The notes beneath the pieces are model-generated. The model was not told where the DNA came from. It saw only the letters and a list, made by a program, of their open reading frames with translations, and did no database searches. Made by a program: the position numbers and the translations under genes. Of a DNA stretch of 64,000 nucleotides, positions 1 through 64,000 are shown in pieces. Positions within the stretch are counted from its first letter, which is position 1; each line of letters starts with the position of its first letter. The stretch covers positions 434,001 to 498,000 of IMG/VR virus record IMGVR_UViG_3300033145_003233; one strand, 5' to 3'.

Positions 1-1513
1 TAAAATCATAATAATTTCTTATCTCATTTACTGTCCTACTAAATTGATTGATAAAATCATGCATGTCCTCAAAAAGCATTGGTAGAATGACATAAAAATT
101 GGGTTTGATATAACCTTTATCTCCATATTTTAATTTTCCCTTTTCCCATTTCTTTCTATCATCATCGTGCAACCTACAAGCCCTTCCAAGATTCTGCAAT
201 AACTTTATTTTCTTACAATATCTAAAAAATAACACTCCAGTTAAAGCCGGAATATCTAACCCACAAGTCATGATGTCAATATGAAAAATAATAGCTCTAT
301 CCGATGATTCCAATCCCTTTATAGAATCCAGCATCCTTCCTTTACTTTTATTACTCACTTTTATATTCTCTTCTTCAGGCATGTCCACGCCCGTGAAAGA
401 GCTAATATAATATAATTTAATATCAGGATACTTTTTCCTCATTTTTTTCATCTCTTTGGAATCCCTTATCCCCTGCATCTCGGCACTGCCATTTGAAACA
501 ACTAACATCTTCGCTCCGATTTTATCAGGACAAAATGATTCTTCTTTTATCTTTTTTTCATGTTCTTCAAACGATTGAAAAATCACTTTAGTTTTTTCAT
601 CAAATTCTCTTTCCCTAATAGGGCTATTAATATCCACCCTATTTGCATTTAATATATCTCTATCAATATCATATGTTGTTAATTTAACATCTGTAGAAAC
701 AAAATGGACAAGAGGCTCTAATATAACCCCAAACTCAATCAAATCTCTTGGAGACATACGCCTACCAAAACCATTTTCATCTTTCTGCCCAAAAAGTTCA
801 TCACCATATATATCAGAATTATTCATTCCCCTACCCTTATATGTTTCTTTATCATCTACATTACCTAATTTTTCTGTGGCTGTCATAAATATCTTTTTCT
901 TGGCAATGATCTCTGTAGCAGAGAATAAGTCGTCTTTAGCCCTTTGAATACCTCGTGGGTCCTCTCTCCCAGGAAGATAATGAGCCTCATCAAAAATACA
1001 TAGGTCGAATTCTAATCCCGATTTTCTAACAACCCCATTAGAATGATATGTAGAAATGACAATAGTATTAACACCTATTCTTTTATTGTTCTCCGCAGTT
1101 TTCTTAATCAATCTAAAATCTAGAGTGCTGATTGGTTTATCCACCCCTGCCCCATTAATGCGATACAAAGCCTCTTCTATTTGATCCGTCATATTCCGAC
1201 TCATATTTTCTGAGCCAACAAAAATAAAATTGACAGGATTCGTCTGATTTTCAAAATATTTCACAAAATCAGATATCCACTGTTTATTAAGCATAAGTCT
1301 TGGAGTAAAGACTATCCCCAAAAACTGATTAAATTTATTTTCATAATTAGAAATTATTCTAAAAAAGACCTCTCTTCCAATCACCCCTTTTCCAGAACCT
1401 GTAGGAAGTATAATTTTACCCTTTTCAAAGTCATCTTTTAAAATACTTTCAACAAAAGATTCTTGGAAAGGATATAAAAAATCATTTTTACATCTATTTT
1501 TTCTTTTGGCCAC
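1..1513 (-). CDS. Superfamily 2 DEAH helicase (type III restriction Res / type ISP-like helicase), 3'-truncated by the window edge; not in the ORF track
   Basis: Manual translation from GTG at 1513 (GGGGG SD-like upstream) gives MAKRKNRCKNDFLYPFQESF...LPTGSGKG (Walker A), VFTPRLML (Ia), IFDEAH (II), MTAT (III), CGLDIP (V), QNLGRACR (VI). No stop was seen in the stretches translated, including positions 60 to 1. Confidence 0.93.
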   Translation of the reverse strand, partial: MAKRKNRCKNDFLYPFQESFVESILKDDFEKGKIILPTGSGKGVIGREVFFRIISNYENKFNQFLGIVFTPRLMLNKQWISDFVKYFENQTNPVNFIFVGSENMSRNMTDQIEEALYRINGAGVDKPISTLDFRLIKKTAENNKRIGVNTIVISTYHSNGVVRKSGLEFDLCIFDEAHYLPGREDPRGIQRAKDDLFSATEIIAKKKIFMTATEKLGNVDDKETYKGRGMNNSDIYGDELFGQKDENGFGRRMSPRDLIEFGVILEPLVHFVSTDVKLTTYDIDRDILNANRVDINSPIREREFDEKTKVIFQSFEEHEKKIKEESFCPDKIGAKMLVVSNGSAEMQGIRDSKEMKKMRKKYPDIKLYYISSFTGVDMPEEENIKVSNKSKGRMLDSIKGLESSDRAIIFHIDIMTCGLDIPALTGVLFFRYCKKIKLLQNLGRACRLHDDDRKKWEKGKLKYGDKGYIKPNFYVILPMLFEDMHDFINQFSRTVNEIRNYYDF

Positions 1514-2183
1514 TATCCCCCCTTTTTCTCAACTGATTTTTCCACGATTCGGCAAAAGAATTCCAGAAAATCCCATTGTCATCTACCCTTCTCCGGATAT
1601 CGCTTCTATTAACCTCTCTGACATCGCTCAACATATGCTCTTTTACATCATAATGAATTTTTTTACCACAATGGATAATAGTCATATTACAAGTATCTTT
1701 AATTCTATCCCTGCCATTTTTTAATTGACATTTTTCGTTAGGGTCAACTCCAAAGCCACCAGCTTCTTTACTCATCGTTGAAAGAGATCTAAAATTAGTA
1801 AGATGGTCTTTATTCGCAGTCAACTCATAGTTAGCTTGGCGATATTTAATCTGTATGGTATGTATCTTACCATTAGTCCCCAATCCAACAGAGTCCACTC
1901 CATAATCATCTTCAGAATCTATAAGTTCATAAGATTCTGGATCAATGCCAATTAACATATCCCCACCAAAGATACGAACTAACATCTCTACAAATAATTC
2001 AAAACCATCCCCCTTATACTTATTTAATATATCATCATCTATCTCTCCATCTCCCCCTGTTGCCTTCTTAATAGCTTGTTTCTCAAGTCGATAGGCAAAA
2101 GTGCTGAATTTAGAACATTCCTTTAAAAGCCCTATAGGATCAATACATCTTCTTAAAAACGGATGAGTTAGTTTAACAATCAC
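1494..2183 (-). CDS. PD-(D/E)XK (Mrr-like) restriction-endonuclease-fold protein
   Basis: GDGFELFVE helix followed by GVD-x12-IQIK, the D...(Q/E)xK catalytic pattern. GTG start with GGAG SD 7 nt upstream. Overlaps the helicase start by 20 nt. Confidence 0.7.
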   Translation of the reverse strand: MIVKLTHPFLRRCIDPIGLLKECSKFSTFAYRLEKQAIKKATGGDGEIDDDILNKYKGDGFELFVEMLVRIFGGDMLIGIDPESYELIDSEDDYGVDSVGLGTNGKIHTIQIKYRQANYELTANKDHLTNFRSLSTMSKEAGGFGVDPNEKCQLKNGRDRIKDTCNMTIIHCGKKIHYDVKEHMLSDVREVNRSDIRRRVDDNGIFWNSFAESWKNQLRKRGDSGQKKK

Positions 2184-2289
2184 TTTATTACTCCATAAAT
2201 TAAGTATTACTTACCTCAACAATATTACTACTTTAACCCTTTTTCTATATTATAGTAAAAAAGCATTTGTCTGGAAAATTATTTACTGA

Positions 2290-2318
2290 ATTATAATCTA
2301 TTTTGAGGATTTTGTCAA
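2290..2318 (-). promoter_or_regulatory. Perfect consensus sigma70 promoter driving the nuclease-helicase pair
   Basis: Minus strand TTGACA (2318-2313), 17-nt spacer, TATAAT (2295-2290), with an AT-rich UP-like tract upstream, in the intergenic gap. Confidence 0.88.
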
Positions 2319-2343
2319 GAGGAATATTGAAATAAAAAATTAA

Positions 2344-3318
2344 CTACATAAATTTTACCCTACTGCGATCAATATCCCTTAATCTCTTATTATTTTTACA
2401 TATATTTTGCGCCCAAGAAAGACTATTTTCACTATTGCTATATATATCCTTGTATGATTTTTCTATCTGTAGATTGTTGGCTACCTCTACTTGCCTTGTC
2501 CCAAATGGATAAACCCTCCCGTCAAATACAGATAAATGCGAAGCCTCGGTCTCGATATATTCTTTACTGACTATAAGTAAAATACTTTTAGGAGATAAAG
2601 GAAAATGCAATTGCAATTTTTCGCTGGCCAATCCTTGTATCAAAGAATCTCCAAAAGCATCTACCACAGGGTTATCAGAAGTGTAAAAAGGCACATCAGC
2701 ACGATTAACTCCAAAAAACCAATAATACTTCTTTGAAGAAAAATTCTTACAAAAAATATCTGCCATATCAAAAATACTATACATGTGATTAAGTTTTATA
2801 TCATCATGATCTAAATTTAAATTACATTTTTCCATCCTCTTTTTTCCAACTATCTCCTCCACTCTATCCCTCATTCCATAAATAATATCTTCAAACTTCT
2901 TTTTTGATTCCTTGCCCCTGGTCCATTGGACTCCAAGATAAAAAGATATATCTCTCTTTATATTAAATGCTTCTTCCTCTCCATAAATAGATTTTAAACA
3001 TTTGATATTTTTATCAGTAAAAATCTCATCTATTTGTTTTACCCTACAAGCCATATTGCCTTCTATTTGAGACAGTAAATCTTCTACACAAAGAGAAGAT
3101 ATTAAAGAATAATTTTTTAAAAATTGCTCTGGCATAGTATAAAAATGCTTTTCTGTTATTTTATCTGAATCTGTAGATGTTTTTTTGATAATATCTTTTT
3201 CCTTATCATAATAAAAAATATCATATTGGTTAGGATTATATCTACTTTTTTTCGCCCATCTTTTTAAATACCAATTCGGGACAAGATGCTGATTTTTATT
3301 TCTATTACTATTGCTCAT
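2344..3318 (-). CDS. DUF4238 family protein
   Basis: N-terminal NQHLVPNWYLKRW, internal FYTSDNPV and FPLSPKSILLI match the recalled family motifs QHYVPxxYL, TSDNPV and PLSP. GGGAG SD. Confidence 0.8.
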   Translation of the reverse strand: MSNSNRNKNQHLVPNWYLKRWAKKSRYNPNQYDIFYYDKEKDIIKKTSTDSDKITEKHFYTMPEQFLKNYSLISSLCVEDLLSQIEGNMACRVKQIDEIFTDKNIKCLKSIYGEEEAFNIKRDISFYLGVQWTRGKESKKKFEDIIYGMRDRVEEIVGKKRMEKCNLNLDHDDIKLNHMYSIFDMADIFCKNFSSKKYYWFFGVNRADVPFYTSDNPVVDAFGDSLIQGLASEKLQLHFPLSPKSILLIVSKEYIETEASHLSVFDGRVYPFGTRQVEVANNLQIEKSYKDIYSNSENSLSWAQNICKNNKRLRDIDRSRVKFM

Positions 3319-3366
3319 TAAGCTAACTCCCTATAAATACAACTCACTATATTATATATCGGCTTT

Positions 3367-4680
3367 TTAACCTATCTGTAATTGCAGCTTTTTAATAGAT
3401 TCTTCTTTATCTTCATTATATTTAATTCTATGAAGAACAACACTATTCTCCCTACAAAACACCCCATCTAATTTATCTTTTTTTTGTGTCCTTTTAAATA
3501 ATTTTTCTACTTTTACCCTATCCTTACAACCAAACCCTATAGGTTCAAAATGCTGTATCCCATCATATTCTACCATAACTTTAACATTATTTTTCTCCAT
3601 CCAAAAATCACAATATCTCTTATGGTTATAATCTCTATATTTATCCCATATTTTTTTATGGGAAATAATATCCCAATCTTTAAAATATTTTTCTAAAATT
3701 TCTTTTACTTTACCCTCATTTTTATATCTACAAGCAGGACAACCATCACCCCTTCCTGTTCTATTTCTAATAACGGCTTCCCATATATGCCCTTGAGAGC
3801 ATACCCACCAAGCTTTTCTTGAACTACCCCGAGTAACAGTATTAGGTGTTAAATCTTGATTTTTTTTATAATCCCATTCTTTAGCTATATCTGGAAACAA
3901 AGTTGCTAAACAATTATCTTTACAAGTCTTTTGTCCAGAACAATAAGGGCAATTAGTCCCAACGCTTCTGCTAAGCGTAGTCGCTTGCCATTCATGCCCT
4001 TTCTCACATATCCACCATACTTTCTTTTTGCTATTTCTTGCAGTTATATTTTTAGGAGTCAAACTTCCATTTTTAACAGAATGCCATTCTTTAGCAACTA
4101 TAGGATTGAGAGTAGCTAAACAATTATCTTTACAAATCTTTTGACCGGCGCAACAAGGACAATTAGTTCCGCTATGTGTTCTACTAGATATCTTAGCTTT
4201 CCACCCATGACCATAAAAACATATCCACCATACTTTCTTTCCGCTGCCATGCACCACAGTTTTAGGAGATTCTCTTTTATTTTTCTTATAATCCCATTCC
4301 TCTGCTATCCTTGGAAATCTATTTTCCAAACAATTATCGTTAGAGACCCTATGCCCAGCACAATAAGGGCAACCATTACCGCCATGAGTCACATTAGTTC
4401 GACAATTGATAGAAGCTTGCCATCTATGTTTTATATTAGAAGAACAAGTCCAGAATGCCTGTTTATGACTACCACTCGTTAATTTTTTAGGATCTAACCC
4501 TAATTTCTTATTCTTTTCACAATCCCATTCCGTTTCAATTAGTTTTTTATGTGTTTCATAAACTGATACTTTTTTAACCCCAACGTGATAAAAATACTTA
4601 GCACAACATTTATGAGAACAATATTTTTTTCTCAATTTTTCTAATTCCTTACCACACCATAAACATTTTTTATTCATCAT
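3367..4680 (-). CDS. Zinc-ribbon (treble-clef, DUF4379-type) repeat protein with C-terminal Vsr-like/EDxHD-type endonuclease domain; homing-endonuclease-like
   Basis: N-terminal CxxC...YCSxxC finger, four EW..KN...W.C..GH.W......GCP.C repeats, and C-terminal YCDFW...VEYDGIQHF...LHRIKY. The start is probably ATG 4680 (GGGGGGTG SD) rather than the track start at 4710. Confidence 0.82.
   Translation of the reverse strand: MMNKKCLWCGKELEKLRKKYCSHKCCAKYFYHVGVKKVSVYETHKKLIETEWDCEKNKKLGLDPKKLTSGSHKQAFWTCSSNIKHRWQASINCRTNVTHGGNGCPYCAGHRVSNDNCLENRFPRIAEEWDYKKNKRESPKTVVHGSGKKVWWICFYGHGWKAKISSRTHSGTNCPCCAGQKICKDNCLATLNPIVAKEWHSVKNGSLTPKNITARNSKKKVWWICEKGHEWQATTLSRSVGTNCPYCSGQKTCKDNCLATLFPDIAKEWDYKKNQDLTPNTVTRGSSRKAWWVCSQGHIWEAVIRNRTGRGDGCPACRYKNEGKVKEILEKYFKDWDIISHKKIWDKYRDYNHKRYCDFWMEKNNVKVMVEYDGIQHFEPIGFGCKDRVKVEKLFKRTQKKDKLDGVFCRENSVVLHRIKYNEDKEESIKKLQLQIG
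3722..4555 (-). repeat. Four tandem ~66-aa zinc-ribbon repeats
   Basis: Repeated DNCLATLxPxIAKEWxxxKN and W.C..GH.W...GxxCPxC blocks in the translation. Confidence 0.9.
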
Positions 4681-4858
4681 CACGATTACACCCCCCATTA
4701 TATGCCACATCTTGCACTCTATTTATATCGACATGAATATTATCATTATATAATCTTCTAATTTCTCCCAAAATTTTATGATATGCCTCATCTGGATCTC
4801 TATAACTCAAAAATAAAGAGGCTAACAGACTAATTCTATCATTATTTTCTTTTAACAT
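4670..4858 (-). CDS. Small hypothetical protein (about 62 aa), first gene of the leftward cassette
   Basis: GGAG SD about 8 nt before ATG 4858. The track start at 4891 lies inside the palindrome/promoter. The stop overlaps the start region of the zinc-ribbon gene. Confidence 0.5.
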   Translation of the reverse strand: MLKENNDRISLLASLFLSYRDPDEAYHKILGEIRRLYNDNIHVDINRVQDVAYNGGCNRDDE

Positions 4859-4882
4859 TTCCATCTCTCCATATAAATATAA

Positions 4883-4915
4883 TAGTATCATTATAATAGT
4901 ATTATAATAATACTA
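4883..4915. promoter_or_regulatory. 33-bp imperfect palindrome, candidate operator
   Basis: TAGTATCATTATAATA-G-TATTATAATAATACTA, with 15 of 16 arm positions complementary. ATAATAGTAT is also repeated at 4879 and 4893. Confidence 0.6.
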
Positions 4916-4918
4916 CAA
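4890..4918 (-). promoter_or_regulatory. Probable sigma70 promoter for the leftward cassette
   Basis: TTGTAG (4918-4913), 17-nt spacer, TATAAT (4895-4890); overlapped by the palindrome. Confidence 0.5.
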
Positions 4919-4985
4919 TATTCCTTCTTTATTTTTAAGAAAATATCAAAAAAATTACGATATAATATAAATAATAGGAGAAAAG

Positions 4986-5135
4986 ATGGCTAAAGAAAAA
5001 AAAGATAAGAATATAGTTGTAATGGTTTCTCAGTCTATGTATAAAGATTTTATAAAATCTTGCGAGAAAGATTATCTAACAATGAGCGAATATTTAAGAG
5101 CATGTATTAGAGAAAAAATAAAAGAAAAGAAATAG
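4986..5135 (+). CDS. Ribbon-helix-helix (CopG/Arc-like) DNA-binding protein, 49 aa; not in the ORF track
   Basis: AGGAG SD at 4976-4980, ATG 4986, TAG ending 5135. MAKEKKDKNIVVMVSQSMYKDFIKSCEKDYLTMSEYLRACIREKIKEKK shows a beta strand (IVVMV), helix A and helix B (MSEYLRACI), typical of RHH proteins. Confidence 0.8.
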   Translation: MAKEKKDKNIVVMVSQSMYKDFIKSCEKDYLTMSEYLRACIREKIKEKK

Positions 5136-5142
5136 ACTATTC

Positions 5143-8100
5143 TTAATTATTTGTAGCTGAAGTTATTGTGATAATGGGAGTAGTAATTGTTGTGCCAAAA
5201 TCCAAACTGTCATGAGGCAGAACCTCGGCCCGATACTGCTGACCCACAAGCACAATACTATTATCTATTGTAGATGTATGAGTTCCCAGACTGGTAGTAA
5301 TATGGCCTCTGTAATCTTCTACATTATATGTAGTTAATAAATTACCATCATGATCATTAAAAATATAAACTGGATCAGCAGGCCATTCTGTTTCTCCTGG
5401 ATTTTTTCTATACCATCTAATTTCTGTCTGGTCAAATTGTCCACTTTCATCCACGTCGCCAATAAAATTTACCTCAAAATCCAGAAAATACCATGTTAAT
5501 ATTACATCATTATGTTCATCATGAACATTGCGAATATAAGACACATTAGAAACAGTAGGAAGGGCATTTTGAACCACAACCACAGGGCTTGTAATAATAT
5601 CCCCTACAACATTACCTGTTTTTGGTATAACCTGAACAAATATAGAGTTAAGCATTCTAAGGCCATAATCCCTATAACTTTCTGTTCCCACTTCATTAGG
5701 CCAAATTTCATGAATCGGAGCTTGACCTACTCCCCTATCCTCTCCATATATTCCTCTCTTAAAGACTTCATCATTAACATACCATATAATCTCTGATTGG
5801 TTTTCTTGTCCATCAGAGAAAAATACTGTGTCTATAGGAGGATAAATAATGGCCTTTAAATCACCAGCTAACCTACTAGTGATCTGACCTTCATTATCAG
5901 ACATTACTGTTATTTGATCTAAAACAGGAGTGGATTCTACAACTTCTGCCATATTAGATTTTACCCTAGAGCTATATAATTCCCCATCGCTTACTTGTAT
6001 CTCAAAATAAATCCTATCTCCTGAATTCAGTATGGAATCAGATTGTTTTTTTATCCATGTCTCAATATCCTGGATATTAGTTAAATCGTCAGGATATGAT
6101 AAAGAAGTATTAACATAAATAGGATCCATTGGATCTGCTATGTCATTCCATTTGGTTAGATTTTCTAAATAATTTATAACGCTTCCATTAATAAACCACC
6201 GTATTCTCCTTTGAGATATATCTTCTTCTTCGAAATTAGAATCATAATACACATAAGAACTCTCAATAGTGCTAAATCTATTAGAAGTTTCATTTTCAAT
6301 AGCCACAGACTGAGCTTCAGGGGCTGCTTTGGCTAATGGTGGTAACAAATCTTTCCCAGTAGTATATAAATAACCAATACCATATATCTCTAATTCATCT
6401 AATTTAGTTTTATTGGTTAATTTCATACCTATTTTATATTCTCCCGCATTAATAATACCTATCTTATAATCTCCATCTTGATAGTCAGAAGATAATGCAT
6501 AATTTAACACTACTATCCCATCCCTAGGATATAATCTATAATAATTAGTTGGAACAACTTCATCTGATTTGTTATATAGAAGAACAGCAGAGAACGGGTC
6601 CCATGAACCGTATTCTGTTTTTAGTGTGAAGAGATCAACTTTTGCAAGAGGTTCTTGTTGAAACTCTGCTATATCTTGAGAGAATCTTATGGGAATTACT
6701 ACTTTTCCATTTTGATTTACTGCCGGTTGAGAATCAAGAGAATAATCGTTCCAGTTGTGGGAATCAGATTTAGCAACTCCGACATCAATCTGATGATCAT
6801 TAATTTCATTTGCGTCTACCGCTAAAGTTATTTGATATGGCTGAACATCTACTTCTTCTTTGTTGAGATATAAATAAGCTACCTTATAAGCATTATATGT
6901 AATTTGAACAGAAGTAAGAGCAGGAGAATCTGGAGTGGCATCAGATACATTATCATTAATACTAGTAATCAACACTATCTTAAATTTTATATATCTTGCC
7001 AATAAATTTTCAAAATCAACCGCATCTGCATAAGTGTAATTAGCATCTATAGCTGTAAAATTATAACCATCAACGCTCGTCTCAATAGCCCATGTAGCAT
7101 TAGAATCCGAAGAAGGGATAGTAAAAGATATTGCGATGTGATTTATTAACGCCTCTTCTCCCAAATCAGCTATAAATTCATATGTCCCATACCCTAGAGA
7201 TCCCACTGTCTCTCTGTAAAATATCCCTATAATATCATCTAGATAAGCTTCATCATTTACCGTAAGAGCTTGACCCCCAGTTAAAAATGATAATTTATTT
7301 ATATTTTTTGTATCAGAAGAGTTAGCCTTAACAGACAAAGTTACTGGCTCTACAATCGCCATATTAGATATCAATACAGGAACATTTTTATCTCCATCAA
7401 TGTCATTAACTTCTGTAATAGCATTATCAAGAGAAGAGATAGAAACATTAGACTCATTATCAGTAAACAAATAAATGGTCTTTCTCTTATCATCAACATC
7501 ATTGTCAGATAAAACTCTTGAAGCGACAACGATTGCATCATACATAGTTGAAGCGCCAAAAGGAGTAAAATTCTGAAGTTTATTTATCTCATCGATAATT
7601 GTTGAACTAGAGCTAGTATTGGTTCCCAAGACAGAACTAACAGATGGAACCCATTCAGAATCATTATAACAATCTATAATAATATTGCTATTTGTTCTTT
7701 TCTTTGTTTTTTGGAACAAAGAAGTTACATCATTAACTTCTTCTTCTTGAGGACTCGTTCCTCTATCAACTGTTCTATTATAAAAAGAACTTCCATTGAG
7801 AGAATAAACAGTTACCTCAATTGATAATTTATATGGACTCCTTATTACTCCTGCCTCTATTTTTATAACAACTGGTTCCTTATTAGTATCTGTAATCTGC
7901 TCATCGGTTCTAATACCTCCCTGAGAAACGATATTGATATTAGCCACAGTAGCTTCCTCTATAGATGATGTCTCTTCAAATAAATCTTCTGAACGAGGCA
8001 ATATAGTTATAACACATCTGCCACTATTTACAGGGATAGAGTCCGAAGTAAAAAGAACAGGATAAACAACGGTTTTGTCTTCCAATTGATTTAAAGTTTC

Positions 8101-8262
8101 TGTTTCTGTTGTTGAAGATTGATCTCTGAATTTTAGAAATCCCCTTACAACCACAGTTAATGGTTCTGTTACATATCTACCACCCTTTTTAATATCTATA
8201 GGTATAGAGACAGATTGTTTCCCATCTATCTTGCAACTGATTGTTTTATATTCATTTCCCAT
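5143..8262 (-). CDS. Multi-domain virion/adhesion protein: C-terminal half of a vWA domain, jelly-roll-like domain, three Ig-like (IRWxxNG-type) domains
   Basis: GASTMYDAI...IYLFTDNESN...LSFLTGG (vWA second half); RYIKFKIVL...SPALTSVQITY; RRIRWFING, IIWYVND and EIRWYRK modules. Confidence 0.65.
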   Translation of the reverse strand: MGNEYKTISCKIDGKQSVSIPIDIKKGGRYVTEPLTVVVRGFLKFRDQSSTTETETLNQLEDKTVVYPVLFTSDSIPVNSGRCVITILPRSEDLFEETSSIEEATVANINIVSQGGIRTDEQITDTNKEPVVIKIEAGVIRSPYKLSIEVTVYSLNGSSFYNRTVDRGTSPQEEEVNDVTSLFQKTKKRTNSNIIIDCYNDSEWVPSVSSVLGTNTSSSSTIIDEINKLQNFTPFGASTMYDAIVVASRVLSDNDVDDKRKTIYLFTDNESNVSISSLDNAITEVNDIDGDKNVPVLISNMAIVEPVTLSVKANSSDTKNINKLSFLTGGQALTVNDEAYLDDIIGIFYRETVGSLGYGTYEFIADLGEEALINHIAISFTIPSSDSNATWAIETSVDGYNFTAIDANYTYADAVDFENLLARYIKFKIVLITSINDNVSDATPDSPALTSVQITYNAYKVAYLYLNKEEVDVQPYQITLAVDANEINDHQIDVGVAKSDSHNWNDYSLDSQPAVNQNGKVVIPIRFSQDIAEFQQEPLAKVDLFTLKTEYGSWDPFSAVLLYNKSDEVVPTNYYRLYPRDGIVVLNYALSSDYQDGDYKIGIINAGEYKIGMKLTNKTKLDELEIYGIGYLYTTGKDLLPPLAKAAPEAQSVAIENETSNRFSTIESSYVYYDSNFEEEDISQRRIRWFINGSVINYLENLTKWNDIADPMDPIYVNTSLSYPDDLTNIQDIETWIKKQSDSILNSGDRIYFEIQVSDGELYSSRVKSNMAEVVESTPVLDQITVMSDNEGQITSRLAGDLKAIIYPPIDTVFFSDGQENQSEIIWYVNDEVFKRGIYGEDRGVGQAPIHEIWPNEVGTESYRDYGLRMLNSIFVQVIPKTGNVVGDIITSPVVVVQNALPTVSNVSYIRNVHDEHNDVILTWYFLDFEVNFIGDVDESGQFDQTEIRWYRKNPGETEWPADPVYIFNDHDGNLLTTYNVEDYRGHITTSLGTHTSTIDNSIVLVGQQYRAEVLPHDSLDFGTTITTPIITITSATNN

Positions 8263-8264
8263 TT

Positions 8265-11200
8265 TTATATATCAAATATAATATCTACAGTACTTTCCTC
8301 CCTAGCCGTAGTATATCCTCCCACCAAATAAATATAAGGAGTTCCTGTTACTCCAGAATAAACAGCACTAGCACCATGCTTTGCTTTCAATAAAGAAGCC
8401 ATGGCTAACGATGGATTATCATCGTAACTGCTTAGATAAGAAACAGTAGAACCTTGAATAGATATTTTTTCTAATATATCAAGACTTGAATCATCATCAT
8501 TAGCTCCTCCCATTATATAATAATCAGAAGTATCATATGTAGACGGATCAAGATCATATCTAACCATTGCTGATTGGAATTTAGGAATAGGAAAATCTCC
8601 GAGCAAACCACTTCCAAAATTAATCCATTCTCCTGAGGAAGGGACAGTAAAAGATTGTGCTATATTAATATAAAAATCTTCTATTGGATAAATAAACTGA
8701 TCATCAGATTCTATGGCCCCATTAAACACTATAATTTTATTATCATAAATTAAAGTTAAAGGGAATATTCTCTGATAAGTGTTTAATTCATTAGTTCTTA
8801 AAGCACCAGAATATTCCCAGCTATCATCACCTATAGAATATCTTAAAATTCTTTTATTATAATTACGTATGCTAAAATTACTTGAACTTATTACAGCATC
8901 CTGTATTCCACCTATAATATATATATAATTATTAGAGAGCACATCACAATATTGAGCAGCACCTAAAGCCACTCCTGTTTTTTCTTCCCATGCTCCTCCA
9001 TCACCAATAGATGGCATATCAGATAGCTGCTCCCAGGCCCCTGTATCAGTATGATAAACTTCAACCAGAGAGCTTACAGATATTTGACCACCCGAAGTAG
9101 AATCTGCACCTATCCCCCCTATTAAATATATATCATTATTTACAACAACAGACATACCTCCAAATCTATGAGATAACATAGGAGGACCAGTAGTCCATGT
9201 TTCTGTTAAAATATCATATATTTCATTCTTGTTAGACACATCTAAACTATTATTTTTCAACCCTCCCATAACATAAATCTTATTCCCTACCACACCAATA
9301 AATGAATCTCCTCTATTTTCCGACATACCAGGAACATGAACCCATTCATTATCAGAAATATTATATCTTGCCATAGTTGATGAAAATGGAGTTTCTTCTA
9401 TTATCTCAGCATCTTCATCAAGAACACTAGGTTCATCTACTAAATTAGGAAGAGTTACAATCTCATCTTTATAATCCAACGTAAGATTAAAAATAGCCCC
9501 GACATGCCTATCTGTTTTTTCATTTTCATCGTAAACAGAATATATTTCTAGATTCTCAGTTATACTATCTTCCTCTGGTATTTTTGTAGCGGCAACAGTC
9601 ACATCCACATAACTATATCCCTCATCTCCATCAGTTTGAGTATAATAAATACTACTGCCAGCTAAAAAGAAATTATTGCTAGAATTATTTCCCATAGCAG
9701 TATAAACAGGAGTGCCATCTGGAACAGGCTCTCCTTTCCATGATACTTGGACTCTAATATCTATATCAGAATTATGAAGCAACAAGGTATCATTATCTTC
9801 ATCTCGAAAACTATTATTACCTACCTCAGTCACAACTCCAACTAAATAATCATCATCTGGATCTCCATCAGATTCACTATAAAAATAATTAGTTACTCTT
9901 CTCCACCTCGCACTTATAGATAATGGTTCTGCCAAACAAATTGGACAAGGTGGGACTCCATTATAAAAAGTTCCTCCTCCAGATAGTACCAGCGGCTGAT
10001 CATTAACAAACAGAGTTGTTGTACCAGAAATATAAATAACCGGATTCCATTCAGGCAAATCGCAGTTCGTCAACATTCCACTATTTCGACCAAGACATAG
10101 ACAATCATTTATTTCCTTATCTCTATCACATTCCCCCTCTGGCACATATATTCTACCAGCACCAGGTACAAATTTATTAACCCTTATATAGATATAAGTG
10201 ATATCTGATTCTTCAGCATCATTTAATTCTATAAATGCGCTACCATTATCTATAAAACCATCATCGCCCACTGTCAAATAACGACTTCCTGTATATGAAT
10301 CTATTTCTTCATAAATCTCTCCATGCAATATCTCTACTTCATTGCCCCCTCCATTTATCTGCACAACCTGTCCAGAATTAAGCATTAATTCCTGCAAGTC
10401 ATCCTGAGTAGCACAGCTTCTAAAACAAGTAGCAGATGCAAAATCAGAAGAAAGAGCCACAGCTGGATTTCTACTAATTTTAATACGCTTATAATGAGAA
10501 CCATCTGCCCATAAAGGATTTTGATCGGCTATCATCCATCCACCACCACCCCATGTCTGAGTAAGCCCTGTTCCTCTCCACCCTCCATCTATCTCCATTA
10601 AAAACCTAGCTTTAAATTTATCATACTCAAGAGGATTATATCTTAATGACACAAGCTGTTTTGCACTAGCTGTCAATCCTTCATAAACTACAGTTACACT
10701 TATTTCATGAGTCTCATCCATCTCACTGTCACTTTTCGGAATAGGCCCTAGAAATACATTCCTAGCTACTCCGCTTCTGGTATAAGAATATACACCATTA
10801 GTAAGAGGGACATTATCAATAGAATAAATAGTTCTAACCTCTTGCCCTTGCAACTGAGAGATACCCCATTGAACAATAGTTTGATCAGAAGGATAAATAA
10901 TCAAAGAACGATCATAATCATTAGTCTCATAATTAGGGTAATCAGGATTAACAATAAATACTGTAGATCGTTGCTCAGACACATCTCTACCATCAACTTT
11001 AGGAACAGAAGCCTGAATATCCATTTTAAGAACACTTTGGAATAATATATATATATCTTTTATAGACGAATAACCTGCTTGAGATGCCTTTACAAACAAC
11101 CTAACTGCCTGAGGCATATCTGGAGCATACAAAGGGATATCAACATATGAAATAGGAGTTTGAACTATTGCCCCGCCATGCCCCACTTGCTCTTCAATTC

Positions 11201-14200
11201 CTTGTAAAATAGACATAACGTTGTCAGGAGGCGATACTGTTTGACTCACTTGTAACTTGTCCCCTTCAAGAGGAGAATTATTATCAGACCCTGCATTTCC
11301 ACACAAATTATCTGAAGCCGCATCCCAAACAGCTATCTGGACAGAACCAGACTCAATAGGCTCTCCTTTATATTTAACCTTCACCCTAGAAACAAAAGGA
11401 GCAGATGCTTTCATGTATATGCCATTAAAGCATTCATAATCAACACGTAACGTTTTCTCCTGTGTTACTTCATCAGTTGAATAATAATAGCATCTTTCGC
11501 ACACTGACTTATTATCTCTGTTCTCTAATTCTATTTCCCAAGGATTAGTAAAGCTTACTGTAATAGGTTTAGAATAATATTCAAATATATTGGAGCTACT
11601 AACCTCCTCAGTTTCTACCCCATCTATTTCATCTATGAGACCTTCAATAATACTAGCATATTCCTCTAATGCATTTGTTGGAGCGGCATCTGTATTAGGA
11701 GGAGTATATCCGTCCTTAGGAATAACCGCTTTCAACTGGATAGTAAAACTAGCACTTTGAATTTGAGAAATTATCCTATTATCAGAACTCATCTTCAAAG
11801 TAGCCTTCATAAAACCTTCATCTGTTCTAGTTACAAAGAAATCATAAGCATCTATATCATTAAAAGATATCAAGTTTCCTGAACCAAAAACATCATCAGC
11901 TTGAGATTCCCTAGTAATAGAAGCATTTATATACATTTTAATTAAGGTATCTTCTGATACAGGAGATCCAAATTCATCTGTAATGGAAGCATACAATAAT
12001 ATTGTTTGATCAAAATAAGCATCTATATCTTCTGGACTTTTAACAGGAGTTTTCCATCCTATGCTTATAGTGTTCTCATCAACTAACTCATAATTTAAAT
12101 TTTCAACTTCTACTAAGGGAATTGTTCCACCATTAGCCGAAGAGCTGGGAATACTAGCTGCATGTAAGAATTCCTCTACCTGCGTGCCCACAGAATTATA
12201 ATTAGAAGGTCGTCCATATTTGTCTATATTAACAATAGTATAATAAGCAGTTACATCATTAGTTAAATTTCTATGAACAAATTTTGTATCCGTAACAATC
12301 CCAGTAAAAACAAGTTGATTATCATTCCCTCCGTCCTTATCAACCACCGGATAATTAGAAGAAGAATAATAAATTTTAACCCTAGATATTCTAGAGTCTA
12401 CAGGAGAAGATTGAGACCATCTTAAATATATTTTTTTATTTCCTGGAGTTATTAATTGACCTACAGATGGCTCTTGTGGAGAAGGCAATGATGATGACAA
12501 CTCTACAAAATAATCTTCTATAATCGAAGGCGGAATTATTATTTCCAAAGACGGAGAATCAGATAGAAAACTCACATTACCTCTAGAGTTCTTAGAAAAT
12601 ATCCTATAATAATATTTTTCCCCAATTACGAAATCATCAGAATCTGAGACATAATGTTTCCCTAACAATACATTTTCTTGATATATGACCGTCCCATCTT
12701 CTTCCCAAGAAGGAACATGATTCTCATTTTTTAAAATTATAATTTCGCCATCTACATCATAATCCTGAGGCACTTCATATTCAAAAACTACTAATCTATC
12801 TCCATTATCTTCCTTAATCCCTATATCTTCAATATCTACTTCTACTCCATCATCATCAAAGATCGGATTAGAAAGAATCTGAGTTGAGATATATGTTGCG
12901 CCCCTAACAACATTATGAATACTAAGCTCTGTTATTTTTCCACGAAAATAATTATTTATACCAGATGTTAACCTATGAGCACCAATAGTAAAATAATAAT
13001 TGCCATCAGTCGCCAATGTACCTGTATCTGTCGAAGTACTTACTTGTTCTACTGCATCGATATAAAAAGTAGCAGCATTACTAAGCCCTGCCGCCTGATT
13101 CATAGCAACACAAACATGCTGCCATTTATAAAGCTCAACATTCCCAGTTGTCGTCCAATATCTCCCCTGTTGAGTCGGAGAAAAATTTCTATCTGCATAT
13201 AAGTTATTGCCTTCTACCCAAAAAGAAAAATTTTCTCTCTCTCCATTTGAAGAACTAACAATCACCATCTCATCAGTTGAATAAGGATAAATCCAAGCCA
13301 TTATGGTAAGAGTAGGTTGATCTCCATCAAAATCTCTATAGAGATTAGTTTCCCCATTAATAAAAGCATAATCATTCTCTCCATCAAAAAATAAACCAGA
13401 AGTTCCTGACGGAACGAATTGAGAAGAATACCATGTAGGATCTTCTTTATTAAAAACAGGAGTATTCCCGCCATCACTGAAATCGTATAAGTTTCTCCCC
13501 TCGCCTTCATCCATATGCCACAGAGCTATAATATTTTCATCTCTATTAACTCCGCTTCCAGTAAGAGGAATCCCCTTAGTTAAATCATCAGAATCTACAA
13601 TTGTTCTAAAAACTGATATTCCTCTTGGAACAACCCTTCCCTTAGGAACAACCTTTATTCTCACCCCTTCACTGAATCGCAAATCCTTATCATAAGTATA
13701 AACAGTATAATAATATGTTTGACCTTCTGTTAGATTCTCATCAAGAACCTTACTAATAAAACTATCTTGCACTAATTCTCCATCAACCACGGATGTTGGA
13801 TAACGACTGTTATTTCTGATAACTCTGATACCATCATAATTAGCATTATCATCCGCAAAGAACATGGCACTTAATGTATCAATATCATAAGGATTAATGC
13901 CCTCTTCTTCTATAATTCCAAAAAATAAAACATTAACAAAATTAGCCCCATATTCTACTAAATTATATGTTATATCCCCAGGATAGTTTATATCTATCTT
14001 CCTAATTAGATCTTTAGCTATTGTGTGTCTAAAACCATTACTATCATTCCATGTCATACTTCCGCTTTGATCTATAACAATTGTTACTATTCTATCTTCT
14101 AGCTCTAACTCTATACGTTCTGTCCCGTCATCTTCAGAAATAATTCTTGTATTATTTATCTTCTGATTTTCCTTATCGGAAAAAACATTAATAATCTCAG

Positions 14201-14372
14201 TTTCTGCATTTGAAGGAGGAAGGACCATCTTATTAGTATATTCATCAAAAGCATCAAAATCACTAGAGACACTAAAAGCGTGTCTTTTATCATAATTCAT
14301 ATGCCAGACATTTCTCTGTAAGGATGATTCCCCATTTAATATCTTATAATATTCTAATAAATTTAATGGCAT
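8265..14372 (-). CDS. Giant adhesin-like tail protein: N-terminal half of vWA, FN3-like domains, LamG/ConA, Ig-like domains, C-terminal Kelch propeller
   Basis: IVTIVIDQSGSM (MIDAS DxSxS); YYYTVYTYD and YYYRIFSKN FN3-type strands; ALWHMDEGEG...FDGENDY...IMAWIYP...WQHV...FRGKITEL (LamG); KIYVMGG, DIYLIGG, YIYIIGG and YIYLVGG Kelch blades at about 8290-9380. Confidence 0.75.
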   Translation of the reverse strand: MPLNLLEYYKILNGESSLQRNVWHMNYDKRHAFSVSSDFDAFDEYTNKMVLPPSNAETEIINVFSDKENQKINNTRIISEDDGTERIELELEDRIVTIVIDQSGSMTWNDSNGFRHTIAKDLIRKIDINYPGDITYNLVEYGANFVNVLFFGIIEEEGINPYDIDTLSAMFFADDNANYDGIRVIRNNSRYPTSVVDGELVQDSFISKVLDENLTEGQTYYYTVYTYDKDLRFSEGVRIKVVPKGRVVPRGISVFRTIVDSDDLTKGIPLTGSGVNRDENIIALWHMDEGEGRNLYDFSDGGNTPVFNKEDPTWYSSQFVPSGTSGLFFDGENDYAFINGETNLYRDFDGDQPTLTIMAWIYPYSTDEMVIVSSSNGERENFSFWVEGNNLYADRNFSPTQQGRYWTTTGNVELYKWQHVCVAMNQAAGLSNAATFYIDAVEQVSTSTDTGTLATDGNYYFTIGAHRLTSGINNYFRGKITELSIHNVVRGATYISTQILSNPIFDDDGVEVDIEDIGIKEDNGDRLVVFEYEVPQDYDVDGEIIILKNENHVPSWEEDGTVIYQENVLLGKHYVSDSDDFVIGEKYYYRIFSKNSRGNVSFLSDSPSLEIIIPPSIIEDYFVELSSSLPSPQEPSVGQLITPGNKKIYLRWSQSSPVDSRISRVKIYYSSSNYPVVDKDGGNDNQLVFTGIVTDTKFVHRNLTNDVTAYYTIVNIDKYGRPSNYNSVGTQVEEFLHAASIPSSSANGGTIPLVEVENLNYELVDENTISIGWKTPVKSPEDIDAYFDQTILLYASITDEFGSPVSEDTLIKMYINASITRESQADDVFGSGNLISFNDIDAYDFFVTRTDEGFMKATLKMSSDNRIISQIQSASFTIQLKAVIPKDGYTPPNTDAAPTNALEEYASIIEGLIDEIDGVETEEVSSSNIFEYYSKPITVSFTNPWEIELENRDNKSVCERCYYYSTDEVTQEKTLRVDYECFNGIYMKASAPFVSRVKVKYKGEPIESGSVQIAVWDAASDNLCGNAGSDNNSPLEGDKLQVSQTVSPPDNVMSILQGIEEQVGHGGAIVQTPISYVDIPLYAPDMPQAVRLFVKASQAGYSSIKDIYILFQSVLKMDIQASVPKVDGRDVSEQRSTVFIVNPDYPNYETNDYDRSLIIYPSDQTIVQWGISQLQGQEVRTIYSIDNVPLTNGVYSYTRSGVARNVFLGPIPKSDSEMDETHEISVTVVYEGLTASAKQLVSLRYNPLEYDKFKARFLMEIDGGWRGTGLTQTWGGGGWMIADQNPLWADGSHYKRIKISRNPAVALSSDFASATCFRSCATQDDLQELMLNSGQVVQINGGGNEVEILHGEIYEEIDSYTGSRYLTVGDDGFIDNGSAFIELNDAEESDITYIYIRVNKFVPGAGRIYVPEGECDRDKEINDCLCLGRNSGMLTNCDLPEWNPVIYISGTTTLFVNDQPLVLSGGGTFYNGVPPCPICLAEPLSISARWRRVTNYFYSESDGDPDDDYLVGVVTEVGNNSFRDEDNDTLLLHNSDIDIRVQVSWKGEPVPDGTPVYTAMGNNSSNNFFLAGSSIYYTQTDGDEGYSYVDVTVAATKIPEEDSITENLEIYSVYDENEKTDRHVGAIFNLTLDYKDEIVTLPNLVDEPSVLDEDAEIIEETPFSSTMARYNISDNEWVHVPGMSENRGDSFIGVVGNKIYVMGGLKNNSLDVSNKNEIYDILTETWTTGPPMLSHRFGGMSVVVNNDIYLIGGIGADSTSGGQISVSSLVEVYHTDTGAWEQLSDMPSIGDGGAWEEKTGVALGAAQYCDVLSNNYIYIIGGIQDAVISSSNFSIRNYNKRILRYSIGDDSWEYSGALRTNELNTYQRIFPLTLIYDNKIIVFNGAIESDDQFIYPIEDFYINIAQSFTVPSSGEWINFGSGLLGDFPIPKFQSAMVRYDLDPSTYDTSDYYIMGGANDDDSSLDILEKISIQGSTVSYLSSYDDNPSLAMASLLKAKHGASAVYSGVTGTPYIYLVGGYTTAREESTVDIIFDI

Positions 14373-14384
14373 TAATTTCTTTTC

Positions 14385-16322
14385 TTAAAATTTAATAGCT
14401 GATGGAGATATATTATATTCATCATTATCTACTAATTCCCATACTACAAAATTATCATGAGTAGATCCAGAAGAGGACATTACTAGATAATAACTCCCTT
14501 CAAAATCAGACATACTAGTATACCCATGATTATCATCTAATACCCTTATATCAAAATTATACCAATCATCTTGAACAACCTGAGTTATAGTATTTTTATA
14601 ATCATACATATAAAGAGAAGACACTGGTGCTTCTCCAGAATTATAAACTTGCATATGTATAGTTAAATAAGGACTGATAATATAATCTGGGCCTTCCCCA
14701 TAAGGAATAGTGCTATCTGCCTCTATATATAATTTATCTATAGCAGCCTCGTCCTCCTTTATTCTTATTCCCAGAACATGTTCTCTTGTGTCCGGCAGGA
14801 CTATCGTAGTATTCACCCATGCCCACTCTGGAATAGAAGGATTGTTTACAACTTGATCAATAGTTTTTGAAATCTCTCCATCTATTAAAATATCTGCTTT
14901 AAACCTCTCAGAGTTAGATGAAAGACATCTAATCCATAAATTATAAGTATCCGATTGAATAGCTCTTATCGGATAATTAATAACACTAAAATTAGAAAAA
15001 GAACTATCTTTCAATATCATATATCCGTTACCCGTAAAATCATCTAACTCATCAGAAAATATAACAATATTATCTTTAGAGGTAATAGTTAAAAAATTAG
15101 TAGCATCTATCACTGTTTTAGTTGTATTGTATATCCCCCAATAATCACTATTATTTTTTCCGACCCTTTTTAAATATACTGTTGCTTTAGATGGAAGGTA
15201 CTCTGCATTAACATCAAATTCCTGTGCCAATCTCAACCTAACAGGAGGGTCATCATATAAATATACTGCTCCAGCATTTGACGCTGCCTCATCATTATAA
15301 GCACCGCCTACAATCAAAAACCTACCCGAAATAGACACTGCATTGCCAAAATTATCTTCAGAAGAAGAATCGCCACCAGTTATTTTTTTAAGATGACCCC
15401 ATCCTCTCTTTTTATAAAAAACATCTGCAACTCCTATATTCCTAGCCGCTGGTGAACCGATGATAATATAATCACCATTTATATAAACTGACTCTCCAAA
15501 ATGATCTCCAGCAGGATTGTTTTCATCAATTCCAGATAATTTATCCACCTCATACCATGTAGTGGTATATTTATAAACATAAGCTGCCCCAGAATTAATA
15601 TCTCCAGAACTAGAATCCTTGTATCTCGCTCCAACTACAAAATAATTACCAGAAGCAGACACAGAAACTCCAAACTCGTCATTAATAGCACCATCTGATG
15701 CCAATATCGTTTGAGTTAATTCCCATAAATTAGTATCTGTATTTTTTATATATACGTATACCGCTCCTGTTTTCTGGTTGTCTCCTTTGGCCCCCACTAT
15801 AATAGAAGTGTCATTAGTAGTAACCGAACAACCAAAATAACCATTCTCTTCAGAGGCAGTAAGAGTAATAGGATTACCGGAATATGCCCCCCATATATCT
15901 GTCGCGGTTTTTTTATATATATATACAGACCCTTTATTAGAATCACTCTCGGAAGCTCCAATAATAAGATAATTCTCACTGATAGCCACCGAACCTCCAA
16001 ATCCAGGAATGCTAGCTTCTGCTTTTGTCTGTAAGGGATTATCCGCAGTAGTATTCTTATTATATATTTTAACCTCTCTCGAAACAGTATCTCCAACTAC
16101 AAGATAATCTCCATACATCGCCAAAGAATTTCCTCTCATACTTATCCCCCCAGGAATCATAGATTCCCATGTGCCGTTGATACTTCTTTTATATAAGTAT
16201 GTTTTAGTATTTGATGGCTCACCCACGGCCGCAAAATATCCATCAATCACTACAGATGTTCCGAAATTATAATCAGCACCTGATGATGGACTCATTTTCT
16301 TTTCTATTTGAGAATACGACAT
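14385..16322 (-). CDS. FG-GAP repeat beta-propeller protein with C-terminal carbohydrate-binding-like domain
   Basis: Repeated FGxSVxISGxYxIVGA...GAVYVY units. The C-terminal TYNLWIRC...WAWVN...LGIRIKEDEAAIDKLYI...GEGP resembles a CBM-like jelly roll. AGGA SD. Confidence 0.8.
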   Translation of the reverse strand: MSYSQIEKKMSPSSGADYNFGTSVVIDGYFAAVGEPSNTKTYLYKRSINGTWESMIPGGISMRGNSLAMYGDYLVVGDTVSREVKIYNKNTTADNPLQTKAEASIPGFGGSVAISENYLIIGASESDSNKGSVYIYKKTATDIWGAYSGNPITLTASEENGYFGCSVTTNDTSIIVGAKGDNQKTGAVYVYIKNTDTNLWELTQTILASDGAINDEFGVSVSASGNYFVVGARYKDSSSGDINSGAAYVYKYTTTWYEVDKLSGIDENNPAGDHFGESVYINGDYIIIGSPAARNIGVADVFYKKRGWGHLKKITGGDSSSEDNFGNAVSISGRFLIVGGAYNDEAASNAGAVYLYDDPPVRLRLAQEFDVNAEYLPSKATVYLKRVGKNNSDYWGIYNTTKTVIDATNFLTITSKDNIVIFSDELDDFTGNGYMILKDSSFSNFSVINYPIRAIQSDTYNLWIRCLSSNSERFKADILIDGEISKTIDQVVNNPSIPEWAWVNTTIVLPDTREHVLGIRIKEDEAAIDKLYIEADSTIPYGEGPDYIISPYLTIHMQVYNSGEAPVSSLYMYDYKNTITQVVQDDWYNFDIRVLDDNHGYTSMSDFEGSYYLVMSSSGSTHDNFVVWELVDNDEYNISPSAIKF

Positions 16323-16331
16323 TAAATATCC

Positions 16332-19300
16332 TTACATAGGAGCGCCCGTAGACAATTTAATAGGATAATCTAAAAAAGAAACCTTACAAGCGTCTTGACC
16401 AAAAAGCCATATATCGTCATTTATAATAATAATTTTGTGGATAGAATCCAAAGAAGTAGATTCTTTAATCTTCAACATGTCTTCTTGTATTACCCCATAA
16501 TCGCCATTGCTTACACCTATAATAATTTTATCTGTATTATTAGTAACTGTGTCATTTACAGTAGCAATAGTTGTAGAAGTTAAAAGTTCTCCCAAATCTA
16601 TCTCTTCTAATTTAGGAGATAAACTATTAAACGTACCATTATCGGAATATAATCCTTGGTTAGTTGAAATATAAGTAGTGGTATAGCCATATCTATTTAT
16701 ATTGGTTACATCTAAATCGGAACCAACTTCTGTATCAGTATAGGTAAATCCATTTGATGAGATATAGATCTTCTTATCTATGACAGAAAATAGAATGTTA
16801 GAACTATACATTACCGAGACCGGAGATGAAGAGTCCATAACTTTTTCCCAATCAATAGCATCGGAATCTGATAATTTTATATATATTCCATCCGATGCTC
16901 CTATTAAAAGATTGTTATGAAGAGATCCAATAGAATATAAATAGTTAGGCAAACCACTCCTATTATATTCCGACCAACTTACTCCATCATTTGTAGATAT
17001 AAAAATGTTCTTATCAGTCAAAATATAAATATTATCATTACTTTGAAAAATACTACGAACCATCTGATTAGCAATAGATCCAAAATTAACTTCATCTATC
17101 TCCAAAGTAGCCCTGTTAATAGAGATAACTCCTCCCCTGCCACCAACTAAAATATTATTAGTAGCTGAGATATATGCCACTGTAGATGGATAACTAATAG
17201 ATAAAGATAAATTTTCATTATATACTTCTTTTGTATAATTAATTGTGGAGTTCAAATTATCATACCACTCTTCATTTACAGGGATAATTGTATCCATCTG
17301 GAAAGGTGGGCTTAATACCGTTTGTTGACCAGGCCATTGAATTTCGCTGAATATCCCTAGCTTAACTAAATTAACTTGCTGAACTTGAGATAAATACGAA
17401 GAAGGACCGGAATAAGCGTATTCAAAACTGTCCTCTAATTCCCGATGAGAATACTCTCCAGCATTCTTAATAGTTGTATCGAGAATGTCTAATGTTAAAT
17501 TATCATATTTATCAAAAGGAAGGCCAAAAACAAACATCCCATCTACTACATTTATAGAGATAGAGTAATCAGTATTCCTTATATTATTAATAGAAGTATA
17601 AACCATGTCCTCGATTTCAGTTTCTACCCCGGAATTAGAAATACTTGTTCTCTTATTCACCAAATCTGTACTAATAGATGGCAAAATAAAATTAGAAGTA
17701 TTACCAGCCGAGTCTGTCACAACCCTAGCATCTTCATATAATTGAGAAAGAAATAATTCAAAATTAGCATAAATGTCTACAACTACATCCACTGCTTGAT
17801 TGCCTTCTATTTCTTCAATAGCTGCCAATTGATCTAAACTAGTTTGCAATTGTGCCTTATATATATCTGCCTGTGCTTCATGAGCATTATTATCAGTATA
17901 AGTCGGAATGACAACATCAATAAATTCTCCCATGTCTATTTCTATTTCATCTCTCGATTCTCCAAATTGAATATTATTCTGATAAACAACAAATTTAGCA
18001 TTATACTTATTATATACCCACCCCCCATATTCGGCTGTATATATATCATATTTATTTACAGCCTCCACAATATATTCATGGTTAACTACCTCATCAAAAC
18101 TAACGTTATGATTTGATCCGCTATTGTTATAATAATAACCTAACTTTTGCAAAACAGAATTGACATAAAAAGAAGGAACAGTAGTATTCTTCTGTTCATA
18201 TTGTAACCAGAATTTTCCGCTATCATCCAATAAATATAACTTTCTATCCATCCCTACAAAAAGATCATTATTTATTCCGTTGATAGCAGTTATTATAGCA
18301 GTATTATTATTTATATTAGCTAATGACCATATCCCCGCAAATTCAATACCAGTATCAATATAGATATTCGATGAAGTAGAAACCTTAGCCCCATTATCTG
18401 TATTAACATAAATATTACTATTAAATATTTCCATTTTTCTACTAATATTAACATCCAAATCAGCTATTTTAAGAAACACATCTGTACCAGTTTCTTCTCT
18501 ATATATCGCAGTATCTGACAACGCAAAAATATAATTATCATCTTTTATAAATTTTCTCACTTTTATTAATGATTCTAAATCAGATATATAGTTCCAGCTT
18601 CTCCCCTCATCAAGAGACTGAAGAAGACCTAATTCATTACTAACCAGAATTCTATTACTTGTTTCAATAGATCCTTCTATATAAGTTTCATCATATAATA
18701 TGGCATAGGTCTCTGAACTCCTAGGCCCAAAGAGAGAAAGTTTCTCCCACGTATCCTCTATGTAGGGAACATTTTCACTATTTAACCTAAAAACCCCCAA
18801 ATCAGTAGTAATATATAAATTACCCCTACTGTCTCCTGTGATATCTCTTATTACTTTAACATAATCCAGACCTGCCATTCTTCCCCATTGGCGAAAACTT
18901 GAACCTCCACTCTTATAAACTCCATAATTAGTAATAGCATAATAATCTCCAGCTGTCGATTTATACAATCTATGGACTGCTTCTGAAAAATCACTCACCT
19001 TATTCCAGTCATTACCATAATTATCACTCAGCCATATTCCATTACTAGTTGCAGATAATACTCTCTCTCCCTCAATAGATATAAAATCATAAAAAGTTAC
19101 AGCATCTCCCATTTCATTTCTATCAGCATCATCATAAACAGCAGCAATACTATATACAAAATTATCTAAAGTTTGCATAGGTAGACGTAGAGGCAACAAC
19201 CTCTCCCCTTTCCTACCTTCGTGATCCACAGCTGGCATCTGCGCCGAATTAAATTGACCACTTCTAAATTGAGTTGCACTAAGATCTCCTATATGAACAA

Positions 19301-22208
19301 CCGGCAAATAATTATCAACTTCAGAGACACCAAACAACTCTAAAGAAATAGTAGGAGATTGAGAATATGGGGCGACAAAAGAACCAGCAACAGAATACAA
19401 TGGCTCATTAAAAACAATCTTATTATTATCCGTATCAATCTCATACAGAACAGGAGATTCTCCAGCTTGTGCCTGTCTCAAACTAGCTACATCAACTTCA
19501 TTATTAGTCGTGAAATAATCCTCATTCAAAGTGCCAGAAATATGTAAGATATAACTAGATGCTCCTTCGATATCTTCTTCTGTAGAATAAACTTGATAAT
19601 CATTTGTAGCCCATTCTGATACATGAACATTAGAACGCAATTCTATTCTTTTATCTACTCCTTCATCATTAGTATGATGATGAACTTCTATCGCTGCATT
19701 TGTTTTGGTAGTAAGAGGATCTACAAAATTCTCCAAGTTAACCACATTAGACACATCTATACTAACAGTATTAGTACCATTACTAGTTGTGACCTTCCCA
19801 ATAAAAACAGAAGCAGATGGAGCTATTGCTGAACTAGTTACACTAATATTCGTTTCGCTTTTATATTTTCTTACTAAATAATAATAATTTTCCCCGTTCT
19901 TTAATGCGGAATCTGTATCTATATAAGTTATTTGGGAAATTGGAACATAATCTATTACAACAAAAGAATAATTATTCCCAATAGATTTTAATATTTCGTA
20001 TCCATCAAAAAATCCGCTGCTAGCATCCCAAGACAACTCCACGTCCGAATTATTACTATTTACATCAGCAGTCAAACCAGCAGGTGGAGATAGTGATAAA
20101 CCCTCAGATGGTGTGGCAGATATTAACCCAGATGGCATATAATTATCAGCTATCGGATTAACTGATTCATTCCCATAGATATCAACAGCAGTAACAAAAT
20201 ATGTATATGTTATTTCATTAGAAACAGAATAATCTGTAAAATCATTTCTAACAGAAGACATCGTTGCTAATAAAGAAAAATCTGAAGGACGTAAATAAAA
20301 CTGAAATGTTGCCCTATAGACCTTATAAAACTCTAATTCTTGTGCTTCTGACGTATCCGGATCCCACCTTAAATTAAGCTGAGTATCTCCTGTAAATAAT
20401 TCTAGCCCCCCTGGAGACGAAGGCAACAACCTTCCCTCTTCAGCAATAAATTGCTGAAAAGTCTCATACCCTTCACCAATAGACCCAAAAACATCATAAG
20501 AAACAATATTTATATTATATCTATAACTAACATTAAAAGATTCAGAAGAGATAGTAAATGTATTAGATTTATCTATCCTTAAATTTTCCACGTAAGCAGT
20601 GCCATCAATATCTTGACTACTTAAATCTACGATAGAAATAGTAATTAGATTATGAGAAAAATATGATTCTGTAGGGTTCGTCCAACTTAAAAATATACTA
20701 TTATCTGCCTTCCTCTCTATACTAAAATTTTGAACAGCAGGAACTGGTTCGCTAATAATAGTACGACTAATTCTAGTAACTACTCCATTGCTTAAATTAC
20801 CATCTTCATCTTCTGTCTGAATAAGAATCAGATAAGGAGTATATTGTTTAATTGATTCATATTGCAAATCATCATTAACAATGTACGGAATATATTTAAT
20901 ATGAGAACTATAACATATACCATCCCCATCATTATCATCAGGACATCCATATAATCTAGAAATAGATTCTAATATCTCGATAGGTTCAGAAAATCTTGAA
21001 CCAGACTCTATAAATGTAATAATAAATTTATAAGCATAAGAGAGATAAGGATCTGATTGATCATACCTCCAAACAATATCCGTTTCTATCCCAACATTTT
21101 CAAAAGAACTTATGCTAAATTCCACATCTATATTATTAATTTCTCCTGCACCAGGATTATATGATAGAAAAGTTCTAACAGATATCCCCTCTGAAAAAAC
21201 ACTAGAGATACTTACAGAATAAACAGTAACTTCATAATTTCTGTTATTTTCCATATTCTCGAAAATAATATAGGTTGAACCAAAATCTGAATCCGAAGAT
21301 TCAGATACATCCGCTACAGTAGGATTCCCTACAGATACATAATTATCATCTTGCAACTGAACTGATACCCTATATGCTAAAATATTATCACTAGCAGAGT
21401 TATCCCATATCACTTCTAATGTCTGATCACTAGGAAATGCCTGCACAAAAATAGGGGGCATAGGAATTCTATCATCTATAGCGGTAGAGATGTCTATATC
21501 TGATGAATCACTTTCATTCCCGCTTAAATCTACAGTTATAACTTGGTAAGAATATTCTCGATTCTGCTCTAATTCGATATCCACATAAATAGTTTCTGTA
21601 GTAGTCCCTAATATAGTTATATCACTACCATCAATACGGATTACTTTATAATGACTAAAATCAGGTTCACTATTAGCACTCCAGCTAAAAGCTATTTCCT
21701 TATACGATAACAACTCTACACTTGCGTCCTCTTCCCCTCTCCCCATTAACCTTCTCAAATAAGTGAGAAAATCAGCATCATAAGAACTCAAAGAAGATAA
21801 ATAGTTAGAGATGCTACTTTCCTGTTGCAAACCAGATGGAGATGATGGGGCTATCGAATCTATTCCTTCCACATTAGCCATATTAGAATTACCGCTAGTT
21901 CCCCCTACTTCTCCTTCTTTAGCCAACATATAAATATAATGAATAGCATTGCTAGATAGACTAATTTCAAAACCACCGAAAGACTGAATAACTCTTCTGT
22001 CTATTAAGCCCATGCCAGGAGATATAGATACAGTCCCATCCTCATTATTAGAAATATCCCATCCTGTAATAATACCATCTCCAACCATGTCAGATAAAAA
22101 CGCTAATTGATTATCGATGATAGTGAATCTTCTCTCATCTGACCTAGAGGAGTAAATTTCGCCCCATTTAAAGGCTTCTAAATTATAATGTTTCGTATAA
22201 AAAGGCAT
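16332..22208 (-). CDS. Large tail fibre/adhesin: N-terminal anchor-like domain, six FN3 domains, His-motif/fibre repeat, two Asp-box (BNR) propellers
   Basis: Six P-x-x-P...W...Y...V.AVD.GNES-type FN3 units; Asp-boxes LSDNYGNDW, QSLDEGRSW and ISTNDGVSW; N-terminus paralogous to 41614..44850. Confidence 0.72.
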   Translation of the reverse strand: MPFYTKHYNLEAFKWGEIYSSRSDERRFTIIDNQLAFLSDMVGDGIITGWDISNNEDGTVSISPGMGLIDRRVIQSFGGFEISLSSNAIHYIYMLAKEGEVGGTSGNSNMANVEGIDSIAPSSPSGLQQESSISNYLSSLSSYDADFLTYLRRLMGRGEEDASVELLSYKEIAFSWSANSEPDFSHYKVIRIDGSDITILGTTTETIYVDIELEQNREYSYQVITVDLSGNESDSSDIDISTAIDDRIPMPPIFVQAFPSDQTLEVIWDNSASDNILAYRVSVQLQDDNYVSVGNPTVADVSESSDSDFGSTYIIFENMENNRNYEVTVYSVSISSVFSEGISVRTFLSYNPGAGEINNIDVEFSISSFENVGIETDIVWRYDQSDPYLSYAYKFIITFIESGSRFSEPIEILESISRLYGCPDDNDGDGICYSSHIKYIPYIVNDDLQYESIKQYTPYLILIQTEDEDGNLSNGVVTRISRTIISEPVPAVQNFSIERKADNSIFLSWTNPTESYFSHNLITISIVDLSSQDIDGTAYVENLRIDKSNTFTISSESFNVSYRYNINIVSYDVFGSIGEGYETFQQFIAEEGRLLPSSPGGLELFTGDTQLNLRWDPDTSEAQELEFYKVYRATFQFYLRPSDFSLLATMSSVRNDFTDYSVSNEITYTYFVTAVDIYGNESVNPIADNYMPSGLISATPSEGLSLSPPAGLTADVNSNNSDVELSWDASSGFFDGYEILKSIGNNYSFVVIDYVPISQITYIDTDSALKNGENYYYLVRKYKSETNISVTSSAIAPSASVFIGKVTTSNGTNTVSIDVSNVVNLENFVDPLTTKTNAAIEVHHHTNDEGVDKRIELRSNVHVSEWATNDYQVYSTEEDIEGASSYILHISGTLNEDYFTTNNEVDVASLRQAQAGESPVLYEIDTDNNKIVFNEPLYSVAGSFVAPYSQSPTISLELFGVSEVDNYLPVVHIGDLSATQFRSGQFNSAQMPAVDHEGRKGERLLPLRLPMQTLDNFVYSIAAVYDDADRNEMGDAVTFYDFISIEGERVLSATSNGIWLSDNYGNDWNKVSDFSEAVHRLYKSTAGDYYAITNYGVYKSGGSSFRQWGRMAGLDYVKVIRDITGDSRGNLYITTDLGVFRLNSENVPYIEDTWEKLSLFGPRSSETYAILYDETYIEGSIETSNRILVSNELGLLQSLDEGRSWNYISDLESLIKVRKFIKDDNYIFALSDTAIYREETGTDVFLKIADLDVNISRKMEIFNSNIYVNTDNGAKVSTSSNIYIDTGIEFAGIWSLANINNNTAIITAINGINNDLFVGMDRKLYLLDDSGKFWLQYEQKNTTVPSFYVNSVLQKLGYYYNNSGSNHNVSFDEVVNHEYIVEAVNKYDIYTAEYGGWVYNKYNAKFVVYQNNIQFGESRDEIEIDMGEFIDVVIPTYTDNNAHEAQADIYKAQLQTSLDQLAAIEEIEGNQAVDVVVDIYANFELFLSQLYEDARVVTDSAGNTSNFILPSISTDLVNKRTSISNSGVETEIEDMVYTSINNIRNTDYSISINVVDGMFVFGLPFDKYDNLTLDILDTTIKNAGEYSHRELEDSFEYAYSGPSSYLSQVQQVNLVKLGIFSEIQWPGQQTVLSPPFQMDTIIPVNEEWYDNLNSTINYTKEVYNENLSLSISYPSTVAYISATNNILVGGRGGVISINRATLEIDEVNFGSIANQMVRSIFQSNDNIYILTDKNIFISTNDGVSWSEYNRSGLPNYLYSIGSLHNNLLIGASDGIYIKLSDSDAIDWEKVMDSSSPVSVMYSSNILFSVIDKKIYISSNGFTYTDTEVGSDLDVTNINRYGYTTTYISTNQGLYSDNGTFNSLSPKLEEIDLGELLTSTTIATVNDTVTNNTDKIIIGVSNGDYGVIQEDMLKIKESTSLDSIHKIIIINDDIWLFGQDACKVSFLDYPIKLSTGAPM

Positions 22209-22209
22209 G

Positions 22210-25200
22210 TTAAATATTTAAAGTTACAAATTCGTTATTATCTAATTCTACCATAATGCCAAAATTATTTACGATAGGAACATCCTCATAACCACCGCAA
22301 GACTCCGTACTCTGAATATCTCTTACCTGGAAAGTATATGAATTAGAAGCAAAGACATAATCCCCTCCATCATGAGCTTCTATAGTAAGATAATATATTG
22401 TCCCCACAGTGAAATCTGTAGGAGTAGGCCTATATACTACATTTACTGATTCTCCAGCAGAAACCGAAGAACCATCTTCTGGAATCTGGACATCCTCCAC
22501 AAACCAGCCACTTCTATCGTTACCACTGAAAACAGTCAAATATTCGCTAGTTCTCTCCAAATCTTGATAAAACTTTATTCTAAAATGATAATAATTAGAT
22601 GTACCTTCATTATTGGTAAAATTAAAATCTACAGTATCAATAAATGAAGCAGTGCAACTAGCAATGAATGAATCATCATTAGAAAGAACTACAAATTCTG
22701 AATCATAAATATACTCTATTTTCACAAAATAATATGTATTACAAACTATGTTAGCAAATCCAGGCACAGCAAATAACATATCCTCTGCTGCCCCATGCCC
22801 TATCACAACTCCCTCCTCAGGTATAGCAATACTATTTACGCTAAAACCTTCTGAACTATCAAGAGAATATGCAGAAAATACCGGATTCAATAAGGCAGCA
22901 TCCTCATAAAGAGTAATCCTAAAATGATAACTATTAGTAGTACCAGTATTATTCTCAAGAGAAAAATCAATAGTATTAACAAATAAATTAGAATTATATG
23001 GCCCATATTCATCAAATTCTACTGGCTCAATTAATGAGCGATTTGGACTAATTAATTTAATACCTACCCTTAAATTAGTTCCCGTTTGAGTTACATTGAA
23101 TATTCTATTCTCGTCCACTGGCTGATATTCTGTCCAATCAATGGAATTAGTAGTATTTATCCCAAAAACGATATCAGCAGAAACGGGGATTACCTTACGA
23201 CTGGTAATAATTCCCCTTTCAATTCTGCTAGGCATTGTAAAATTAGTAGTAAAGAAATGAATGGATTCACTAGTTATAGCTCTAATACTTGCCCTATGGA
23301 AAGAAGGAGTTATTCCCTTTTCTGTACTAATTAAAACAACTTTAAATTGGATAAATTGTCCAACCAAATGACTTATATCTACCCCTGATGATTGATAGTT
23401 ATAAAATGGCCCAACCCAATCCGCTATTAAAATATCATTTTGAGAAGTGGAGCTTCTAATATATACTATCGCCTGAGTATTAAATAATTCCGTTGCCTGC
23501 CATGAAATAGTTTCCCATTTAACCAAATCATTTGTTCCATCAAAAATTTCACTAAGATATTCTCCTCTTTCCTCATCAATTTTATCCGCAGAATAAAATT
23601 TATTATCACCAGTTAAAGTATAAGACGTATTGCCAAGTTCATCTAACTCTAATATTTTATTTTCATTCACGAAATCAACAAGGTCCGAGATAGATATACT
23701 ATCTATAAACTTGTTAGTTACAGTTAAATCAGAACCTAGAATAGTCTCATTTCCTGCCCTATCTATAAGCTTTAAATAAATAGTTTTATTCTGTAACAAG
23801 GGATCAAGCTTAGTGATTCCAGTATCAGAGATAACATATAACGTATTTTTATTTTGAGAATCATTAAAAGCTATATCAATTATATCTTCATTATGAGTAT
23901 ATTTCCAAGTCCAAGAACCAGCTTCTGACAAATAATAAAGAGTATTACCAACCGCCGCATACACTGATGAGTAACTAGAAATAGTTGTTCCAGAAACAAC
24001 CACTGGGAATACTTTAATAGAATTTATACTTGCCGGTGCGGTTCTAAAAGATATATCATAAGTATTATTCCCAGCTACTGACCTACGAACCGTGCCATTT
24101 ATCAACCCACCTACAAAAACGTTACCTTCTCTATCAAGATAAGAAATAGATGTCAATGATTCAGTAGAATTATACACTATAAAAGCGGCTTCATTCTCAA
24201 TATCAATTTCATATATATATCCTTCTGGCCCAGTTGCCGCCAATAAATTAGAGCTACCAGCAACACTAGTTAAAGAATAAACATTCTCATCTATCTCTTC
24301 AACTACTTTACTTAAACTAGGATCAATATTTTGAGCCGTCCCATCATTAAATAAATAAACTGCCCCTGTCTGACCTGCCCCTTCTGCATATTCATTGCCA
24401 CTTCCTATTCCTGAACCGATATAAAACTTACCATCTAATTCATGAAAACAATATGCTCTTGATTCAAAAACAGTTAGCATATCAAATTCAACCAACTCTG
24501 TTCCTAAATAATTATAGATATAAATTTTAGCTGGTTCTATATCGTGACCAATACTTACAAGTAACTTATCATTGTATTTAGCTATAAAATCAACAAGCCC
24601 ATCATCATCATAAGTGAAGAGACTTTCCCATGCTTCCGTAACCCAGTTATATTTATATACTATTGCCGGATTAGAAGTAGCTCCATATAATTCATTCTCA
24701 GGAGAAATATAAGTAACTACAGTCCCCATGCCTCGAGGAAAAGTAATTTCTTTAGTAATGGATTCTAAAGAAATACCCAGATCATGATTAAGAGAAGTCG
24801 AAAATGGAACTGACGATTGAGAAGTGACCCCATCAGTTGTAAAATTATCATAATTCGAAACAATCATTCTATCTATGCCAGAACCTTCAACTAAAATATC
24901 ACCAGTAGAAACATCCCCATCTAGGACATTATCAGTAGCACCATTAATAAGAACCTTTACAATACTTCTATCAACTTGCCTATCTATTGTTATACCATCA
25001 ACATCAGTTGGAAAGGAAGGAGGAAGAGTATCTAGATGAATTTTATCAAATGGCAATACACTAGAGCTATCATTAACCTTAACTTCATTATCATTTCCTG
25101 TTGTGGCGACATAGATATCCGAACCATCAAATTCTATATCTGTTATTCTTATTAAATTACCGCCCATATTCTCTTTCTCTATTTGAGTTTGAGCGAAACT

Positions 25201-28125
25201 TGCTATTTCTTCCAAATCTGATCTAACGACAGCTTCTACTACATCATCATTGTTAAGAGGCATTCTAAATTTAATTAATTTAGCTACATCATCATTATAA
25301 CTAAGATTATAACCATAATTAATTCTATTCCCATTAATATAAACTTCAACGATAGAGTCATTAGAAATAGATACCCCTTCGTCCAGAACATAGTAAACAC
25401 TAAAGTCATCACCATCAGCAGTTATAGAAGAAGGCCTATAAAAAAGAGTTGAATAAGTATCTTCATCATCATTAACAATTATCTGATTTATAGCGGACAT
25501 ACTACCAGCAAAAAGAATATTAGGGTCCTTCCATACTATACTTTTTACATTGTTATTCCAGATAGTATCATCTTTAGAAGAAATAGTATTATCAAAATTA
25601 AACCCAACCATTTTATTAATCCCGCTAGAAGTAGCTATATATCTAATTGCCGTATTCCTAATAGCTATATCATTTATTATATTAGAAGATAAACCATTTG
25701 TAGTAGTAACCTGTATAAAGTTATCTTTATAAAATCTATATAAGCCATTCTCTTTTGTTCCAATCCATACACAATTATTCTCATCTACTCTTAAACATGT
25801 AATATATTCCCCATTACAAGCAGGATTAGTATATGTAGTAGAAATAGCAATAATCCCTAATGCAGGTGGGATAGTTCCAACAACATCCTCTACCACAACA
25901 TTATCATAAATATACAACCCAGAATCAGTACCAACAAACATTTTATTATCTTTATCAAAGACAATAGAAGTAACAACTTCTGATGATATTCCTGGCAAAA
26001 CTAAACTTTTAAAACCATTAATATGGTCGGTGCCATATCTTACAACGCCCTCTCTCCCACCTATATACATATTATTATTCTTATCAAAAGCTATAGCTCT
26101 TAATTTTTGCAACCCTTCCTCATCATCAGCTTGTTGATCTCCGCTCGCATTTACAAAACCAGGTAAATCATGACCCTCTCCAACAGAAACAAGTCTATTT
26201 TGCCTATTGATATAATAAAACATCCCGCAAGGACCGAGCAACCATACATCTCCATAATTATTAACTATAGCATCATGAGCAGATAAGGAATTAACATCAA
26301 GGGTATTAACTCCCAATTCTTTAATGGCATAAGGCTCTACAGCATCATTCAAATAATATTTTATTTCTTTAAAAACATAATGAGCATTTAACACATCAGA
26401 AAAATCGCCAAATCTTATCTCTTTTGTAAAAATACTTTTATTTAATGTATAATCGCGATCCCTATTTCCGAAAGAAGGAGAATTAGGATCTACACCTATA
26501 TCTACACCATAATTGATAGATATAGTAGAACTATCTCGAGATAAATTATAAAAAGCACACTTAGCTTTTAAGAGTCTATCCTGAGAAAATACAAACTTAT
26601 TTTCGCTCGTCAAATAAGATTCGTACACGATAGGTAATTCCCCATTAAAAAATGTCGGAATCCCAGGAGAATATGCATTTCTATCATCATTAAAAACCAA
26701 CATAACACTAGAATTAAAAGAATCATTCTCATAAACAGCCACAAAAAGAGCAGAACTAGATGGCCTATTTTCTTGAAGAGTTGTATCAAAATAGGGATCT
26801 GATGGATTAGTAACTAAATTGAACTCCCGGTAATCCCCAGTCTTAAAATCTTGCCAAACTATATATATATTTCCAGTTGAAAGTTGTTCAGAAAGGACAG
26901 GGTACATAGCCCCTCCACGACCATCAATGGTAGTAGAACCACCTGAAATCATATCTAGAGAAGGAGTCAAGATAGCAGTAAAAATTTGATATTCCCCATA
27001 AGCATTATCATGCCACACTACAAAAATCTTACCCTCCACGTTAGCCAATATACTAGAATGATCTGCTTTCCCTAATATATTCTCTTGATTATACGAATCT
27101 GATACGATAACTGGAGAAACTTTAACTGCGCTAATAGCATTATATTTAATTACTTCTATATATGAACTATTATTTTGCTTTTTAGCAGTCCATGATATAA
27201 ATAAATCGTCCATATAAGAAGCTATAGAAGGACGAAAAGAACCATATGTATTTGTAGATATCTCTTCTTCTCCTCTCCATTTATTTTCATTGATTATAAA
27301 AATATCTATATATGTTTCCGGATGAGTTTGTCTGCTATCTTCCCAAACAACACAAATATTAGATTGACTATCAAAAATAGGTTTAGGATACTTGCAATAT
27401 CCTATATCTTGACCAGTATAATAAGGATCACTCCATCCTATATCATTTTTATATACTATCCCTATTACGCTACCTTCTGTTTGTTTTGACTCAAAAACTA
27501 CATATATATTCTCATTACTGTCCGCCATAATAGAAGGAAACTGAATACCATTATCTGACACAACAATTACTTCTGGTTCAGACCATACTGTTCCGTTAAA
27601 TTTAGAATAGAATAAAGAACCAACATTATTACCATCATCCCACCATGAAGCATGTAAATTACCACTAACGTCTTCAAAAATAACTGGATTCAGAGCATTG
27701 CCACTTACCGTTGCCTTTTCAGAAAAATTAGCATTAAGCAACTCTGAATAAGATGAAGAATCAGACGATTTAGCATATAATTTTAAATTATCTCCTTTGC
27801 CAATAATGCGATAATCATTTTCAGCAGTAGCATCATAAATAACTGACTGATTAGCATTGGATAAAATTATTTCTTGAGTTAAAAAGTTAATTGTTTCTTG
27901 TCGAGTTCCATCATTAACATATAATCCTATTCCATTCCCCTTCTTATTTTCATCAGCAAACCATTCACTATTCTGCACATCAGACACCCTTAAATTAAGA
28001 TCAATAGTCCACCCTTTTTTATTATCCGCATTATTGAACCACTCTGTCCCAAATCTATTTTGAGTATAATAGCACACCCCTCCTTTTTGTGCCCCATATT
28101 CGTCTATTATACTTGGATTAGCCAT
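22210..28125 (-). CDS. Large multi-propeller tail/adhesion protein with interrupted ConA-like and Ig-like domains and two C-terminal HFRxxFYxD domains
   Basis: LHASWWD, IYVVFE, ICVVWED and IYIVWQD blades; Reg_prop-like CVWIGTKENGLYRF...GLSSNIINDI; DTLPP...KTIYLKLIDRAGN; GEYLSEIFD...FIQFKVVL...TPSF; two YHFRI domains. Confidence 0.68.
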   Translation of the reverse strand: MANPSIIDEYGAQKGGVCYYTQNRFGTEWFNNADNKKGWTIDLNLRVSDVQNSEWFADENKKGNGIGLYVNDGTRQETINFLTQEIILSNANQSVIYDATAENDYRIIGKGDNLKLYAKSSDSSSYSELLNANFSEKATVSGNALNPVIFEDVSGNLHASWWDDGNNVGSLFYSKFNGTVWSEPEVIVVSDNGIQFPSIMADSNENIYVVFESKQTEGSVIGIVYKNDIGWSDPYYTGQDIGYCKYPKPIFDSQSNICVVWEDSRQTHPETYIDIFIINENKWRGEEEISTNTYGSFRPSIASYMDDLFISWTAKKQNNSSYIEVIKYNAISAVKVSPVIVSDSYNQENILGKADHSSILANVEGKIFVVWHDNAYGEYQIFTAILTPSLDMISGGSTTIDGRGGAMYPVLSEQLSTGNIYIVWQDFKTGDYREFNLVTNPSDPYFDTTLQENRPSSSALFVAVYENDSFNSSVMLVFNDDRNAYSPGIPTFFNGELPIVYESYLTSENKFVFSQDRLLKAKCAFYNLSRDSSTISINYGVDIGVDPNSPSFGNRDRDYTLNKSIFTKEIRFGDFSDVLNAHYVFKEIKYYLNDAVEPYAIKELGVNTLDVNSLSAHDAIVNNYGDVWLLGPCGMFYYINRQNRLVSVGEGHDLPGFVNASGDQQADDEEGLQKLRAIAFDKNNNMYIGGREGVVRYGTDHINGFKSLVLPGISSEVVTSIVFDKDNKMFVGTDSGLYIYDNVVVEDVVGTIPPALGIIAISTTYTNPACNGEYITCLRVDENNCVWIGTKENGLYRFYKDNFIQVTTTNGLSSNIINDIAIRNTAIRYIATSSGINKMVGFNFDNTISSKDDTIWNNNVKSIVWKDPNILFAGSMSAINQIIVNDDEDTYSTLFYRPSSITADGDDFSVYYVLDEGVSISNDSIVEVYINGNRINYGYNLSYNDDVAKLIKFRMPLNNDDVVEAVVRSDLEEIASFAQTQIEKENMGGNLIRITDIEFDGSDIYVATTGNDNEVKVNDSSSVLPFDKIHLDTLPPSFPTDVDGITIDRQVDRSIVKVLINGATDNVLDGDVSTGDILVEGSGIDRMIVSNYDNFTTDGVTSQSSVPFSTSLNHDLGISLESITKEITFPRGMGTVVTYISPENELYGATSNPAIVYKYNWVTEAWESLFTYDDDGLVDFIAKYNDKLLVSIGHDIEPAKIYIYNYLGTELVEFDMLTVFESRAYCFHELDGKFYIGSGIGSGNEYAEGAGQTGAVYLFNDGTAQNIDPSLSKVVEEIDENVYSLTSVAGSSNLLAATGPEGYIYEIDIENEAAFIVYNSTESLTSISYLDREGNVFVGGLINGTVRRSVAGNNTYDISFRTAPASINSIKVFPVVVSGTTISSYSSVYAAVGNTLYYLSEAGSWTWKYTHNEDIIDIAFNDSQNKNTLYVISDTGITKLDPLLQNKTIYLKLIDRAGNETILGSDLTVTNKFIDSISISDLVDFVNENKILELDELGNTSYTLTGDNKFYSADKIDEERGEYLSEIFDGTNDLVKWETISWQATELFNTQAIVYIRSSTSQNDILIADWVGPFYNYQSSGVDISHLVGQFIQFKVVLISTEKGITPSFHRASIRAITSESIHFFTTNFTMPSRIERGIITSRKVIPVSADIVFGINTTNSIDWTEYQPVDENRIFNVTQTGTNLRVGIKLISPNRSLIEPVEFDEYGPYNSNLFVNTIDFSLENNTGTTNSYHFRITLYEDAALLNPVFSAYSLDSSEGFSVNSIAIPEEGVVIGHGAAEDMLFAVPGFANIVCNTYYFVKIEYIYDSEFVVLSNDDSFIASCTASFIDTVDFNFTNNEGTSNYYHFRIKFYQDLERTSEYLTVFSGNDRSGWFVEDVQIPEDGSSVSAGESVNVVYRPTPTDFTVGTIYYLTIEAHDGGDYVFASNSYTFQVRDIQSTESCGGYEDVPIVNNFGIMVELDNNEFVTLNI

Positions 28126-28141
28126 ATTTCCCCTGCCTTAT

Positions 28142-30247
28142 TTAACTTAAAGTATTTATATTAAAACCATCATCATCAAAATAAATTGGATCAAAATCAA
28201 CATTCTTAACTATCTCCCAATTCTGACTAGTTGGGAGAGTGGAGTCACGATCTCCATTTTCATCTATAAAAATTAACTCATGATTAAATTGATTTATCAA
28301 ATAACCAGTTATAATAGTTACCCCCTTAGCATGAGCACAAACAACCATCTTTTCATCAGGAGATTTATTAATTTTATTGATCGGGAAAAAAGTTCTTGGA
28401 ACAGTACTTCTCATTGCTGGATTTCCAGATCCTATAGCTAGAATAGTGCTACTTTCATTCGTATTATCCGGATTTAACCCGAACATATATTTACCGTTAA
28501 CATATCCCCTTAATGATACAATTTCATTGTCCCCAAATTCCATAAAATCATGAAATTGCATATTAGCATATTCGCTAGAAACCCCCGGCAAGAAATAACC
28601 AGAAACAGTATAAGATAAATATTTGTAATGAATAGCAAAAGCATTAGCAGCATATGATGCCATTTCTAACTTCTTTATACTAGATTCTTGTGTAAAGATT
28701 CCTGCTCCGTCAATCACTAACTCTCTATTTAAATATATCTTTATATCATTATTCTTGCCAGCTGCTGTTAATACGCTAGCAACTGTAGTAGTAACTTCAT
28801 AATCTATCTGAGAACCAGAAATTAATCTTATCTTGCCATTATATAATCTTATCTCCGCAAATCTATCTCCATCATTAATCCTAATAACATGATAATCAGT
28901 TACATTCCCACTTTGATCATCGTTATTGCTATTAGTAGATGGAACTAGAAACAATGTCTCTAATGTCCACCCAGTAGAGTTAGAAACCCCTTCCTCCCAT
29001 CTACTTCCAGTAGTTCTAAAATGTATAGATGAATATTTATCAAAAGACTGGATATCGCTTACAGCAACAGATATATAATAATCCCTTCCTCTTTGCAACA
29101 AATTAGGAGGTATTGTAAATGAGTCCCTATTATAATTAATAACAGTAGAATAGACATTATCTGATTCATAAAATGTGCCTATCTTTATAGATACATAATT
29201 AATCTCTTTGCCATCAGGAACGTATGACTTCCATTTAACTAGTGGAGTAATAGACGATATTTTTAATGGATTTTGACCCCCATCTACAACCATATTAAAA
29301 ACAATAAAATCGCTAGCTACTATAGTTTCTATTTCTGAAGAGGTATAAGAACCACCATCTTCATGTTTTACTTCAAATCTAATTGTGTCTCCCACAATTA
29401 TATCTGGTCTAATATATTGTTGATTATTTAAACTTACAATAAGCAAATCATTAATATACCAACGTATTAAAACATTTTCTTGTTCTATTTCATTACTAGC
29501 AAGATAATCGGCCTTTAAAAAATCATTAGGATTAGGATTCTTTGGTAAAATTTTAAGATTAGAAACAGTAACAGCAGTTTTGCTAACTTTAACATGTGGA
29601 GAAGTAACTCTAGAACCGCATTCATAACCATCTGAAGGATAAATATCTACATTCCATAAATCTCCATTCTGTAAAAAATATGACTGAATAGCAACGGCAT
29701 TGTCAAATTGCCTTTGATATACACCATTTTTAAACCATCTTATTATAGTTCCGCTTTCGATATCCCCATCATCATCATTAAATACATAATTTAACTCTAA
29801 ATCATCTGTAGCAGAAGGAGTTGAAGGAACAATACTAGCATTCGTAACATATGGTAATGAATTATATACAAAAGAGAACGTTACCCATCCACTAGTTTTA
29901 TTAGTTTCATCAGTTACTTGAATTTGACCATAATAAGCTTCTCCTCTTTCTATCGGAACCCCAGAATACTCCCAGAAATGCTCTTGGCTAGTCACCTCTC
30001 CAGTTTGAACTCTATTCCCGACAAAAGAATCTCTTCCTATATTGATACTAGATGCCGATATCCTAATCTCATAAGTTTCTTGAGGATATTCCCCGATAGT
30101 AGTGATAATACCATCATCATCAACTAAAACCTTGTCCACTAACTCAAAGTCCCAACTTAAAGTTGGATATTCCTCCGCAATCTTAACAGGTGTTTCATAA
30201 CTAGTAATAGATTGATTACTTACTTTTAATGATAAATCTATAGCCAT
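28142..30247 (-). CDS. Virion structural protein: FN3-like, two IRWxxNG Ig-like domains, ConA-like domain
   Basis: NSLPYVTNASIVP...DDDGDIESGTIIRWFKNG...GDLWNVDIYPSDG; GWTLE...INDGDR ConA-like block shared with 22210..28125. Confidence 0.62.
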   Translation of the reverse strand: MAIDLSLKVSNQSITSYETPVKIAEEYPTLSWDFELVDKVLVDDDGIITTIGEYPQETYEIRISASSINIGRDSFVGNRVQTGEVTSQEHFWEYSGVPIERGEAYYGQIQVTDETNKTSGWVTFSFVYNSLPYVTNASIVPSTPSATDDLELNYVFNDDDGDIESGTIIRWFKNGVYQRQFDNAVAIQSYFLQNGDLWNVDIYPSDGYECGSRVTSPHVKVSKTAVTVSNLKILPKNPNPNDFLKADYLASNEIEQENVLIRWYINDLLIVSLNNQQYIRPDIIVGDTIRFEVKHEDGGSYTSSEIETIVASDFIVFNMVVDGGQNPLKISSITPLVKWKSYVPDGKEINYVSIKIGTFYESDNVYSTVINYNRDSFTIPPNLLQRGRDYYISVAVSDIQSFDKYSSIHFRTTGSRWEEGVSNSTGWTLETLFLVPSTNSNNDDQSGNVTDYHVIRINDGDRFAEIRLYNGKIRLISGSQIDYEVTTTVASVLTAAGKNNDIKIYLNRELVIDGAGIFTQESSIKKLEMASYAANAFAIHYKYLSYTVSGYFLPGVSSEYANMQFHDFMEFGDNEIVSLRGYVNGKYMFGLNPDNTNESSTILAIGSGNPAMRSTVPRTFFPINKINKSPDEKMVVCAHAKGVTIITGYLINQFNHELIFIDENGDRDSTLPTSQNWEIVKNVDFDPIYFDDDGFNINTLS

Positions 30248-30248
30248 T

Positions 30249-31226
30249 TTATAACCTTATAGTTTTATTCCTAAGCTCTAAAAATCCGTTTTCGATAGAA
30301 CTGTCCCCTACCGACAAGTCCAATACATCTTCTTCATTAGGATCAGAAAAAATTCTTCTATTCTCCCATAATAAAGGAGACCCTCTCAATATTTTTCCAT
30401 CATTTCTCCCCAAATAAACATAACTCATATCATCTATAGATGTAGTAACAGTTATAGTATCAGGATTGTTAAAATATATGCTAAATTTTTCTATGTACGT
30501 GTCGGTATATGTATCATTCACTACATATATTATACCATCATTAATTGCTCTTTGTATATCTGCCTCATTCCTATCAGTTACATTAAGAACAAATATATCT
30601 GAGATATAGCCATAATTTTTTGCCACATTATAAGCATAGCCGTCCAAACTATGATTTATATATAAGTCTAGAGAAGAACCATTTATAGTTGCTGGTAACG
30701 ATCCAGATACTCTCTGAAGAATTTGAAGCTTCCCATCAATATAAATATACAAAGCACTTCCATTATAAGTAATCCAGAAATAATGCCACATACCAGGAGC
30801 ATAATCCTCGGACGATCCCGAATAAACCTCATTATTAAACAACACTGTAAGATAATTGTATCCATCTGAAGTCGTAGTTTCTGTTAGTTTTATAATAGAT
30901 ACATTAGCACTACTTGTGTCATTAAAATTAAGCAATGGCATAGTAACAGAAAAAGGATCTCCCGTATCCTCATGAGGAACTAGTCCAGGATTAACTGGGT
31001 ACAGCCAAAAACCTAATGTAAAAGCATTACTTATATCCATAGGATAACCCGCAAGGGCAAGACCTTCGCCTAATAAATATTGGTCGTCCCTCATTGCATA
31101 CCCACCGCCATCTAATATTTGTGCAGAAATATTTGTGCCCTGTGGGGCCATATATGTCTGACTTACCTCCTCATAAAATGACGAAGTTTGAAATCTTAAT
31201 AATAATTTAGCAGAATCTATAAACAT
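30249..31226 (-). CDS. LamG/concanavalin A-like domain protein
   Basis: FTLGFWLYP...MWHYFWITYNGSALYIYIDGK...GYISDIFV. The likely start is ATG 31226 (TAA-A-ATG junction); the track starts at GTG 31235. Confidence 0.72.
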   Translation of the reverse strand: MFIDSAKLLLRFQTSSFYEEVSQTYMAPQGTNISAQILDGGGYAMRDDQYLLGEGLALAGYPMDISNAFTLGFWLYPVNPGLVPHEDTGDPFSVTMPLLNFNDTSSANVSIIKLTETTTSDGYNYLTVLFNNEVYSGSSEDYAPGMWHYFWITYNGSALYIYIDGKLQILQRVSGSLPATINGSSLDLYINHSLDGYAYNVAKNYGYISDIFVLNVTDRNEADIQRAINDGIIYVVNDTYTDTYIEKFSIYFNNPDTITVTTSIDDMSYVYLGRNDGKILRGSPLLWENRRIFSDPNEEDVLDLSVGDSSIENGFLELRNKTIRL

Positions 31227-31227
31227 T

Positions 31228-32232
31228 TTACTCACTCACGCTATATTTAATATCCAATGTAATATCATCAATATTAAAAGCTTCAGCCCCTTTTTCCAAA
31301 GTTCTTTCAAGCCATATATAAACTACATCATTAACACCCAAATCACTAACAACAGGAAAACTACCCTCAGAAGCGAATCTAACTGGGGATGTCTCAGTTG
31401 GAGAACTAAACGGCAAAACATCATTACCAGTAGTAATTGGAGAAACAGTCCCAGTTTTAATCCTTTGAGCAGGAGCAGAATAAACCTCATAAGACACATT
31501 AGTAGTATAATCATAACTAGCAGATAAAGAGCTATAAAAAGTAAAAGTTCCAGTTACATTATCAAAACTACTAATTATTTTTCCCTGACCTGTTGCTCCT
31601 CCACTCAATATTTTTAAATAAGCTTCTTGAAAATAATTATCCGAATACAACCCTATAAGAGAAGTATCTATTACTTGCATCGTGCTCCAACTTGTAGATG
31701 TGCTTAACAAATACTGATTTGACGGTCTTTCCAATGCTATTTTAATATTAGCATCAGGACCCCTACTATTCTGTTTTAAATATATTGAAATATTATAAGC
31801 AGTTCTCTCCCAAGACGGATCAGAAGATGAAACATTTTTAGCAACAAGACATCTATATTGCTTATGATCATCATTAAAAACGTTGTTAAATATTTCTTTT
31901 GCAGATGAAGCCATAACTAAATCATTTTCTATATGCATATTAATTATGCCATTATATCCTCTTTCAACTACTGAAACAGAACCATTAGAAATAGGAGAAA
32001 CCCTAATAACCTCATTCCCTATATTGATATATTCTATATTTTGCCACTCTATCCAGTTCCCAGAAGATGGAGTAGATAAATTTATAGAAGTATCATATAA
32101 ACCTATAGTAGAAGCTAATTCGGTTTCTGGATACAACAAAGAATCGCTAGCATATCCTCCGATGGATTGAGAATAAATCGTCTGAGACATATTAGGCTCC
32201 AAACTAGTCAAATATAATTTAATAGTTGCCAT
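31228..32232 (-). CDS. Phage tail-associated structural protein (SxGG...FxxV...YRC...IWxxR type) with two inserted small modules
   Basis: QSIGGYAS...IFNNVFNDDHKQYRCLVAKN...VYIWLERTL resembles a recurring phage tail-protein family. The inserts IGNEVIRV...ERGYNG...H and DTSL...LKILSGGATGQGKIISSF are modules often seen in phage tail proteins. Confidence 0.5.
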   Translation of the reverse strand: MATIKLYLTSLEPNMSQTIYSQSIGGYASDSLLYPETELASTIGLYDTSINLSTPSSGNWIEWQNIEYINIGNEVIRVSPISNGSVSVVERGYNGIINMHIENDLVMASSAKEIFNNVFNDDHKQYRCLVAKNVSSSDPSWERTAYNISIYLKQNSRGPDANIKIALERPSNQYLLSTSTSWSTMQVIDTSLIGLYSDNYFQEAYLKILSGGATGQGKIISSFDNVTGTFTFYSSLSASYDYTTNVSYEVYSAPAQRIKTGTVSPITTGNDVLPFSSPTETSPVRFASEGSFPVVSDLGVNDVVYIWLERTLEKGAEAFNIDDITLDIKYSVSE

Positions 32233-32233
32233 T

Positions 32234-33778
32234 TTAATTTCCCGTATCTATCATAGTAAAAGTATAATTGCTACTAGCATCTTTGTCCATAACCATAATT
32301 TCAGATGAATTACTAAAGAATATATATAGAACATTTCCATCAGTTTTTATCTTATAAATATTTCTAGCATTCAAATATGAGCTATGTTCTGTAGAAATAG
32401 TAGATCCACCAAAGCTCAATAATATACCATTTTCTAAACCTAGAAATAACTTATTATCAAATACTTCCATAGAGTTAATAACAGAATCCGAAAAATATAA
32501 TGAATTTAAAGTAGCATTATCGGCATCTAAATATTGACTATCATTATCCGCTACCGATTCTACTTCCGAGACATTAAATCTCTGCAAGATACCTTTATTA
32601 TCACTATCTTTTATCGCTATATATAACATACTATTATAAAATTTTAATGAAGTAGCATCTCCATCTAAAGTAGATAATAATGTTAAATTTTTATACAATT
32701 GAGCATTAGCAGTAGAACTCAAAGCAAACGCCATATATAAATCACCATCAATATTATCATACAACAAAGATGTTACTTCTCTATCTCCTAAATTTTTATA
32801 AGTTCTAAAATAATTAGCATTAGGATCATTATAAATCATATTCCCGGCATAATCTTTAAATCTTACTTTAATCAATTTAACTCCATCATCTCCAGAGACA
32901 TCCCATGTAGACCACGAAGTTACATCCGCAAAGTCACCAGACTCTGGCTGCTCCTCTACCCCTACATCTTCTTGTTCAATTCTAAATTCCTTAACCGCGC
33001 TTGTTTTATCATAAAAATTCAAATTAACGATAAGATTTCTTTCCTTAATATATTCAGTATTGTCTGATATTTTAATAGTTCCTTTAGGTGGGGTAGTATC
33101 AATAAGAAAATAATTTATATTATTAATAATCAAATCACTTATAAAAACAGGAGATGACACATTTATATCATCTACCAACTCTATCTTTAGAGAATAGTCA
33201 GAAGCCGTAGAAAAACCGCTAACATCTAAATCAAATGGATCTGAACCAACCATAATATTGCTACGAAGCAAGGTCCAGTCTATGCCTAGACTTTCTGAAC
33301 TATAGTAAATTTGATAAAAAGATCTCTGAGAACATCTGCCCAGAATAGAACTATGATCAAATACAATAGGGATATACGAATAATAAGTAGCTCTCTGTTG
33401 AGGCTCAACCATAGATGGAGATGGCAATTCTTTATTAATAATGGCAAAATCAGCAGCAGAAAAAGATACTTTACTCCTCAATCCCTCATGATTAACCGCC
33501 CTGATACCAACTCGACACTGATTACCCTTAAGATTTTTATGTATGTTATAGGAATAAGAGGAATTTCCATATGGAATAGTAGCTATATGTAATAACTCCG
33601 GTTTTTTGTCGGCATCGTAAAAATCTGTAATAAATATTTCGTACCATAACATTTCCGAAGAAGGGACATTAGACGGTTCTATCCATTGAATACTTGCAAC
33701 TCCATCTGCCAATATCTCTCCACCATTAGGATATATAATCGTAGGAGCATCAGTTAATATGTTAAAAAGAACAGCCAT
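32234..33778 (-). CDS. Ig-like domain structural protein with C-terminal propeller blades
   Basis: PTIIYPNGGE...IQW; DTTPPKGTIKI...GDDGVKLIKVRFKDYAGN. AAGGTGA SD. Confidence 0.6.
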   Translation of the reverse strand: MAVLFNILTDAPTIIYPNGGEILADGVASIQWIEPSNVPSSEMLWYEIFITDFYDADKKPELLHIATIPYGNSSYSYNIHKNLKGNQCRVGIRAVNHEGLRSKVSFSAADFAIINKELPSPSMVEPQQRATYYSYIPIVFDHSSILGRCSQRSFYQIYYSSESLGIDWTLLRSNIMVGSDPFDLDVSGFSTASDYSLKIELVDDINVSSPVFISDLIINNINYFLIDTTPPKGTIKISDNTEYIKERNLIVNLNFYDKTSAVKEFRIEQEDVGVEEQPESGDFADVTSWSTWDVSGDDGVKLIKVRFKDYAGNMIYNDPNANYFRTYKNLGDREVTSLLYDNIDGDLYMAFALSSTANAQLYKNLTLLSTLDGDATSLKFYNSMLYIAIKDSDNKGILQRFNVSEVESVADNDSQYLDADNATLNSLYFSDSVINSMEVFDNKLFLGLENGILLSFGGSTISTEHSSYLNARNIYKIKTDGNVLYIFFSNSSEIMVMDKDASSNYTFTMIDTGN

Positions 33779-33788
33779 TCATATCACC

Positions 33789-36488
33789 TTATAAATTTTT
33801 AAAATATAATGGATTCCCAAATTTAAAATTATTATCATCCTGATCATAATATTGTTTAAATCCATCTATATTTAATACCTTAGATATTCTAGAAGTTTTA
33901 TATTTTTCATAAATCTCCTCAGGAGTCAAATCCTTGTTAGTAGCTATCTCACTATCACTAACCATCAAATTATAAAGATCAGAAGAATCGGGAAGACAAC
34001 CTTCCTGCCTAAGAGAATCTGGAAAAATAAGATCCACAAAAGCAGTTCCATCTTTATTAAATACTCCATCTTCTTCCGAGATAGTAAAAGAACCTGTAAA
34101 TGTTTTATGGTCTCCACTATTAATAAGAGTTTCTCCCCATTTATCATTGATACCCTGTTGCACAACATTAAATTTAATTGGATTAGTATCGCTATATGGA
34201 ATATGAGGAGTAACACTTTCATTATAATAAATAGGTTCGCTAAATATAACTTCAAACTCTATTGTAGATATAATAGTATTATCACTATCTCTTTTCAAAG
34301 ATAACACATATTGCCCATTATACATAGGAAATTCATATCTTTCAGAACCTATGCTATAATAAAATCTAAACACATGCTGAACAATATCAAAATTAACAAA
34401 AATTTCTAAACAGAAAGTATTAGTAATACCATACATCGTTAATACTTGACAACATATTCTTCTTATACCATTAACCTTATCTATCTTCCAAGGAACAATA
34501 AATCTAGAATTATCTATCCTATATGCATCATATAATATATCTTCATCCGTGATGTCATCTGTAACATCAGTAGGAGTATTGGGATTATAATATAAATTAT
34601 TATCAATATTAATCCACCCTCCCCAATTCTGATCATTAATATTCCTTAATCTAATAGCATAAGCCCCCTGAATGCCATCTATATCTAATCTTATCGACTG
34701 TTTAACTACAACAGGAACCACTTTATCATCATTAATTACTAATGATTTATCTACATCTTCTTCATATACTCTTACCTTGATTGTGTCATAAGAACTATCC
34801 AGATAAGTAATTAAGCCAGGATTGCATAAGCTCTCAAACGAAGCTGTTGGGCTATCAGTTGTTACCACTCCCTCCAAACTAATCGGTAAAGGACAAGCAT
34901 TGTACAATATTCGGTCTATTACGCTCCCCGCAATATAAAAGTTATTAGACTGATCGGTAATTACAATAGGATTATTAACAGAACTATTGTCCTTAATATA
35001 TAATTTGTCATACATCCCTTGGCCTGAAGAATATAACAAATCCTGAGAAGAGTCCCACATCGATCCATATATGCCTCCAACGCTGTTTCTTCTGCTCTGC
35101 CATATTATTTGAAAAATACCGAATATATTAGAAGATACATCCGAGAAAACAGATTGATCAGAACTATCAGTAACTTTTAAATCAGCCTTACCCTGACCAC
35201 TACTCAACCAATTATTAGCATCTTTATTATAACTCCATGAATATAAATCAACATCCTCACAATCTAAAATAAGAGAAATCGTCTCTAAAAAATTAAGATT
35301 TTGTTCTACAACATCATAAATTTCTACATCTATATAATATTGATTACCACAAATCAAAGGTGTCTCAAATATATCACTATTATTTATACGATGTGTCTTT
35401 TGAATTTCCGTAAATTGATGAGGTAATATTTCTGGATCATAAACAATATTCATTGTTGTTCCAGTATCAATCGTAACTCCGCTAGGAGGTATCTGTACAA
35501 AACTGCCATTATCATAAAACCATCTCTTATTATCAAGTAACGATGATGCCGAATATATTAAATCATTTTTAGAAGAATCAGAATAAAAATTAGCTCTAAA
35601 ATGAAAAAGAGTGCTAGACGAAGAATTACTACAACCAAACGAAACAATATTATCTTGATATGTCTCAGACGGACAATAGAACAAGGAGACATTGGCCGTT
35701 TCATAAGCTGGGATAGGTTCAAAAACGACAGTTACAGCCCTGTCTATAGACATATTAACAGTTAACAATACTCCGTGTTCTGAAATCCCGCTATCTAAAT
35801 CATATTGCCATTCTTTAAAATAATATCCATTAGCAGGAATAGGATTCAAATTCAAAATAAAATAATCACAATATTCTCCAGATGGTGGAGACACCGATCC
35901 CTTACCAACTATATTAACAACAAGATCATTAGTTGTACAAGGTCCAGTTGGTGTAAAATTAACTACAATTCTTCTTGATGAATATCCTATTAATGTAAAA
36001 TCTACATAAGCAGCAGTCGTCCCTAAATCAACTCCATCTAATTCCCAACTATCTATCTCCCATTCATCCGATGGTGTAGCAGAAACCCTAACCTGAGTAG
36101 CAACTAATAAAATACTGCCGCCTGCACAATTCACTGTGTAACCAGTAGGACTTGACAATTCTATACAACCATTACCGCTACCCACTTCTAATATTAAGTT
36201 AACATCCGGATGTTTAAATGAAACTGTCACATCTACATCTTGAGAAGGCATTAATATGGTTACAACATCTTGACCAGCAGTAGGTGTTGTGAAAACACCA
36301 TCAACAGTGCTATCCCAATCATCTACTTCCCATCCACTATCAGGCTGTGCTTTTAATTCAATAAAAACACCTTCTGTATAATTTGTAGCACATGATTCGC
36401 CTGGGGCCTTCCATGCATAACTACACCCAGGTTGCTGAATAGATCCCAGCCCCTCATCCACACTAGTTATTAAACAATATTCTGCCAT
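33789..36488 (-). CDS. Structural protein with three InlB-B/Flg_new-type repeats, an HFRxxFYxD domain and propeller blades
   Basis: LKAQPDSGWEVDDW...DVTVSF, VSATPSDEWEIDSW and PIPANGYYFKEW...AVTVVF; FHFRANFYSD. AAGGA SD. Confidence 0.65.
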   Translation of the reverse strand: MAEYCLITSVDEGLGSIQQPGCSYAWKAPGESCATNYTEGVFIELKAQPDSGWEVDDWDSTVDGVFTTPTAGQDVVTILMPSQDVDVTVSFKHPDVNLILEVGSGNGCIELSSPTGYTVNCAGGSILLVATQVRVSATPSDEWEIDSWELDGVDLGTTAAYVDFTLIGYSSRRIVVNFTPTGPCTTNDLVVNIVGKGSVSPPSGEYCDYFILNLNPIPANGYYFKEWQYDLDSGISEHGVLLTVNMSIDRAVTVVFEPIPAYETANVSLFYCPSETYQDNIVSFGCSNSSSSTLFHFRANFYSDSSKNDLIYSASSLLDNKRWFYDNGSFVQIPPSGVTIDTGTTMNIVYDPEILPHQFTEIQKTHRINNSDIFETPLICGNQYYIDVEIYDVVEQNLNFLETISLILDCEDVDLYSWSYNKDANNWLSSGQGKADLKVTDSSDQSVFSDVSSNIFGIFQIIWQSRRNSVGGIYGSMWDSSQDLLYSSGQGMYDKLYIKDNSSVNNPIVITDQSNNFYIAGSVIDRILYNACPLPISLEGVVTTDSPTASFESLCNPGLITYLDSSYDTIKVRVYEEDVDKSLVINDDKVVPVVVKQSIRLDIDGIQGAYAIRLRNINDQNWGGWINIDNNLYYNPNTPTDVTDDITDEDILYDAYRIDNSRFIVPWKIDKVNGIRRICCQVLTMYGITNTFCLEIFVNFDIVQHVFRFYYSIGSERYEFPMYNGQYVLSLKRDSDNTIISTIEFEVIFSEPIYYNESVTPHIPYSDTNPIKFNVVQQGINDKWGETLINSGDHKTFTGSFTISEEDGVFNKDGTAFVDLIFPDSLRQEGCLPDSSDLYNLMVSDSEIATNKDLTPEEIYEKYKTSRISKVLNIDGFKQYYDQDDNNFKFGNPLYFKNL

Positions 36489-36498
36489 TAACTATCCT

Positions 36499-39400
36499 TT
36501 AAGTAACCGAATATAATAATTTAGCATAAAGAACCATATCAAAAATCTCATCATCTTTATGCGGCCTATAAGAAATAGACACAGTGTCCCCATTATTTAA
36601 AACCACCCCTAGAAGATTATCATCTGCATCATATGATAAACTCATAGAATCACCGTTAAGAAACCACCTATTTTCTGCTCCCTCAATTGATATAGTCTTA
36701 TACAAATTAGTAAGAGAGCTATCATGATAAAATTCTATTGAAAAGTTATAAGCACCACTCAAATCTACTTCAAATTCAAACGACACAAGACATTCAACAA
36801 TATAATCTTTAAATGCATCCAGCATCTTTCTTTCGCATTTATCCTCATCGCATGAGTAGCCACTTAAAGAACGAGCAGCATAAATATTATAATTTCCATC
36901 TCGATCATCATGCCATGTTATCATTCTAGAACCATTCCTATTTACCGAAACAGATGGTCTCAAACTATTACTCTCAGTGTTAGTTATCTTAGTGTCATAT
37001 CTAAACGGAGAAAGCTTATCAACAGAATTAGTATAAAATATATTCCAATATCTGTCCCTATTAGATTGCCAAGATAGATGAAGATCATTACATGTCCCCC
37101 CACTTACATCAACCGATTGATTAATACCCTCTATAGTAATAGGCACTTGCAGAAAACCATTATTAGAATATATTTTCTTAAAGTAAACAATGAAAGACCA
37201 GCTGCTATCATCTCCTCCAGATTCAACAGTCACGCTAATAATATCATATGATATTATATCTACATCAAAATTAAACCCCTGAGAAACAACCGGAGTAGAT
37301 ATAAACCCAGTATCATATAGAACAGTGCTACCAGCAGCTATAATTATTCTATCAGCTATGCTCGCCGCATCAAATTCTACACTAATTTTATCTATATCTT
37401 CGACATCATAAACAGAGTAAAAATTATTTCCAGCTAAGTCATACGATGACGCATAAGAAACAATATCCTCTTCTGCTCTAAAATTCAAACTTAACAGATT
37501 ATTAGATGGATTATAACGAGTTGTATTATCGGGGAGATTAATAGATGACTCATCGATTACTCTTAATTCCGTACTGTCCTGAACAGAAACAGGCAAATTG
37601 ATAATAGCACTATTATGAGCGAAAGTAGGAGAAGTAATCCGAACATCATTAATCTCCAAATTCATAGAGACGTTTTCAAAAACACCAAATTTGCTCGGAG
37701 ACATCTTATCGGCAACATAATAACCGCCATACGGAACCCCAAATCCCAAATCAAAATAATTATAATCATCAGACAATGTAGAAATAAAAGATTGAGAAAA
37801 CTTAGGAGCATCATCTATCAACAAAGTAATCGTGCCTATAAATTTATTATTATAAGTTCTGTCATAAGTATCTAAAACATTAGCAACCTCGTCTGAACCT
37901 ATACTTTTATAATTAAGAATAATAGTATAAGATGATAACTCATTAATTTCTAATATCTCTGGAAATTCTCTTACTATGATATAATCAGATCTCTCATCAC
38001 TTATATCTTCTGTTTTTATAAGGACCACTAATTTTGCCCTACCAGTAAAAATAACTTCTGTTTCTTCTGGAGTATAAGGATCTCCGTAACCACGGTCATA
38101 ATAAGCAGAAGGTGTTTCTATATTAGTAGCTCTAAAATATGATTTCTCAAAAAGCAATCCTAAAGAAAAATCTTTAAGATTATTATCACTCTTTAAAATT
38201 TCTATCCTAAATCTCTCTGTAGACGGATCTGGAGTATCTTTATATGACCCGATTATAGGAATAATCCTATCAAAGATATTATCGCTTTTACCTATTACAA
38301 ATTTATTATTATTTTTCACATATACCGGCTGATTATCTACATTCTCATCAATAGAAACTGTAAAACCATCCTTCCATGAATCAAATAATTTATCTATTTC
38401 TTTCTCTTCAATAATTATTCCATTATAGTCATCATCAGAGACTATAGAATTTGATTGATTAACAGTTGCCGCTAGTTTAAAAGACATCTGATAATTAAAT
38501 TGAGAATATGGAAAAACACCGAGAACACTAGGGTTATCAACAGAAGTTACTATCTCAAGCGGAAGAAAGGCCATCGCCTCTTCATCCACAGGATTAACCG
38601 TAATTAAAAGATCATTTAAATCTCCCGAAGAAGATCTTTCTGTAACGCTACCTATTGTATCTTCCTCAATCGCCCAGGCAACGGGAACTAAATCACTCGT
38701 CTCATATTCAGGTATAGGATTAGAACCACTCCCAACTACCCTTTCCATGGACGGGATATCGATAGAACTAAATGATTTAGTATCAGTAGATGAAAATTCT
38801 GCATATTTATCCACATAAGAAGAAACAGAAGATGAGACCAAAGATGGAGAAGAAGGGCCTATAACTCCATAATATATTTGACATATATCTCCCCTATTAC
38901 TTTCCCAAACAATATGCAAGTTATTAATAGAATCTGTATATGCCCGTGGATTTTTATTATTCCCGGTATCTGTTAATTGTTCCCATCCATAATTTTCACT
39001 ATCAAATAAAGATGTTCTCCCAGCAGAAAAAGAATAGAAAAATAATTGACTCTTAGTTTCTGCAACAGCTTCAGCTATCAGATAAACATATGTTTCTTCT
39101 TCTAATCCCACATATTTACTATTAGAAGCAACGCTAATATTTATAGTTTGAAGGTAATTGCCGCTACCGTCCCTGATATAAGGAATAGTTATACCATCCA
39201 AATACAAAGATGGATATATCGAAGAGCGATAAAAAACAGCATTAACGCAAAATAACCAATTGCTTATTTTAACATTAGTATTACCAACTTCTCCGGTAAG
39301 AGTCCTGACCCCAGTATATTCATCTGTCGTTCTTTCTACAATCTTAATACGTTGAAATCCTATCATCGCATTAAACAAAACAACATAAATATCTGAAACC

Positions 39401-40494
39401 GACGGACTATCTATAATTTGTAAAGCATTCCATATATCATCAGACACATGAATTTGAAAATCCTCATATGGCTCTTTGGGAGCTATTACAACATCTTTAT
39501 TAGCTACAATGTAATTATCCAAAACCGTTTTTTGAGTAGCAACAAACACCTTATTTATATTAAACCTAGGATCTCCAGCATCCTCATAATTTTTATCTGG
39601 AGAAGTATAAGCATGTAACGCCATACCATTATTTAATAATGTTACAGAATTATGGAATATTTTACAAATCTTATCTGCATCCCCACCCAAACTAACAGAT
39701 GCTGTACTACCTTCAGCACAACGCATCGGCAAACCAACAGATGGAACCGATATTCCAATATCTATCTCTTCTGGAGCAACTGGGGCCTCAATACAATCCC
39801 CAGGTATACTCCATGCACCAGGGACCACATATGCTGGATCGGCTGGATTACACCTAGGGTCAATCGCCGCATGCATAGCTAGAGTTTGAGGTAAAACATT
39901 AAGATACAAATTAGTAAATTTTTTATTAGTATAATTATCTTCTTCGGAATATAAGTAAACAGGCATTTGCCTTACTGCACTTAGCTCATTACTGCCTACG
40001 ACATCTCTACCTTTAAAATTAATTGACCCTGTACCATTTTTATTAATAATAATTCTAAATAATTTGTCATTTATAGAAATAGTACTCTTACTATTTGGCT
40101 TACCCACGATATGAATAGAACATAATCCATCCATCCCAATAAAAGATGGAGTTATAGAAATTTTCTCACTAAATTCACTCGCCTCATCCTTTATGCTAAA
40201 AATGGAAGGACAAATTTGAGCAGTTTTGTAAGAACCATCTGATTGCTTTTCTTCTATATGGGCAAAAATAGAAATAGCAGCTTGAGACGAATGTTCTGGA
40301 ATATTAAGATTCATTACCCCCATACAGGATTTGTTATCCATACGCTGAAATGATCCAATATCAACCTTAACCCCATGCGTAGCATTTTCCATATTAATGC
40401 GAAATTGTTTTGCCCCAATTTCAGAAATCTCAAATTTCAAAGATTTAGCATCTTCTAATATTCCAGATGGAGGATATAATATAAGATTAGCCAT
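36499..40494 (-). CDS. Large structural protein with dispersed propeller blades and a C-terminal HFR-like domain
   Basis: LHIVWESNRG, LHLSWQSNRD and MITWHDDRDGNYNIY blades; FDAASIADRII...YDTGFIS module; YNFSIEFYHD. The start overlaps the glycosyltransferase stop by 8 nt. Confidence 0.55.
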   Translation of the reverse strand: MANLILYPPSGILEDAKSLKFEISEIGAKQFRINMENATHGVKVDIGSFQRMDNKSCMGVMNLNIPEHSSQAAISIFAHIEEKQSDGSYKTAQICPSIFSIKDEASEFSEKISITPSFIGMDGLCSIHIVGKPNSKSTISINDKLFRIIINKNGTGSINFKGRDVVGSNELSAVRQMPVYLYSEEDNYTNKKFTNLYLNVLPQTLAMHAAIDPRCNPADPAYVVPGAWSIPGDCIEAPVAPEEIDIGISVPSVGLPMRCAEGSTASVSLGGDADKICKIFHNSVTLLNNGMALHAYTSPDKNYEDAGDPRFNINKVFVATQKTVLDNYIVANKDVVIAPKEPYEDFQIHVSDDIWNALQIIDSPSVSDIYVVLFNAMIGFQRIKIVERTTDEYTGVRTLTGEVGNTNVKISNWLFCVNAVFYRSSIYPSLYLDGITIPYIRDGSGNYLQTINISVASNSKYVGLEEETYVYLIAEAVAETKSQLFFYSFSAGRTSLFDSENYGWEQLTDTGNNKNPRAYTDSINNLHIVWESNRGDICQIYYGVIGPSSPSLVSSSVSSYVDKYAEFSSTDTKSFSSIDIPSMERVVGSGSNPIPEYETSDLVPVAWAIEEDTIGSVTERSSSGDLNDLLITVNPVDEEAMAFLPLEIVTSVDNPSVLGVFPYSQFNYQMSFKLAATVNQSNSIVSDDDYNGIIIEEKEIDKLFDSWKDGFTVSIDENVDNQPVYVKNNNKFVIGKSDNIFDRIIPIIGSYKDTPDPSTERFRIEILKSDNNLKDFSLGLLFEKSYFRATNIETPSAYYDRGYGDPYTPEETEVIFTGRAKLVVLIKTEDISDERSDYIIVREFPEILEINELSSYTIILNYKSIGSDEVANVLDTYDRTYNNKFIGTITLLIDDAPKFSQSFISTLSDDYNYFDLGFGVPYGGYYVADKMSPSKFGVFENVSMNLEINDVRITSPTFAHNSAIINLPVSVQDSTELRVIDESSINLPDNTTRYNPSNNLLSLNFRAEEDIVSYASSYDLAGNNFYSVYDVEDIDKISVEFDAASIADRIIIAAGSTVLYDTGFISTPVVSQGFNFDVDIISYDIISVTVESGGDDSSWSFIVYFKKIYSNNGFLQVPITIEGINQSVDVSGGTCNDLHLSWQSNRDRYWNIFYTNSVDKLSPFRYDTKITNTESNSLRPSVSVNRNGSRMITWHDDRDGNYNIYAARSLSGYSCDEDKCERKMLDAFKDYIVECLVSFEFEVDLSGAYNFSIEFYHDSSLTNLYKTISIEGAENRWFLNGDSMSLSYDADDNLLGVVLNNGDTVSISYRPHKDDEIFDMVLYAKLLYSVT

Positions 40495-41587
40495 ATAACT
40501 CTTTCACCATCCCCATAAACATATTGCTAATTTTTGAATAATTAAATCTTTCCCTCACATAAGAATATGCTCTATCAGTTTTAATTTTTATATAATCTTT
40601 GTGATTAATTACATATCTCATAGCTTTTTGTATTTTGTTTACCTCTATAAATGCCCATTTTTTATTTCTAAATTGTGGAATATTATCCATGTTATTATGA
40701 AGAATAAATCCGCTTGGCTCAATTAGAACGGCTGTATCTTCGTTAGCATAATCTTTACACCCAGCATAATTTGTTATAATAACAGGAATCCCCAATGCCA
40801 TACATTGAAGACCAGGATACCCGAATCCTTCTCCCATAGTAGGAGAGATCAAACAATCTACAGATTTTATAAAATTTGGCAAAACCTTTTCATTAAACAC
40901 TTTATTTTCAAAAATTATAGGGGCAAATCCTTTGTTTATTCCCAATTGACCCCTAAGCTTATTAAAATATTGCTCTGCCTTTTTAGGCTTGTCAGTTTTT
41001 ACTAATAATTGGACTCCATCAGTATCTTTAAATTCCCTACCCCATGCTTCCAACAATTGTTTATATCCCTTTCTTTCTTTCCAAATACCTATGAATAAAA
41101 AAGTATATTTATCAAAATTATCTAAAGGAACGATATCTCTATGATAAGTTTCAATATCTATACAATGTGGGATATAATAAAGCGGCTTTTTAATCGTCAT
41201 ATGTGAGAAAATCTTATAATTAAATTGAGAAGGAACTATGATAGCATCGTTTTCATTAAGGATATCCACCCAATGATCGGGAGGCTGAAATGTTTCAAAA
41301 GTAGCAAAACCTATACTTCTATGATGTTTCTTTTTTACCCTTTTTTGGATATTTGGGATACAATGATATATTAAAATTCTTTCAGGATTATCCTTCTTTT
41401 TTGCCATCCTCATAAAAAATTCATATTTTTCATCACTAATAGCTGGTTTAGATGGCCTACCCCCAAAAGTAGTAATTTTGATATCAAAATAACCAGTTTT
41501 TTCTAAAGAAAAAATATAATTTTGAGCTGCTTGGGAATAACCTGACTGATTTAGGAAACATATCCAATTAAGCTTGATTTTTTCCAT
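40487..41587 (-). CDS. Glycosyltransferase, GT-B fold, family 4-like
   Basis: SGYSQAA N-terminal loop, TFETFQPP.HW...DAIIVPSQFN, YYIPHCID, FLFIGIWKERKGY, SPTMGEGFGYPGLQCMALGIPVI. Confidence 0.9.
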   Translation of the reverse strand: MEKIKLNWICFLNQSGYSQAAQNYIFSLEKTGYFDIKITTFGGRPSKPAISDEKYEFFMRMAKKKDNPERILIYHCIPNIQKRVKKKHHRSIGFATFETFQPPDHWVDILNENDAIIVPSQFNYKIFSHMTIKKPLYYIPHCIDIETYHRDIVPLDNFDKYTFLFIGIWKERKGYKQLLEAWGREFKDTDGVQLLVKTDKPKKAEQYFNKLRGQLGINKGFAPIIFENKVFNEKVLPNFIKSVDCLISPTMGEGFGYPGLQCMALGIPVIITNYAGCKDYANEDTAVLIEPSGFILHNNMDNIPQFRNKKWAFIEVNKIQKAMRYVINHKDYIKIKTDRAYSYVRERFNYSKISNMFMGMVKELYG

Positions 41588-41613
41588 TTTCTTTCTTCTA
41601 ATAAATACATCTC

Positions 41614-44600
41614 TTATACGCTTACTATTAAACTATCGTCATTTAGCACCTTTGTATCATTAATTATATTAAATGTTCCGCTTCCATAATTCCAAGTTAT
41701 ATTCCCATAGCTATCTAATCTTATAAGGCGACCAGAAGCATCTGCGAAACTTGATTCTGAAATAATCATATCTCCATTACTATATCCGTCCACATCAGAA
41801 GGATACAGCCCATCAGGAGAAACATATAATACTTGTGTTTTATTATTAATTTTATCCAAAATAACCACTTTACCAATATAATTCTTTAAAGCATCAATAG
41901 CAGATGCCCTAAATAAAACTCCAGCAGGAGCACTAGCTGCTCCTCCATACTCACCAATCAGATCAGAACCACTAATACCAGTTAAAGTAGAAGTAGATTG
42001 TTCTATCCCAGAGATTATAAATCTACCATCTTCATATTCATAGATACCACCTAATGAATAATCTGAAAATTTAATATCACTAGACGAAATCTTGCTGTCT
42101 GTGTCCGCTGAATCAGTTGGATCAATTTCTATAACATCAGGAACATTAGCAGTTTCGCTATTGCTATCAACTACATAATGAACAGAAGAATTAGCAATAA
42201 TCCAATTATCCTCACTAGTCTCATTAATAAAAATAGGATGACTTATATTATCTATATAAGTGAAATCTCCAATAAAGCATGTTATCCCTCTTAAAGCACT
42301 AAAAATACTATTTCCTATAGTAGTCATGCCCGCGCTTATCGTAATATCTTCTGTAAATGCTCCGGCATCAAAATTAACTGACAAATCACTTGTAATCCCC
42401 ACAAGTCTCACTGAAGTATCATCATCTAGTTGAATTTCTAATACTTTATTTCCCGCCTTATTGCTATTAATAACCGTGTCATCCACTGTAAGAGAAAGTT
42501 TAGAAGAACCGATATAAAAAGCTATTTTAGTAATATCAGATACTACTGCTGATTTTGTAAAAACTAATGCCAGAACTTTTGTAACATTATTATATACAGC
42601 AGAGAGAGGATAAAAAGTACTATCGGTAGAATAGGTAGAACCAAAACCCCTTACTAAATTACCGATACTATCTACTTCCAATACCCTATTATTATTTGTG
42701 TCAGCCACTAAAAAATTATTATTAAACTTTCTTATAACTGAAGAAACTCTAGAAAAACCACGACTAGAATAAGCAGACCACTCCCTTGCTTGATTGGGAG
42801 AAACTGGCATTAAATTACCACTAAATCCATAAACACCTATATTATTATCATTCATCTCACTGACAGAGCCACCTTTGGCGAAATATCTTCCCCCAACATT
42901 AATAGGTGTTGAAATAGTTAAATGAGATTTTCCAGCCTCAACAGAATCCTCAACGCTAATATTGCTAGGAGTTCCCCTATCCCATTCTACTTCTGTATCA
43001 ATAACAAATCCTGTGAAGTCAGCACTAACCAGTATTCTTAGTTCTAAACTATTCAATGTAGGAGATAAAGCTCTACCATCATCACTAGTCATAACTATTT
43101 CTATTTCTGTATTAGTTCCAGTAGAAGCTATAACCCCACCAGAACTAAGAGGAAATGAATATGCCGACCTTGATAACAAGTCAGAAGAACTAGCCGTTTT
43201 AACCCTTACTGATAAAGAAGTTCCATCAGGCACATCAGCATTATAAAAAATAGAATGAAAAACAACACTTGCCTCTGTGCTATATCTAAATCTAATTGTT
43301 CCGCTTTCAGCAAGTAAATTAGTTTTTCTAACTTCTATATCGTCAATATCAAAAATAAAATCATCATCAGTATAAATCGCAATCTGGGTAACTTCAGTTA
43401 ACCCTAAATTAGAAATATCAAAAGACTTTTCTTCAAATGATGACATGCTTTCATCTTGTGCTAATAAAGTCCAAGAAGTGCTAGGTTTTTTTGTTCCCTC
43501 TATATCTCCAACTTCGATACTACCAAACTGACCATCACTATTAACATTAGAACCATTCACAACATACATATAAACAGGTCTATGTATCTCTTCGCTTGTC
43601 TTTACTTTAATAACTAATTCATCATATGTTCCATCCCAATTTTTTGCTTCTGTAAGATTTTTTCTATAAAAATAATTAAAAGTAGCTCCCCCGCCTAATC
43701 TACCTATCCTATTCCCCTCTTCTACCGTTACTGCTGCCTGAGTACTGTCATCTATGATAAGAGTCTCAGGAGTAAATCCTATAATATTATCGCTAAAATC
43801 TGCTATAGACTCTGTTATTTCAGAAGATCTATCTAAACTAACTGAATCATTCTCTATCAAAACATTATTAGTGAGATTAGCAGTATTAAATGAATATGTA
43901 TTATTCCAGTATACTGATGTAAAGATACCAGATTGAGCAGGCACTCCGCTTATACACTGATCGGGCAAACTAATATTAGCAGTACTAGCAGCAAAATCTA
44001 TAAAACTGTCAGGAGATACCCCAGGAATTAAAGCCAGCTCATTAATAAAATATTGATCTACATTAGCATAATTATATTTCCAGAATATGATCGACCTTAA
44101 TAAATTAACACTAGTAATCTCCCCTAGTAACTCTTTGTTATTTTGAGACATAGTTCTAACAAAAGAATCTAAAGCTGCATGTGTTAATAACCCATTATTC
44201 TCTAAATTATTATGATCTATTAATGGAATTCTATCTATATCAAATTGCCCAGTTACCACCTTAGAAGCATCTATCCCCTCTATCCTGGCCCCAGGTAATT
44301 GATTCTTAACTTCTTCCTCTAAATCTATCTTAGAAGGAGTTCCCCTATGTTGATGAGAATTAATCGCATCATCAATAATTTGTTCAAACCCTATCAAATC
44401 TCTTACAGTATTATCTATATATAGAATATCGCTAGCTCCTGTTGAAACTCTCGCTAGCCTAATGGAGTCGTTGCCAGATAATGTTATTGTAGAATAAATA
44501 AAATTAATAATTCTATCTAAGGAAGTTGTTCCTGATAAAGTAGCATAAATATCAATAATACTATTAGGTGGCAACCCATAAACAGAACCAGGCAAGGCTG

Positions 44601-44850
44601 TTTCAGATGCCATATAATTAATAACGCCGATTCCCTCAGCAATAGATATGGAAATTCCAAGACCCTCTTGAAAACCAGCATCACGAACTGTCCATCCCTC
44701 TATTACTCCATTCCCAAATACACTATAAAGACCATATAACTGTTTATCTATTACAACAAACCTATCTATCTCTTTTTGAACATTTATCCTAGTATCTAGT
44801 CTGTCCCCAAAATCAAAAAAAGCTAAATTATAATATCTAGTTTGTCCCAT
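41614..44850 (-). CDS. Tail fibre-like protein: anchor-like N-terminal domain, HxH and fibre repeat, jelly-roll domains, NHL-like propeller
   Basis: YYNLAFFDFG...RFVVIDKQL...GNGVIEGW; HQH...KIDL; IDASKVVTGQFDIDRIP (phage fibre ASKITSGxLxxARIP-like); FLVADTNNNRVLEV. GGGAG SD. Confidence 0.68.
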   Translation of the reverse strand: MGQTRYYNLAFFDFGDRLDTRINVQKEIDRFVVIDKQLYGLYSVFGNGVIEGWTVRDAGFQEGLGISISIAEGIGVINYMASETALPGSVYGLPPNSIIDIYATLSGTTSLDRIINFIYSTITLSGNDSIRLARVSTGASDILYIDNTVRDLIGFEQIIDDAINSHQHRGTPSKIDLEEEVKNQLPGARIEGIDASKVVTGQFDIDRIPLIDHNNLENNGLLTHAALDSFVRTMSQNNKELLGEITSVNLLRSIIFWKYNYANVDQYFINELALIPGVSPDSFIDFAASTANISLPDQCISGVPAQSGIFTSVYWNNTYSFNTANLTNNVLIENDSVSLDRSSEITESIADFSDNIIGFTPETLIIDDSTQAAVTVEEGNRIGRLGGGATFNYFYRKNLTEAKNWDGTYDELVIKVKTSEEIHRPVYMYVVNGSNVNSDGQFGSIEVGDIEGTKKPSTSWTLLAQDESMSSFEEKSFDISNLGLTEVTQIAIYTDDDFIFDIDDIEVRKTNLLAESGTIRFRYSTEASVVFHSIFYNADVPDGTSLSVRVKTASSSDLLSRSAYSFPLSSGGVIASTGTNTEIEIVMTSDDGRALSPTLNSLELRILVSADFTGFVIDTEVEWDRGTPSNISVEDSVEAGKSHLTISTPINVGGRYFAKGGSVSEMNDNNIGVYGFSGNLMPVSPNQAREWSAYSSRGFSRVSSVIRKFNNNFLVADTNNNRVLEVDSIGNLVRGFGSTYSTDSTFYPLSAVYNNVTKVLALVFTKSAVVSDITKIAFYIGSSKLSLTVDDTVINSNKAGNKVLEIQLDDDTSVRLVGITSDLSVNFDAGAFTEDITISAGMTTIGNSIFSALRGITCFIGDFTYIDNISHPIFINETSEDNWIIANSSVHYVVDSNSETANVPDVIEIDPTDSADTDSKISSSDIKFSDYSLGGIYEYEDGRFIISGIEQSTSTLTGISGSDLIGEYGGAASAPAGVLFRASAIDALKNYIGKVVILDKINNKTQVLYVSPDGLYPSDVDGYSNGDMIISESSFADASGRLIRLDSYGNITWNYGSGTFNIINDTKVLNDDSLIVSV

Positions 44851-44861
44851 TGTTAACTCCC

Positions 44862-45095
44862 TTATGCACCAACAACAGGAGAAGTCGTAGTAAATCCTAC
44901 TATGGCGAAATTACCCTCTCCTGTCAAATTTAGCATTTGTCTTGCTCCGAAATCTAGCATCCCGCCTCTTCTATATTTTGTATCTCTATGAGAGGGGGTT
45001 CCCAAACGATTTATTTCCTGATTAATATAATCTCTATTAACATTAAACATTTTTCTAACTGTATTATCTAAATCGTCATTATATGTTTGTCTCAT
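44862..45095 (-). CDS. Small hypothetical virion protein (77 aa)
   Basis: Strong GAGGAG SD; fills the gap between the hub-like and fibre-like genes. Confidence 0.6.
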   Translation of the reverse strand: MRQTYNDDLDNTVRKMFNVNRDYINQEINRLGTPSHRDTKYRRGGMLDFGARQMLNLTGEGNFAIVGFTTTSPVVGA

Positions 45096-45116
45096 AAAAA
45101 ACTCCTCTCAAATCGT

Positions 45117-48100
45117 TTAAAGAACAGTAGTAGCTGCCTGAATAGGCTGATATCTCATACATTCTACATTCATCCACCATTCATTTTTTTCAGCATTAAT
45201 GCTATGAGTTACTTTTACCACCCTACAATCTTCATTATTAATTCTTATAATATCATTGGCCCTTAAAGGCAGACCATACGTTTCAAATTTTATATTTACT
45301 TTAGGTCTAAATGCAACCGAATATTTTCTTACTGTAGCGTTAACTGCCTCAATAGAACCAAACATCCCTTCTTGTTGGTACATCGTTTTTAAATAACCTA
45401 GAAAACCTTCTGTCTCTGGATTTTCCATGGCGCTCCAATTTAATTCATCCCTAATTAACAAATGCATATCCGGAGTATTGCTCATTATCTTAATATGATT
45501 ATATACACCAGAAACTTCATAGTTCCTCTCTACTTTATTAAAAACTAATTGTCCTGGATATTTTTCAGGATTAATAGTAAAATAGTACAAAGGAGCTAAA
45601 GGAACAAGACCTAGATAATCTTGTTCTATAATATCTTGGAAATCTTCATAATGAGCTATGCCAAATTGATCAAAAAAGAATACCTTAGCTGCTCTCTTAG
45701 CTATTTTAGATATCGCGTCCATATAGACATCGCCATCATCGAACTTAAAACTTGGCTGTTCTAATCTGTTATATCCGCTAGGAAGAGCATAAGGTTCCAT
45801 TTTAAATAATCTACCATCGAAGTGATGATAAAACACACCTGGACTCAAAGCATTGGCAGATGCGGATAAATTTCTTATCAAAGAACCTGGATCATATTTA
45901 TTTTCATCTCGGAAACCAGCTATTTGCATAATTTCATAAATAGCATTAATGTCCTTAACACCGTCAAACCACGGAGAGTTAAAAAACCTCGTTCCTTTCA
46001 ATACTGCTGTATAATCTTCTATTTTACAACTCATTATATTCTTACCATATTCATAGTCTATTTTTCCACCATGACACAGCCCTGTAAATAATTTATAAAA
46101 CCCAGTGACTCTAGAATATGCACAATTTTGATACCCCACCCATATCTCTACATAAAAAGTCTTATTTTGCAATGCTAATAAAAAATCGGTAACATTATTT
46201 TCTACCGGCATTTCTCTATTAAGATAAAAATGCAAAGTACCCGTATGTTCTATTTCTGAAAAACCACTTGATGACCAAGTATCTCCATAAGTTAAAACAT
46301 GTTCAGTAGCATCTACAAAATAAGGACTTTGAGCAACAAATGGATTAGGAGTTACCCCCTCAGCAGAAGATGTGTTGTCGTCCCATCTAGGAAGAGAACT
46401 GTGATCAGCTATAAGTCTCATAGATGTCAAAACAGGAGTTTTACAATCAGGTAAAAACCATTCGTCATCTGACAAAGTATCCAAAGTATTTTGATCTGTT
46501 CTCTCACTAACAACAGACGGTCTTTCTGCCGCTCCCACCTTAAATATATGATCTCCGGTCATCATGCCTAATATAACATCAAAAGCCTGATGCCTAGTCT
46601 TATCATCATTTCTATATCTGTACTTTCTAACTACAATATTAGAAGTTTTATAAATAGTATCATTACCCCCAACATCTGGAAATTCTTTAAGAGTCTCATC
46701 ATAAAAGAAACCCCCATAACGATAATTAGAATTTATCATGTTATTATTAGATTCATGATATTCTTTATAAAACTGAGAGTCCTGTACAAATAAAGGCTGA
46801 TTTAACAAAGGTTCTCCAACAGGAGCAACATGAGACCCTAAATCTTGCAAATAAATATCTGCTGATGAGAATAATATGTGATGATTACCCTGATACGGTA
46901 AAAAAAATGGCTGGCTGCTAAATGCCCCCTGCGACTCAGAGGAAGATATCGCCTCTGGCCTACCTTCTCTAAATGCCATTTCCATAGACTCATCTGCCAT
47001 CAGAGGACGAGGAGGATATACAAAAGAGATATATCTTTCTTGATACTGCAAAGGCCCAAATACGAAACCTGCCCTTAAATTCCCCCCCCACAAATGCATA
47101 GGGCCTCTAGGAACAAATAAGGTTCTCAATTTCTCTTTCAAAATTGGCTGTCTTGTATTAGGGTCCCAATCATACTCCCAATCCAATCTTTTAACTACCC
47201 ATGGAGGAACATCTATACCAGGACCACTAAATTGTATTACTAACGATCCTAGATGATTTCTAACTGTTATATCAAAATAATCTGCATTTATTAACTTACT
47301 TCCAACTGTTCCCTCAAAAGTAGAAAATTTCTTAGAAACAAATCCATCTTTTCCAGGCACTACATTAACAAATATAGGATTAGCTCTTTCAGTTATAATA
47401 ATAAAATAATGATCAGTTAAACCTGCTCCCAATTCTATAATATAATATCCTTGAGAACTAAAATCAAAACTTTTAAAATCTGGCGTTTGATTACCCACTG
47501 TAGGAGGCCTAACAGCATAATTAGTAGGAAGCTTAAAATCGCTATTATTAACCATTAAAACATCTTGATTAGCTGTTATATCTAAATAACTATATTTATT
47601 ATTATTAAAAGATGGAATATATTTTTCACTAGATTTAATTGTTGTTTTTTTTGCCTGTTTATAAAATCTTATAAAGAAATCCTCTCCCCTATAAAGAAAT
47701 GTCCTTTTCCCTAATCTCCAGTGATTGCCCTCACCTCTATCTCCGTGTACTTTTTTCTGAAGAGGCATCTGAACATGATAAGGCAATATAACAGGCACTT
47801 TCCCTGCTATTAGTCTCCCCTCATCATCTAAACTATTGTCGTATTCTTCATAAGTACTCTTGATATAATCATATGACAAATCAGAATATGTAACCTCGGA
47901 TTCAGAAACAGTTTGATCTAAATATGTCCATTCAGCAGATGTGCATTCATCAATACCTTCTAAGGTTGAATTATCATCGAAAACACTAGGCATTATAAAC
48001 CAGGACTGCTCTGCTTTATATCTTGTTTTATCAGCATTAGGAACAGGAGCAGTAACTCCTCCTCCATTCTGAGTTATCTCTTTAAAATAAGTTTCAAAAT

Positions 48101-48476
48101 TATCCCCAAAAAGAGATGGATCAGTAATCGGGGTATTACCATCCTGAGGTACGTATTTATAAATATAATTATTCCTAAACACATATTTCGGCTTAAAATG
48201 TATCCCATCAGTATTAGGAGTAACTGTTAAAACATTTTTATGACTATCGGGCAACCATGGTTTAATTCGTTCAAAAGTTCTATCATTAAAAACCAAACCA
48301 TCTTCTTTAACAGGAGACCCATAAAACGGACAAGTATTATTAATAAAACATCTCATCTCTACAGAACCAGAATACTGAGCTGGATCTCCGGAGCAAGGAT
48401 CTTTAAGAGGATACCCTCCCCACCTGTCTATAATTTCTAATACATTCTCTCTATATAATGACGGAACATCAGCCAA
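45117..48476 (-). CDS. Putative baseplate hub / tail-tip protein (gp27/Tal-like C-terminal half)
   Basis: VEIWVGY...LFTG...MSCKIEDY...DAISKIAK...FFFDQFG...YNHIKI...LRANDII.IN...VVKVTHSI...WWMNVEC resembles the hub fold pattern. It is the second gene after the tape-measure-like gene. TTG start with AGGAG SD overlapping the upstream TAG. Confidence 0.55.
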   Translation of the reverse strand: MADVPSLYRENVLEIIDRWGGYPLKDPCSGDPAQYSGSVEMRCFINNTCPFYGSPVKEDGLVFNDRTFERIKPWLPDSHKNVLTVTPNTDGIHFKPKYVFRNNYIYKYVPQDGNTPITDPSLFGDNFETYFKEITQNGGGVTAPVPNADKTRYKAEQSWFIMPSVFDDNSTLEGIDECTSAEWTYLDQTVSESEVTYSDLSYDYIKSTYEEYDNSLDDEGRLIAGKVPVILPYHVQMPLQKKVHGDRGEGNHWRLGKRTFLYRGEDFFIRFYKQAKKTTIKSSEKYIPSFNNNKYSYLDITANQDVLMVNNSDFKLPTNYAVRPPTVGNQTPDFKSFDFSSQGYYIIELGAGLTDHYFIIITERANPIFVNVVPGKDGFVSKKFSTFEGTVGSKLINADYFDITVRNHLGSLVIQFSGPGIDVPPWVVKRLDWEYDWDPNTRQPILKEKLRTLFVPRGPMHLWGGNLRAGFVFGPLQYQERYISFVYPPRPLMADESMEMAFREGRPEAISSSESQGAFSSQPFFLPYQGNHHILFSSADIYLQDLGSHVAPVGEPLLNQPLFVQDSQFYKEYHESNNNMINSNYRYGGFFYDETLKEFPDVGGNDTIYKTSNIVVRKYRYRNDDKTRHQAFDVILGMMTGDHIFKVGAAERPSVVSERTDQNTLDTLSDDEWFLPDCKTPVLTSMRLIADHSSLPRWDDNTSSAEGVTPNPFVAQSPYFVDATEHVLTYGDTWSSSGFSEIEHTGTLHFYLNREMPVENNVTDFLLALQNKTFYVEIWVGYQNCAYSRVTGFYKLFTGLCHGGKIDYEYGKNIMSCKIEDYTAVLKGTRFFNSPWFDGVKDINAIYEIMQIAGFRDENKYDPGSLIRNLSASANALSPGVFYHHFDGRLFKMEPYALPSGYNRLEQPSFKFDDGDVYMDAISKIAKRAAKVFFFDQFGIAHYEDFQDIIEQDYLGLVPLAPLYYFTINPEKYPGQLVFNKVERNYEVSGVYNHIKIMSNTPDMHLLIRDELNWSAMENPETEGFLGYLKTMYQQEGMFGSIEAVNATVRKYSVAFRPKVNIKFETYGLPLRANDIIRINNEDCRVVKVTHSINAEKNEWWMNVECMRYQPIQAATTVL

Positions 48477-48486
48477 TGTTCTTCTC

Positions 48487-51400
48487 CTATAATATATTCA
48501 TAACTTCTAAGGTAAGATTATCCAAACCATCTATTATTATTCCATTCAAATTGCCAAAACTATCTTTGTAAAATACTCTTATTAAACCATTCACAGTAGT
48601 ATAAGCATAAACCTGTGTGTCAGAATCTACTTCAAACCTCTCATCAAATCTTTCTAACATTTCTTTATCATATGGGAAACGAATAAATAGTGAAGAGTCA
48701 GAATCATTTATTCCATCATCTATTTCCCCAATTTTTACTCCCTTTATATTATCGGGGATTTTGCCAACTAAAAATATAGGTCTATGTACAGTATCTTCTG
48801 TAATCTTAAGATGTTCTCTCATCTGATCATCATATTTATTCCCGCTTGAATCATAATAAGGGAATAACAGATCAGAATAAAAATGCCGTATAAACAGCAT
48901 CCCATAATGAAAATATAATACTGATACTAAATTAGTATTATAATCGTTTCTAACTATTTGTATGTTCTGTATTTCTTCTGATAAACCTCTATTTAACTCA
49001 TCGTCAAGATAAGTCTTATGAATCACTTGTTCTTCTATATCATAGCTCCAAGTAAAATAATTATCACTTCTTTTAACAGATAATTTGCCTTCTTTTAACA
49101 TGAATAAACGAAGAATGCCTTCTCCATCTAAATAAACCGCGTACGGATTACCCTCAAAATCACCCTTCATCTCATTTGTATTTCCAGAAAATTCAAAACG
49201 AGGAATTTGTTTTTTATCAGTATCAAAAGTAGCAGGATTAGGTGGATCTTCATTATATATATTAATATTATCTCTAATCTCTATTTGATCCTTAAAATAC
49301 TCATCATCAAAATATCCATCAATAAAATAACTTGGAAAACGCCTAAGAGAAAGACCCTCCGTAGAATAATTCCCCCAATAAGCTCTCTCTGGATCATCTA
49401 GAGACTGGTCGTAATCCCCCACATCATAAGAAGAAGGAACTGCATATTCTACAAAAGCATCCTCTTCAACTAGTAAATTAGTATTAATCCTTTTATACAT
49501 CAAAAAAGAACCATTAAGAGTGTAAAAAAGATGAATATAATCAGAATTAACATCTTTGATAACAAAAGGCATACCAGCAAATTCTCCCTCAACCAGCCTA
49601 ATTAAATCCCTGTGAATTAACCATTCTTCTCCATCATTAAGAGAAGTAGCAACATCAATATTACCAGAAGTTGTATTCGCATAAAAAACTAACAACTCTC
49701 CCATCCCATCATATACAACTGCACTTTGACCAGATTTTATCTTATAACTGTCCAAATCAAGTTGCAGAGTACTATTGGGATTACTTACCCCTACAAATCT
49801 TCCATCTATTTTTGTTATATCTATTTTCTTCCAAAAAGCACCTAAGAATTGGACAGGACCACCATAATAATAATTAAAATCAACAATCATTTTGGTTGTT
49901 CCATCGATAGTAGCTCCAGACTTAAAAACCCTAAAATTACTTACAGAACTTTCTGTTTGCTCAAAATAAAAAGAAATATATTTTTCTTTCTCCGTCAATG
50001 TCTCATAATTAGCATAAGAAAATTCTATTTCCAATCTCTTAACATACCAATCAGATGGAATAATTAACTTAGGAGGATCATCATCAAAATCAAGATTAAA
50101 AGCAGAACCAGTTCCATCATACAATTCTTCTGTCCACCAAAAATCTCCCTCTTCTATATCCTCCATTCTACAAATATTAATAATATCATCTGCAACAGGA
50201 GAACCGTGGCTATAACTAGGTCTATCCCCCAATATTCTATTTTGACCTACTATTAAACTGCCATCATGATTATAGGCATCTTTTACATGACTTTTAGAAG
50301 TATCGATATGCAATGCTTGCAACTGACCCTCAAAAAAGTCATCATTTAATTTATGATATGACAAACCATAATTAACATTTTCATCATTAAATGCTAAAGT
50401 AGATGCCCCTATATAATTATTAGTATCTAAAGATATGTTATGGGGAACAAATGGCTGTGTATCAACATATATCCAGCTATAATTATCTAAAGAATTCCCT
50501 GCCATTTTTTCAATATATACCCTCGTTCTTCTTGTAAAATTTCCACAAAAATAAGGAGTTTCAGCTTTCCAGTAACTTTCTATTGAAGCCCCACTAGGTC
50601 TCCATTCAAAAACTTCATTCTCTATATGATCCACATCATACCAAGCCCCTGGACCTTCACTTTGAGCATCATAGTTTTGAGACCAATAATTATAAGAATG
50701 TATATGAAATGGCTCTTCACAAGAATAAGATTTTAATGGTTGGGCATTAGCTGTTTCAAAATCTATGAAAGATAAATCATAATATTTAAGATCTATAGAA
50801 GAACTCAAAGACATAATATCTAAATGGGAAATCCCGACCCCAGAAGTATCAGAATCATCACTATATGTGCTAACATTTTTCAAGGCTTCAGCAAATGGCC
50901 TATAATAGGGAATTTTTTCTCTATCGAATAACAAACTATTAGCAACTTCAGATATGTCAAATAAATACCCAGGCTCTCTATCTAAATCTATTCTGTTTTC
51001 TATGGATATATTTAAATCAGATGGCAGATAAGATCCATCAGTTCCTGAAGGATAAGTAAAATCTAAACCTTCCAAATAATCTGTAAACCAATCCTGATCT
51101 CTTATCTCAGATCGTGGAAGCATTACTGTGATATCTCCATCATCATATAATAATACTCCTCGATAATCCGCCGCCCAGAATTTCTTTACACTAGTAGAAA
51201 TAGATTCTGATAATCTCCATCCCTCTATTTCATCTGCCACATCAGTAAGATTAAAATCGTCTTCTTCTCTTTCTCTTCTTTTTATTGTAAAATAATTAGA
51301 TGAAGCAAGAACGTAATCGCTATCAGAAGAATAATAATCTTCTAATAAATCTATATTATATATAGTTAACCCAGTTGGTAATTTAGGAACTTTCCATGTC

Positions 51401-52449
51401 TTTATTTGATAATTCCAAGCATCTACATCACTAGCTATGGCCCCTATAAATCCTGAGATACCAATAGTATTGCCCTGACCTATCTTGCCCAGATGAGATA
51501 AGTTCTGCCTAAGATGCCTATTAGAGGCAACTGAATAAGTAATATAAATAGTTTCCCCTATAACTAAATCAGAAACATCTATTCTAATTTGTTTATCTGT
51601 AGCATCTATACCAGCTACTCCGCTCAATTTATAAGGATATGCTTTACCTCCAGAGGCATCATAATTATCTCCGCGAAACTTTAATTTTCTTTCATCTCTC
51701 ACTACCTTTATAAATAGCTGTTCTTGATCCTCATATTTAACATCTTCAAATTTTACCTCTTCATCTCCAGCTCCTCCGAACAACCCATCACTATCTGTAG
51801 CCCCATCTATCCTTTTTCTCCTTGACCCCCTCCATGTTCCATCACTATATTTTCCCAATATATCTAATTGCTCAGGAGTGAAAGGAAGACCAACCACCCT
51901 ATCAACATTATTTTCATCTTCTTCTTCTGTAATTATATGCCTCTTTACTATACCGAAGACAGAAAGGGGATAACTATTTAAAGAAATGATTCCAGTATCT
52001 AATATTTGTTGATTGACTTTGATTGGATAATTTATTTTAGTTTCTGCATCAAGTAAGTGTAAGGTTATATATGTCAACCCAGATGTTACCCCCCCAAATC
52101 CCATAGATGGTAATGCAAAATTACCTATCAAACCCATCATAGGAATAAAAGAAAGAGCACCAGGAGATATGGGATTCCGAACTGCGCTTTTCATTACCTT
52201 ACTAAAATCTATTTCAACTTTTATTTTACTGGCCGGTAATAATTTCTTTCTTTCTACTACTTTGATAATATTACCATCTTCATCCCTATCAACTATATAA
52301 ACAGTTCCTTTAGGAGGATTTTTTAATCTGTTAATATTGAATGTATCAACAGGAACATATTCTTTATTGATAGATGTTTTTATATAGCCATCTCTAATTA
52401 AATCGCTATTATCATAACAAAGATATGTTCTTCTATTATTAAAAGCCAT
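48487..52449 (-). CDS. Large virion protein immediately downstream of the tape-measure-like gene (distal-tail position), with Asp-box/propeller-like C-terminal part
   Basis: Gene position; VATSLNDGEEW Asp-box; IHLFYT, LRLFML and IRVFYKD blade-like strands. No family recognised. Confidence 0.45.
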   Translation of the reverse strand: MAFNNRRTYLCYDNSDLIRDGYIKTSINKEYVPVDTFNINRLKNPPKGTVYIVDRDEDGNIIKVVERKKLLPASKIKVEIDFSKVMKSAVRNPISPGALSFIPMMGLIGNFALPSMGFGGVTSGLTYITLHLLDAETKINYPIKVNQQILDTGIISLNSYPLSVFGIVKRHIITEEEDENNVDRVVGLPFTPEQLDILGKYSDGTWRGSRRKRIDGATDSDGLFGGAGDEEVKFEDVKYEDQEQLFIKVVRDERKLKFRGDNYDASGGKAYPYKLSGVAGIDATDKQIRIDVSDLVIGETIYITYSVASNRHLRQNLSHLGKIGQGNTIGISGFIGAIASDVDAWNYQIKTWKVPKLPTGLTIYNIDLLEDYYSSDSDYVLASSNYFTIKRREREEDDFNLTDVADEIEGWRLSESISTSVKKFWAADYRGVLLYDDGDITVMLPRSEIRDQDWFTDYLEGLDFTYPSGTDGSYLPSDLNISIENRIDLDREPGYLFDISEVANSLLFDREKIPYYRPFAEALKNVSTYSDDSDTSGVGISHLDIMSLSSSIDLKYYDLSFIDFETANAQPLKSYSCEEPFHIHSYNYWSQNYDAQSEGPGAWYDVDHIENEVFEWRPSGASIESYWKAETPYFCGNFTRRTRVYIEKMAGNSLDNYSWIYVDTQPFVPHNISLDTNNYIGASTLAFNDENVNYGLSYHKLNDDFFEGQLQALHIDTSKSHVKDAYNHDGSLIVGQNRILGDRPSYSHGSPVADDIINICRMEDIEEGDFWWTEELYDGTGSAFNLDFDDDPPKLIIPSDWYVKRLEIEFSYANYETLTEKEKYISFYFEQTESSVSNFRVFKSGATIDGTTKMIVDFNYYYGGPVQFLGAFWKKIDITKIDGRFVGVSNPNSTLQLDLDSYKIKSGQSAVVYDGMGELLVFYANTTSGNIDVATSLNDGEEWLIHRDLIRLVEGEFAGMPFVIKDVNSDYIHLFYTLNGSFLMYKRINTNLLVEEDAFVEYAVPSSYDVGDYDQSLDDPERAYWGNYSTEGLSLRRFPSYFIDGYFDDEYFKDQIEIRDNINIYNEDPPNPATFDTDKKQIPRFEFSGNTNEMKGDFEGNPYAVYLDGEGILRLFMLKEGKLSVKRSDNYFTWSYDIEEQVIHKTYLDDELNRGLSEEIQNIQIVRNDYNTNLVSVLYFHYGMLFIRHFYSDLLFPYYDSSGNKYDDQMREHLKITEDTVHRPIFLVGKIPDNIKGVKIGEIDDGINDSDSSLFIRFPYDKEMLERFDERFEVDSDTQVYAYTTVNGLIRVFYKDSFGNLNGIIIDGLDNLTLEVMNIL

Positions 52450-52467
52450 AAGAATATATTTTCATAA

Positions 52468-55400
52468 TTAGGCAGAATATGTACCTAGGGTCTCACTCAT
52501 CATACCAGGAACTGCTTCATGCAAAGCAGTATTTATTCCCTTTGCCACCTTAGTAGAAAGGTCATTTAAACCAGATATATTTATATCAAATCGTGCATTC
52601 TCTAAAACAACAGTAACAGTATTAGCTGAAGTAGGAGCAGATATTAACCCCTTCTCTGCTTCTGAGAAAACAGGTTTTGTGGGATCAGTACCATAAACAC
52701 TTTCTGTAGGTATTAATAATTGTTGACCTCTTGCCGAAACCTCAGAAGTTACCCCTTCCCTACCAGGACGACCAACTAAATCAGCCCCCACTTTAACTTC
52801 TTGAAGAGCTTCTCTCTCAATAGCTACCTTAACTTCTTGAGGAGCTTCTCTCCCAACAGCTACCTTAACTTCTTGAGGAGCTTCTCTCCCAACAGCTACC
52901 TTAACTTCTTGAGGAGCTTCTCTCCCAACAGCTACCTTAACTTCTTGAGGAGCTTCTCTCTCTCCTGGCATTGCCTCACCTGATCTGAGTAAGCCAAACA
53001 TTTTAGGGGGCATTAATTGCTCCCATCTCCCAAACTCCTCCTCTTCTCCTATTCTTGGAGGCATCCTGCGTGTCGGCCTTATTGTTCTCCCACCACCTCT
53101 TCTACCATCGTCCCTACTTAAGCGATGTTCCATTCTTCTTTCAGAACGACTAGGACGAGGTTGATATTCTCTCCCCATCATAATATCTAACCTAGTACGT
53201 CTGCCCTCCCCTGCTTCCCTGCCTCTTGCTCCCCTACGGCGAGAAACTTTAGGCCCGACTCCTCTTTTGGCAACAATCTTTTCTTGTTCCCTTTCCCTTC
53301 TTTTCTCCCAATCAACATATCCTTCTACTTCTCTAACTGCTCCTGGAGCAGCAGGAGCCTCTGGAGGTACAACAGCAATCCTTGCAGTGTCCTCAGATGG
53401 AACTATAATCGTCTGGGGAGCAGGCATGGTGGCCACTTCTGTTCTTCCAATTTTCTCTTGCTCTATCTGAAGACGCGAACGTTGAGCAAATAGTCCCTCA
53501 CGCTCACTGTAAACAGTTTCTAATTTTCTTTTTGTATCATCACGACCTGCTTCAGCGGCCTGAGCATATTGAAATGGTGGCTGATCTTTTAACCCCTCAA
53601 TTTTACTATCATAAACTCTCCTATTCTTTTCCCACTGTTCCCTATTCGCTGCCGCATCTGCTATTAATTCATCCGAGAGATTTTTAATTATGTCCCCAGA
53701 GGCCTCTCCCTCTTTAATAGTCTTTGCATGAACCTCTCTAGACCATTCCTTACCAACTCCAACCCCCGTTTCTCTTTCCATCCTAACCAATACCCCTTCA
53801 TCTTCATCTGATCCAGATTCCTCATACTGCTTAAATGCTTGAAGATACATATATGATGGAGTCTTCTTCTCTCGTTGTGTTTTTATCTTCTTTCTTCTGA
53901 TAGCCTTTAAACTAGGCGCTCCAATAGTAAACCCTGGAGGCACACCTTCATATTTTTCTATTTCTTTTTCTTCTCTAGGCTCCTCTCGTATCATTAATGC
54001 CACTTTATCAGCTTGCTCCCTGAGTGTCTGTATCTGTGCGGCAATTTTTGCTCCTTCATCGCGAACTTTTTGTCTAGCCGCTTCGCTCTTACCAGTTAAA
54101 TCTAATTTTCCCTCTAAGGTTATAATTCCAGTATCAGGAGCATAAAGAATATTTTCAAGATGTGTCATTTCTCTATTCTTAGTCTCTATAACTTTATCTA
54201 CATCTTGAATTTCCCTAGTTTTACGCTCATATGGAGCCTGTATCTCCTTAGCTTTATCAAGATATTCAGTTGATAATCCAGAAGCAACTAAACCAGGTTT
54301 ACCACCCTCTGCAATTATCTCTTCCTCCCTACCCATAGCAAATTTACGACCAGCACTCTTACTTACTTCTTGCTCTAACTGAACCGAGGCCAATGCCATA
54401 ACACTACCCTTCTGTTCACTAGCAGATTTTTTATATTGACTAAGGAATCTGGAAATTATATTACCAAGCTCATCATCAAAATCTTCTTGAGCTATTCCTA
54501 AATCTTTTTGAGCTTTTGCGACTACCCCATGGGCAACACGAATCTCTTTTATACTCATACTGCCACTACCCTTTAATCCATCATAAACATTTTTCATATC
54601 TGAAACATTATTGGTAGCTTCCTGAACTGTCTTCCCGAATTCTCCTAATCTATCAATAGCTCCATTCATTTGATCAAAATCAAAATCTGGAGAAGTATAA
54701 ATGCCTTCCCTAATTCTATTAATTTCCTCTTTCGATAAAATCCCATCAATAGACAACTCCTGTAAAAAACTAGATGTTTTTTCTGCCTTATTTATAAAAG
54801 CCTGGGTATTAGCTACTATATCTCTTGTTGAGCTATAGACATTCCCGAAATTAACCAGCAAATCTTTGAACCTAACATCCTTTGTTTCTATTTCCATAGC
54901 ATCAACAATTGATTTTAGCTCATTATAAATTCTATCATAATTCTTTTTCCCTATATCTAAAGTAATAACAGGAACCTTACCAACTCCCTCTACAATCTCT
55001 TCTGCACTAGTTGCAGTCCCTATAATGCTCTCTAAGAAATTAGAAATCGACACTCCTGTTTCTTCAGAAAAATCATTAACACTCCTATAAAATTCAGAAA
55101 AATATTTAACAAATTGTTGCTTGTCAAGATTTAAAGCTCTAGTAGCTTCATTAATTTCTACCTCAATATTGGGGAATAACCTTGCTAGCTTATCCATAGG
55201 CAATCCTATATCTATACTCTCTACTCCCTCAGGAATATGAATAGCCGACAACATCTTCTGAGGAGATCTAATATATGTCTCGAAATCTTGATGAAACTTA
55301 ATAAGACTGCTCATCAAGACTCCTTTATCAATCTTATCGGGATCAATAATTTCCTCAAAATCCACTCTTAATTCACTAATAGTTTCATTTATTAACTTAT

Positions 55401-58400
55401 CTACTTCAGAAAAGTTTAATATATATTTTGCTGTTTTGCCAATAACTCCTATATTCTCGGCATTAATTCCCAGCAAGGTTTTCTCAACTAAATCCAAAAC
55501 CCTGTTCTTGTATTCATCAATACGAGTCTCAACAAGCCCAAGTTTACCAACTGGTTCATAAATAGCCTGACTAATAGAATCAAAAATATCCTTTATAGAA
55601 GATGTGTTAATTTCTGTTCCAGCCTCATACTCTAAATATTTTTCTACATCTTTCAGAACTATCTCTGCCCTCTCTGGTCTATTTTTAACATCAACAGCAG
55701 CAGTAAATAAATGAGGCATTTCTTTAATTATCACTGTAACTATATCAGGAGGTAAACCATCTTGTATTTGCCCACTAATGCTTGATAATATTTTACTTGC
55801 AGAAAAAACCATTTGTTCTTTAAAATCATCAAATTTTTCTCTAGGGAGTTTTATATCAGCAAAAGAATCTTTAACAATTTTACCAAAATCGACATTTAGC
55901 TCAGGGGCCTTCTCTCCAGCAAATTTATTATATAAATCAGCTATATCGGAAATTGATATACCCATTTTAAGAGACATATTACTAGCGGCCGTATTTAATT
56001 CATCAAAACTATTTACAAATTTAGCCTTGTCTGAAGCATCAACAATCATCATAGATTCGGCAAGAGAATCTAATAAATCAGTCATTTCTCCAACTGGAGT
56101 CTGAACATCAGGTTGGACATAAGACTTAGCTATATTCTGAAGAATAATAGTTGGAGTATCTGTTATTTCTATATCCACTTCTTTAATTTTTTCATAAAAT
56201 TTTTGCAAATTACCCAGTACAGCAGTAGCTTTTTCTGCTGGCACATTCATCTTATCCATATTAAACAAAACAGCCAACTCCGGAGGTTCACCAATCGTCA
56301 CATCTTCTTTTCGATATAGCAATTTTATAGCTTCTACATATGCTTTGACTCCCTTCCAATCTAATTCTCTATCATCAATAGGAACCAATATAGCATCTGA
56401 CAATTCCTCAACCTCAAACTCCACCCTAGGAATACGCTTAGTAACACCCTGCATCGTAACTTCTTCAGGCATTCCTTGAAGTAAAATATCATATCTATAT
56501 TTTTTATCAAACTCATCTTTTGCTGTTAATTCTATAAATTCAGGAACATTCTTTGCTATTAACTCAAGAGCAGAAACATTATTGGGTAATGTTATATCTG
56601 CAAGGCCCTCAAATTTGGTTTTAAGGACATTAGAAATACGCTGTGCAGAATCAACTGCCGCCTCTTTTATTTTTATAATTTGAGTATCATCTAATCCCCA
56701 ACTCTTACCCACTCTTTTTAATCTATCATCTAGGGAACTACTAAATCTAATAGCTCTAGCTAATACATCATCAAATGGCTGGCTAGTAGCTAATGAAATA
56801 TCTGTTATCTTTCTATTTAAACCACCAAAATCCGTAAGAAGTTTAGTTGTGCTTATATTCATACTAGTAGCCATCATATTTAATTCTTTTGTAAGATCTG
56901 GAGTTGGTAATTCCACTTCAAAAACCTTATCAACATTAGTTATAAGAACACTAGGCCTCCTATCAGTTCCCTCTACATCTCCGACAACATGATATGCTTC
57001 TTCTGTTAAATCCAAAATAGTAGAAACATCAACTTCTTGAGGCAACTGAGCATTTAATAATATAGAATCAAGAACCTGAGGTAATTTAAAAACAACTTCA
57101 GTAGGAAGCTTAGACCAGTCAGCTAAAATACTAAACTCAGTAACCAAATTCTTAACATACGCCTCTGCTTCTAATCCTCTTAAATTCTGCTTATCAAGAT
57201 CAAGAGCTACTTCTCTAGGAACTTGACTTAAAATTGCCGTGACAGTAGGCACATCTATAGCTCTTAATCCTATTTTTTCAGGAGCATCCTCTACTACAGT
57301 TTTTACTTTTCTCTCTATGTTTTCAGGATCTCCATATAACTCTAAAACTTCTGGTATTGATTTTATAATTATCTGCCTATCTTCTGAGGATATATCATCA
57401 AATGTTTTCTCAAAAACTTTATCAACAACTTTATTTAACTGAGGATTTATCTCATTTATAGCCATAATATTATGACTAAACGCCTTCCCCAAAGAAATAT
57501 AAATGTCCTCCATCTTTATTTCAGATGCTCTTTTTATTTTATCAATTCTACGTTCATCAATATTGAAATCGGAAAAAATATTATCTATCTTATTAGGCCA
57601 AGATTTCATAGCATCAAATATTTCATCAACAGAACGACCCGTTGCCATAGACATCTCTTTGATACTATTAAATACTGGAGAAAAATCTGATTCAAACTCT
57701 ATTTCACTATCATATCCCAAATTCCTGGCCACAACAGGAAGCATATCAGGAATTCGGATATCAGCAGTAACTTTATAAACATCTTCAAGACTCTTAATAA
57801 TCACATGAGCCTCTTCTGGCTTCTCAATCACCTTAGTTTTTAAAAGAACTTTCTCTATTTTATCCGGAAATCTCAAAACAGCAGCAGAAGGCTCTCCCCT
57901 AACCTTAGTAGGCATTGCCACAATAAGCTCTGCTACATCATAATATGCCTCTGCTTCTATATCTCTTAAATTACCATCTTTAACAGGGACCTTTATAGTT
58001 TTCGCTATTTCTGTTAATGCAAATACTGCATCAGGCATTTTTTCTAATCTACCTTCTATTGTCCCAGGTAGCTTAGAAATATCCAAATCTACTATTTGCT
58101 CTGGCTTACTCTCTGCCAGCATAGAAACAACACTTGGCAGAGCCTCATATAAAACATCTATCTCTAGATTATTTAACCCTTGGATCTGTTTTTCTATAGA
58201 TCCGAAAATAGCAGTAGATTGTTTAAAAAGAGTAGCTTGAACTTTTTTAATACTATCAGGATCTACATCCCTTATCTCAATAGAAGAAATTGCTGTATCC
58301 AACTTATTGAATAAGTTATATACATCATCATCTGAAAATTGAAGGATAGGTATCCTAATATCTCCTTCTACTTTAGCAGGTATTTTTATAACTTCTTGTA

Positions 58401-61400
58401 ATAATTTATAATATGCTGTTACTTCTAAACCTCTCATCTCCCCTTCAACAATCGGAATTCTAACTGTCTCAGCAATATCGGTTAACGCTGTTTTAACAGG
58501 AGGAACCTCTGCTAGTTCAACAGGTAACTCTCCAGGAAATGAAGAAATATCTAATAATATTGGATCAGTAAGAGGAGTTTTAGCTGTCATCGCTATAGTA
58601 TGAGGCAAAGCCCTAAAAAGAACCTCTACATCACTGTCGTCCAGCGTCTCAATCTGATCTTTTATTGATTTAAAAATAATAGATGACTGTTCTTTAATCG
58701 TCTCTTGAATATTTTTAACTTCTTCTAGATTTACTTTAGGCACATAAGTAGAGGCGATAACATAATTTAATCTTTCAAAAATTCTCATCACATCTTCTTC
58801 TGGAAATCTCAATACAGTAGGATCAACTTGCCCCTGCACAACAACAGGCATATCTACAACCTGTTCAGCTATATTATAAAATGCCTCTATTTCTAAATCA
58901 GAGAAATTCTGTCTAGCAGGAATTTGGATAGATTTAGCTATCCCCTCTAATTTAACCATAGGTTCTTCTATCTTTTCTAATTTAGCCCTCACTTCATCTG
59001 GAAAATTAGAAATATCTAACTCCACAGGTTTAGTAGGATCTTCGCTTTTAGCCATCATAGAAATAATAGTAGGTAATGCCTCAAATATTACCTTAACATC
59101 CGTATCTTTTAATCCATCAATTTCCTCATGTAATGATTCAAATATAGCTGAAGAGTGCTTTTTAAAAGTATCTTGAACCTTCGCTAAATGTGCTGGATCT
59201 ACTTTAGGAACGTATACGGAAGTAATAAGAGTATTCAATCTATTAAATAAAGCCACTACATCATCTTCTGGAAATTGCAAAACAGATGGCTTTATGTCTC
59301 CCTCTATCTGAGTAGGTAATTTTATAATCTGTTCAGCTATATCATAATATGCCTTAACCTCCACACCACTTAAATCTCCCTCCTCAACAGGAACCCTGAT
59401 AATTCTTGCTATCTCTGTTAACTTTATTTCTGCCCTTGGTATATCTTGCAAGTCAGCAGCAATACCGTCAGGAAACGAAGAAATGTCCAGCTTAACTAGT
59501 GGAGTCGGTTCGCTTTCTACCATCATAGAAACTACTTCTGGCAAAGCCTTAAAAATTACTCTTACTTGCTCATCGTTTAACCCTTCTATTTGTTGCTCTA
59601 TAGATCTAAATATCTCAGCAGATTGCTTTCTAAGAGTATCTTCAATTGCTCTTATCCTTTGAGGATCTACTTTTGGAACATACACAGAAGTAATAAGATT
59701 ATTTAACTCTGTGAAAAGATTATATACATCTTGCTCTGGGAATTGTAAGATAGAAGGCTTAACCTCTCCCTCTACTATAGTTGGTATTTTTACAAATTGC
59801 TCTGCCACCTCATAATATGCTACTACTTCCAGCCCGCTGATATCCCCCTGTTTCACAGGAACCTTAATAGTTTCCGCTATCCCTGTCAACAGGATCTCTG
59901 CATCTGGTATCCCGAGAAGCTTAGCCTTTATTTCATCAGGGAATTTAGAAATATCCAAATCAACATCTTTTTCAGGCTCACTCTTAGCCAGCATAGATAC
60001 AACATCAGGCAAAGCATCGAATATAACCTGAATATCAACATTATCCAATGCCTCTATCTGTTTATTTATAGATTCAAAAATAGCTGATGATTGTCGAATA
60101 AGAGTAGCTTGCACCTTTTTAATACTACCAGCATCAACATCGGGAATACCAACAGATAAAATAATGTCATTTAATTGCCTAAAAGTATCAAAAACACTGT
60201 CGATAGATACATCAGCGCTATCAGAAATGTCCTCTATTATCTTATAGATAGGAGAATAATCCATTACAAATTGATCACTTCTAATCCCTAAATTACTAGC
60301 AGCAGCATTAATAGATTGTTGCAATCTAATAGCCACATCTGTAGTTGCCTCCTCAACTCGAGAAAATACCTTTACTAACACATCAAATGGATTCTCTTCT
60401 ATCTCTAATTCGCTCTTAAGAATATCTCTCCATCCTGTAAAAATTAAAGCAGATTTTTCTGGCGGAATATTTTCCTCAACAATTTTACTAACAAACTGAT
60501 CCCTCCATCCTGATAATTTCATTGCAACTTCTTCTGGAGGTAATATACCATATTTAACAAATTGATTGAAAGAATCAATAGCATCATATATCTTTGTGTG
60601 AAGATAAATAGGCGGAGCTTCTTTATATACAGCTTCCTGCCTAAATGAAGAAACATAATTTTCCACAAAAGTTTCAACTCTTTCTGGAGGAAGATCTTGA
60701 TATTGCACAGTTGATCTGAATTCTTTAATTATTTCCTGAATATAAGCAGGAATATTTTCAGGAGGAATTTCATCATAATAGATATGCTGAACAAATGATT
60801 TAATATAATCGCTAATAAGGCCAGGAACTTCTTCCTCAGGTAACTTAAGGTATGTGGCTCTTTGTGCGAAAGCTTCTATAGATCCGTCTAGAAATATTTG
60901 TGCTTCTTTAGGAAGATCAGGGTACATAGCATATTGGGTAAACGATTCTTTCAGCCGTCTTAATATAACCTCAAACCTAGTTTTTGGGACATCTTCGTAA
61001 GTAGCATATTGAGTCAAGTCCTCCATAACATTTCTTATCGAAGCTGGAATATTACGTGGAGGAACTTCCCTATAATCTACTACTTGCCTTAACGCCGACA
61101 TCGAATCCTTAATTATCCCTTTAATTATCTCTGGTGGGAAATCCTCGTATGTAACACGTTGCACGAATGCCGCTTTTGAACCTCTAATAAATGCCTGAAC
61201 TTCTTTAGGAACATCTTCCTGATAAATTGCCCATTGGTCAAATGCCGTTTCAAAATTATGCATCACACCGACTACACTACGAGGAGGCAATTCCCTATAA
61301 ATAACTGACTGTCTTAAATATTTTAAATATTGTTTTACAAACCCAGGAATCTGACTGTCAGGCAACTCGCTATATAAAATATTCTGAACAAAAGATTTTT

Positions 61401-64000
61401 GAGCGCCCGTTAGTATAGCGTCCATAGTCTCTGGTATTGCATCTTTATATTCTATTGACTGAGTGAACTCATCAATAGCCCCCTCTAAGAACAAACTTAC
61501 CTCTCTAGGAAGAGTTCTATAATCACCATATTGAGTAAACGAATCTATAACCTTCCTAACTACAACATCTATTTTATTCTCTGGTATATCTGCATAAGAA
61601 AAATATTGCTCGAATTGTGTAATAACTTCTTTGATAGAAGCTGGGATTATCTTGTCAGGAAGCTCAGTGTATCTAAGATGTTGATTATATAACTCAATCG
61701 CCCCCTGTATAAAAGCAGGGACTCTATATTTGGGAAGCTGCTCATATTTCATGTGCTGAACAAAACTTGATTTAGCATCTCTAACAAAAGTTAATATTTC
61801 TTCTGGAATATCTTGGATATATACAGCTTCTTGCTTGGTGAATTTTTTAACATTCTCTACAGCCATCGTTATTTTATCAGATATCTCCGTCTGATAATCA
61901 GCATGTTGTATCATAGATGAAATAACATCGCTAATAAAGAAATCAACTTCTATTGGGAAGTCTTTATATCTGGACTCCTGCTTATATTCTTGTATCACTC
62001 CTTTTATCGTAGCAGACACATCTTCAGGAGGTATCTCTTTATATTTAACCAATTGATTTATATCATTTATGAATCCGCTAATAAAAGAAGGTATATTTTC
62101 TTCTGGCAAATCAGAATAAACTAGTCTCTGCTGATAAAATCTTAGCGTGTCTTTAACAAAAGTGCGTATTTTCTCAGATGGCATCAACGGATAAACTGCT
62201 CTTTGAGTTATAGATTCCATCAAATCAGTTACAAAGAGTTGGACTTCATCTGACACAGGCTTGTATTCAGCCTTCTGTTTGAAATCTCTTATAATATTAA
62301 TTATTTCTGCATGAACCTTCTCATGTGGGAATTGCTCATCGTCATATTCAACATACTGTTTTAATCTATCTATTGCCCCACTCATATACCCAGGAATTTC
62401 TTCTGGAGGAACCTCTCCGTAAACTACCTTCTGATTCCAAGAATTAATAATATTAGTTAACCATGCATTAGCCTTAGCCGGAGGCTTAATAGGATAATAA
62501 GCAGTTTGGGTAAAATCTGCCATAACATCCCTCACAAAGAATTGAACCTCTTGAGAAATTTTTTCTGGATATTGAGCCTCCTGTCTATAAGATTCTATAA
62601 ATTTATCAACCTCCATATTGACTTTCTCTGGAGGGATAACAGTATAAGAAGCATATTGTTTTATATTATTAATAAAATCTGTGACATACGTTGGGATCTG
62701 AGCAGGTGGTAAATCTTTATATTCCATAGATTGAGCATAAGAAGTTATAGCTCTTTTTATAAAAGCAGGTATCTTTTCAGATGGCAAGGTAGTATAAGAA
62801 ACATATTGTAAAATAGATTCTTTTACCCCCTGCACCTCTCCACTTATTTGCTTAGGAATTTCATCTCCATAAAGAGTATATTGTATAAATGAGTCCTTAA
62901 TACCCCTAAGCATAACAGGGATTTTAGAAGGCGGAATATTAACATGCTCTAGATGTGGTCTAAACTTATTGATAATATTATCATACTGAACCTCTACCTC
63001 TTCCGGCATTTTTGTAACTTCTACAATATTCCTTGTAATCCTATCTTTAGCAGCAGTTTCTCCGCTATATGCCAAAAATAAATCATCCGTATTTAATCCG
63101 AATTCAATTACTTCTCTTTTTACAGCATCTACCCCAGATGTAATCCCCTCATAATTAATCAATAACTCTTCTAGAGACAATCCCTTATCGGTGGCATACC
63201 TTTGCAAAACTTTTGTATAACCCACAATAATCTCTTCAACCCTTTTAGGAGGTTGCTCTGTTAGTTCTGCCACCCTATATATTTCAGAAACAAATCCAGA
63301 AAATATCTCTGGAACCTTCTTAGAAGGTAAACCAACTTCATCAGCAAATCTTTTAATTTCTCTAGTAAAACCAGAATAACGAGTAATAACTTCCAGTGGA
63401 GGAAGATTTTGCTCTTTAGCCACTCTCATTATCTCTTTTGTGAAACCAGTATAATAAGTCAGAACCTTTTCTGGCGGTAAATTATATTCCTTAGAAATCC
63501 TAATAATTTCTTTAGTAATATTCTGATAATAGATTTTTAACGGATCTTTTACTATTTTTTCTTCTACTGCTCCCTCAATGCCATCCATTGATACTGCCAT
63601 GCCCTGAAATAATACTCTCATAAATCTAGCTTGCTGTTTAACTTCGTCTGTAATGTTCTTTTTAAATTGAGCTTCTTTTCTTTGCGAAGAAGAAATATCT
63701 CCCTGAATTTCTCTCTGACCAGCAAGTTGAGATTGTGCTAAAAATAATGCCTTTTTTCTATGAGCCACAATCTCTGTTTCAAGTTCAACTGCCTTAGATC
63801 TCCATTTGAAAGAATCTGCACCAGCTGTCCCTAATACTCTCATGCGCTCATTTAGAGTAGTTAACATGCCCTCTTTTAATGTTGCCGCTTTCAACTCATC
63901 GTATGCCATTATCTCTCTGGTTCGAGATATTAATTCTTGCATACGAACTTGATCGATAACTTCTACGCCAATCTTTTGAATAGCTTTAAAATATTTCTCC
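52468..64000 (-). CDS. Giant repeat-rich protein, tape-measure-like, 5'-truncated (>3843 aa)
   Basis: The frame stays open from track ATG 63942 to the window edge (EKYFKAIQKIGVEVIDQVR-MQEL). It is largely helical with coiled-coil stretches, has a TMP-like C-terminal tail (TVTVVLENARFDINISG...), and lies directly upstream of the tail-tip-like genes. Confidence 0.6.
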   Translation of the reverse strand, partial: EKYFKAIQKIGVEVIDQVRMQELISRTREIMAYDELKAATLKEGMLTTLNERMRVLGTAGADSFKWRSKAVELETEIVAHRKKALFLAQSQLAGQREIQGDISSSQRKEAQFKKNITDEVKQQARFMRVLFQGMAVSMDGIEGAVEEKIVKDPLKIYYQNITKEIIRISKEYNLPPEKVLTYYTGFTKEIMRVAKEQNLPPLEVITRYSGFTREIKRFADEVGLPSKKVPEIFSGFVSEIYRVAELTEQPPKRVEEIIVGYTKVLQRYATDKGLSLEELLINYEGITSGVDAVKREVIEFGLNTDDLFLAYSGETAAKDRITRNIVEVTKMPEEVEVQYDNIINKFRPHLEHVNIPPSKIPVMLRGIKDSFIQYTLYGDEIPKQISGEVQGVKESILQYVSYTTLPSEKIPAFIKRAITSYAQSMEYKDLPPAQIPTYVTDFINNIKQYASYTVIPPEKVNMEVDKFIESYRQEAQYPEKISQEVQFFVRDVMADFTQTAYYPIKPPAKANAWLTNIINSWNQKVVYGEVPPEEIPGYMSGAIDRLKQYVEYDDEQFPHEKVHAEIINIIRDFKQKAEYKPVSDEVQLFVTDLMESITQRAVYPLMPSEKIRTFVKDTLRFYQQRLVYSDLPEENIPSFISGFINDINQLVKYKEIPPEDVSATIKGVIQEYKQESRYKDFPIEVDFFISDVISSMIQHADYQTEISDKITMAVENVKKFTKQEAVYIQDIPEEILTFVRDAKSSFVQHMKYEQLPKYRVPAFIQGAIELYNQHLRYTELPDKIIPASIKEVITQFEQYFSYADIPENKIDVVVRKVIDSFTQYGDYRTLPREVSLFLEGAIDEFTQSIEYKDAIPETMDAILTGAQKSFVQNILYSELPDSQIPGFVKQYLKYLRQSVIYRELPPRSVVGVMHNFETAFDQWAIYQEDVPKEVQAFIRGSKAAFVQRVTYEDFPPEIIKGIIKDSMSALRQVVDYREVPPRNIPASIRNVMEDLTQYATYEDVPKTRFEVILRRLKESFTQYAMYPDLPKEAQIFLDGSIEAFAQRATYLKLPEEEVPGLISDYIKSFVQHIYYDEIPPENIPAYIQEIIKEFRSTVQYQDLPPERVETFVENYVSSFRQEAVYKEAPPIYLHTKIYDAIDSFNQFVKYGILPPEEVAMKLSGWRDQFVSKIVEENIPPEKSALIFTGWRDILKSELEIEENPFDVLVKVFSRVEEATTDVAIRLQQSINAAASNLGIRSDQFVMDYSPIYKIIEDISDSADVSIDSVFDTFRQLNDIILSVGIPDVDAGSIKKVQATLIRQSSAIFESINKQIEALDNVDIQVIFDALPDVVSMLAKSEPEKDVDLDISKFPDEIKAKLLGIPDAEILLTGIAETIKVPVKQGDISGLEVVAYYEVAEQFVKIPTIVEGEVKPSILQFPEQDVYNLFTELNNLITSVYVPKVDPQRIRAIEDTLRKQSAEIFRSIEQQIEGLNDEQVRVIFKALPEVVSMMVESEPTPLVKLDISSFPDGIAADLQDIPRAEIKLTEIARIIRVPVEEGDLSGVEVKAYYDIAEQIIKLPTQIEGDIKPSVLQFPEDDVVALFNRLNTLITSVYVPKVDPAHLAKVQDTFKKHSSAIFESLHEEIDGLKDTDVKVIFEALPTIISMMAKSEDPTKPVELDISNFPDEVRAKLEKIEEPMVKLEGIAKSIQIPARQNFSDLEIEAFYNIAEQVVDMPVVVQGQVDPTVLRFPEEDVMRIFERLNYVIASTYVPKVNLEEVKNIQETIKEQSSIIFKSIKDQIETLDDSDVEVLFRALPHTIAMTAKTPLTDPILLDISSFPGELPVELAEVPPVKTALTDIAETVRIPIVEGEMRGLEVTAYYKLLQEVIKIPAKVEGDIRIPILQFSDDDVYNLFNKLDTAISSIEIRDVDPDSIKKVQATLFKQSTAIFGSIEKQIQGLNNLEIDVLYEALPSVVSMLAESKPEQIVDLDISKLPGTIEGRLEKMPDAVFALTEIAKTIKVPVKDGNLRDIEAEAYYDVAELIVAMPTKVRGEPSAAVLRFPDKIEKVLLKTKVIEKPEEAHVIIKSLEDVYKVTADIRIPDMLPVVARNLGYDSEIEFESDFSPVFNSIKEMSMATGRSVDEIFDAMKSWPNKIDNIFSDFNIDERRIDKIKRASEIKMEDIYISLGKAFSHNIMAINEINPQLNKVVDKVFEKTFDDISSEDRQIIIKSIPEVLELYGDPENIERKVKTVVEDAPEKIGLRAIDVPTVTAILSQVPREVALDLDKQNLRGLEAEAYVKNLVTEFSILADWSKLPTEVVFKLPQVLDSILLNAQLPQEVDVSTILDLTEEAYHVVGDVEGTDRRPSVLITNVDKVFEVELPTPDLTKELNMMATSMNISTTKLLTDFGGLNRKITDISLATSQPFDDVLARAIRFSSSLDDRLKRVGKSWGLDDTQIIKIKEAAVDSAQRISNVLKTKFEGLADITLPNNVSALELIAKNVPEFIELTAKDEFDKKYRYDILLQGMPEEVTMQGVTKRIPRVEFEVEELSDAILVPIDDRELDWKGVKAYVEAIKLLYRKEDVTIGEPPELAVLFNMDKMNVPAEKATAVLGNLQKFYEKIKEVDIEITDTPTIILQNIAKSYVQPDVQTPVGEMTDLLDSLAESMMIVDASDKAKFVNSFDELNTAASNMSLKMGISISDIADLYNKFAGEKAPELNVDFGKIVKDSFADIKLPREKFDDFKEQMVFSASKILSSISGQIQDGLPPDIVTVIIKEMPHLFTAAVDVKNRPERAEIVLKDVEKYLEYEAGTEINTSSIKDIFDSISQAIYEPVGKLGLVETRIDEYKNRVLDLVEKTLLGINAENIGVIGKTAKYILNFSEVDKLINETISELRVDFEEIIDPDKIDKGVLMSSLIKFHQDFETYIRSPQKMLSAIHIPEGVESIDIGLPMDKLARLFPNIEVEINEATRALNLDKQQFVKYFSEFYRSVNDFSEETGVSISNFLESIIGTATSAEEIVEGVGKVPVITLDIGKKNYDRIYNELKSIVDAMEIETKDVRFKDLLVNFGNVYSSTRDIVANTQAFINKAEKTSSFLQELSIDGILSKEEINRIREGIYTSPDFDFDQMNGAIDRLGEFGKTVQEATNNVSDMKNVYDGLKGSGSMSIKEIRVAHGVVAKAQKDLGIAQEDFDDELGNIISRFLSQYKKSASEQKGSVMALASVQLEQEVSKSAGRKFAMGREEEIIAEGGKPGLVASGLSTEYLDKAKEIQAPYERKTREIQDVDKVIETKNREMTHLENILYAPDTGIITLEGKLDLTGKSEAARQKVRDEGAKIAAQIQTLREQADKVALMIREEPREEKEIEKYEGVPPGFTIGAPSLKAIRRKKIKTQREKKTPSYMYLQAFKQYEESGSDEDEGVLVRMERETGVGVGKEWSREVHAKTIKEGEASGDIIKNLSDELIADAAANREQWEKNRRVYDSKIEGLKDQPPFQYAQAAEAGRDDTKRKLETVYSEREGLFAQRSRLQIEQEKIGRTEVATMPAPQTIIVPSEDTARIAVVPPEAPAAPGAVREVEGYVDWEKRREREQEKIVAKRGVGPKVSRRRGARGREAGEGRRTRLDIMMGREYQPRPSRSERRMEHRLSRDDGRRGGGRTIRPTRRMPPRIGEEEEFGRWEQLMPPKMFGLLRSGEAMPGEREAPQEVKVAVGREAPQEVKVAVGREAPQEVKVAVGREAPQEVKVAIEREALQEVKVGADLVGRPGREGVTSEVSARGQQLLIPTESVYGTDPTKPVFSEAEKGLISAPTSANTVTVVLENARFDINISGLNDLSTKVAKGINTALHEAVPGMMSETLGTYSA
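52793..52960 (-). repeat. 36-bp in-frame tandem repeat, 4.7 copies, encoding (REAPQEVKVAVG)n
   Basis: Unit TTAACTTCTTGAGGAGCTTCTCTCCCAACAGCTACC starts at 52793, 52829, 52865, 52901 and 52937. The three central copies are identical. Confidence 0.97.
57856..60195 (-). repeat. Five tandem ~156-aa (468-bp) repeats in the giant protein
   Basis: Units run from VxxLFxxLN...S.YVPKVDP to ...GLEVxAYY...VLQFPEDD. The span is 2340 bp, equal to 5 x 468. Confidence 0.92.
60420..63528 (-). repeat. About 40 tandem 25-aa repeats in the giant protein
   Basis: Consensus QxxxYxxLPPExIPxFIxxxIxxFx, about 32 copies from 62883 downward. It is preceded by about 8 YxGFxxEIxRxxxExxLPxxxV copies with roughly the same period. 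Confidence 0.9.

What the first reader, a model, noticed from the sequence alone, without database searches (positions are those of the whole stretch)
22210..28125. Nested domain architecture: domains intact in one gene are interrupted by whole propellers in a paralogue
Seen in the 1971-aa protein. (a) The ConA-like domain W...N..GWT..L.V...NDG.R...GK..LK.Y (27770-28060) is continuous in the 701-aa protein (28590-29010). Here its closing strands (KEIRFGDFS...IKYYLNDAVEP, ~26330-26430) come only after a ~400-aa propeller insert. (b) The Ig-like domain DTTPP...KLIKVRFKDYAGN is intact in the 514-aa protein (32840-33100). Here it is split into DTLPP...SGIDRMIVSN (24780-25035) and KTIYLKLIDRAGN (23741-23787) around a ~330-aa propeller. 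Similar interruptions appear in the 1958-, 1331-, 1078- and 334-aa proteins. Inference: this locus diversifies receptor-binding proteins by inserting modules into loops of scaffold domains rather than by end-to-end shuffling. The split vWA would be the extreme case.
Basis: partly seen in the sequence, partly recalled or inferred. Interest (0 to 1): 0.72.

Follow-up and report, generated by a model that had tools for sequence, protein, structure and literature searches.

The report
Propellers nested inside sandwich domains
A 1971-residue protein in the virion-gene region of a 548-kb phage has two small beta-sandwich domains (one LamG/ConA-like, one Ig-like) that are each interrupted by a complete seven-bladed beta-propeller; this is a clear but old and conserved example of a known design principle, not active shuffling at this locus.

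Summary

Both inserts are present in all 77 orthologues (27-62% identity), and only one has a module-sized internal indel. About 35 differ by N-terminal fusions, including fusion with the 701-aa gene. So close relatives vary end to end. In more distant relatives a second LamG loop carries different modules (vWA, legume lectin). Loop insertion is therefore a recurrent, older route in this family. The claims for the 1958-, 1331-, 1078- and 334-aa proteins were not verified. A receptor-binding role is plausible from context but unproven.

The parts
27721..28074 (-). LamG/ConA-like scaffold, N-terminal piece (aa 18-135; nine predicted strands)
   Evidence: hhalign to the 701-family contiguous domain, E 4.5e-14. 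HMMER E 1e-10. AF2 pLDDT 83-94.
26431..27705 (-). Propeller A, a complete seven-bladed beta-propeller inserted in the LamG domain (aa 141-565)
26326..26430 (-). LamG/ConA-like scaffold, closing piece (aa 566-600; strands 569-574 and 579-591)
   Evidence: hhalign alone E 5.7e-5 at template positions 112-161. Splicing raises the score from 86 to 102. pLDDT 77-89. E569, F572 and G573 are invariant in 78 sequences.
25426..26292 (-). Propeller B (aa about 612-900), Reg_prop-type, not nested in this protein
   Evidence: Pfam Reg_prop 38 bits. Foldseek top matches are BT4663-type sensor propellers. AF2 strands.
25051..25413 (-). Middle beta-rich region (aa about 905-1025), fold not assigned
   Evidence: AF2 secondary structure. 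Conserved as module 'Mid' in relatives.
24769..25044 (-). Ig-like scaffold, N-terminal piece (aa 1028-1119; starts DTLPP)
   Evidence: hhalign to the 514 family, E 6.8e-7 alone. D1032 and P1036 are invariant.
23797..24768 (-). Propeller C, a complete seven-bladed WD40-like propeller inserted in the Ig-like domain (aa 1120-1443)
23686..23796 (-). Ig-like scaffold, closing piece (aa 1444-1480; KTIYLKLIDRAGN plus a last strand)
   Evidence: Spliced hhalign 95.2%, E 2.7e-8. L-D-AGN invariant. Docks on the N piece: ipSAE 0.49 against 0.00 for the best control, 108-119 contacts.
22213..23679 (-). C-terminal beta-rich domains (aa 1483-1971), including two tandem repeats of about 115 aa that are shared with the 899- and 1331-aa proteins
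   Evidence: AF2. BLASTP and HMM hits of p899, p1331 and p1078 to this region.
28523..29029 (-). Contiguous LamG/ConA-like paralogue in the 701-aa protein (aa 407-575)
   Evidence: Atlas structure TM 0.55-0.64 to Laminin_G_3 clusters. Template of the hhalign tests.
32831..33109 (-). Contiguous Ig-like paralogue in the 514-aa protein (aa 224-316; DTTPP...DYAGN)
   Evidence: Atlas structure TM 0.72-0.77 to Big_13/Big_5 clusters. hhalign template.

Best explanation
The 1971-aa gene encodes a giant, all-beta, multi-domain protein in the virion (tail-side) gene block of a 548-kb phage.

Architecture (shown or predicted). The chain runs: LamG-N, [propeller A], LamG-C, propeller B, middle region, Ig-N, [propeller C], Ig-C, C-terminal domains. 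Two small beta-sandwich domains act as scaffolds. Each has a complete seven-bladed propeller spliced into one loop. This is sterically easy because a propeller's two ends lie next to each other (established knowledge of the fold).

Consequence of nesting (inferred). Each propeller is held to the chain at two points. It should therefore project sideways in a fixed orientation, rather than swinging on a single linker.

Origin (inferred from homology). The LamG copy most likely arose by duplication of the LamG domain of the upstream 701-aa gene, followed by insertion of the propeller. The two genes are fused into one in some relatives.

Age (shown by comparison). The nesting is old and fixed in the whole orthologue family. 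Close relatives differ mainly by N-terminal fusions. Over longer times a second LamG loop has accepted other binding modules (vWA, legume lectin).

Function (inferred only). Multivalent adhesion to host surface glycans or proteins, with the lectin-like propellers as binding heads.
For: - The genome is a 547,943-bp IMG/VR virus record with 29 tRNAs and no 16S.
- Upstream of the block of giant genes lie matches to minor tail protein (phrog_290, E 9e-15), tail assembly protein and head-tail adaptor (both weak), virion structural protein and a protease.
- Discontinuous LamG.
- Discontinuous Ig. In one search the score was 0.49 against a best control of 0.00. That mark was reached by 58 of 80 solved complexes and 2 of 110 mismatched pairs. 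At 0.60 or under, it was reached by only 7 of those 80 solved complexes and by both mismatches that passed. The tool rates this 'weak support'.
- The interface includes DTLPPSF, alternate residues of strand B and GSGIDRMIVSNYD on one side, and aa 1447-1463 plus 1472-1477 on the other. This is the pattern of a shared core, not of a surface patch.
- The propellers are complete and exactly fill the gaps.
- AF2 models have mean pLDDT 83.5 and 83.0.
- The architecture is conserved in 77 orthologues and in 43 of 150 distant representatives.
- Alternative inserts sit at LamG loop 1 in distant relatives.
- The 701-aa and 1971-aa proteins are fused in about 15 relatives. Here they are separated by TAA, 16 nt containing a ribosome-binding site, and ATG.
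Against: - I could not read model coordinates, so contact between aa 18-135 and aa 566-600 in 3D is not shown.
- The complex test for the Ig pieces is only 'weak support'.
- The closing pieces are short. The Ig one is not significant on its own.
- No PHROG, Pfam tail-fibre family or known phage protein matches the protein. The virion location and the adhesin role therefore rest on gene context and fold.
- Propeller A is only 9-12% identical to the PLL lectins, so sugar binding is not implied.
Confidence: 0.72

Rival explanations
1. Strong form of the reader's view: insertion of modules into scaffold loops, rather than end-to-end joining, is the main way this locus generates new receptor-binding specificities.
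For: - In distant relatives LamG loop 1 holds nothing, 20-30 aa, a vWA domain, a legume-lectin domain or other segments of about 400 aa.
- P0003 has a lineage-specific 161-aa Cys-rich insert inside propeller B.
- P0232 has 1440 aa between the LamG pieces, against about 430 here.
- P0236 has a Reg_prop-like rather than propeller-C-like insert in the Ig domain.
Against: - Among 77 orthologues only 1 has a module-sized internal indel.
- About 35 have different N-terminal additions, and neighbouring genes are fused or split.
- The propeller inserts have nearly constant size: 388-469 aa and 288-367 aa.
- The same two profiles find no interrupted copies in the other giant proteins of the window.
Confidence: 0.2
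2. No nesting: the flanking segments are separate small elements (linkers or beta-hairpins), and their resemblance to the ends of the intact domains is motif-level or chance.
For: - Pairwise BLASTP is insignificant for (b) and marginal for (a).
- The Ig closing strand alone has E 0.01-0.04, and the HMMER closing piece for LamG is not significant alone.
- 3D contact for (a) was not observed directly.
Against: - Both closing pieces fall at the collinear position of the template and raise the profile score when spliced.
- The closing piece of (a) is independently significant (E 5.7e-5).
- The motifs at both ends are invariant in 75-78 orthologues.
- The intervening segments are complete propellers with nothing left over.
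- The Ig pieces dock specifically, 0.49 against 0.00.
- The closing strands have pLDDT 77-89.
Confidence: 0.06
3. The architecture is as described, but the protein is not a receptor-binding tail protein. It could be a head or tail decoration protein, or a protein with another role such as binding particles or mucus-like polymers.
For: - There is no match to any tail-fibre, tailspike or baseplate family.
- BFVD matches are only low-TM hits to large uncharacterised virion-type proteins.
- Ig-like and lectin-like domains also occur on capsid decoration proteins (general knowledge).
Against: - The gene sits in a co-oriented run of 16 giant genes directly downstream of tail-related genes.
- The domain content (LamG, Ig, lectin-like propellers, FG-GAP, Kelch, vWA in the neighbours) is typical of adhesion proteins.
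Confidence: 0.25

Closest known systems
'Evolved Dit' proteins of siphophages of Gram-positive bacteria (carbohydrate-binding modules inserted in loops of the Dit galectin domain; PMC7291167)
   Same: A phage adhesion-device protein in which a small beta-sandwich scaffold carries whole binding modules spliced into its loops. Presence or absence of the insert varies between related phages.
   Different: - The scaffolds here are LamG-like and Ig-like, not galectin.
- The inserts are 325-425-aa seven-bladed propellers, not CBMs of about 150 aa.
- The host protein is a 1971-aa chain in a huge phage with no detectable Dit homology.
- The inserts are fixed in all close relatives.
Integrin subunits (own knowledge, not tested here): the beta I (vWA-like) domain is inserted in the Ig-like hybrid domain, which is inserted in the PSI domain; the alpha I (vWA) domain is inserted in a seven-bladed FG-GAP propeller
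   Same: Nested insertion involving the same fold classes (vWA, Ig-like sandwich, seven-bladed propeller) in an adhesion protein. Relatives of this protein carry a vWA inside a beta-sandwich loop.
   Different: No sequence relationship was shown. The direction of nesting is reversed for the propeller, which is the guest here and the host in integrin alpha.
Photorhabdus PLL/PHL seven-bladed propeller lectins and the CylK C-terminal propeller (PDB 8q82, 5c9l, 5mxh, 7ron)
   Different: Only 9-12% identity. Those are free-standing or terminal domains. Binding-site residues were not compared.
LamG / ConA-like jelly-roll domains (Pfam Laminin_G_3, clan CL0004)
   Same: Fold of the contiguous 701-aa copy (TM 0.55-0.64). 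The spliced 1971-aa copy is homologous to it.
   Different: The Pfam Laminin_G_3 model does not score either copy. The family found here has 348 members at E<=1e-3 and appears to be a distinct lineage.

Membership tests
Discontinuous (nested) domain architecture | Two sequence pieces flanking the insert align collinearly to one contiguous homologous domain | tested here: met
   LamG: pieces 23-121 and 566-600 against the 701 family, spliced E 6.4e-16. Ig: spliced E 2.7e-8, 95%.
Discontinuous (nested) domain architecture | The intervening segment is a complete autonomous domain | tested here: met
Discontinuous (nested) domain architecture | The flanking pieces form one compact fold in three dimensions | tested here: inconclusive
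   Ig pieces as separate chains: ipSAE 0.49 against 0.00 for the best control, 108-119 contacts, rated 'weak support'. Only pLDDT 77-89 for the closing strands is available.
LamG / ConA-like (Pfam PF13385 Laminin_G_3) | Scores above the Pfam gathering threshold | tested here: not met
   No Laminin_G_3 hit for the 701- or 1971-aa proteins at E<=0.01.
LamG / ConA-like (fold level) | Jelly-roll beta-sandwich superimposable on LamG domains | tested here: met
   701 aa 407-575: TM 0.55-0.64 to several Laminin_G_3 clusters. This was shown for the contiguous copy only.
Bacterial Ig-like domains (Big_13 / Big_5 type) | Ig-like beta-sandwich fold; Pfam model match | tested here: inconclusive
   Fold met for 514 aa 218-330 (TM 0.72-0.77). 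No Pfam Big family scored in the 514- or 1971-aa proteins.
PLL/PHL-type propeller lectins | Seven-bladed propeller fold | tested here: met
PLL/PHL-type propeller lectins | Conserved inter-blade sugar-binding residues and sugar binding | not tested
   Identity is 9-12%. Binding residues were not compared, and binding is not testable with these tools.
Phage tail fibre / receptor-binding protein | Homology to a known tail fibre, tailspike or baseplate family | tested here: not met
   No PHROG hit. No tblastn hit in 50,697 phage records. BFVD matches are low-TM only.
Phage tail fibre / receptor-binding protein | Encoded in the tail or virion module | tested here: met
   Minor tail protein (phrog_290, E 9e-15) and weaker tail assembly and adaptor matches lie just upstream of the co-oriented block. 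Virion structural protein and protease matches lie further upstream.
Phage tail fibre / receptor-binding protein | Present in the virion and binds the host receptor | not testable with these tools
   Uncultured phage; the host is unknown.

The most novel reading that the evidence does not exclude
Huge phages of this clade use a small set of beta-sandwich scaffolds (a distinct LamG-like lineage and an Ig-like domain) as insertion platforms. Defined loops accept interchangeable binding modules: seven-bladed propellers of several types, vWA, legume lectin, Cys-rich modules. The result is rigid, multivalent giant adhesins. This would be a natural 'loop-grafting' system for host-range evolution, distinct from the familiar C-terminal tip swapping of tail fibres.
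Probability: 0.3. Interest if true: 0.65.

Novelty: new variant of a known kind. Interest (0 to 1): 0.45.

Why it matters
Giant proteins of huge phages are almost uncharacterised. The founding survey says only that some proteins of up to 7,694 aa are 'tentatively' structural (PMC7162821).

- A reliable domain map shows that naive beads-on-a-string annotation misreads these proteins. Half-domains that look like orphan segments are the two ends of one scaffold.
- The map points to the propellers as the likely ligand-binding heads to express and test.
- The defined insertion loops (LamG loop 1 and loop 2, Ig E-F loop) tolerate 300-400-aa guests. That could interest protein engineers.

The principle itself, domain insertion including in phage adhesion devices, is already known.

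Tried and rejected
- Pairwise BLASTP of the 1971-aa protein against the 701- and 514-aa proteins was too weak to decide.
- hhalign against the single 514-aa sequence was inconclusive until a 90-sequence family profile was built.
- HMMER with the 514-family Ig model does not find the 1971-aa copy.
- Whole-model Foldseek and VIA-align searches are dominated by propellers. They cannot show the small discontinuous domains. The models' coordinates are not exposed, so I could make no contact map.
- The PDB sequence search with the LamG profile found nothing.
- PHROGs gave nothing for the target or most neighbours. tblastn against phage records gave nothing.
- The LamG and Ig profiles against the other giant proteins of the window (1958, 1331, 1078, 334, 899, 1119, 1320, 2035, 1039, 645, 328 aa) gave no hit at 20% probability or more.
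- BFVD fold search gave only low-TM matches to large uncharacterised virion-type proteins.
- I considered a four-chain complex job to test both split domains at once. I rejected it because the tool's 'longest other chain replaced' control would then not have tested the Ig pair.

Full report
**Setting.** The window is bases 434001-498000 of a single 547,943-bp contig that the collection holds as a virus record. The contig has 33.6% G+C, 29 tRNA genes and no 16S rRNA. From window position 5143 to beyond 63942 the minus strand carries an unbroken run of co-oriented giant genes. Their products are 1039, 2035, 645, 1958, 1971, 701, 328, 334, 514, 899, 1331, 366, 1078, 1119 and 1320 aa, plus a 5139-aa ORF that runs off the window. 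Just upstream in transcription order lie matches to a minor tail protein (phrog_290, E 9e-15), weaker matches to a tail assembly protein and a head-tail adaptor, and further on virion structural proteins and a protease. Downstream the block ends at DUF4379 and DUF4238 genes. The target ORF (22210-28125, minus, 1971 aa) has only a Reg_prop repeat in Pfam. It has nothing in PHROGs and nothing in 50,697 phage records.

These are aa 22-118 and 565-598 for the ConA-like pieces, and aa 1030-1115 and 1446-1461 for the Ig pieces. The 'intact' copies are aa 412-552 of the 701-aa protein and aa 226-313 of the 514-aa protein. Pairwise BLASTP is not convincing: E 0.019 for (a), and nothing for (b). I therefore collected families. 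There are 78 full-length homologues of the 1971-aa protein at 27-62% identity. There are 117 homologues of the 514-aa protein. The 701-aa family was recovered from relatives in which it is fused to the 1971-aa protein.

**Claim (a), profile-profile comparison.**
- aa 23-121 match the first 60% of the contiguous 701-family domain (98.2%, E 4.5e-14).
- The segment around aa 555-600, taken alone, matches the last third of that domain at the collinear position (E 5.7e-5, 66%).
- Splicing the two pieces raises the score from 86 to 102 (E 6.4e-16) and covers template positions 17-161 of 176.
- A plain HMM of the 701-family domain gives the same two collinear pieces in the 1971-aa protein and hits no other ORF of the genome.
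- The contiguous copy has the LamG/ConA-like jelly-roll fold: TM 0.55-0.64 to several Laminin_G_3 clusters. The Pfam Laminin_G_3 model does not score it.

**Claim (b), profile-profile comparison.**
- The spliced profile (aa 1025-1120 plus 1440-1475) matches aa 224-316 of the 514 family at 95.2%, E 2.7e-8. The score is 50.3, against 40.6 for the N piece alone.
- The closing strand alone is too short to be significant (E 0.01-0.04). It aligns precisely to KLIKVRFKDYAGN.
- The end motifs DTLPP and L-DRAGN are invariant in 75 orthologues.
- The 514-aa copy is a contiguous bacterial Ig-like domain: TM 0.72-0.77 to Big_13/Big_5 clusters.

**What lies between the pieces?** I predicted AlphaFold2 models of aa 1-1030 and aa 880-1971 with 78- and 75-row alignments. 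They have mean pLDDT 83.5 and 83.0.
- The propellers thus fill the gaps exactly, with nothing left over.
- The closing strands of (a), aa 569-574 and 579-591, are confidently modelled strands with pLDDT 77-89. They belong to neither neighbouring propeller.

**Do the pieces form one domain in space?** The tools return no coordinates, so I could not compute contacts in the AF2 models. As a substitute I folded the two Ig pieces as separate chains, with their family alignments and with controls.
- The score (ipSAE) was 0.49 at the median of three runs. The best of three controls scored 0.00.
- The tool's mark was reached by 58 of 80 solved complexes and 2 of 110 mismatched pairs. At 0.60 or under it was reached by only 7 of those 80 solved complexes and by both mismatches that passed. 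The tool rates the result 'weak support'.
- There are 108-119 residue contacts.
- The contacting residues on one side are DTLPPSF, alternate residues of strand B and GSGIDRMIVSNYD. On the other side they are aa 1447-1463 and 1472-1477. This is what a shared beta-sandwich core looks like.
- The prior from the profile comparison is already high, so I accept (b) as a split domain.
- For (a) the 3D step was not done, and I say so in the membership table.

**Evolution: close relatives.**
- All 77 orthologues carry both inserts at the same places.
- A scan for indels of 30 aa or more finds one module-sized internal difference. P0003 has 161 extra residues in a loop of propeller B, and they contain DUF7107/EB-like Cys-rich modules.
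- About 35 of 77 have N-terminal extensions of 100-1100 aa. These are Metallophos, Laminin_G_3, FG-GAP plus Big_2 (like the window's 645-aa protein), or the whole 701-aa protein.
- In the window the 701- and 1971-aa genes are truly separate: TAA, then 16 nt containing AGGCAGGGGA, then ATG.
- At this range, then, variation is end to end.

**Evolution: distant relatives.** An exhaustive profile search with the contiguous LamG domain found 348 proteins at E<=1e-3. I mapped module HMMs on the best 150.
- There are 170 contiguous LamG copies in 133 proteins.
- 43 proteins have an interrupted copy followed by propeller A.
- The distance from the LamG-N piece to the LamG-C piece is 388-469 aa in 26 proteins and 1440 aa in one (P0232).
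- The Ig split is 288-367 aa wherever it could be measured.
- A second site, LamG loop 1 (HMM positions about 45-50, aa about 47-65 here, a low-confidence loop in the model), is empty in 31 proteins.
- In 3-4 proteins that site holds 20-30 aa. In about nine it holds 233-405 aa.
- These larger inserts include a vWA domain. P0273 scores VWA_3 at 40 bits, above the cut-off. Homologous inserts occur in P0269, P0276, P0280, P0285 and P0289.
- They also include a legume-lectin domain in P0247 (Lectin_legB 39.7 bits, above the cut-off) and a weak DUF6923-like segment in P0218.
- P0236 has a Reg_prop-like rather than propeller-C-like insert in its Ig domain.
- Some proteins (P0274, P0295, P0331) share the C-terminal modules but have a contiguous LamG.

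Loop insertion is therefore a recurrent route in the wider family, at particular loops, over long times.

**Claims not verified.** The LamG and Ig profiles hit none of the other giant proteins of the window. Module HMMs give only fragmentary, ambiguous hits there. The statement about the 1958-, 1331-, 1078- and 334-aa proteins, and the 'split vWA' (partial VWA_2 hits in the 2035- and 1039-aa proteins), therefore remain open.

**Mechanism.**
- Shown or predicted: the domain order, the completeness of the inserts, and their conservation.
- Inferred: the sandwiches serve as scaffolds. Because a propeller's ends are adjacent, it can be spliced into a loop and is then held at two points, which should fix its orientation. 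The lectin-like and WD40-like propellers are the probable ligand-binding heads of a multivalent virion adhesin.
- The receptor-binding role rests only on gene context and fold classes.

**Comparison with what is known.**
- Domain insertion is a well-known architecture.
- The closest phage precedent is the 'evolved Dit', where carbohydrate-binding modules sit in loops of the galectin domain (PMC7291167).
- Integrins offer a classical nested example with the same fold classes (my own knowledge, not tested here).
- New here are the scaffolds (a distinct LamG-like lineage and an Ig-like domain) and the size and kind of the guests (whole seven-bladed propellers).
- Also new are the setting (giant proteins of huge phages, so far only 'tentatively structural', PMC7162821) and the evidence for a second, variable insertion loop.
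- I rate it a new variant of a known kind, of moderate interest.

Noticed in passing
window 28125-28144 (junction of the 701-aa and 1971-aa genes): The two adjacent genes are separate here (TAA, then 16 nt containing AGGCAGGGGA, then ATG). In about 15 relatives they are one fused ORF (for example P0025, 2656 aa, 53% identical over the whole 701-aa part). Both carry a copy of the same LamG-like domain, which suggests an old tandem duplication.
   Followed up: partly
window 5143-14372 (1039-aa and 2035-aa proteins): There are partial VWA_2 hits: profile positions 2-50 at aa 97-146 of the 2035-aa protein, and positions 52-106 at aa 212-269 of the 1039-aa protein. In distant relatives of the target a vWA is nested inside a LamG loop, and the 2035-aa protein has a Laminin_G_3 at aa 352-495, so nesting is worth testing here too.
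   Followed up: no
window 22213-22900 (aa about 1740-1971 of the target); also 899-aa protein aa 274-354 and 1331-aa protein aa 1237-1323: Two tandem repeats of about 115 aa (IDFSLENNTG...YHFRITLYED and VDFNFTNNEG...YHFRIKFYQD) form the C-terminus. Homologous copies occur in other giant proteins of the block. This is a shared module of unknown fold.
   Followed up: partly
window 40487-41587: A GT4-family glycosyltransferase (Glyco_trans_1_4, E 1e-15) is embedded among the giant structural-type genes.
   Followed up: no
window 52793-52960 (C-terminus of the 5139-aa ORF, which extends beyond the window): A 36-bp tandem repeat, 4.7 copies at 97% identity, encodes GREAPQEVKVAV repeats inside an Arg/Glu-rich low-complexity tail. 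It coincides with the only G+C peak of the window (0.405 at 52-54 kb).
   Followed up: partly
P0003 aa about 700-865 (orthologue, not in the window): The only module-sized internal indel among 77 orthologues is a 161-aa insert with two DUF7107/EB-like Cys-rich modules in a loop of propeller B.
   Followed up: yes
window 2344-4710: A DUF4238 protein and a protein with four DUF4379 treble-clef zinc-finger repeats lie immediately downstream of the giant-gene block. Their function is unknown.
   Followed up: no
genome G000:C1:171686-183550 (outside the window): 27 of the 29 tRNA genes are clustered in 12 kb on one strand.
   Followed up: no

What the first reader, a model, noticed from the sequence alone, without database searches (positions are those of the whole stretch)
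40487..41587. Glycosyltransferase embedded in the virion operon, with an EX7Q variant motif
Seen: a GT4-like gene sits between two structural genes, and its stop overlaps the next start (ATGGCTAA, 8 nt), so it is co-expressed with tail proteins. The usual EX7E nucleotide-sugar motif reads EGFGYPGLQ, with the second Glu replaced by Gln. Established: virion glycosylation by phage-encoded glycosyltransferases is known in some actinobacteriophages and in giant viruses. Inference: it glycosylates the Ser/Thr/Asn-rich tail proteins or is itself a virion component. The Gln may alter donor specificity or activity.
Basis: partly seen in the sequence, partly recalled or inferred. Interest (0 to 1): 0.62.

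Follow-up and report, generated by a model that had tools for sequence, protein, structure and literature searches.

The report
Conserved glycosyltransferase inside huge-phage tail module
A 548-kb phage carries a sugar-adding enzyme, with one sugar-donor-binding glutamate always replaced by glutamine, locked between its tail-tip genes in every relative examined, which suggests (but does not prove) that these phages sugar-coat their own tail fibres.

Summary
Window 40487-41587 (-) encodes a 366-aa GT-B, GT4-like glycosyltransferase. It passes the Pfam thresholds and its model has pLDDT 91.7. Its stop overlaps the start of the next gene by 8 nt (ATGGCTAA), and its EX7E motif reads E253-GFGYPGL-Q261.

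The context is a tail module. The window lies in a 547,943-bp phage record. Upstream, on the same strand, are a tail-tube gene and a 5139-aa tape-measure-like ORF. From that ORF onward, 17 genes run with gaps of 26 nt or less.

New findings:
- The gene is a fixed part of this module in all 25 related contigs that could be read (40-66% identity).
- It is at least as conserved as the best-conserved neighbouring protein.
- Gln261 is invariant in about 140 homologues, with synonymous CAA/CAG variation.
- The same EX7Q occurs in distantly related Streptomyces phage enzymes, so it marks a phage subfamily and is not a one-off change.

Glycosylation of tail-tip or fibre proteins is the best explanation (about 0.5) but is untested. 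No donor or acceptor could be assigned. The enzyme shows no detectable relation to Che8 gp108, the one known mycobacteriophage virion glycosyltransferase compared. I rate it a new variant of a known kind, of moderate interest.

The parts
40487..41587 (-). 366-aa GT-B (GT4-like) glycosyltransferase, protein P0001
   Evidence: Model pLDDT 91.7. GT4 and viral GT fold matches.
40805..40831 (-). Codons for E253-GFGYPGL-Q261, the EX7E position with Gln in place of the second Glu
   Evidence: Gln is invariant in about 140 homologues.
40487..40494 (-). ATGGCTAA: the GT stop codon overlaps the start codon of the 1331-aa gene by 8 nt
   Evidence: Of 18 IMG/VR loci, 12 keep an ATG or GTG start 8 or 11 nt into the GT's 3' end, five have a longer apparent overlap (26-44 nt to the first possible start) and one has a 6-nt gap. 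L004-L007 and L016 also overlap by 8 or 11 nt.
36499..40494 (-). 1331-aa S/T/N-rich protein whose start overlaps the GT stop; probable tail-tip or fibre protein with propeller-like repeats
   Evidence: No family hit. Weak BNR/sialidase-like Atlas lead. 28-45% identical in relatives; fused with the next protein in L006 and L017 and apparently in the 11 IMG/VR loci with a >2,300-aa downstream ORF.
41614..44850 (-). 1078-aa conserved protein upstream of the GT: N-terminal beta-sandwich, low-confidence conserved HxH segment, jelly-roll region and C-terminal 6-bladed NHL-type propeller; probable baseplate or fibre protein
   Evidence: Model pLDDT 77.9. phi812 baseplate, HFTV1 tail and viral tail/fibre matches at low TM-score. 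Propeller Z 17-18.
44862..45095 (-). 77-aa conserved small protein of the module
45117..48476 (-). 1119-aa module protein (a weak feature-based lead to phage tail protein clusters)
48487..52449 (-). 1320-aa protein immediately after the tape-measure-like ORF
52468..64000 (-). C-terminal 3843 codons of a 5139-aa ORF (genome 486468-501887), tape-measure-like
   Evidence: The N-terminal part hits phrog_794, tail length tape measure, at 1.5e-8. ORF extent. A tail tube gene lies upstream.
33789..36488 (-). 899-aa protein with an InlB B-repeat (Flg_new_2) domain; fused to the 1331-aa homologue in some relatives
5143..33778 (-). Ten further large S/T/N-rich proteins of the same block (514, 334, 328, 701, 1971, 1958, 645, 2035 and 1039 aa and others) carrying LamG, Ig, fn3, beta-propeller, FG-GAP, Kelch and VWA domains; probable fibres or adhesins

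Best explanation
The gene encodes a catalytically competent GT-B (GT4-like, so probably retaining) nucleotide-sugar glycosyltransferase. It is made late, from the same transcript as the tail-tip genes of a huge siphovirus-like phage, and is translationally coupled to the large protein downstream. It most likely transfers a sugar onto one or more of the S/T/N-rich tail-tip or fibre proteins encoded around it. The 1078-aa and 1331/899-aa proteins are the first candidates. The result would be glycosylated tail appendages.

The invariant Gln at the second EX7E position would still hydrogen-bond the ribose hydroxyls of the donor nucleotide, but without the negative charge. It is an ancestral, selected feature of this phage GT subfamily and not a loss of function.

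Shown: fold and family, motif, overlap, operon layout, synteny and conservation. Inferred: activity, late co-expression, protein acceptor and the role of Gln.
For: Family and fold:
-.
- Catalytic-site residues typical of GT4 are kept. E253 is invariant. R172-K173-G174 is nearly invariant and aligns with the R/K-x-K-G of solved GTs. H141, N13 and G16 are invariant.

Tail context:
- Phage_tube_2 gene at 7e-14, above the Pfam cut-off.
- The 5139-aa ORF matches a tape-measure PHROG at 1.5e-8.
- Seventeen co-directional genes follow with gaps of 26 nt or less.
- Terminator-like sites occur at chance level, 8 against 6.4 +/- 2.6; by coordinates all lie inside ORFs.
- Neighbours carry adhesin-type domains and are S/T/N-enriched.
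- The 1078-aa model's best-ranked solved match is a phage baseplate chain and it also matches a haloarchaeal virus tail, both at low TM-score.

Synteny:
- The GT lies between the 1078-aa and 1331/899-aa homologues in L005, L006, L016 and L017 and in 20 of 21 IMG/VR loci. In the 21st it is still inside the module.

Conservation (window against L005/L006/L016/L017):
- GT 64/55/52/44%.
- 1078-aa protein 62/49/44/41%.
- 1331-aa protein 39/30/28/29%.

Gln under selection:
- Invariant residue with CAA/CAG variation.

The phage has its own sugar chemistry:
- Five clustered epimerase/dehydratases, an aldo-keto reductase, transketolase/E1-like genes, a GT2 and two GT4-like genes at 311-341 kb.
- A GT9/methyltransferase/GT4 cluster beside a collagen-like fibre gene.

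Precedent:
- Phage-encoded GTs glycosylate the capsid and tail tube of mycobacteriophages (PMC11600133, PMC12363180). In Corndog they sit just upstream of the capsid protease.

Role of the second Glu:
- It hydrogen-bonds the ribose 2' and 3' hydroxyls, and its importance varies among GT4 enzymes (PMC8760489).
Against: - There is no direct evidence for glycosylation, expression or activity. No RNA run was found.
- Neither flanking protein has a sequence-level structural annotation. The fold matches for the 1078-aa protein are multi-domain with low TM-scores (0.12-0.15), and its clearest domain is a generic propeller.
- No mucin-like acceptor tract stands out.
- The complex prediction for the GT with the N-terminal 620 aa of the 1331-aa protein gave no answer.
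- The GT is unrelated to Che8 gp108, so the precedent is an analogy only.
- No NCBIfam equivalog was found, so donor and acceptor are unknown.
- GT4 enzymes usually act on lipid, sugar or small-molecule acceptors rather than on proteins.
Confidence: 0.5

Rival explanations
1. The enzyme modifies a host cell-envelope glycan or glycolipid (LPS, teichoic acid, capsule or a lipid-linked precursor) late in infection. This would mask receptors, so that progeny are not lost on debris or so that superinfection is blocked. Its place in the tail operon would only serve timing.
For: GT4 enzymes typically use lipid or saccharide acceptors. The weak NCBIfam matches are to LPS, teichuronic acid, EPS and glycolipid GTs. 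Jumbo-phage GT clusters have been proposed to remodel host outer polysaccharides (PMC7824862). The genome has a separate sugar island that could serve such a role.
Against: Host-remodelling GT clusters are described as sporadic and polymorphic. This gene is fixed in one slot of the tail module in all relatives and is more conserved than most of its structural neighbours. The start/stop overlap with a tail-module protein is also conserved.
Confidence: 0.15
2. The protein acts mainly as a non-enzymatic partner. It would be a fibre-assembly chaperone, or a virion component that binds a sugar or nucleotide, occupying the slot where tail-fibre assembly genes often lie. Gln261 would reflect relaxed or altered catalysis.
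For: It lies directly between two large fibre-like proteins and is translationally coupled to the second. The canonical ribose-binding Glu is absent in every member.
Against: All other GT4 active-site residues are invariant or nearly so. Gln can still bind ribose hydroxyls, and in some GT4 enzymes one Glu is dispensable (PMC8760489). The complex prediction gave no support, which is not evidence either way. No GT-structural protein fusions were seen in 25 loci.
Confidence: 0.15
3. The gene is a conflict or auxiliary gene, for example for anti-defence or for glycosylating a small molecule or a host protein. It would have become fixed in the tail operon for historical reasons.
For: There is a weak match to Pfam GT4-conflict (20.9 bits, below the cut-off of 26), which is stronger in some relatives. 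The slot just upstream of the GT attracts mobile genes: HNH endonucleases, an IS605 TnpB and an R2K ATP-grasp gene.
Against: There is no PADLOC match. The GT itself never moves or drops out, while the inserted genes vary. Its conservation is very high for an accessory gene.
Confidence: 0.08
4. The enzyme is a DNA base glycosyltransferase that protects the phage genome from restriction.
For: Phage GT-B enzymes that glucosylate DNA exist. This rests on my own knowledge and on Pyle et al. 2024 as cited in PMC12619734.
Against: No match to DNA-GT families appeared in the Pfam or PHROG scans. The gene is located in the tail module, far from replication and nucleotide genes. The best fold matches are GT4 enzymes and a chlorovirus GT.
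Confidence: 0.02

Closest known systems
Streptomyces phage glycosyltransferases of phrog_2170 (e.g. Faust gp18/gp19, Riptide gp39)
   Same: They share the same PHROG (7e-32 for the query). tblastn gives about 25% identity over about 280 aa (E 6e-13). They have the same EX7Q variant, GEGFGLIPLQ / GEGFGLIPFQ.
   Different: They are shorter (about 330 aa) and lack the N-terminal insertions. They lie next to ribonucleotide reductase and endolysin, a few genes upstream of the portal, and not inside a tail module. I found no functional data for them.
Chlorovirus NY-2A B736L (PDB 3oy2), a virus-encoded GT-B glycosyltransferase
   Same: It is the best structural match (Foldseek E 2.5e-16, TM 0.72) and the second-best PDB profile hit (1.8e-8). 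It is virus-encoded and has a GT-B fold with the GEGFG motif.
   Different: Identity is only 15%. B736L keeps the canonical second Glu (GEGFGLCSAE). It comes from a eukaryotic giant virus. Its entry calls it only a 'putative glycosyltransferase'.
Mycobacteriophage virion glycosylation systems (Che8 gp108-110, Corndog gp36-38; Freeman et al. 2023, as cited in PMC11600133 and PMC12363180)
   Same: Phage-encoded GTs modify virion proteins (capsid and tail tube). In Corndog the genes sit inside the structural gene block, just upstream of the capsid protease.
   Different: There is no detectable homology to Che8 gp108 (hhalign probability 0.7%), and no Mycobacterium phage appeared among 136 tblastn hits. 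The targets there are capsid and tail tube C-termini. Here the gene is in the tail-tip/fibre part of the operon, and glycosylation is unproven.
Cellular GT4 retaining glycosyltransferases (PimA, MshA, BshA, WaaG, PglA, archaeal GlgA)
   Same: GT-B fold, Pfam Glycos_transf_1, a first Glu in GEGFG, an R/K-x-K-G phosphate-binding motif, and TM 0.6-0.72.
   Different: The second Glu of EX7E is replaced by Gln. Identity is 11-16%. No NCBIfam equivalog was found. The family appears restricted to phages: the only hit among 185,579 species genomes is a 13-kb phage-like contig in a MAG.

Membership tests
GT-B glycosyltransferases, Pfam clan members Glycos_transf_1 / Glyco_trans_1_4 (CAZy GT4-like) | Sequence match above the curated Pfam thresholds | tested here: met
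   PF13692 at 58.5 bits (cut-off 27) and PF00534 at 46.5 bits (cut-off 26.4).
GT-B glycosyltransferases, Pfam clan members Glycos_transf_1 / Glyco_trans_1_4 (CAZy GT4-like) | Two Rossmann-like domains with an interdomain cleft (GT-B fold) | tested here: met
   Model pLDDT 91.7 and pTM 0.90. At least 500 PDB matches at E<=0.001, and those listed at the top are almost all GT4 or GT5 GT-B enzymes.
GT-B glycosyltransferases, Pfam clan members Glycos_transf_1 / Glyco_trans_1_4 (CAZy GT4-like) | EX7E motif with both glutamates | tested here: not met
   The first Glu (E253) is present and invariant. The second position is Gln261 in all of about 140 family members. The literature says the importance of either Glu varies among GT4 enzymes (PMC8760489).
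GT-B glycosyltransferases, Pfam clan members Glycos_transf_1 / Glyco_trans_1_4 (CAZy GT4-like) | Basic residues that bind the donor pyrophosphate (R/K-x-K-G at the start of the C-terminal domain) | tested here: met
   W-K-E-R172-K173-G174-Y is nearly invariant. It aligns with GRIRKTKG of 5i45 and the equivalent segment of GlgA. The functional role is inferred from PMC8760489.
GT-B glycosyltransferases, Pfam clan members Glycos_transf_1 / Glyco_trans_1_4 (CAZy GT4-like) | Retaining transfer from an NDP-sugar; formal CAZy family assignment | not testable with these tools
   No enzymology and no CAZy/dbCAN library were available. NCBIfam gives only sub-threshold hits.
PHROG 2170 phage glycosyltransferases | Full-length profile match | tested here: met
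   7.1e-32, residues 15-364 against profile positions 16-372 of 374.
Phage virion-glycosylation systems (mycobacteriophage type) | Homology to the characterised GTs (Che8 gp108-110, Corndog gp36-38) | tested here: not met
   hhalign of A1 against Che8 gp108 gives probability 0.7%. No Mycobacterium phage was among the tblastn hits. gp109, gp110 and the Corndog proteins were not compared individually.
Phage virion-glycosylation systems (mycobacteriophage type) | GT gene(s) encoded by the phage and co-located or co-expressed with virion genes | tested here: met
   The gene lies in the tail module downstream of the tube and tape-measure genes, with gaps of 26 nt or less and a conserved start/stop overlap. 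Co-expression is inferred, not measured.
Phage virion-glycosylation systems (mycobacteriophage type) | Glycans demonstrably attached to virion proteins | not testable with these tools
   This needs virions or co-expression followed by mass spectrometry.
Anti-phage / conflict-system GT4 (Pfam GT4-conflict, PADLOC) | Match above threshold to conflict-system GT models | tested here: not met
   PF20706 at 20.9 bits, below the cut-off of 26. PADLOC gave no hit.

The most novel reading that the evidence does not exclude
A widespread clade of 200-550-kb phages glycosylates its own tail-tip fibres with a dedicated, core 'fibre glycosyltransferase' of a phage-only EX7Q subfamily. The sugars would be made or tailored by the phage's own 30-kb nucleotide-sugar island. 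That would be autonomous virion glycosylation of the kind known from chloroviruses and mimiviruses, but in bacteriophages and aimed at the host-recognition apparatus.
Probability: 0.25. Interest if true: 0.75.

Novelty: new variant of a known kind. Interest (0 to 1): 0.5.

Why it matters
Phage-encoded virion glycosylation has so far been shown only for the capsid and tail tube of some mycobacteriophages, where it blunts antibody recognition.

A glycosyltransferase that is a fixed and unusually conserved part of the tail-tip module across a large clade of huge phages would point to glycans on the receptor-binding apparatus itself. Such glycans could affect adsorption, host range, stability and resistance to proteases or host lectins.

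The finding also defines a phage-restricted GT4-like subfamily in which the ribose-binding Glu is always Gln. That is a clean natural experiment on what this residue does in GT-B enzymes. The gene is also a convenient marker for locating the otherwise unannotatable tail-fibre module in huge-phage contigs.

Tried and rejected
- Single-sequence scan of IMG/VR with P0001 found nothing. The alignment-based scan then found 21 loci.
- Pfam searches of the phage's own genome for tail sheath (PF04984) and terminase (PF03237) found nothing. The tail type was therefore inferred from the tube and tape-measure hits only.
- tblastn of both flanking proteins against 50,697 phage records gave no match.
- PDB sequence searches of the 1331-, 1078- and 899-aa proteins gave nothing useful.
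- PHROG and Pfam scans of most large block proteins gave no structural family.
- Atlas feature searches gave only leads: BNR/sialidase-like at 0.80 for the 1331-aa protein, and phage 'tail protein' clusters at 0.93 with few shared features for the 1119-aa protein.
- Complex prediction of the GT with the first 620 aa of the 1331-aa protein returned 'no answer' (score 0.11). This counts neither for nor against binding.
- hhalign against Che8 gp108 showed no relation.
- A full-text literature search for 'EX7Q' found nothing relevant.
- Freeman et al. 2023 (PMC10527164) is not held, so it is cited only through papers that describe it.
- The look-up of sequencing runs found one small-share DNA run (cold-seep metagenome) and no RNA run. 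Read laying was therefore not used, and there is no expression evidence.
- The large representative-protein search was not run.
- I first considered that the variable gene between the 1078-aa gene and the GT in relatives might be a functional partner, because it is an R2K ATP-grasp in one contig. I rejected this as a general feature: in other contigs the slot holds HNH endonucleases or an IS605 TnpB, and in this window it is empty.
- An alternative genetic code was considered, because some huge phages recode TAG. I rejected it: coding density is 92% under table 11, all three stops are used, and there is no suppressor tRNA.
Full report
1. WHAT IS THERE

The window is positions 434001-498000 of a single 547,943-bp IMG/VR virus record. 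The record has 33.6% G+C and 92% coding density under the standard code. It uses all three stop codons and has 29 tRNAs with no suppressor.

The ORF at 40487-41587 on the minus strand encodes 366 aa.
- It passes the curated Pfam thresholds for Glyco_trans_1_4 (58.5 bits) and Glycos_transf_1 (46.5 bits).
- It matches phrog_2170 'glycosyltransferase' over its whole length at 7e-32.
- An AlphaFold2 model built on 32 homologues has mean pLDDT 91.7 and pTM 0.90, with the two Rossmann-like halves of a GT-B enzyme.
- The best Foldseek match is the chlorovirus NY-2A glycosyltransferase B736L (3oy2, E 2.5e-16, TM 0.72). Classical GT4/GT5 enzymes follow: sucrose-phosphate synthase, MshA, PimA/PimB', BshA, WaaG, PglA and archaeal glycogen synthase.
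- NCBIfam gives only sub-threshold hits to many different GT4 families, so neither donor nor acceptor can be read from homology.

(a) Overlap. Plus-strand 40487-40494 is ttagccat, which is ATGGCTAA on the coding strand. The GT ends TAT-GGC-TAA, and the 1331-aa ORF (36499-40494) starts at the embedded ATG.

(b) Motif. The EX7E position reads E253-GFGYPGL-Q261. Profile alignments to solved structures place Q261 on the second Glu of GEGFGLPALE (5i45), GEGFGLCSAE (3oy2) and FEPFGLVALE (P. abyssi GlgA).

(c) Composition. The neighbours are S/T/N-rich. The genome mean is 17.2%. The 1078-aa protein has 26.3%, the 1331-aa protein 24.0%, and the next ten proteins 22-29%. The tape-measure-like ORF (14.0%) and the two proteins after it (18-19%) are not enriched.

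3. IS IT A VIRION OPERON?

The two flanking proteins have no Pfam, PHROG, NCBIfam, phage-tblastn or PDB sequence match. The label 'structural' therefore had to be tested through context.

Upstream on the same strand:
- A 368-aa protein at genome 503292-504398 matches Pfam Phage_tube_2 (7e-14, above the cut-off) and phrog_290.
- Three small ORFs follow it.
- Next comes a 5139-aa ORF (genome 486468-501887, entering the window at 52468). Its N-terminal part matches the tape-measure phrog_794 at 1.5e-8.
- Further upstream are weak head-tail adaptor and tail assembly protein PHROG hits, LamG 'virion structural protein' hits and a collagen-like tail fibre.

From the 5139-aa ORF onward the gene order, by protein length, is: 5139 - 1320 - 1119 - 77 - 1078 - GT - 1331 - 899 - 514 - 334 - 328 - 701 - 1971 - 1958 - 645 - 2035 - 1039.
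- All are on one strand, with intergenic distances from -8 to +26 nt.
- Terminator-like hairpins occur at chance frequency, and by coordinates all lie inside ORFs.
- The proteins downstream of the GT carry adhesin-type domains: InlB B-repeat, LamG, Ig, fn3, beta-propellers, FG-GAP, Kelch and VWA.

The 1078-aa protein was folded on 42 homologues (pLDDT 77.9).
- It has an N-terminal beta-sandwich.
- It has a strongly conserved segment that is poorly modelled as a monomer (residues 162-280, with invariant H166-x-H168-R-G).
- It has jelly-roll domains and a C-terminal six-bladed NHL-type propeller (Z 17-18).
- Its best-ranked solved match (Foldseek E 1.2e-8) is a chain of the phi812 baseplate, and it also matches the Haloferax tailed virus 1 tail.
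- In BFVD it matches LamG proteins of haloarchaeal tailed viruses and proteins named tail fibre or tail protein. TM-scores are low (0.12-0.15), as expected for multi-domain proteins.
- Its first ~100 residues resemble the N-terminus of the 1958-aa protein. From my own knowledge, a shared N-terminal region is usual for fibres that dock on one baseplate.

Taken together, the position after tube, chaperone-sized ORFs and tape measure is the canonical place for distal-tail, baseplate and fibre genes. I accept 'tail module' as well supported, but by inference and not by direct homology of the two immediate neighbours.

4. RELATIVES: THE KEY NEW RESULT

The word-index search returned 239 relatives, and the best 120 are 54-84% identical. 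Many lie on contigs of 100-394 kb.

Gene neighbourhoods were read for:
- L005 (from a 386-kb contig) and L006 (188 kb);
- a 393-kb contig for which only gene calls were available;
- two distant contigs reached through the 1078-aa protein, L016 and L017 (from 204- and 477-kb contigs);
- 21 IMG/VR loci found with the alignment.

Results:
- In 20 of the 21 IMG/VR loci and in all the others, the order is 1119-like, (77-like), 1078-like, GT, 1331/899-like.
- In the remaining locus (L034) the GT sits between the 1331-like and 899-like genes, so it is still inside the module.
- In L006 and L017 the 1331- and 899-aa homologues are fused into one protein. A single downstream ORF of more than 2,300 aa in 11 IMG/VR loci suggests the same there.
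- Of the 18 IMG/VR loci examined, 12 have an ATG or GTG start 8 or 11 nt before the end of the GT, five have a longer apparent overlap (26-44 nt to the first possible start) and one has a 6-nt gap. L004-L007 and L016 also overlap by 8 or 11 nt.
- The only variable element is the short slot between the 1078-like gene and the GT. It is empty here (26 nt). Elsewhere it holds CapR+HNH homing endonucleases, an IS605 TnpB or an R2K ATP-grasp gene. I read this slot as an insertion hot spot for mobile genes and not as a partner function.

The GT is the most conserved gene of the block. Identities of the window proteins against L005/L006/L016/L017 are:
- GT: 64/55/52/44%.
- 1078-aa protein: 62/49/44/41%.
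- 1119-aa protein: 47/36/32/29%.
- 1331-aa protein: 39/30/28/29%.

A pattern scan of 185,579 prokaryotic species genomes found a single hit. It is a 12,957-bp contig binned into a Patescibacteria MAG that also carries the 1078-aa homologue, so it is a phage contig. The patterns were specific, so distant cellular relatives would not have been seen.

5. THE EX7Q VARIANT

- Gln261 is invariant in 120/120 database homologues. It is also present in all 21 further GTs read from loci, down to 40% identity.
- In 24 DNA sequences the codon is CAA 14 times and CAG 10 times, although Glu is one base away. The residue is therefore under purifying selection as Gln.
- The other GT4 active-site elements are kept: invariant G252-E253-G254, nearly invariant R172-K173-G174, and invariant H141, N13 and G16.
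- According to PMC8760489, the first Glu of EX7E contacts the donor sugar and the second hydrogen-bonds the ribose 2' and 3' hydroxyls. That paper also says either Glu is dispensable in some GT4 enzymes.
- A Gln could keep both hydrogen bonds while removing a charge. Whether this changes donor preference cannot be told from sequence.
- The variant is not unique to this clade. Streptomyces phage Faust gp18 and gp19 and Riptide gp39 have GEGFGLIPLQ or GEGFGLIPFQ. They belong to the same PHROG and are about 25% identical.
- The canonical Glu is kept in a Microcystis phage GT, a rudivirus GT, B736L and the three other GT4-like ORFs of this same genome.
- EX7Q therefore marks a phage GT subfamily. 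I found no paper that mentions it.

6. WHAT IT MOST LIKELY DOES

The evidence fits best an active enzyme made together with the tail-tip proteins and acting on one or more of them (confidence about 0.5). In favour:
- fixed position and conserved translational coupling;
- conservation equal to or above that of the structural core;
- S/T/N-rich neighbours;
- a genome with its own sugar chemistry (section 8);
- the precedent of phage-encoded virion glycosylation in mycobacteriophages, where in Corndog the genes sit just upstream of the capsid protease (PMC11600133, PMC12363180).

Against:
- there is no direct evidence of a glycan, of expression or of activity;
- there is no obvious mucin-like acceptor tract;
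- GT4 enzymes more often use lipid or sugar acceptors;
- the enzyme is unrelated to Che8 gp108, so the precedent is only an analogy.

Rivals:
- late modification of the host envelope (0.15);
- a mainly non-catalytic assembly or virion role (0.15);
- a conflict or auxiliary gene fixed in the operon (0.08; sub-threshold GT4-conflict match, no PADLOC hit);
- DNA glycosylation (0.02).

A complex prediction for the GT with the N-terminal 620 residues of the 1331-aa protein gave no answer. It is listed only as tried.

7. NOVELTY AND SCORE

Phage-encoded virion glycosylation and GT4-like viral enzymes are both known. Three things are new here:
- a distinct, phage-restricted GT-B subfamily with a fixed EX7Q motif;
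- its status as a core gene of the tail-tip module across a broad clade of huge phages (contigs up to about 550 kb from many samples);
- the implied target, the host-recognition apparatus rather than the capsid or tube.

I rate this a new variant of a known kind with interest 0.5. It is a solid and testable comparative-genomic pattern, but its functional claim is untested.

The most novel reading not excluded is autonomous, giant-virus-like glycosylation of phage fibres using phage-made sugars. I give it a probability of about 0.25 and an interest of 0.75 if true.

8. SEEN IN PASSING

These items are also listed in the field for that purpose.
- The 5139-aa tape-measure-like ORF.
- A Volactin-family actin-like gene among the structural genes.
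- A patatin-like phospholipase close to those of Wolbachia phage WO.
- A roughly 30-kb sugar-modification island.
- A cluster of GT9, methyltransferase and GT4 domains beside a collagen-like fibre gene.
- The mobile-element hot spot upstream of the GT.

Noticed in passing
window 52468-64000 (-), continuing to genome 501887 (L008:1-3887): A single 5139-aa ORF whose N-terminal part matches a tape-measure PHROG (1.5e-8). It lies after a Phage_tube_2 gene and three small ORFs. If it is one tape measure, at about 1.5 Å per residue (my own knowledge) it implies a tail of roughly 0.7-0.8 µm. No sheath gene was found with PF04984.
   Followed up: partly
genome 507137-508162 (L008:9137-10162, -): A 341-aa protein with a full-length match to Pfam Volactin (4.4e-59), an actin-family protein. 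It lies between the tail-tube and head-tail-adaptor-like genes.
   Followed up: no
genome 519193-520125 (L009:1193-2125, -): A patatin-like phospholipase that is 47-50% identical to the patatin proteins of Wolbachia phage WO. It is 40% and 28% identical to ORFs in two unannotated 595-635-kb 'uncultured phage' records (LR745206, LR756511).
   Followed up: partly
genome about 311000-341000 (L047, L048): A sugar-chemistry island. It holds five NAD-dependent epimerase/dehydratases, an aldo-keto reductase, two transketolase-like proteins plus an E1 dehydrogenase, an HpcH/HpaI aldolase, a GT2 and two GT4-like genes with canonical EX7E. No nucleotidyltransferase (PF00483) was found anywhere in the genome.
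   Followed up: partly
genome 539314-547921 (L010): A second glycosylation cluster next to a collagen-like tail-fibre gene (416 aa). It comprises a 773-aa protein with a GT9 domain, a 263-aa methyltransferase and a 1126-aa protein combining GT9, methyltransferase and GT4 domains.
   Followed up: partly
L005:9301-10008, L006:9105-10004, L016:13554-14711; the equivalent of window 41588-41613: The short spacer between the 1078-aa gene and the GT is an insertion hot spot in relatives. It holds CapR+HNH endonucleases, an IS605 OrfB/TnpB or an R2K ATP-grasp gene. It is empty (26 nt) in this window.
   Followed up: yes
window 41614-44850 (-), residues 162-280 of the 1078-aa protein: This is among the protein's most conserved stretches (consensus HKHRGTPSKIDL... 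then DH at invariant D212-H213 and H224), yet AlphaFold models it with pLDDT below 50 as a monomer. It may be an intertwined, possibly metal-binding, oligomerisation segment.
   Followed up: no
window 16332-22208 (-) against 41614-44850 (-): The first ~100 residues of the 1958-aa protein resemble the N-terminus of the 1078-aa protein and its homologues (29-33% identity, E 1e-5 to 9e-5). This suggests a shared docking domain.
   Followed up: no
L038 (IMGVR_UViG_3300045125_000158): In this relative the whole module, the GT included, is broken into many short ORFs under table 11. The cause could be assembly errors, decay or another genetic code, and was not resolved.
   Followed up: no
window 2344-4710 (-): Just after the big block, following a 432-nt gap, lie a protein with four DUF4379 treble-clef zinc-finger repeats (1e-66), a DUF4238 protein (6e-29) and then a ResIII/DEAD helicase. 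This marks the end of the tail module.
   Followed up: no

What the first reader, a model, noticed from the sequence alone, without database searches (positions are those of the whole stretch)
52468..64000. Giant tape-measure-like protein with a three-tier repeat hierarchy
Seen: >3843 aa and still open at the window edge. It contains ~40 x 25-aa units, 5 x 156-aa units plus degenerate copies, a coiled-coil region, an Arg-rich tract and 4.7 x 12-aa units. Established: tail length scales at about 0.15 nm per TMP residue, and classic TMP repeats are 11/18-aa helical units. Inference: if this is a TMP, the visible part alone implies a tail of roughly 570 nm or more, or some repeats fold into globular domains with another job such as an ejection conduit or inner core. 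No transmembrane segment or PF10145-like domain was evident in the visible part.
Basis: partly seen in the sequence, partly recalled or inferred. Interest (0 to 1): 0.7.

Follow-up and report, generated by a model that had tools for sequence, protein, structure and literature searches.

The report
Giant repeat-expanded phage tape measure protein
This is the tail tape measure protein of an uncultured 548-kb megaphage; at 5,139 residues it is 133 longer than the tape measure of Thermus phage P74-26, the virus with the longest known tail, and it grew by tandem copying of helical modules, so the phage probably carries a tail of several hundred nanometres to nearly a micron.

Summary
The frame at window 52468-64000 (minus strand) is open to the window edge. 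In the full 547,943-bp virus record it runs on to an ATG 3,887 nt further, giving a 5,139-aa protein.

I confirmed about 41 x 25-aa units, 5 exact 156-aa units plus 3 degenerate copies, a tract with 31% Arg, and a 36-nt x 4.7 tandem repeat. These are three arrays lying side by side, not a nested hierarchy.

The tape measure protein (TMP) reading is strongly supported:
- The gene order is tail tube (PF18906), then a G/GT chaperone pair with a conserved -1 slippery heptamer, then a ~140-aa ORF, then the giant gene, then a conserved 1,320-aa gene.
- Four related phages keep this order. Their proteins at this position are 1,125, 1,725, 3,414 and 4,400 aa.
- The first ~1,100 aa, which lie outside the window, are homologous to 259 metagenomic representatives. 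Members of that family hit TMP PHROGs.
- A short C-terminal motif is weakly shared across the family.
- No second TMP, tail sheath or contractile-baseplate family was found in the genome.

The visible ~3,800 aa are a lineage-specific middle section. It is predicted helical, at low confidence.

The tail length is inferred, not shown: about 0.77 um at 0.15 nm per residue.

This is a new, extreme member of a known kind.

The parts
52468..64000 (-). C-terminal 3,843 codons of the 5,139-aa tape measure gene. The gene continues to window-equivalent 67887, outside the window.
63532..64000 (-). Residues about 1297-1452. This is a Pro-free helical stretch between the conserved N-terminal module and the 25-aa array. 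It weakly resembles residues about 820-1040 of the N-module.
60403..63531 (-). Array of about 41 x 25-aa units (residues 1453-2495). The consensus is Y-x-[DE]-[LIV]-P-P-E-E-[IV]-P-A-F-[IV]-x-[GD]-[VA]-I-x-S-F-x-Q-Y-[AV]-x. The model shows one 13-21-residue helix plus a Pro-containing linker of about 6-11 residues per unit.
57853..60192 (-). Five tandem units of exactly 156 aa (residues 2566-3345). They are 30-55% identical in protein and 50-66% in DNA. About six helices are predicted per unit.
55399..57513 (-). Three degenerate, insertion-bearing copies of the 156-aa unit (residues 3459-3612, 3721-3878, 4007-4163). This region is collinear with the 3,414-aa relative P0003.
53032..53241 (-). 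Arg-rich tract (residues 4883-4952, 31% Arg).
52793..52960 (-). 36-nt x 4.7 near-perfect tandem repeat that encodes GREAPQEVKVAV units.
52477..52635 (-). C-terminal motif (residues 5085-5137), read by eye as strand-strand-helix. It is weakly shared with family members of every length and is proposed as the end that docks at the tail tip.
   Evidence: own E 0.0015
48487..52449 (-). Conserved 1,320-aa gene immediately downstream (49-52% identity to the gene that follows the TMP in relatives). Presumed tail-tip or hub component; no family match.

Best explanation
The gene encodes the tail tape measure protein (TMP) of a 548-kb uncultured megaphage that most likely has a long non-contractile tail.

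Shown here. The protein has a conserved N-terminal module of about 1,100 aa, which includes two Gly-rich, weakly hydrophobic segments. It has a short C-terminal motif weakly shared with family members of every length. Between them lies a middle section of about 3,900 aa that the shorter relatives lack. That middle is built from tandem arrays: about 41 x 25 aa, 5+3 x 156 aa, and 4.7 x 12 aa.

Inferred by analogy with characterised TMPs. Chaperones G and GT keep the protein soluble. Its C-terminus docks on the tail-tip complex. Tube subunits polymerise around a TMP trimer until they reach its N-terminus, so every added repeat lengthens the tail. On infection the TMP is expelled ahead of the DNA.

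The middle section therefore acts as a length-setting spacer that grew by unit duplication:
- At 0.15 nm per residue the tail would be about 0.77 um.
- At the ratio of P74-26 (5,006 aa, tail 'nearly 1 um') it would be closer to 0.9 um.
- If the helix-linker units fold back on themselves the tail is shorter. Three chains of 565 kDa still need about 160-330 nm of a 4-nm lumen.

My odds: the gene is the TMP, about 0.9; the tail exceeds 0.6 um, about 0.45.
For: Synteny.
- The order is tube protein (PF18906, 7e-14; phrog_290), then a 144-aa ORF, then a -1-frame ORF of 81 codons, then a 139-aa ORF, then the giant gene, then a conserved 1,320-aa gene.
- The same order is found in four related contigs, L005 to L008.

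Programmed frameshift.
- The 144-aa ORF ends in CTG GGA AAC TAA. The heptamer G_GGA_AAC is kept in four phages while the stop codons and neighbouring bases differ.
- In L008 it is replaced by A_AAA_AAC, another canonical slippery heptamer.
- The -1-frame peptide is conserved across the phages. In L008 it lacks the ATG that the others have.

Homology.
- Residues 80-1039 align over most of the 1,125-aa protein at the same position in L005 (its residues 32-965; 35% identity, E 2e-138).
- 259 representatives match the first 1,200 aa, 90 of them at E<1e-30. Lengths among the 150 listed reach 4,400 aa.
- Of 37 members scanned, 10 hit phrog_167, 9 phrog_794, and others phrog_28, 1272, 934, 1293, 9570, 24 and 1533. 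All of these are TMP families.
- phrog_794 hits only this gene in the whole genome (E 1e-10).

Length variation in the middle.
- P0003 (3,414 aa) shares the same modules but has only one 156-aa unit and far fewer 25-aa units.
- P0014 (4,400 aa) carries 12 x ~145-aa units of an unrelated kind.

No competitor and no contractile parts.
- No PF10145, PF20155 or phrog_167 match elsewhere in the genome.
- No sheath (PF04984, PF17482), gp25-like (PF04965) or Baseplate_J (PF04865) match.

Secondary structure. Both repeat types are predicted all-helical with regular breaks.

Precedent. The P74-26 TMP is 5,006 aa and that phage's tail is nearly 1 um (PMC10034513).
Against: - No Pfam TMP domain is detected.
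- The phrog_794 match covers the Gly-rich region and could be partly compositional.
- There is no match to any GenBank phage or to any solved structure.
- Both AlphaFold models are low confidence (pLDDT 55 and 49), so an extended versus a folded-back geometry is undecided.
- Prolines every 25 residues rule out one continuous coiled coil.
- The 1,125-aa relative shows that the N-module plus the C-terminus is already a complete TMP, so the insertion could have another role.
- No virion, proteome or read data exist; no sequencing run was listed.
- Absence of sheath and baseplate profile matches in a very divergent megaphage is weak evidence for a non-contractile tail.
Confidence: 0.85

Rival explanations
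1. It is the TMP, but the 3,900-aa insertion is mainly compactly folded helical cargo rather than a ruler. In this reading the 25-aa units form a helix-turn-helix solenoid and the 156-aa units form bundles. They are stacked in the tube lumen and expelled into the host, where they build or line a long channel through a thick envelope or serve some other post-ejection role. The tail is lengthened only modestly.
For: - There are regular Pro-Pro breaks every 25 aa, and about six short helices per 156-aa unit.
- The exact 156-aa unit length is kept despite 45-70% sequence divergence, as expected of a folded domain.
- The 1,125-aa relative is complete without the insertion.
- The relative P0014 expanded with a different unit whose sequence looks mixed alpha/beta by eye.
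Against: - No enzymatic or known globular domain was found in the insertion.
- The models are low confidence and match no fold.
- Anything inserted between the two conserved ends must still lie inside the tube, so by volume alone it must lengthen the tail.
- P74-26 shows that a TMP of about 5,000 aa can go with a tail of about 1 um (PMC10034513).
Confidence: 0.3
2. The giant frame is an artefact: an assembly chimera or repeat mis-join, or a fusion of a normal TMP of about 1,100-1,300 aa with a separate downstream gene.
For: - It is a single metagenomic contig, and no reads could be laid on it.
- The only protein of comparable length (2,826-8,993 aa) found in the word-indexed database was itself.
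Against: - Independent assemblies carry frames of 3,414 aa and 4,400 aa at the same position.
- P0003 is collinear with the insertion.
- The family's C-terminal motif lies at the very end of the frame.
- The repeat copies are only 50-66% identical in DNA, too diverged to cause a mis-join.
- The next gene is the conserved 1,320-aa orthologue, so nothing is missing between them.
Confidence: 0.04
3. It is not a tape measure at all. It would instead be another giant virion protein, such as an inner-body or ejected protein or an external fibre, that happens to lie in the tail module.
For: - No Pfam TMP domain is detected, and there is no cultured relative.
- The window holds many other giant structural proteins.
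Against: - Its position directly after tube and G/GT, with a conserved frameshift signal.
- TMP PHROG hits across the family.
- Conserved ends with a middle of variable length.
- No other TMP candidate in a record rated 100% complete.
Confidence: 0.05

Closest known systems
Thermus phage P74-26 / P23-45 tape measure protein gp95 (5,006 aa; tail nearly 1 um)
   Same: - Same gene position, after the major tail protein and a small chaperone-sized ORF.
- Same extreme size class.
- The tube proteins are of similar size (348 vs 368 aa), with a weak local similarity (E 4e-5 over 68 aa).
   Different: - No detectable sequence similarity between the two TMPs.
- No internal repeats detectable in the P74-26 TMP at the same thresholds.
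- P74-26 is an 83-kb thermophilic phage and its TMP is annotated with a metallopeptidase domain. This one sits in a 548-kb genome at 33% GC, has no enzymatic domain, and is 133 aa longer.
Lambda-type tail assembly module (gpV tube, gpG/gpGT chaperones with -1 frameshift, gpH tape measure)
   Same: - Same gene order.
- A slippery heptamer just before the stop of the G gene. By recall lambda uses G_GGA_AAG; here it is G_GGA_AAC.
- The T part is read in the -1 frame.
   Different: - An extra ORF of about 140 aa, possibly a G paralogue (hhalign E 2.8e-4, probability 41%), lies between T and the TMP.
- The TMP is about six times longer than gpH (853 aa, from memory).
- No PF10145 or PF09718-type domain was detected.
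Repeat-bearing tape measures of mycobacteriophages and lactococcal phages (Belcaid et al. 2011; Mahony et al. 2016, TP901-1; cited from memory and from the reference list of PMC10034513)
   Same: - Tandem repeats with conserved aromatic residues at fixed spacing. Here aromatic residues occupy position 1 (89%, Tyr), position 12 (54%) and position 20 (68%), so positions 1 and 12 are 11 apart.
- Differences in repeat number between relatives change TMP length.
   Different: - The unit length is 25 aa with a Pro-Pro linker and an almost invariant Gln22.
- A second array of much larger 156-aa units is present.
- The scale is different: the arrays add about 2,500 aa.
Uncultured family found here: 259 representatives, including P0003 (3,414 aa), P0014 (4,400 aa), L005 (1,125 aa) and L006 (1,725 aa)
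   Same: - A homologous N-terminal module of about 1,100 aa.
- The same neighbouring genes.
- The C-terminal motif, detected in part of the family.
   Different: - This is the longest member seen.
- Only P0003 shares the 25-aa and 156-aa modules, and in far fewer copies.
- The other long members expanded with unrelated units.

Membership tests
Phage tail tape measure protein (functional class) | The gene lies downstream of the tail tube gene and the tail assembly chaperones, and upstream of the tail-tip or baseplate genes. | tested here: met
   The order is tube (PF18906), G, T in the -1 frame, a ~140-aa ORF, the giant gene, then a conserved 1,320-aa gene. It is the same in five phages.
Phage tail tape measure protein (functional class) | A chaperone pair expressed through a programmed -1 frameshift lies just upstream. 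| tested here: met
   G_GGA_AAC sits directly before the stop in four phages and A_AAA_AAC in the fifth. The -1-frame peptide is conserved. Frameshifting itself was not measured.
Phage tail tape measure protein (functional class) | Sequence match to curated TMP profiles. | tested here: inconclusive
   phrog_794 matches residues 258-536 at E 1.3e-8 to 1e-10. Family members hit nine different TMP PHROGs. Pfam PF10145 and PF20155 give nothing.
Phage tail tape measure protein (functional class) | Hydrophobic or Gly-rich membrane-type segments. | tested here: met
   Residues 336-354 and 502-522 reach Kyte-Doolittle means of 1.4-1.5 within a region of 20% Gly. No dedicated TM predictor was available.
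Phage tail tape measure protein (functional class) | Largely alpha-helical, elongated protein. | tested here: inconclusive
   The AlphaFold models of both repeat types contain helices only (59-70% of residues, no strands), but pLDDT is 55 and 49 and the overall shape is not reliable.
Phage tail tape measure protein (functional class) | It is the only such gene in the genome. | tested here: met
   No other match to phrog_794, phrog_167, PF10145 or PF20155 in a record rated 100% complete.
Phage tail tape measure protein (functional class) | Protein length is proportional to tail length, and the protein lies as an oligomer inside the tube lumen. | not testable with these tools
   This needs particles or in vitro assembly.
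P74-26-like giant TMP (Oshimavirus gp95) | Sequence homology to gp95. | tested here: not met
   BLASTP finds no hit at E<0.01. The resemblance is in size and position only.
Contractile-tailed (myovirus-type) phage | Tail sheath and gp25/gpJ-type baseplate wedge genes. | tested here: not met
   PF04984, PF17482, PF04965 and PF04865 give no match in the genome. Very divergent versions could escape these profiles.

The most novel reading that the evidence does not exclude
This megaphage builds a non-contractile tail of about 0.8-0.9 um, equal to or longer than the current record holder P74-26. Tail length in this lineage would then be set in quanta by the copy number of helical modules. The 25-aa helix-linker unit (37.5 A as straight helix, about 40 A with a looser linker) would correspond to one tube ring; the P74-26 ring rise is 40.25 A. 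On this reading the family, from 1,125 to 5,139 aa, is a natural series of rulers spanning a more than four-fold range of tail length.
Probability: 0.3. Interest if true: 0.75.

Novelty: new member of a known kind. Interest (0 to 1): 0.5.

Why it matters
Tape measure proteins are the textbook molecular ruler, but how sequence modules translate into length is still poorly described.

This family keeps both ends of the protein and varies the middle from almost nothing to about 3,900 residues, by duplicating defined helical units. It therefore offers a ready-made deletion and duplication series for testing the ruler rule, including whether a repeat unit matches one tube ring.

It would also show that a genome of more than 500 kb can be delivered through a very long tail that is probably non-contractile. 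It gives a candidate for the longest viral tail.

Tubes of programmable length are also of interest for nanotechnology.

Tried and rejected
- Pfam and PHROGs on the visible part alone gave nothing useful.
- The word-indexed search for full-length relatives found only the protein itself.
- The ESM Atlas gave no usable hit for the 156-aa array or for the 1,320-aa neighbour.
- PDB sequence and profile searches with the N-module, the tube protein and the 1,320-aa family gave only chance-level coiled-coil hits or nothing.
- tblastn against GenBank phages found no match.
- Foldseek of both low-confidence models against the PDB found nothing below E 0.9.
- A three-copy complex prediction of eight 25-aa units returned 'no answer' (score 0.00, pLDDT 33-35). 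It is not used as evidence either way.
- Idea that the 156-aa unit is a hexamer of 25-aa units: rejected (hhalign E 0.22).
- Idea of a ~100-aa super-period in the 25-aa array: rejected. The autocorrelation simply decays.
- Idea that the 145-aa unit of P0014 is related to the 156-aa unit: not supported (E 0.077).
- Read-level check of the frame and of the 36-nt repeat copy number: no sequencing run was listed, in two tries (one search failed as busy).
- The crude heptad scan did not confirm a long coiled coil in the visible part.
- An alternative genetic code was considered and not needed. Code 11 gives 86% coding density with all three stop codons in use.
Full report
**What is there**

The window is bases 434001-498000 of a single 547,943-bp IMG/VR virus record that CheckV rates 100% complete. 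GC is about 33%. Nearly all genes are on the minus strand, and the standard code fits: 86% coding density with ORFs of at least 100 aa, and all three stop codons in use.

It ends in TAA at window 52468-52470 and is open to the window edge, 3,843 codons. In the full record it continues for another 3,887 nt to an ATG at genome 501887. The protein is 5,139 aa, stored as P0002.

**The repeats**

- A self-trained HMM finds 30 units of 24-25 aa between residues 1650 and 2445. More divergent units lie on both sides (1453-1650 and 2446-2495), giving about 41 units in all. The autocorrelation peaks at lags 25, 50 and 75 and then decays, with no higher period.
- The unit consensus is Y-x-[DE]-[LIV]-P-P-E-E-[IV]-P-A-F-[IV]-x-[GD]-[VA]-I-x-S-F-x-Q-Y-[AV]-x. 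Tyr1 is present in 25 of 28 units and Gln22 in 27 of 28. There is a hydrophobic stripe at positions 9, 13, 16/17, 20 and 24.
- Five units of exactly 156 aa follow at residues 2566-3345 (E 1e-74 to 1e-80). They are only 30-55% identical in protein and 50-66% in DNA, yet have no indels between them.
- Three degenerate copies follow at 3459-3612, 3721-3878 and 4007-4163.
- Near the C-terminus lie a tract of 31% Arg (residues 4883-4952) and a 36-nt x 4.7 repeat at 97% match (window 52793-52960).
- These are three adjacent arrays, not a nested hierarchy. The 25-aa profile does not match the 156-aa unit (E 0.22).

**Identity**

Upstream on the same strand lies a 368-aa protein that matches Phage_tube_2 (PF18906, 7e-14) and phrog_290.

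Next comes a 144-aa ORF that ends ...CTG GGA AAC TAA. An 81-codon frame is open in the -1 frame and overlaps that end. G_GGA_AAC is a canonical X_XXY_YYZ slippery heptamer.

In four related contigs the same heptamer sits directly before the stop, although the stop codon itself (TAA, TAG or TGA) and the neighbouring bases differ. In the fifth phage it is replaced by A_AAA_AAC, another canonical heptamer. The -1-frame peptide is conserved, and in that fifth phage it lacks the ATG the others have.

This is the signature of the G/GT tail assembly chaperones, which sit between the tube gene and the tape measure gene in long-tailed phages. That last point is established knowledge, Xu et al. 2004, cited from memory.

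A further ORF of about 140 aa follows. It may be a G paralogue (hhalign E 2.8e-4, probability 41%). Then the giant gene begins.

**The protein itself**

- Residues 258-536 match TMP family phrog_794 (E 1.3e-8). Across the whole genome only this gene matches it (E 1e-10).
- Residues 330-530 are 20% Gly and hold two weakly hydrophobic segments.
- An exhaustive phmmer search with residues 1-1200 found 259 representatives, 90 of them below 1e-30. Lengths among the 150 listed run from short fragments of a few hundred residues up to 4,400 aa.
- Of 37 members scanned, 10 hit phrog_167 and 9 hit phrog_794. Others hit seven further TMP PHROGs.
- No Pfam TMP domain is detected. No cultured phage has a relative.

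**Comparison with relatives**

The tube protein led to two IMG/VR contigs. Exact look-ups of P0003 and P0014 led to two more.

All five phages share the order tube, G, T, ~140-aa ORF, [X], ~1,330-aa gene. The last gene is 49-52% identical between phages. X is 1,125, 1,725, 3,414, 4,400 or 5,139 aa.

Most of the 1,125-aa protein (its residues 32-965) aligns with residues 80-1039 of the giant (35% identity, E 2e-138).

The last ~50 residues of proteins of all lengths show a common pattern. By eye it reads as strand, strand, helix, as in ...V-x-V-x-L-x-x-x-x-F-x-I-N-x-x-G-x-x-D-L.... An HMM of this pattern finds it in 16 proteins, always within 80 aa of the C-terminus. In the giant it scores a borderline E 0.0015.

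So both ends are kept and the middle varies.

- P0003 shares the giant's middle modules but has one 156-aa unit and only about a dozen 25-aa-type units.
- P0014 expanded with 12 copies of an unrelated ~145-aa unit.

Expansion by tandem duplication of a middle spacer has therefore happened repeatedly in this family. The visible 3,800 aa of the finding are such a spacer.

**Structure**

AlphaFold2 was run with shallow alignments made from the repeat copies themselves.

- The 25-aa array gives one helix of 13-21 residues plus a linker of about 6-11 residues per unit: 9 helices in 9 units, pLDDT 49.
- Each 156-aa unit gives about six helices and no strands, pLDDT 55.

The secondary structure is plausible. 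The three-dimensional arrangement is not reliable, and Foldseek found no similar fold. Whether the units lie end to end or fold back is therefore open.

**How it most likely works**

By analogy with lambda, T5 and P74-26 (established knowledge), a TMP trimer is held by G/GT. It is anchored by its C-terminus on the tip complex, and tube rings stack around it until its N-terminus is reached.

Every unit inserted between the conserved ends must lie in the lumen and lengthen the tube.

- At 0.15 nm per residue, 5,139 aa gives about 770 nm.
- The P74-26 TMP is 5,006 aa and its tail is 'nearly 1 um' (PMC10034513).
- If the units are compact, a volume estimate still requires 160-330 nm. The estimate takes 3 x 565 kDa at 1.21 A^3 per Da in a 4-nm lumen; this is my own arithmetic and assumes a trimer.
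- A 25-aa unit is 37.5 A as straight helix, close to the 40.25 A ring rise of P74-26 (PMC10034513). One unit per ring is an attractive hypothesis but is untested.

**Tail type**

No sheath (PF04984, PF17482), gp25-like (PF04965) or Baseplate_J (PF04865) match exists in the genome. No gene of sheath size precedes the tube gene. A non-contractile tail is therefore the better guess, with the caveat that the profiles may miss very divergent proteins.

**Novelty**

Tape measures, their repeats and a 5,006-aa example are all known, so this is a new member of a known kind.

What is unusual:
- its size, which is larger than any of the 150 family representatives listed and larger than the P74-26 TMP;
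- the host genome, a 548-kb megaphage with no cultured relatives;
- the clean modular record of how the ruler grew.

I could not check whether still longer TMPs exist in other public data.

Noticed in passing
outside the window: genome 507137-508162 (-) = L004:2137-3162; also L008:852-1913: A Volactin-family actin homologue (PF25216, E 4e-59) sits inside the virion/tail gene block. Relative L008 has one at the corresponding place. A phage-encoded cytoskeletal protein next to the genes for a very long tail is unexplained.
   Followed up: partly
outside the window: L003:16035-16454 (-): A conserved ORF of about 140 aa lies between the GT chaperone and the TMP in all five phages. It may be a paralogue of chaperone G (hhalign E 2.8e-4, probability 41%).
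   Followed up: partly
window 5143-52449 (-): The TMP is followed by an unbroken run of very large genes: 1,320, 1,119, 1,078, 1,331, 899, 701, 1,971, 1,958, 645, 2,035 and 1,039 aa. Several carry Kelch, Laminin_G_3, FG-GAP, fn3, VWA, Flg_new_2 or propeller repeats. This is a presumed tip and receptor-binding apparatus of about 47 kb. The first three genes have no family match at all.
   Followed up: partly
window 40487-41587 (-): A GT4 glycosyltransferase (PF13692 1e-15; phrog_2170 7e-32) is embedded among the giant tail genes. This hints at glycosylation of virion proteins.
   Followed up: no
L008:8001-21203 (protein P0014, 4,400 aa): A relative's TMP carries 12 tandem units of about 145 aa that are unrelated to the 156-aa units here. 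This looks like an independent expansion with a unit of similar size.
   Followed up: partly
window 52001-54000: GC rises to 0.405 against about 0.33 elsewhere. This coincides with the C-terminal part of the TMP that is rich in Arg, Gly, Ala and Pro and with the near-perfect 36-nt repeat. The repeat's 97% identity suggests a recent or unstable expansion.
   Followed up: partly
window 2-4710 (-): At the far end of the window lie a ResIII/DEAD helicase (cut by the window edge), a DUF4238 protein, and a protein with four DUF4379 treble-clef zinc-finger repeats (E 1e-66). None of these belongs to the tail module.
   Followed up: no
outside the window: L004:18361-19377 (-): A LAGLIDADG homing endonuclease gene (phrog_11023, 4e-20) lies in the structural region.
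   Followed up: no

What the first reader, a model, noticed from the sequence alone, without database searches (positions are those of the whole stretch)
60420..63528. Unrecognised 25-aa helix-Pro-Pro-helix repeat, about 40 copies
Seen: QYVSYTTLPSEKIPAFIKRAITSYA, QSMEYKDLPPAQIPTYVTDFINNIK, QYASYTVIPPEKVNMEVDKFIESYR and so on. Q1, Y5, a hydrophobic-Pro at 8-9 and an amphipathic helix are conserved, while DNA identity has decayed. An N-terminal sub-block uses YxGFxxEIxR...LP. I do not recognise this repeat family. Inference: a novel solenoid or filament repeat whose copy number could tune length in 25-residue steps.
Basis: seen in the sequence. Interest (0 to 1): 0.6.

Follow-up and report, generated by a model that had tools for sequence, protein, structure and literature searches.

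The report
Repeat array inside giant phage tape-measure protein
The 25-residue repeat is real and matches no described family, but it is not a free-standing filament: it is an internal length-adding block of a 5,139-residue tail tape-measure protein of a 548-kb phage, whose relatives carry the same gene at 923 to 3,414 residues with few or none of these units.

Summary
On the minus strand, window 60340-63534 encodes about 42 tandem units of 24-27 aa: 8 'A' units, 32 'B' units and about 2 degenerate units. The lag-25 self-identity is 0.24, z about 40 against shuffles. Pfam, PHROGs and the PDB sequence search give no credible match; the ESM Atlas gives no usable hit.

The host ORF is cut by the window edge. 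The full gene is 5,139 aa, in a 547,943-bp IMG/VR virus record. It follows a tail-tube gene (PF18906) and a chaperone pair with a conserved GGGAAAC -1 frameshift site. Its N-terminus matches tape-measure profiles (phrog_794, ESM Atlas TMP clusters). So it is a tape-measure protein (TMP), longer than the 5,006-aa TMP of Thermus phage P74-26.

Syntenic relatives carry this gene at 923, 963, 1125, 1192, 1633, 1714 and 3414 aa. They share the N-terminal core and the C-terminal roughly 50 aa. B units number 0 in the four shorter ones I could read, about 3-4 in the 3414-aa protein, and 32 here.

Each unit is predicted as one amphipathic helix of about 17 residues plus a Pro-rich linker. AlphaFold2 gave no confident fold and no solenoid. 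Q1 and Y5 stay invariant while synonymous sites are saturated.

Best reading: an old, selected ruler module adding about 3.7-4 nm of tail per unit. It is a new variant of a known kind.

The parts
52468..64000 (-). The part of the tape-measure protein gene that lies in the window. The full gene is L005:468-15887 (-), equal to window-equivalent 52468-67887, 5,139 aa (P0003). Its first 1,296 codons lie beyond the window end.
   Evidence: ORF lists and translations. Residues 258-535 hit phrog_794 'tail length tape measure protein', E 1.6e-8. ESM Atlas features of residues 1-700 score 0.94-0.95 to TMP_3 and PhageMin_Tail clusters. Synteny follows the order tube, frameshifted chaperones, this gene.
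62884..63534 (-). A-block: 8 units of about 25-28 aa of the type Y-x-G-F-x-x-E-I-x-R ... L-P-P (protein residues 1452-1668). The 3,414-aa relative has the same 8 units, one to one.
   Evidence: Sequence read. The orthologous block in P0004 was read. The global alignment is collinear through residue 1658.
60490..62883 (-). B-block: 32 units (27 of 25 aa, 4 of 24, 1 of 27), protein residues 1669-2466. Consensus: Q-x-[AV]-x-Y-x-[ED]-L-P-P-E-x-[IV]-P-x-F-[IV]-x-x-x-I-x-S-F-x.
   Evidence: Segmentation and column profile. The unit HMM finds 33 units here (iE<=0.01). z is about 40 against shuffles. AlphaFold2 DSSP shows one 16-21-residue helix (six of the eight are 16-19) plus a 4-9-residue linker per unit.
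60340..60489 (-). About two degenerate terminal units (protein residues 2467-2516). They are orthologous to the last unit of the short array in the relative.
   Evidence: Sequence. Comparison with P0004 residues 1868-1910.
57808..60147 (-). C-block: 5 tandem units of about 156 aa (protein residues 2581-3360), 32-58% pairwise identity. The relative has one.
   Evidence: Lag-156 self-identity 0.305. Anchors at 2644, 2800, 2957, 3112 and 3268, against a single anchor in P0004. Unit alignment. P0003 has 624 extra aa here, equal to 4 x 156.
52793..52960 (-). Young 36-nt x 4.7 tandem repeat (97% matches), encoding a 12-aa unit near the C-terminus of the same protein.
   Evidence: Tandem Repeats Finder, L005 793-960. 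Lag-12 signal.
52471..52620 (-). The C-terminal roughly 50 aa, with a short hydrophobic strand-like motif. It is shared by all six TMP-slot proteins that I could read, from 923 to 5,139 aa. It is the likely tail-tip attachment end.
   Evidence: Alignment of the last 75 residues of the six proteins. The C-terminal roughly 60 aa are needed in TP901-1 (PMC5099701).
48487..52449 (-). The next gene downstream, 1,320 aa. It is conserved in size and position in all relatives (1,330-1,452 aa). It is probably a distal-tail or tail-tip protein, but this is inferred from position only.
   Evidence: ORF list. Gene tables of relatives. No Pfam, PHROG or NCBIfam hit.

Best explanation
[quoted passage not shown] The tail is probably non-contractile (siphovirus-like).

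Shown:
- The gene is a TMP by position, by profile similarity of its N-terminus and by its conserved ends.
- In this phage clade the TMP varies from 923 to 5,139 aa, while flanking genes keep their size.
- The extra length lies between a shared N-terminal core of about 1,100 aa and a shared C-terminal tip of about 50 aa.
- Against the 3,414-aa relative, the extra length is made of nested tandem duplications: 8 A + 32 B units of 25 aa, 5 units of 156 aa, and a further diverged module.
- Each B unit is predicted as one amphipathic helix of about 17 residues plus a Pro-rich linker of about 8 residues.

Inferred from established TMP biology (lambda gpH, TP901-1):
- The TMP lies extended inside the tail tube and sets tail length at about 0.15 nm per residue.
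- Each unit then adds about 3.7-4 nm.
- The A+B array adds about 160 nm to a predicted tail of about 0.77-0.85 um.
- Relatives without the array would have tails from about 140 nm.

Further inference, unproven:
- The unit length is close to the roughly 4.0-nm rise of one tail-tube ring.
- Q1, Y5 and P9 are held constant while silent sites are saturated.
- So each unit may be a registered 'graduation', contacting a chaperone or one tube ring, rather than plain filler.
For: Identity as a TMP:
- Residues 258-535 hit phrog_794, E 1.6e-8.
- ESM Atlas features place residues 1-700 next to TMP_3 and PhageMin_Tail clusters, 0.94-0.95.
- A Gly-rich hydrophobic stretch is present. The orthologue hits the glycine-zipper family only below its cut-off (20.6 bits against 25).
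- Gene order: tube protein PF18906 at E 7e-14 (also phrog_290, and Gordonia phage major tail proteins). Then a 144-aa ORF ending in GGGAAAC plus stop, with the next ORF in the -1 frame. This arrangement is conserved in the relative despite other nucleotide changes.
- The genome is a virus record rated 100% complete, with 29 tRNAs, 27 of them clustered.

Length series in syntenic relatives:
- 923, 963, 1125, 1192, 1633, 1714, 3414 and 5139 aa.
- The short forms align to residues 1 to about 1,100 of this protein.
- All share the C-terminal motif.

Copy number:
- B units 33 / 2-4 / 0 / 0 / 0 / 0.
- Extra segments of 732 aa (B), 624 aa = 4 x 156 (C) and 521 aa.

Selection on the units:
- Third positions are 36% identical against 32% expected.
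- Q1 uses CAA 19 and CAG 12. Y5 uses TAT 25 and TAC 7.

Structure:
- One helix per unit.
- Hydrophobic columns 13, 16, 17, 20, 21, 24 and 3' fall on one helix face.

Ruler arithmetic:
- TP901-1: 118 nm for about 810 length-determining residues, and deletions shorten the tail in proportion (PMC5099701).
- P74-26: tube rise 40.25 A, tail near 1 um (PMC10034513), TMP 5,006 aa.

An unrelated, bona fide PhageMin_Tail TMP (P0009, PF10145 E 1e-37) has its own 25-aa Pro-plus-helix repeat in at least 10 copies.
Against: - No virion has been seen, so tail length and morphology are predictions.
- The TMP profile hit is modest and falls largely on a Gly/Ala-rich segment that could add compositional bias. 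Pfam TMP models do not reach threshold and NCBIfam gives nothing.
- Absence of a sheath hit is weak evidence in so divergent a genome.
- AlphaFold2 confidence is very low, so even the helix boundaries are soft.
- The trimer test gave no verdict.
- In TP901-1, one repeat could be replaced by alanines without effect (PMC5099701). This argues against a strict sequence role for TMP repeats in general.
- The 'one unit per ring' idea rests only on arithmetic: 25 x 0.15 = 3.75 nm against 4.0 nm.
Confidence: 0.8

Rival explanations
1. After ejection, the Pro-punctuated amphipathic helices act on or in the host envelope, as apolipoprotein-type 22-mers do on lipid. The expansion would serve conduit formation across a thick or multi-layered envelope rather than setting tail length, or it might serve both.
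For: Each unit is a strongly amphipathic helix bounded by prolines. TMPs are proposed to leave the tail and help form the DNA conduit through the membrane (PMC9022992). Another TMP picked up by the repeat profile (P0007) has a sub-threshold Apolipoprotein A1/A4/E match over its own repeats.
Against: No apolipoprotein or membrane-protein family matches this protein. The units are net acidic, about -0.7 per unit. The array sits between the conserved ends, exactly where ruler length is varied experimentally in other phages. The two roles do not exclude each other.
Confidence: 0.12
2. The array is neutral filler. Slippage or unequal recombination inflated the gene, the periodicity is only a trace of that history, and any helical sequence of the same length would do.
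For: In TP901-1, a repeat replaced by 11 alanines still works, and the authors see repeats mainly as a way to gain or lose length (PMC5099701). About half of 45,500 TMPs carry tandem repeats (PMC13585406). A young 36-nt repeat in the same gene shows that duplication continues.
Against: Silent sites between units are at chance level, yet Q1 (31 of 32) and Y5 (32 of 32) persist with both synonymous codons in use, and P9 persists in about three quarters of units. That is the signature of purifying selection on each unit. The hydrophobic phase is also kept.
Confidence: 0.1
3. This is the first reader's reading: an independent solenoid or filament protein, such as a fibre or surface structure, built from helix-Pro-Pro-helix repeats.
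For: The periodic amphipathic helices resemble helical-repeat proteins. The PDB profile search weakly hits designed helical repeat proteins, E 2e-4 to 6e-4.
Against: The array is an internal part of one 5,139-aa ORF whose ends and neighbours identify it as a TMP. AlphaFold2 predicts one helix per unit and no packed fold, pLDDT 37. No natural helical-repeat family matches. No other gene of the genome carries the unit.
Confidence: 0.04

Closest known systems
Tandem repeats of siphophage tape-measure proteins (lactococcal TP901-1 and p2; Clostridium and Staphylococcus prophages): 11-, 18- or 40-aa units marked by Trp or Phe
   Same: Both are internal, helical, periodic units with conserved aromatic residues. 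Copy number varies between relatives, and the number of residues sets tail length (PMC3271669; PMC5099701).
   Different: Here the period is 25 aa. The markers are Gln1, Tyr5 and Pro9/10/14, with Phe at 16 and 24. Each unit has a Pro-rich break. Patterns of 11 or 11-11-18 do not apply. There is no detectable sequence relation.
Tape-measure protein of Thermus phage P74-26 (P74p95), the phage reported to have the longest known tail
   Same: Both are giant TMPs of the same size class, 5,006 aa against 5,139 aa, placed after the major tail protein and one or more small ORFs.
   Different: The P74-26 TMP shows no internal periodicity and sits in an 83-kb genome. The present one is built from nested repeats and sits in a 548-kb genome. 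tblastn against the phage collection, which holds P74-26, found no match to three parts covering residues 100-5139.
25-aa repeat of an unrelated PhageMin_Tail (PF10145) tape-measure protein found by the profile search (P0009, 1,663 aa)
   Same: It has the same 25-aa period. Each unit starts with Pro and continues as an amphipathic helix ending in a polar linker, in at least 10 copies.
   Different: The consensus differs ([QI]-P-A-E-A-V-E-A-H-L-R-K-V-V...). It has no Q...Y motif, and the profile match is marginal (E 9e-4). Homology or convergence cannot be decided.
Exchangeable apolipoproteins (PF01442): 22-mer amphipathic helices punctuated by proline
   Same: Tandem amphipathic helices are separated by Pro at a fixed period.
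   Different: No Pfam match in this protein. The period, context and biology all differ. This is an analogy of architecture only.
De novo designed helical repeat proteins (e.g. PDB 5cwb)
   Same: They are the only PDB sequences touched by the repeat profile, E 2e-4 to 6e-4. They too have regular helix-loop periodicity.
   Different: They are artificial two-helix units of about 40-50 aa that pack into solenoids. AlphaFold2 predicted no such packing here.

Membership tests
Phage tail tape-measure protein (functional class) | The gene lies directly after the tail-tube gene and the tail-assembly chaperone pair, which is expressed through a programmed -1 frameshift. | tested here: met
   Tube protein PF18906, E 7e-14, above cut-off. 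A 144-aa ORF ends in GGGAAAC plus stop, with the next ORF in the -1 frame. The same is seen in the relative L006. One more 139-aa ORF lies between them and the TMP.
Phage tail tape-measure protein (functional class) | Sequence similarity to known TMP families. | tested here: inconclusive
   phrog_794 at E 1.6e-8 over residues 258-535, and ESM Atlas neighbours TMP_3 and PhageMin_Tail at 0.94-0.95. But no Pfam TMP model at E<=1, nothing in NCBIfam, and no tblastn hit in 50,697 phage records.
Phage tail tape-measure protein (functional class) | Length varies between related phages while both termini are conserved. | tested here: met
   923 to 5,139 aa in eight syntenic loci. Shared N-terminal core and C-terminal motif.
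Phage tail tape-measure protein (functional class) | Mostly alpha-helical, with Gly-rich hydrophobic segments. | tested here: met
   Helices predicted throughout the 8 units folded, but at low confidence. A Gly/Ala-rich hydrophobic stretch at about residues 330-530. The orthologue hits Gly-zipper PF13488 only below its cut-off (20.6 bits against 25).
Phage tail tape-measure protein (functional class) | Tail length proportional to protein length. | not testable with these tools
   The phage is uncultured and no virion images exist. No sequencing run was listed for the stretch.
Aromatic-marker TMP repeats (11 / 11-11-18 aa, Belcaid et al. 2011; Siponen et al. 2009) | Trp or Phe recurring every 11 residues, or in an 11-11-18 pattern. 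| tested here: not met
   The period is 25 aa. The conserved aromatics are Y5, F16 and F24, so the spacings are 11, 8 and 6. The published patterns are quoted.
Described helical repeat families (HEAT, ARM, TPR, PPR, Sel1, ankyrin, apolipoprotein and others in Pfam) | Match to the family profile. | tested here: not met
   Pfam scan of residues 1316-5139 at E<=1 gave only a sub-threshold DUF6291 hit outside the array. PHROGs gave nothing. The ESM Atlas gave no usable hit.

The most novel reading that the evidence does not exclude
The 25-residue unit is a true graduation mark, with one unit per tail-tube ring (25 aa, about 3.75-4 nm, against a ring rise of about 4.0 nm). The invariant Gln and Tyr and the Pro-rich linker would dock each unit to a chaperone or to one ring of the tube lumen. 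Tail length in this clade would then change in whole-ring quanta by gain and loss of units. The recurrence of a 25-aa Pro-plus-helix repeat in an unrelated tape-measure protein would then reflect a general physical constraint on rulers.
Probability: 0.2. Interest if true: 0.7.

Novelty: new variant of a known kind. Interest (0 to 1): 0.5.

Why it matters
How the tape-measure protein sits in the tube, and whether it is read in discrete steps, is still an open question (PMC9022992).

- This clade offers a natural series. The same tail module carries rulers from 923 to 5,139 residues.
- The longest ruler is built from clean, countable units that selection has kept in register.
- That makes the step size of a molecular ruler directly measurable, by expressing tube, chaperones and rulers with different unit numbers.
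- It also predicts a 548-kb phage with a tail near 0.8 um. That is in the range of the longest tails known, here combined with one of the largest phage genomes.

If the units prove to be plain filler, the finding is simply a new, unusually large example of a known way to vary tail length.

Tried and rejected
- Family scans of the repeat: Pfam and PHROGs gave nothing. NCBIfam, run on the flanking N- and C-terminal parts of the protein (1-1450 and 4200-5139) and on neighbours rather than on the array, also gave nothing.
- tblastn of three parts of the protein against 50,697 phage records: no match.
- IMG/VR scans with the array, with the N-terminus and with a two-sequence alignment, plus one JGI metagenome scan: none found a relative.
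- Word-index protein searches on the whole protein returned only the protein itself.
- First attempt at a repeat alignment from overlapping 8-unit windows (A1). MAFFT staggered the overlapping rows, so I discarded it.
- AlphaFold2 on 8 units with a 4-row self-alignment: pLDDT 37, pTM 0.23. I used it for secondary structure only and ran no fold search, because a low-confidence model gives meaningless matches.
- Complex prediction with three copies of the 8-unit segment: no verdict (score 0.00, controls not run). This is evidence neither for nor against a trimer.
- The look-up of sequencing runs on the array: none was listed. Read laying was therefore not used, and population-level copy-number variation could not be checked.
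- Profile hits that are not relatives. P0005 and P0008 are unrelated short tandem-repeat proteins. P0006 is a TPS/YDG-repeat secreted protein.
- A sheath search (PF04984) and a terminase search (PF17289) in the genome found nothing. I read this only as weak support for a non-contractile tail.
- An assembly artefact is unlikely. Units are only about 46% identical in DNA, so the array cannot be a collapsed or inflated repeat.
- No alternative genetic code was needed. The 5,139 codons are open under table 11.
Full report
**What is there**

The finding lies in a single minus-strand ORF. Inside the window it reads 52468-63942 (3,824 aa, P0001), but its 5' end is open.

The window is bases 434001-498000 of one 547,943-bp contig. 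I fetched the neighbouring DNA. The ORF then continues to window-equivalent 67887. The full product is 5,139 aa (P0003; L005:468-15887, minus strand).

Self-identity of the translated finding region peaks at lags 25, 50 and 75 aa. Against 2000 shuffles, the lag-25 value is about 40 standard deviations above the best lag of a shuffle.

**The units**

- B units: anchoring on Q...Y gives 32 units at residues 1669-2466. 27 are 25 aa, 4 are 24 aa and 1 is 27 aa.
L-P-P) lie before them, at residues 1452-1668.
- About two degenerate units follow.
- B consensus: Q-x-[AV]-x-Y-x-[ED]-L-P-P-E-x-[IV]-P-x-F-[IV]-x-x-x-I-x-S-F-x. Q1 is present in 31 of 32 units and Y5 in 32 of 32.
- Mean amino-acid identity between units is 26%. 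It is higher at lags of 4 and 8 units, so there is a weak super-repeat of about 100 aa.
- At DNA level no tandem repeat is detectable. Codon-aligned identity is 46%. Third positions are at chance, 36% against 32% expected.
- Q1 and Y5 each use both synonymous codons.

The array is therefore old, and its motif is kept by selection on the protein.

**What the protein is**

The repeat matches no described family. I checked Pfam, PHROGs, a PDB profile search and the ESM Atlas.

The N-terminal part, which lies outside the window, identifies the protein:
- Residues 258-535 match phrog_794, 'tail length tape measure protein', at E 1.6e-8.
- Language-model features of residues 1-700 sit next to TMP_3 and PhageMin_Tail clusters.
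- There is a Gly-rich hydrophobic stretch, typical of tape-measure proteins.

The gene order upstream also fits:
- A tail-tube protein, PF18906 at E 7e-14. It is also similar to Gordonia siphophage major tail proteins.
- A 144-aa ORF that ends in the slippery heptamer GGGAAAC followed directly by a stop.
- A 74-codon ORF in the -1 frame.
- A 139-aa ORF.

The heptamer, the stop and the -1 ORF are conserved in the one close relative, although the stop codon and nearby bases differ. This is the arrangement of the lambda G / G-T tail-assembly chaperones. That comparison rests on established knowledge, not on a test run here.

The contig is an IMG/VR virus record rated 100% complete. It carries 29 tRNA genes, 27 of them in one 12-kb cluster. 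No sheath family was found.

**Relatives**

A profile of the repeat, searched against 1.84 billion representative proteins, gave six hits at E<=1e-3. Only one is a true orthologue: P0004, 3,414 aa, on a 123-kb metagenomic contig with the same gene order.

The global alignment of the two proteins shows:
- They are collinear through the N-terminal 1,658 residues, including all eight A units, and again through the C-terminal roughly 1,240 residues.
- The present protein has an extra 732 aa inside the B array, about 29 units.
- It has an extra 624 aa in the second array, exactly four 156-aa units. The counts are five against one.
- It has a further 521-aa segment, which is a diverged copy of the same larger module.

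The tube protein has 263 homologues in the protein collection. Look-ups of seven of them returned gene tables, and six showed the same tail module:

| Locus or sample | Gene in the tape-measure slot |
|---|---|
| L010 | 923 aa |
| L008 | 963 aa |
| L009 | 1,125 aa |
| JGI 3300072015 (no DNA served) | 1,192 aa |
| L012 | 1,633 aa |
| ERZ23486238 (no DNA served) | 1,714 aa |

The downstream neighbour stays at 1,330-1,452 aa in all of them. In the seventh look-up (L011) synteny breaks after the tube gene.

The four short proteins with DNA available align to residues 1 to about 1,100 of the present protein and contain no B unit. All six readable proteins share a short motif in the last roughly 50 residues.

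The clade therefore has a conserved core and tip. The middle varies more than fivefold. The 25-aa array is one of the blocks that fill the middle in the two longest versions.

By parsimony the long forms are derived. I did not test this on a rooted tree.

**Structure**

AlphaFold2 on eight units, with the other three 8-unit blocks as alignment, gave no confident fold (pLDDT 37, pTM 0.23). Its secondary structure is regular: eight helices of 16-21 residues, one per unit, separated by non-helical stretches of 4-9 residues at the Y-x-E-L-P-P-E segment.

Mean hydrophobicity per column places columns 13, 16, 17, 20, 21, 24 and 3' on one face of that helix.

A three-copy complex prediction gave no verdict. 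So there is no computational support for a solenoid. The low monomer confidence fits a protein that is kept extended by chaperones and the tube, but it does not prove this.

**How it most likely works**

Published work shows the following:
- Deleting or duplicating TMP segments changes tail length in proportion, at about 0.146-0.15 nm per residue.
- Repeats are a natural substrate for such change.
- The termini are the indispensable parts (PMC3271669; PMC5099701; PMC9022992).

Applied here, these figures give:
- one unit adds about 3.7-4 nm;
- the A+B array adds about 160 nm;
- the whole protein gives about 0.77 um, or at least 0.8 um if scaled on P74-26;
- the shortest relatives would have tails of about 140 nm.

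P74-26 has a 5,006-aa TMP and a tail described as nearly 1 um.

The unit length is close to the 40.25-A rise of a tail-tube ring. An unrelated PhageMin_Tail TMP caught by the profile carries its own 25-aa Pro-plus-helix repeat. Together with the selection on Q1, Y5 and P9, this suggests that units may be registered with rings or chaperones. I rate that at about 0.2. It rests on arithmetic and one parallel case.

**Comparison with what is known**

Tandem repeats in TMPs are well known. About half of 45,500 TMPs have them (PMC13585406). The described units are 11, 18 or 40 aa with Trp or Phe markers.

This unit differs in period and in motif. It also has a proline break, and no sequence relation to the described units is detectable. 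The other giant TMP, that of P74-26, has no periodicity at all.

I therefore file this as a new variant of a known kind. It is a member of the functional class 'tape-measure protein'. It is not a member of the aromatic 11/18-aa repeat type, nor of any Pfam helical-repeat family.

**Limits**

- No virion, expression or read data could be obtained. For sequencing runs, none was listed.
- Two relatives were available only as gene tables.
- The direction of change, expansion or loss, is inferred rather than tested.
- The TMP assignment rests on context plus modest profile similarity.

Noticed in passing
L001:10137-11162 (-), window-equivalent 73137-74162, outside the window: A full-length actin-fold protein of the Volactin family (PF25216, E 4e-59) sits in the head-tail structural block. 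It is conserved at the same place in all relatives looked up. In one relative (L011:5073-7253) it is interrupted by an intein with a LAGLIDADG endonuclease.
   Followed up: partly
L001:5693-5684 (-) and L006:612-622 (+): A conserved GGGAAAC heptamer lies immediately before the stop of the 144-aa ORF, with a roughly 72-74-codon ORF in the -1 frame. This is a candidate programmed frameshift of tail-assembly chaperones. Unusually, a third small ORF (139 aa) lies between it and the tape-measure gene.
   Followed up: partly
window 52793-52960 (-): A nearly perfect 36-nt x 4.7 tandem repeat (97% matches) near the 3' end of the same gene encodes a 12-aa unit in an Arg/Glu/Pro-rich region. It is a young duplication, in contrast with the old 25-aa array.
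   Followed up: partly
window 5143-52449 (-): A run of very large genes lies downstream of the tape measure (1,320, 1,119, 1,078, 1,331, 899, 1,971, 1,958, 2,035 and 1,039 aa). They carry Kelch, FG-GAP, fn3, WD40-like and Laminin_G_3 domains and an InlB B-repeat. They are presumably tail-tip and fibre or adhesin proteins. A GT4 glycosyltransferase (40487-41587) is embedded among them.
   Followed up: partly
L002:3193-4125 (-), outside the window: A patatin-like phospholipase is 47-50% identical to those of Wolbachia phage WO, and 40% identical to one in a 635-kb uncultured phage (LR745206.1).
   Followed up: no
G000 contig 171686-183550: 27 of the 29 tRNA genes lie in one cluster of about 12 kb on one strand. 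No suppressor tRNA is seen, and the late genes are open under table 11.
   Followed up: no
window 2-4710 (-): At the low end of the window lie non-structural genes: a ResIII/DEAD helicase, a DUF4238 protein, and a protein with four DUF4379 treble-clef zinc-finger repeats (E 1e-66).
   Followed up: no
P0004 residues about 370-620 (L006): The 3,414-aa relative has its own internal duplication in the Gly-rich hydrophobic region. A stretch of over 100 aa occurs twice almost identically, so different parts of the ruler have expanded in different lineages.
   Followed up: partly
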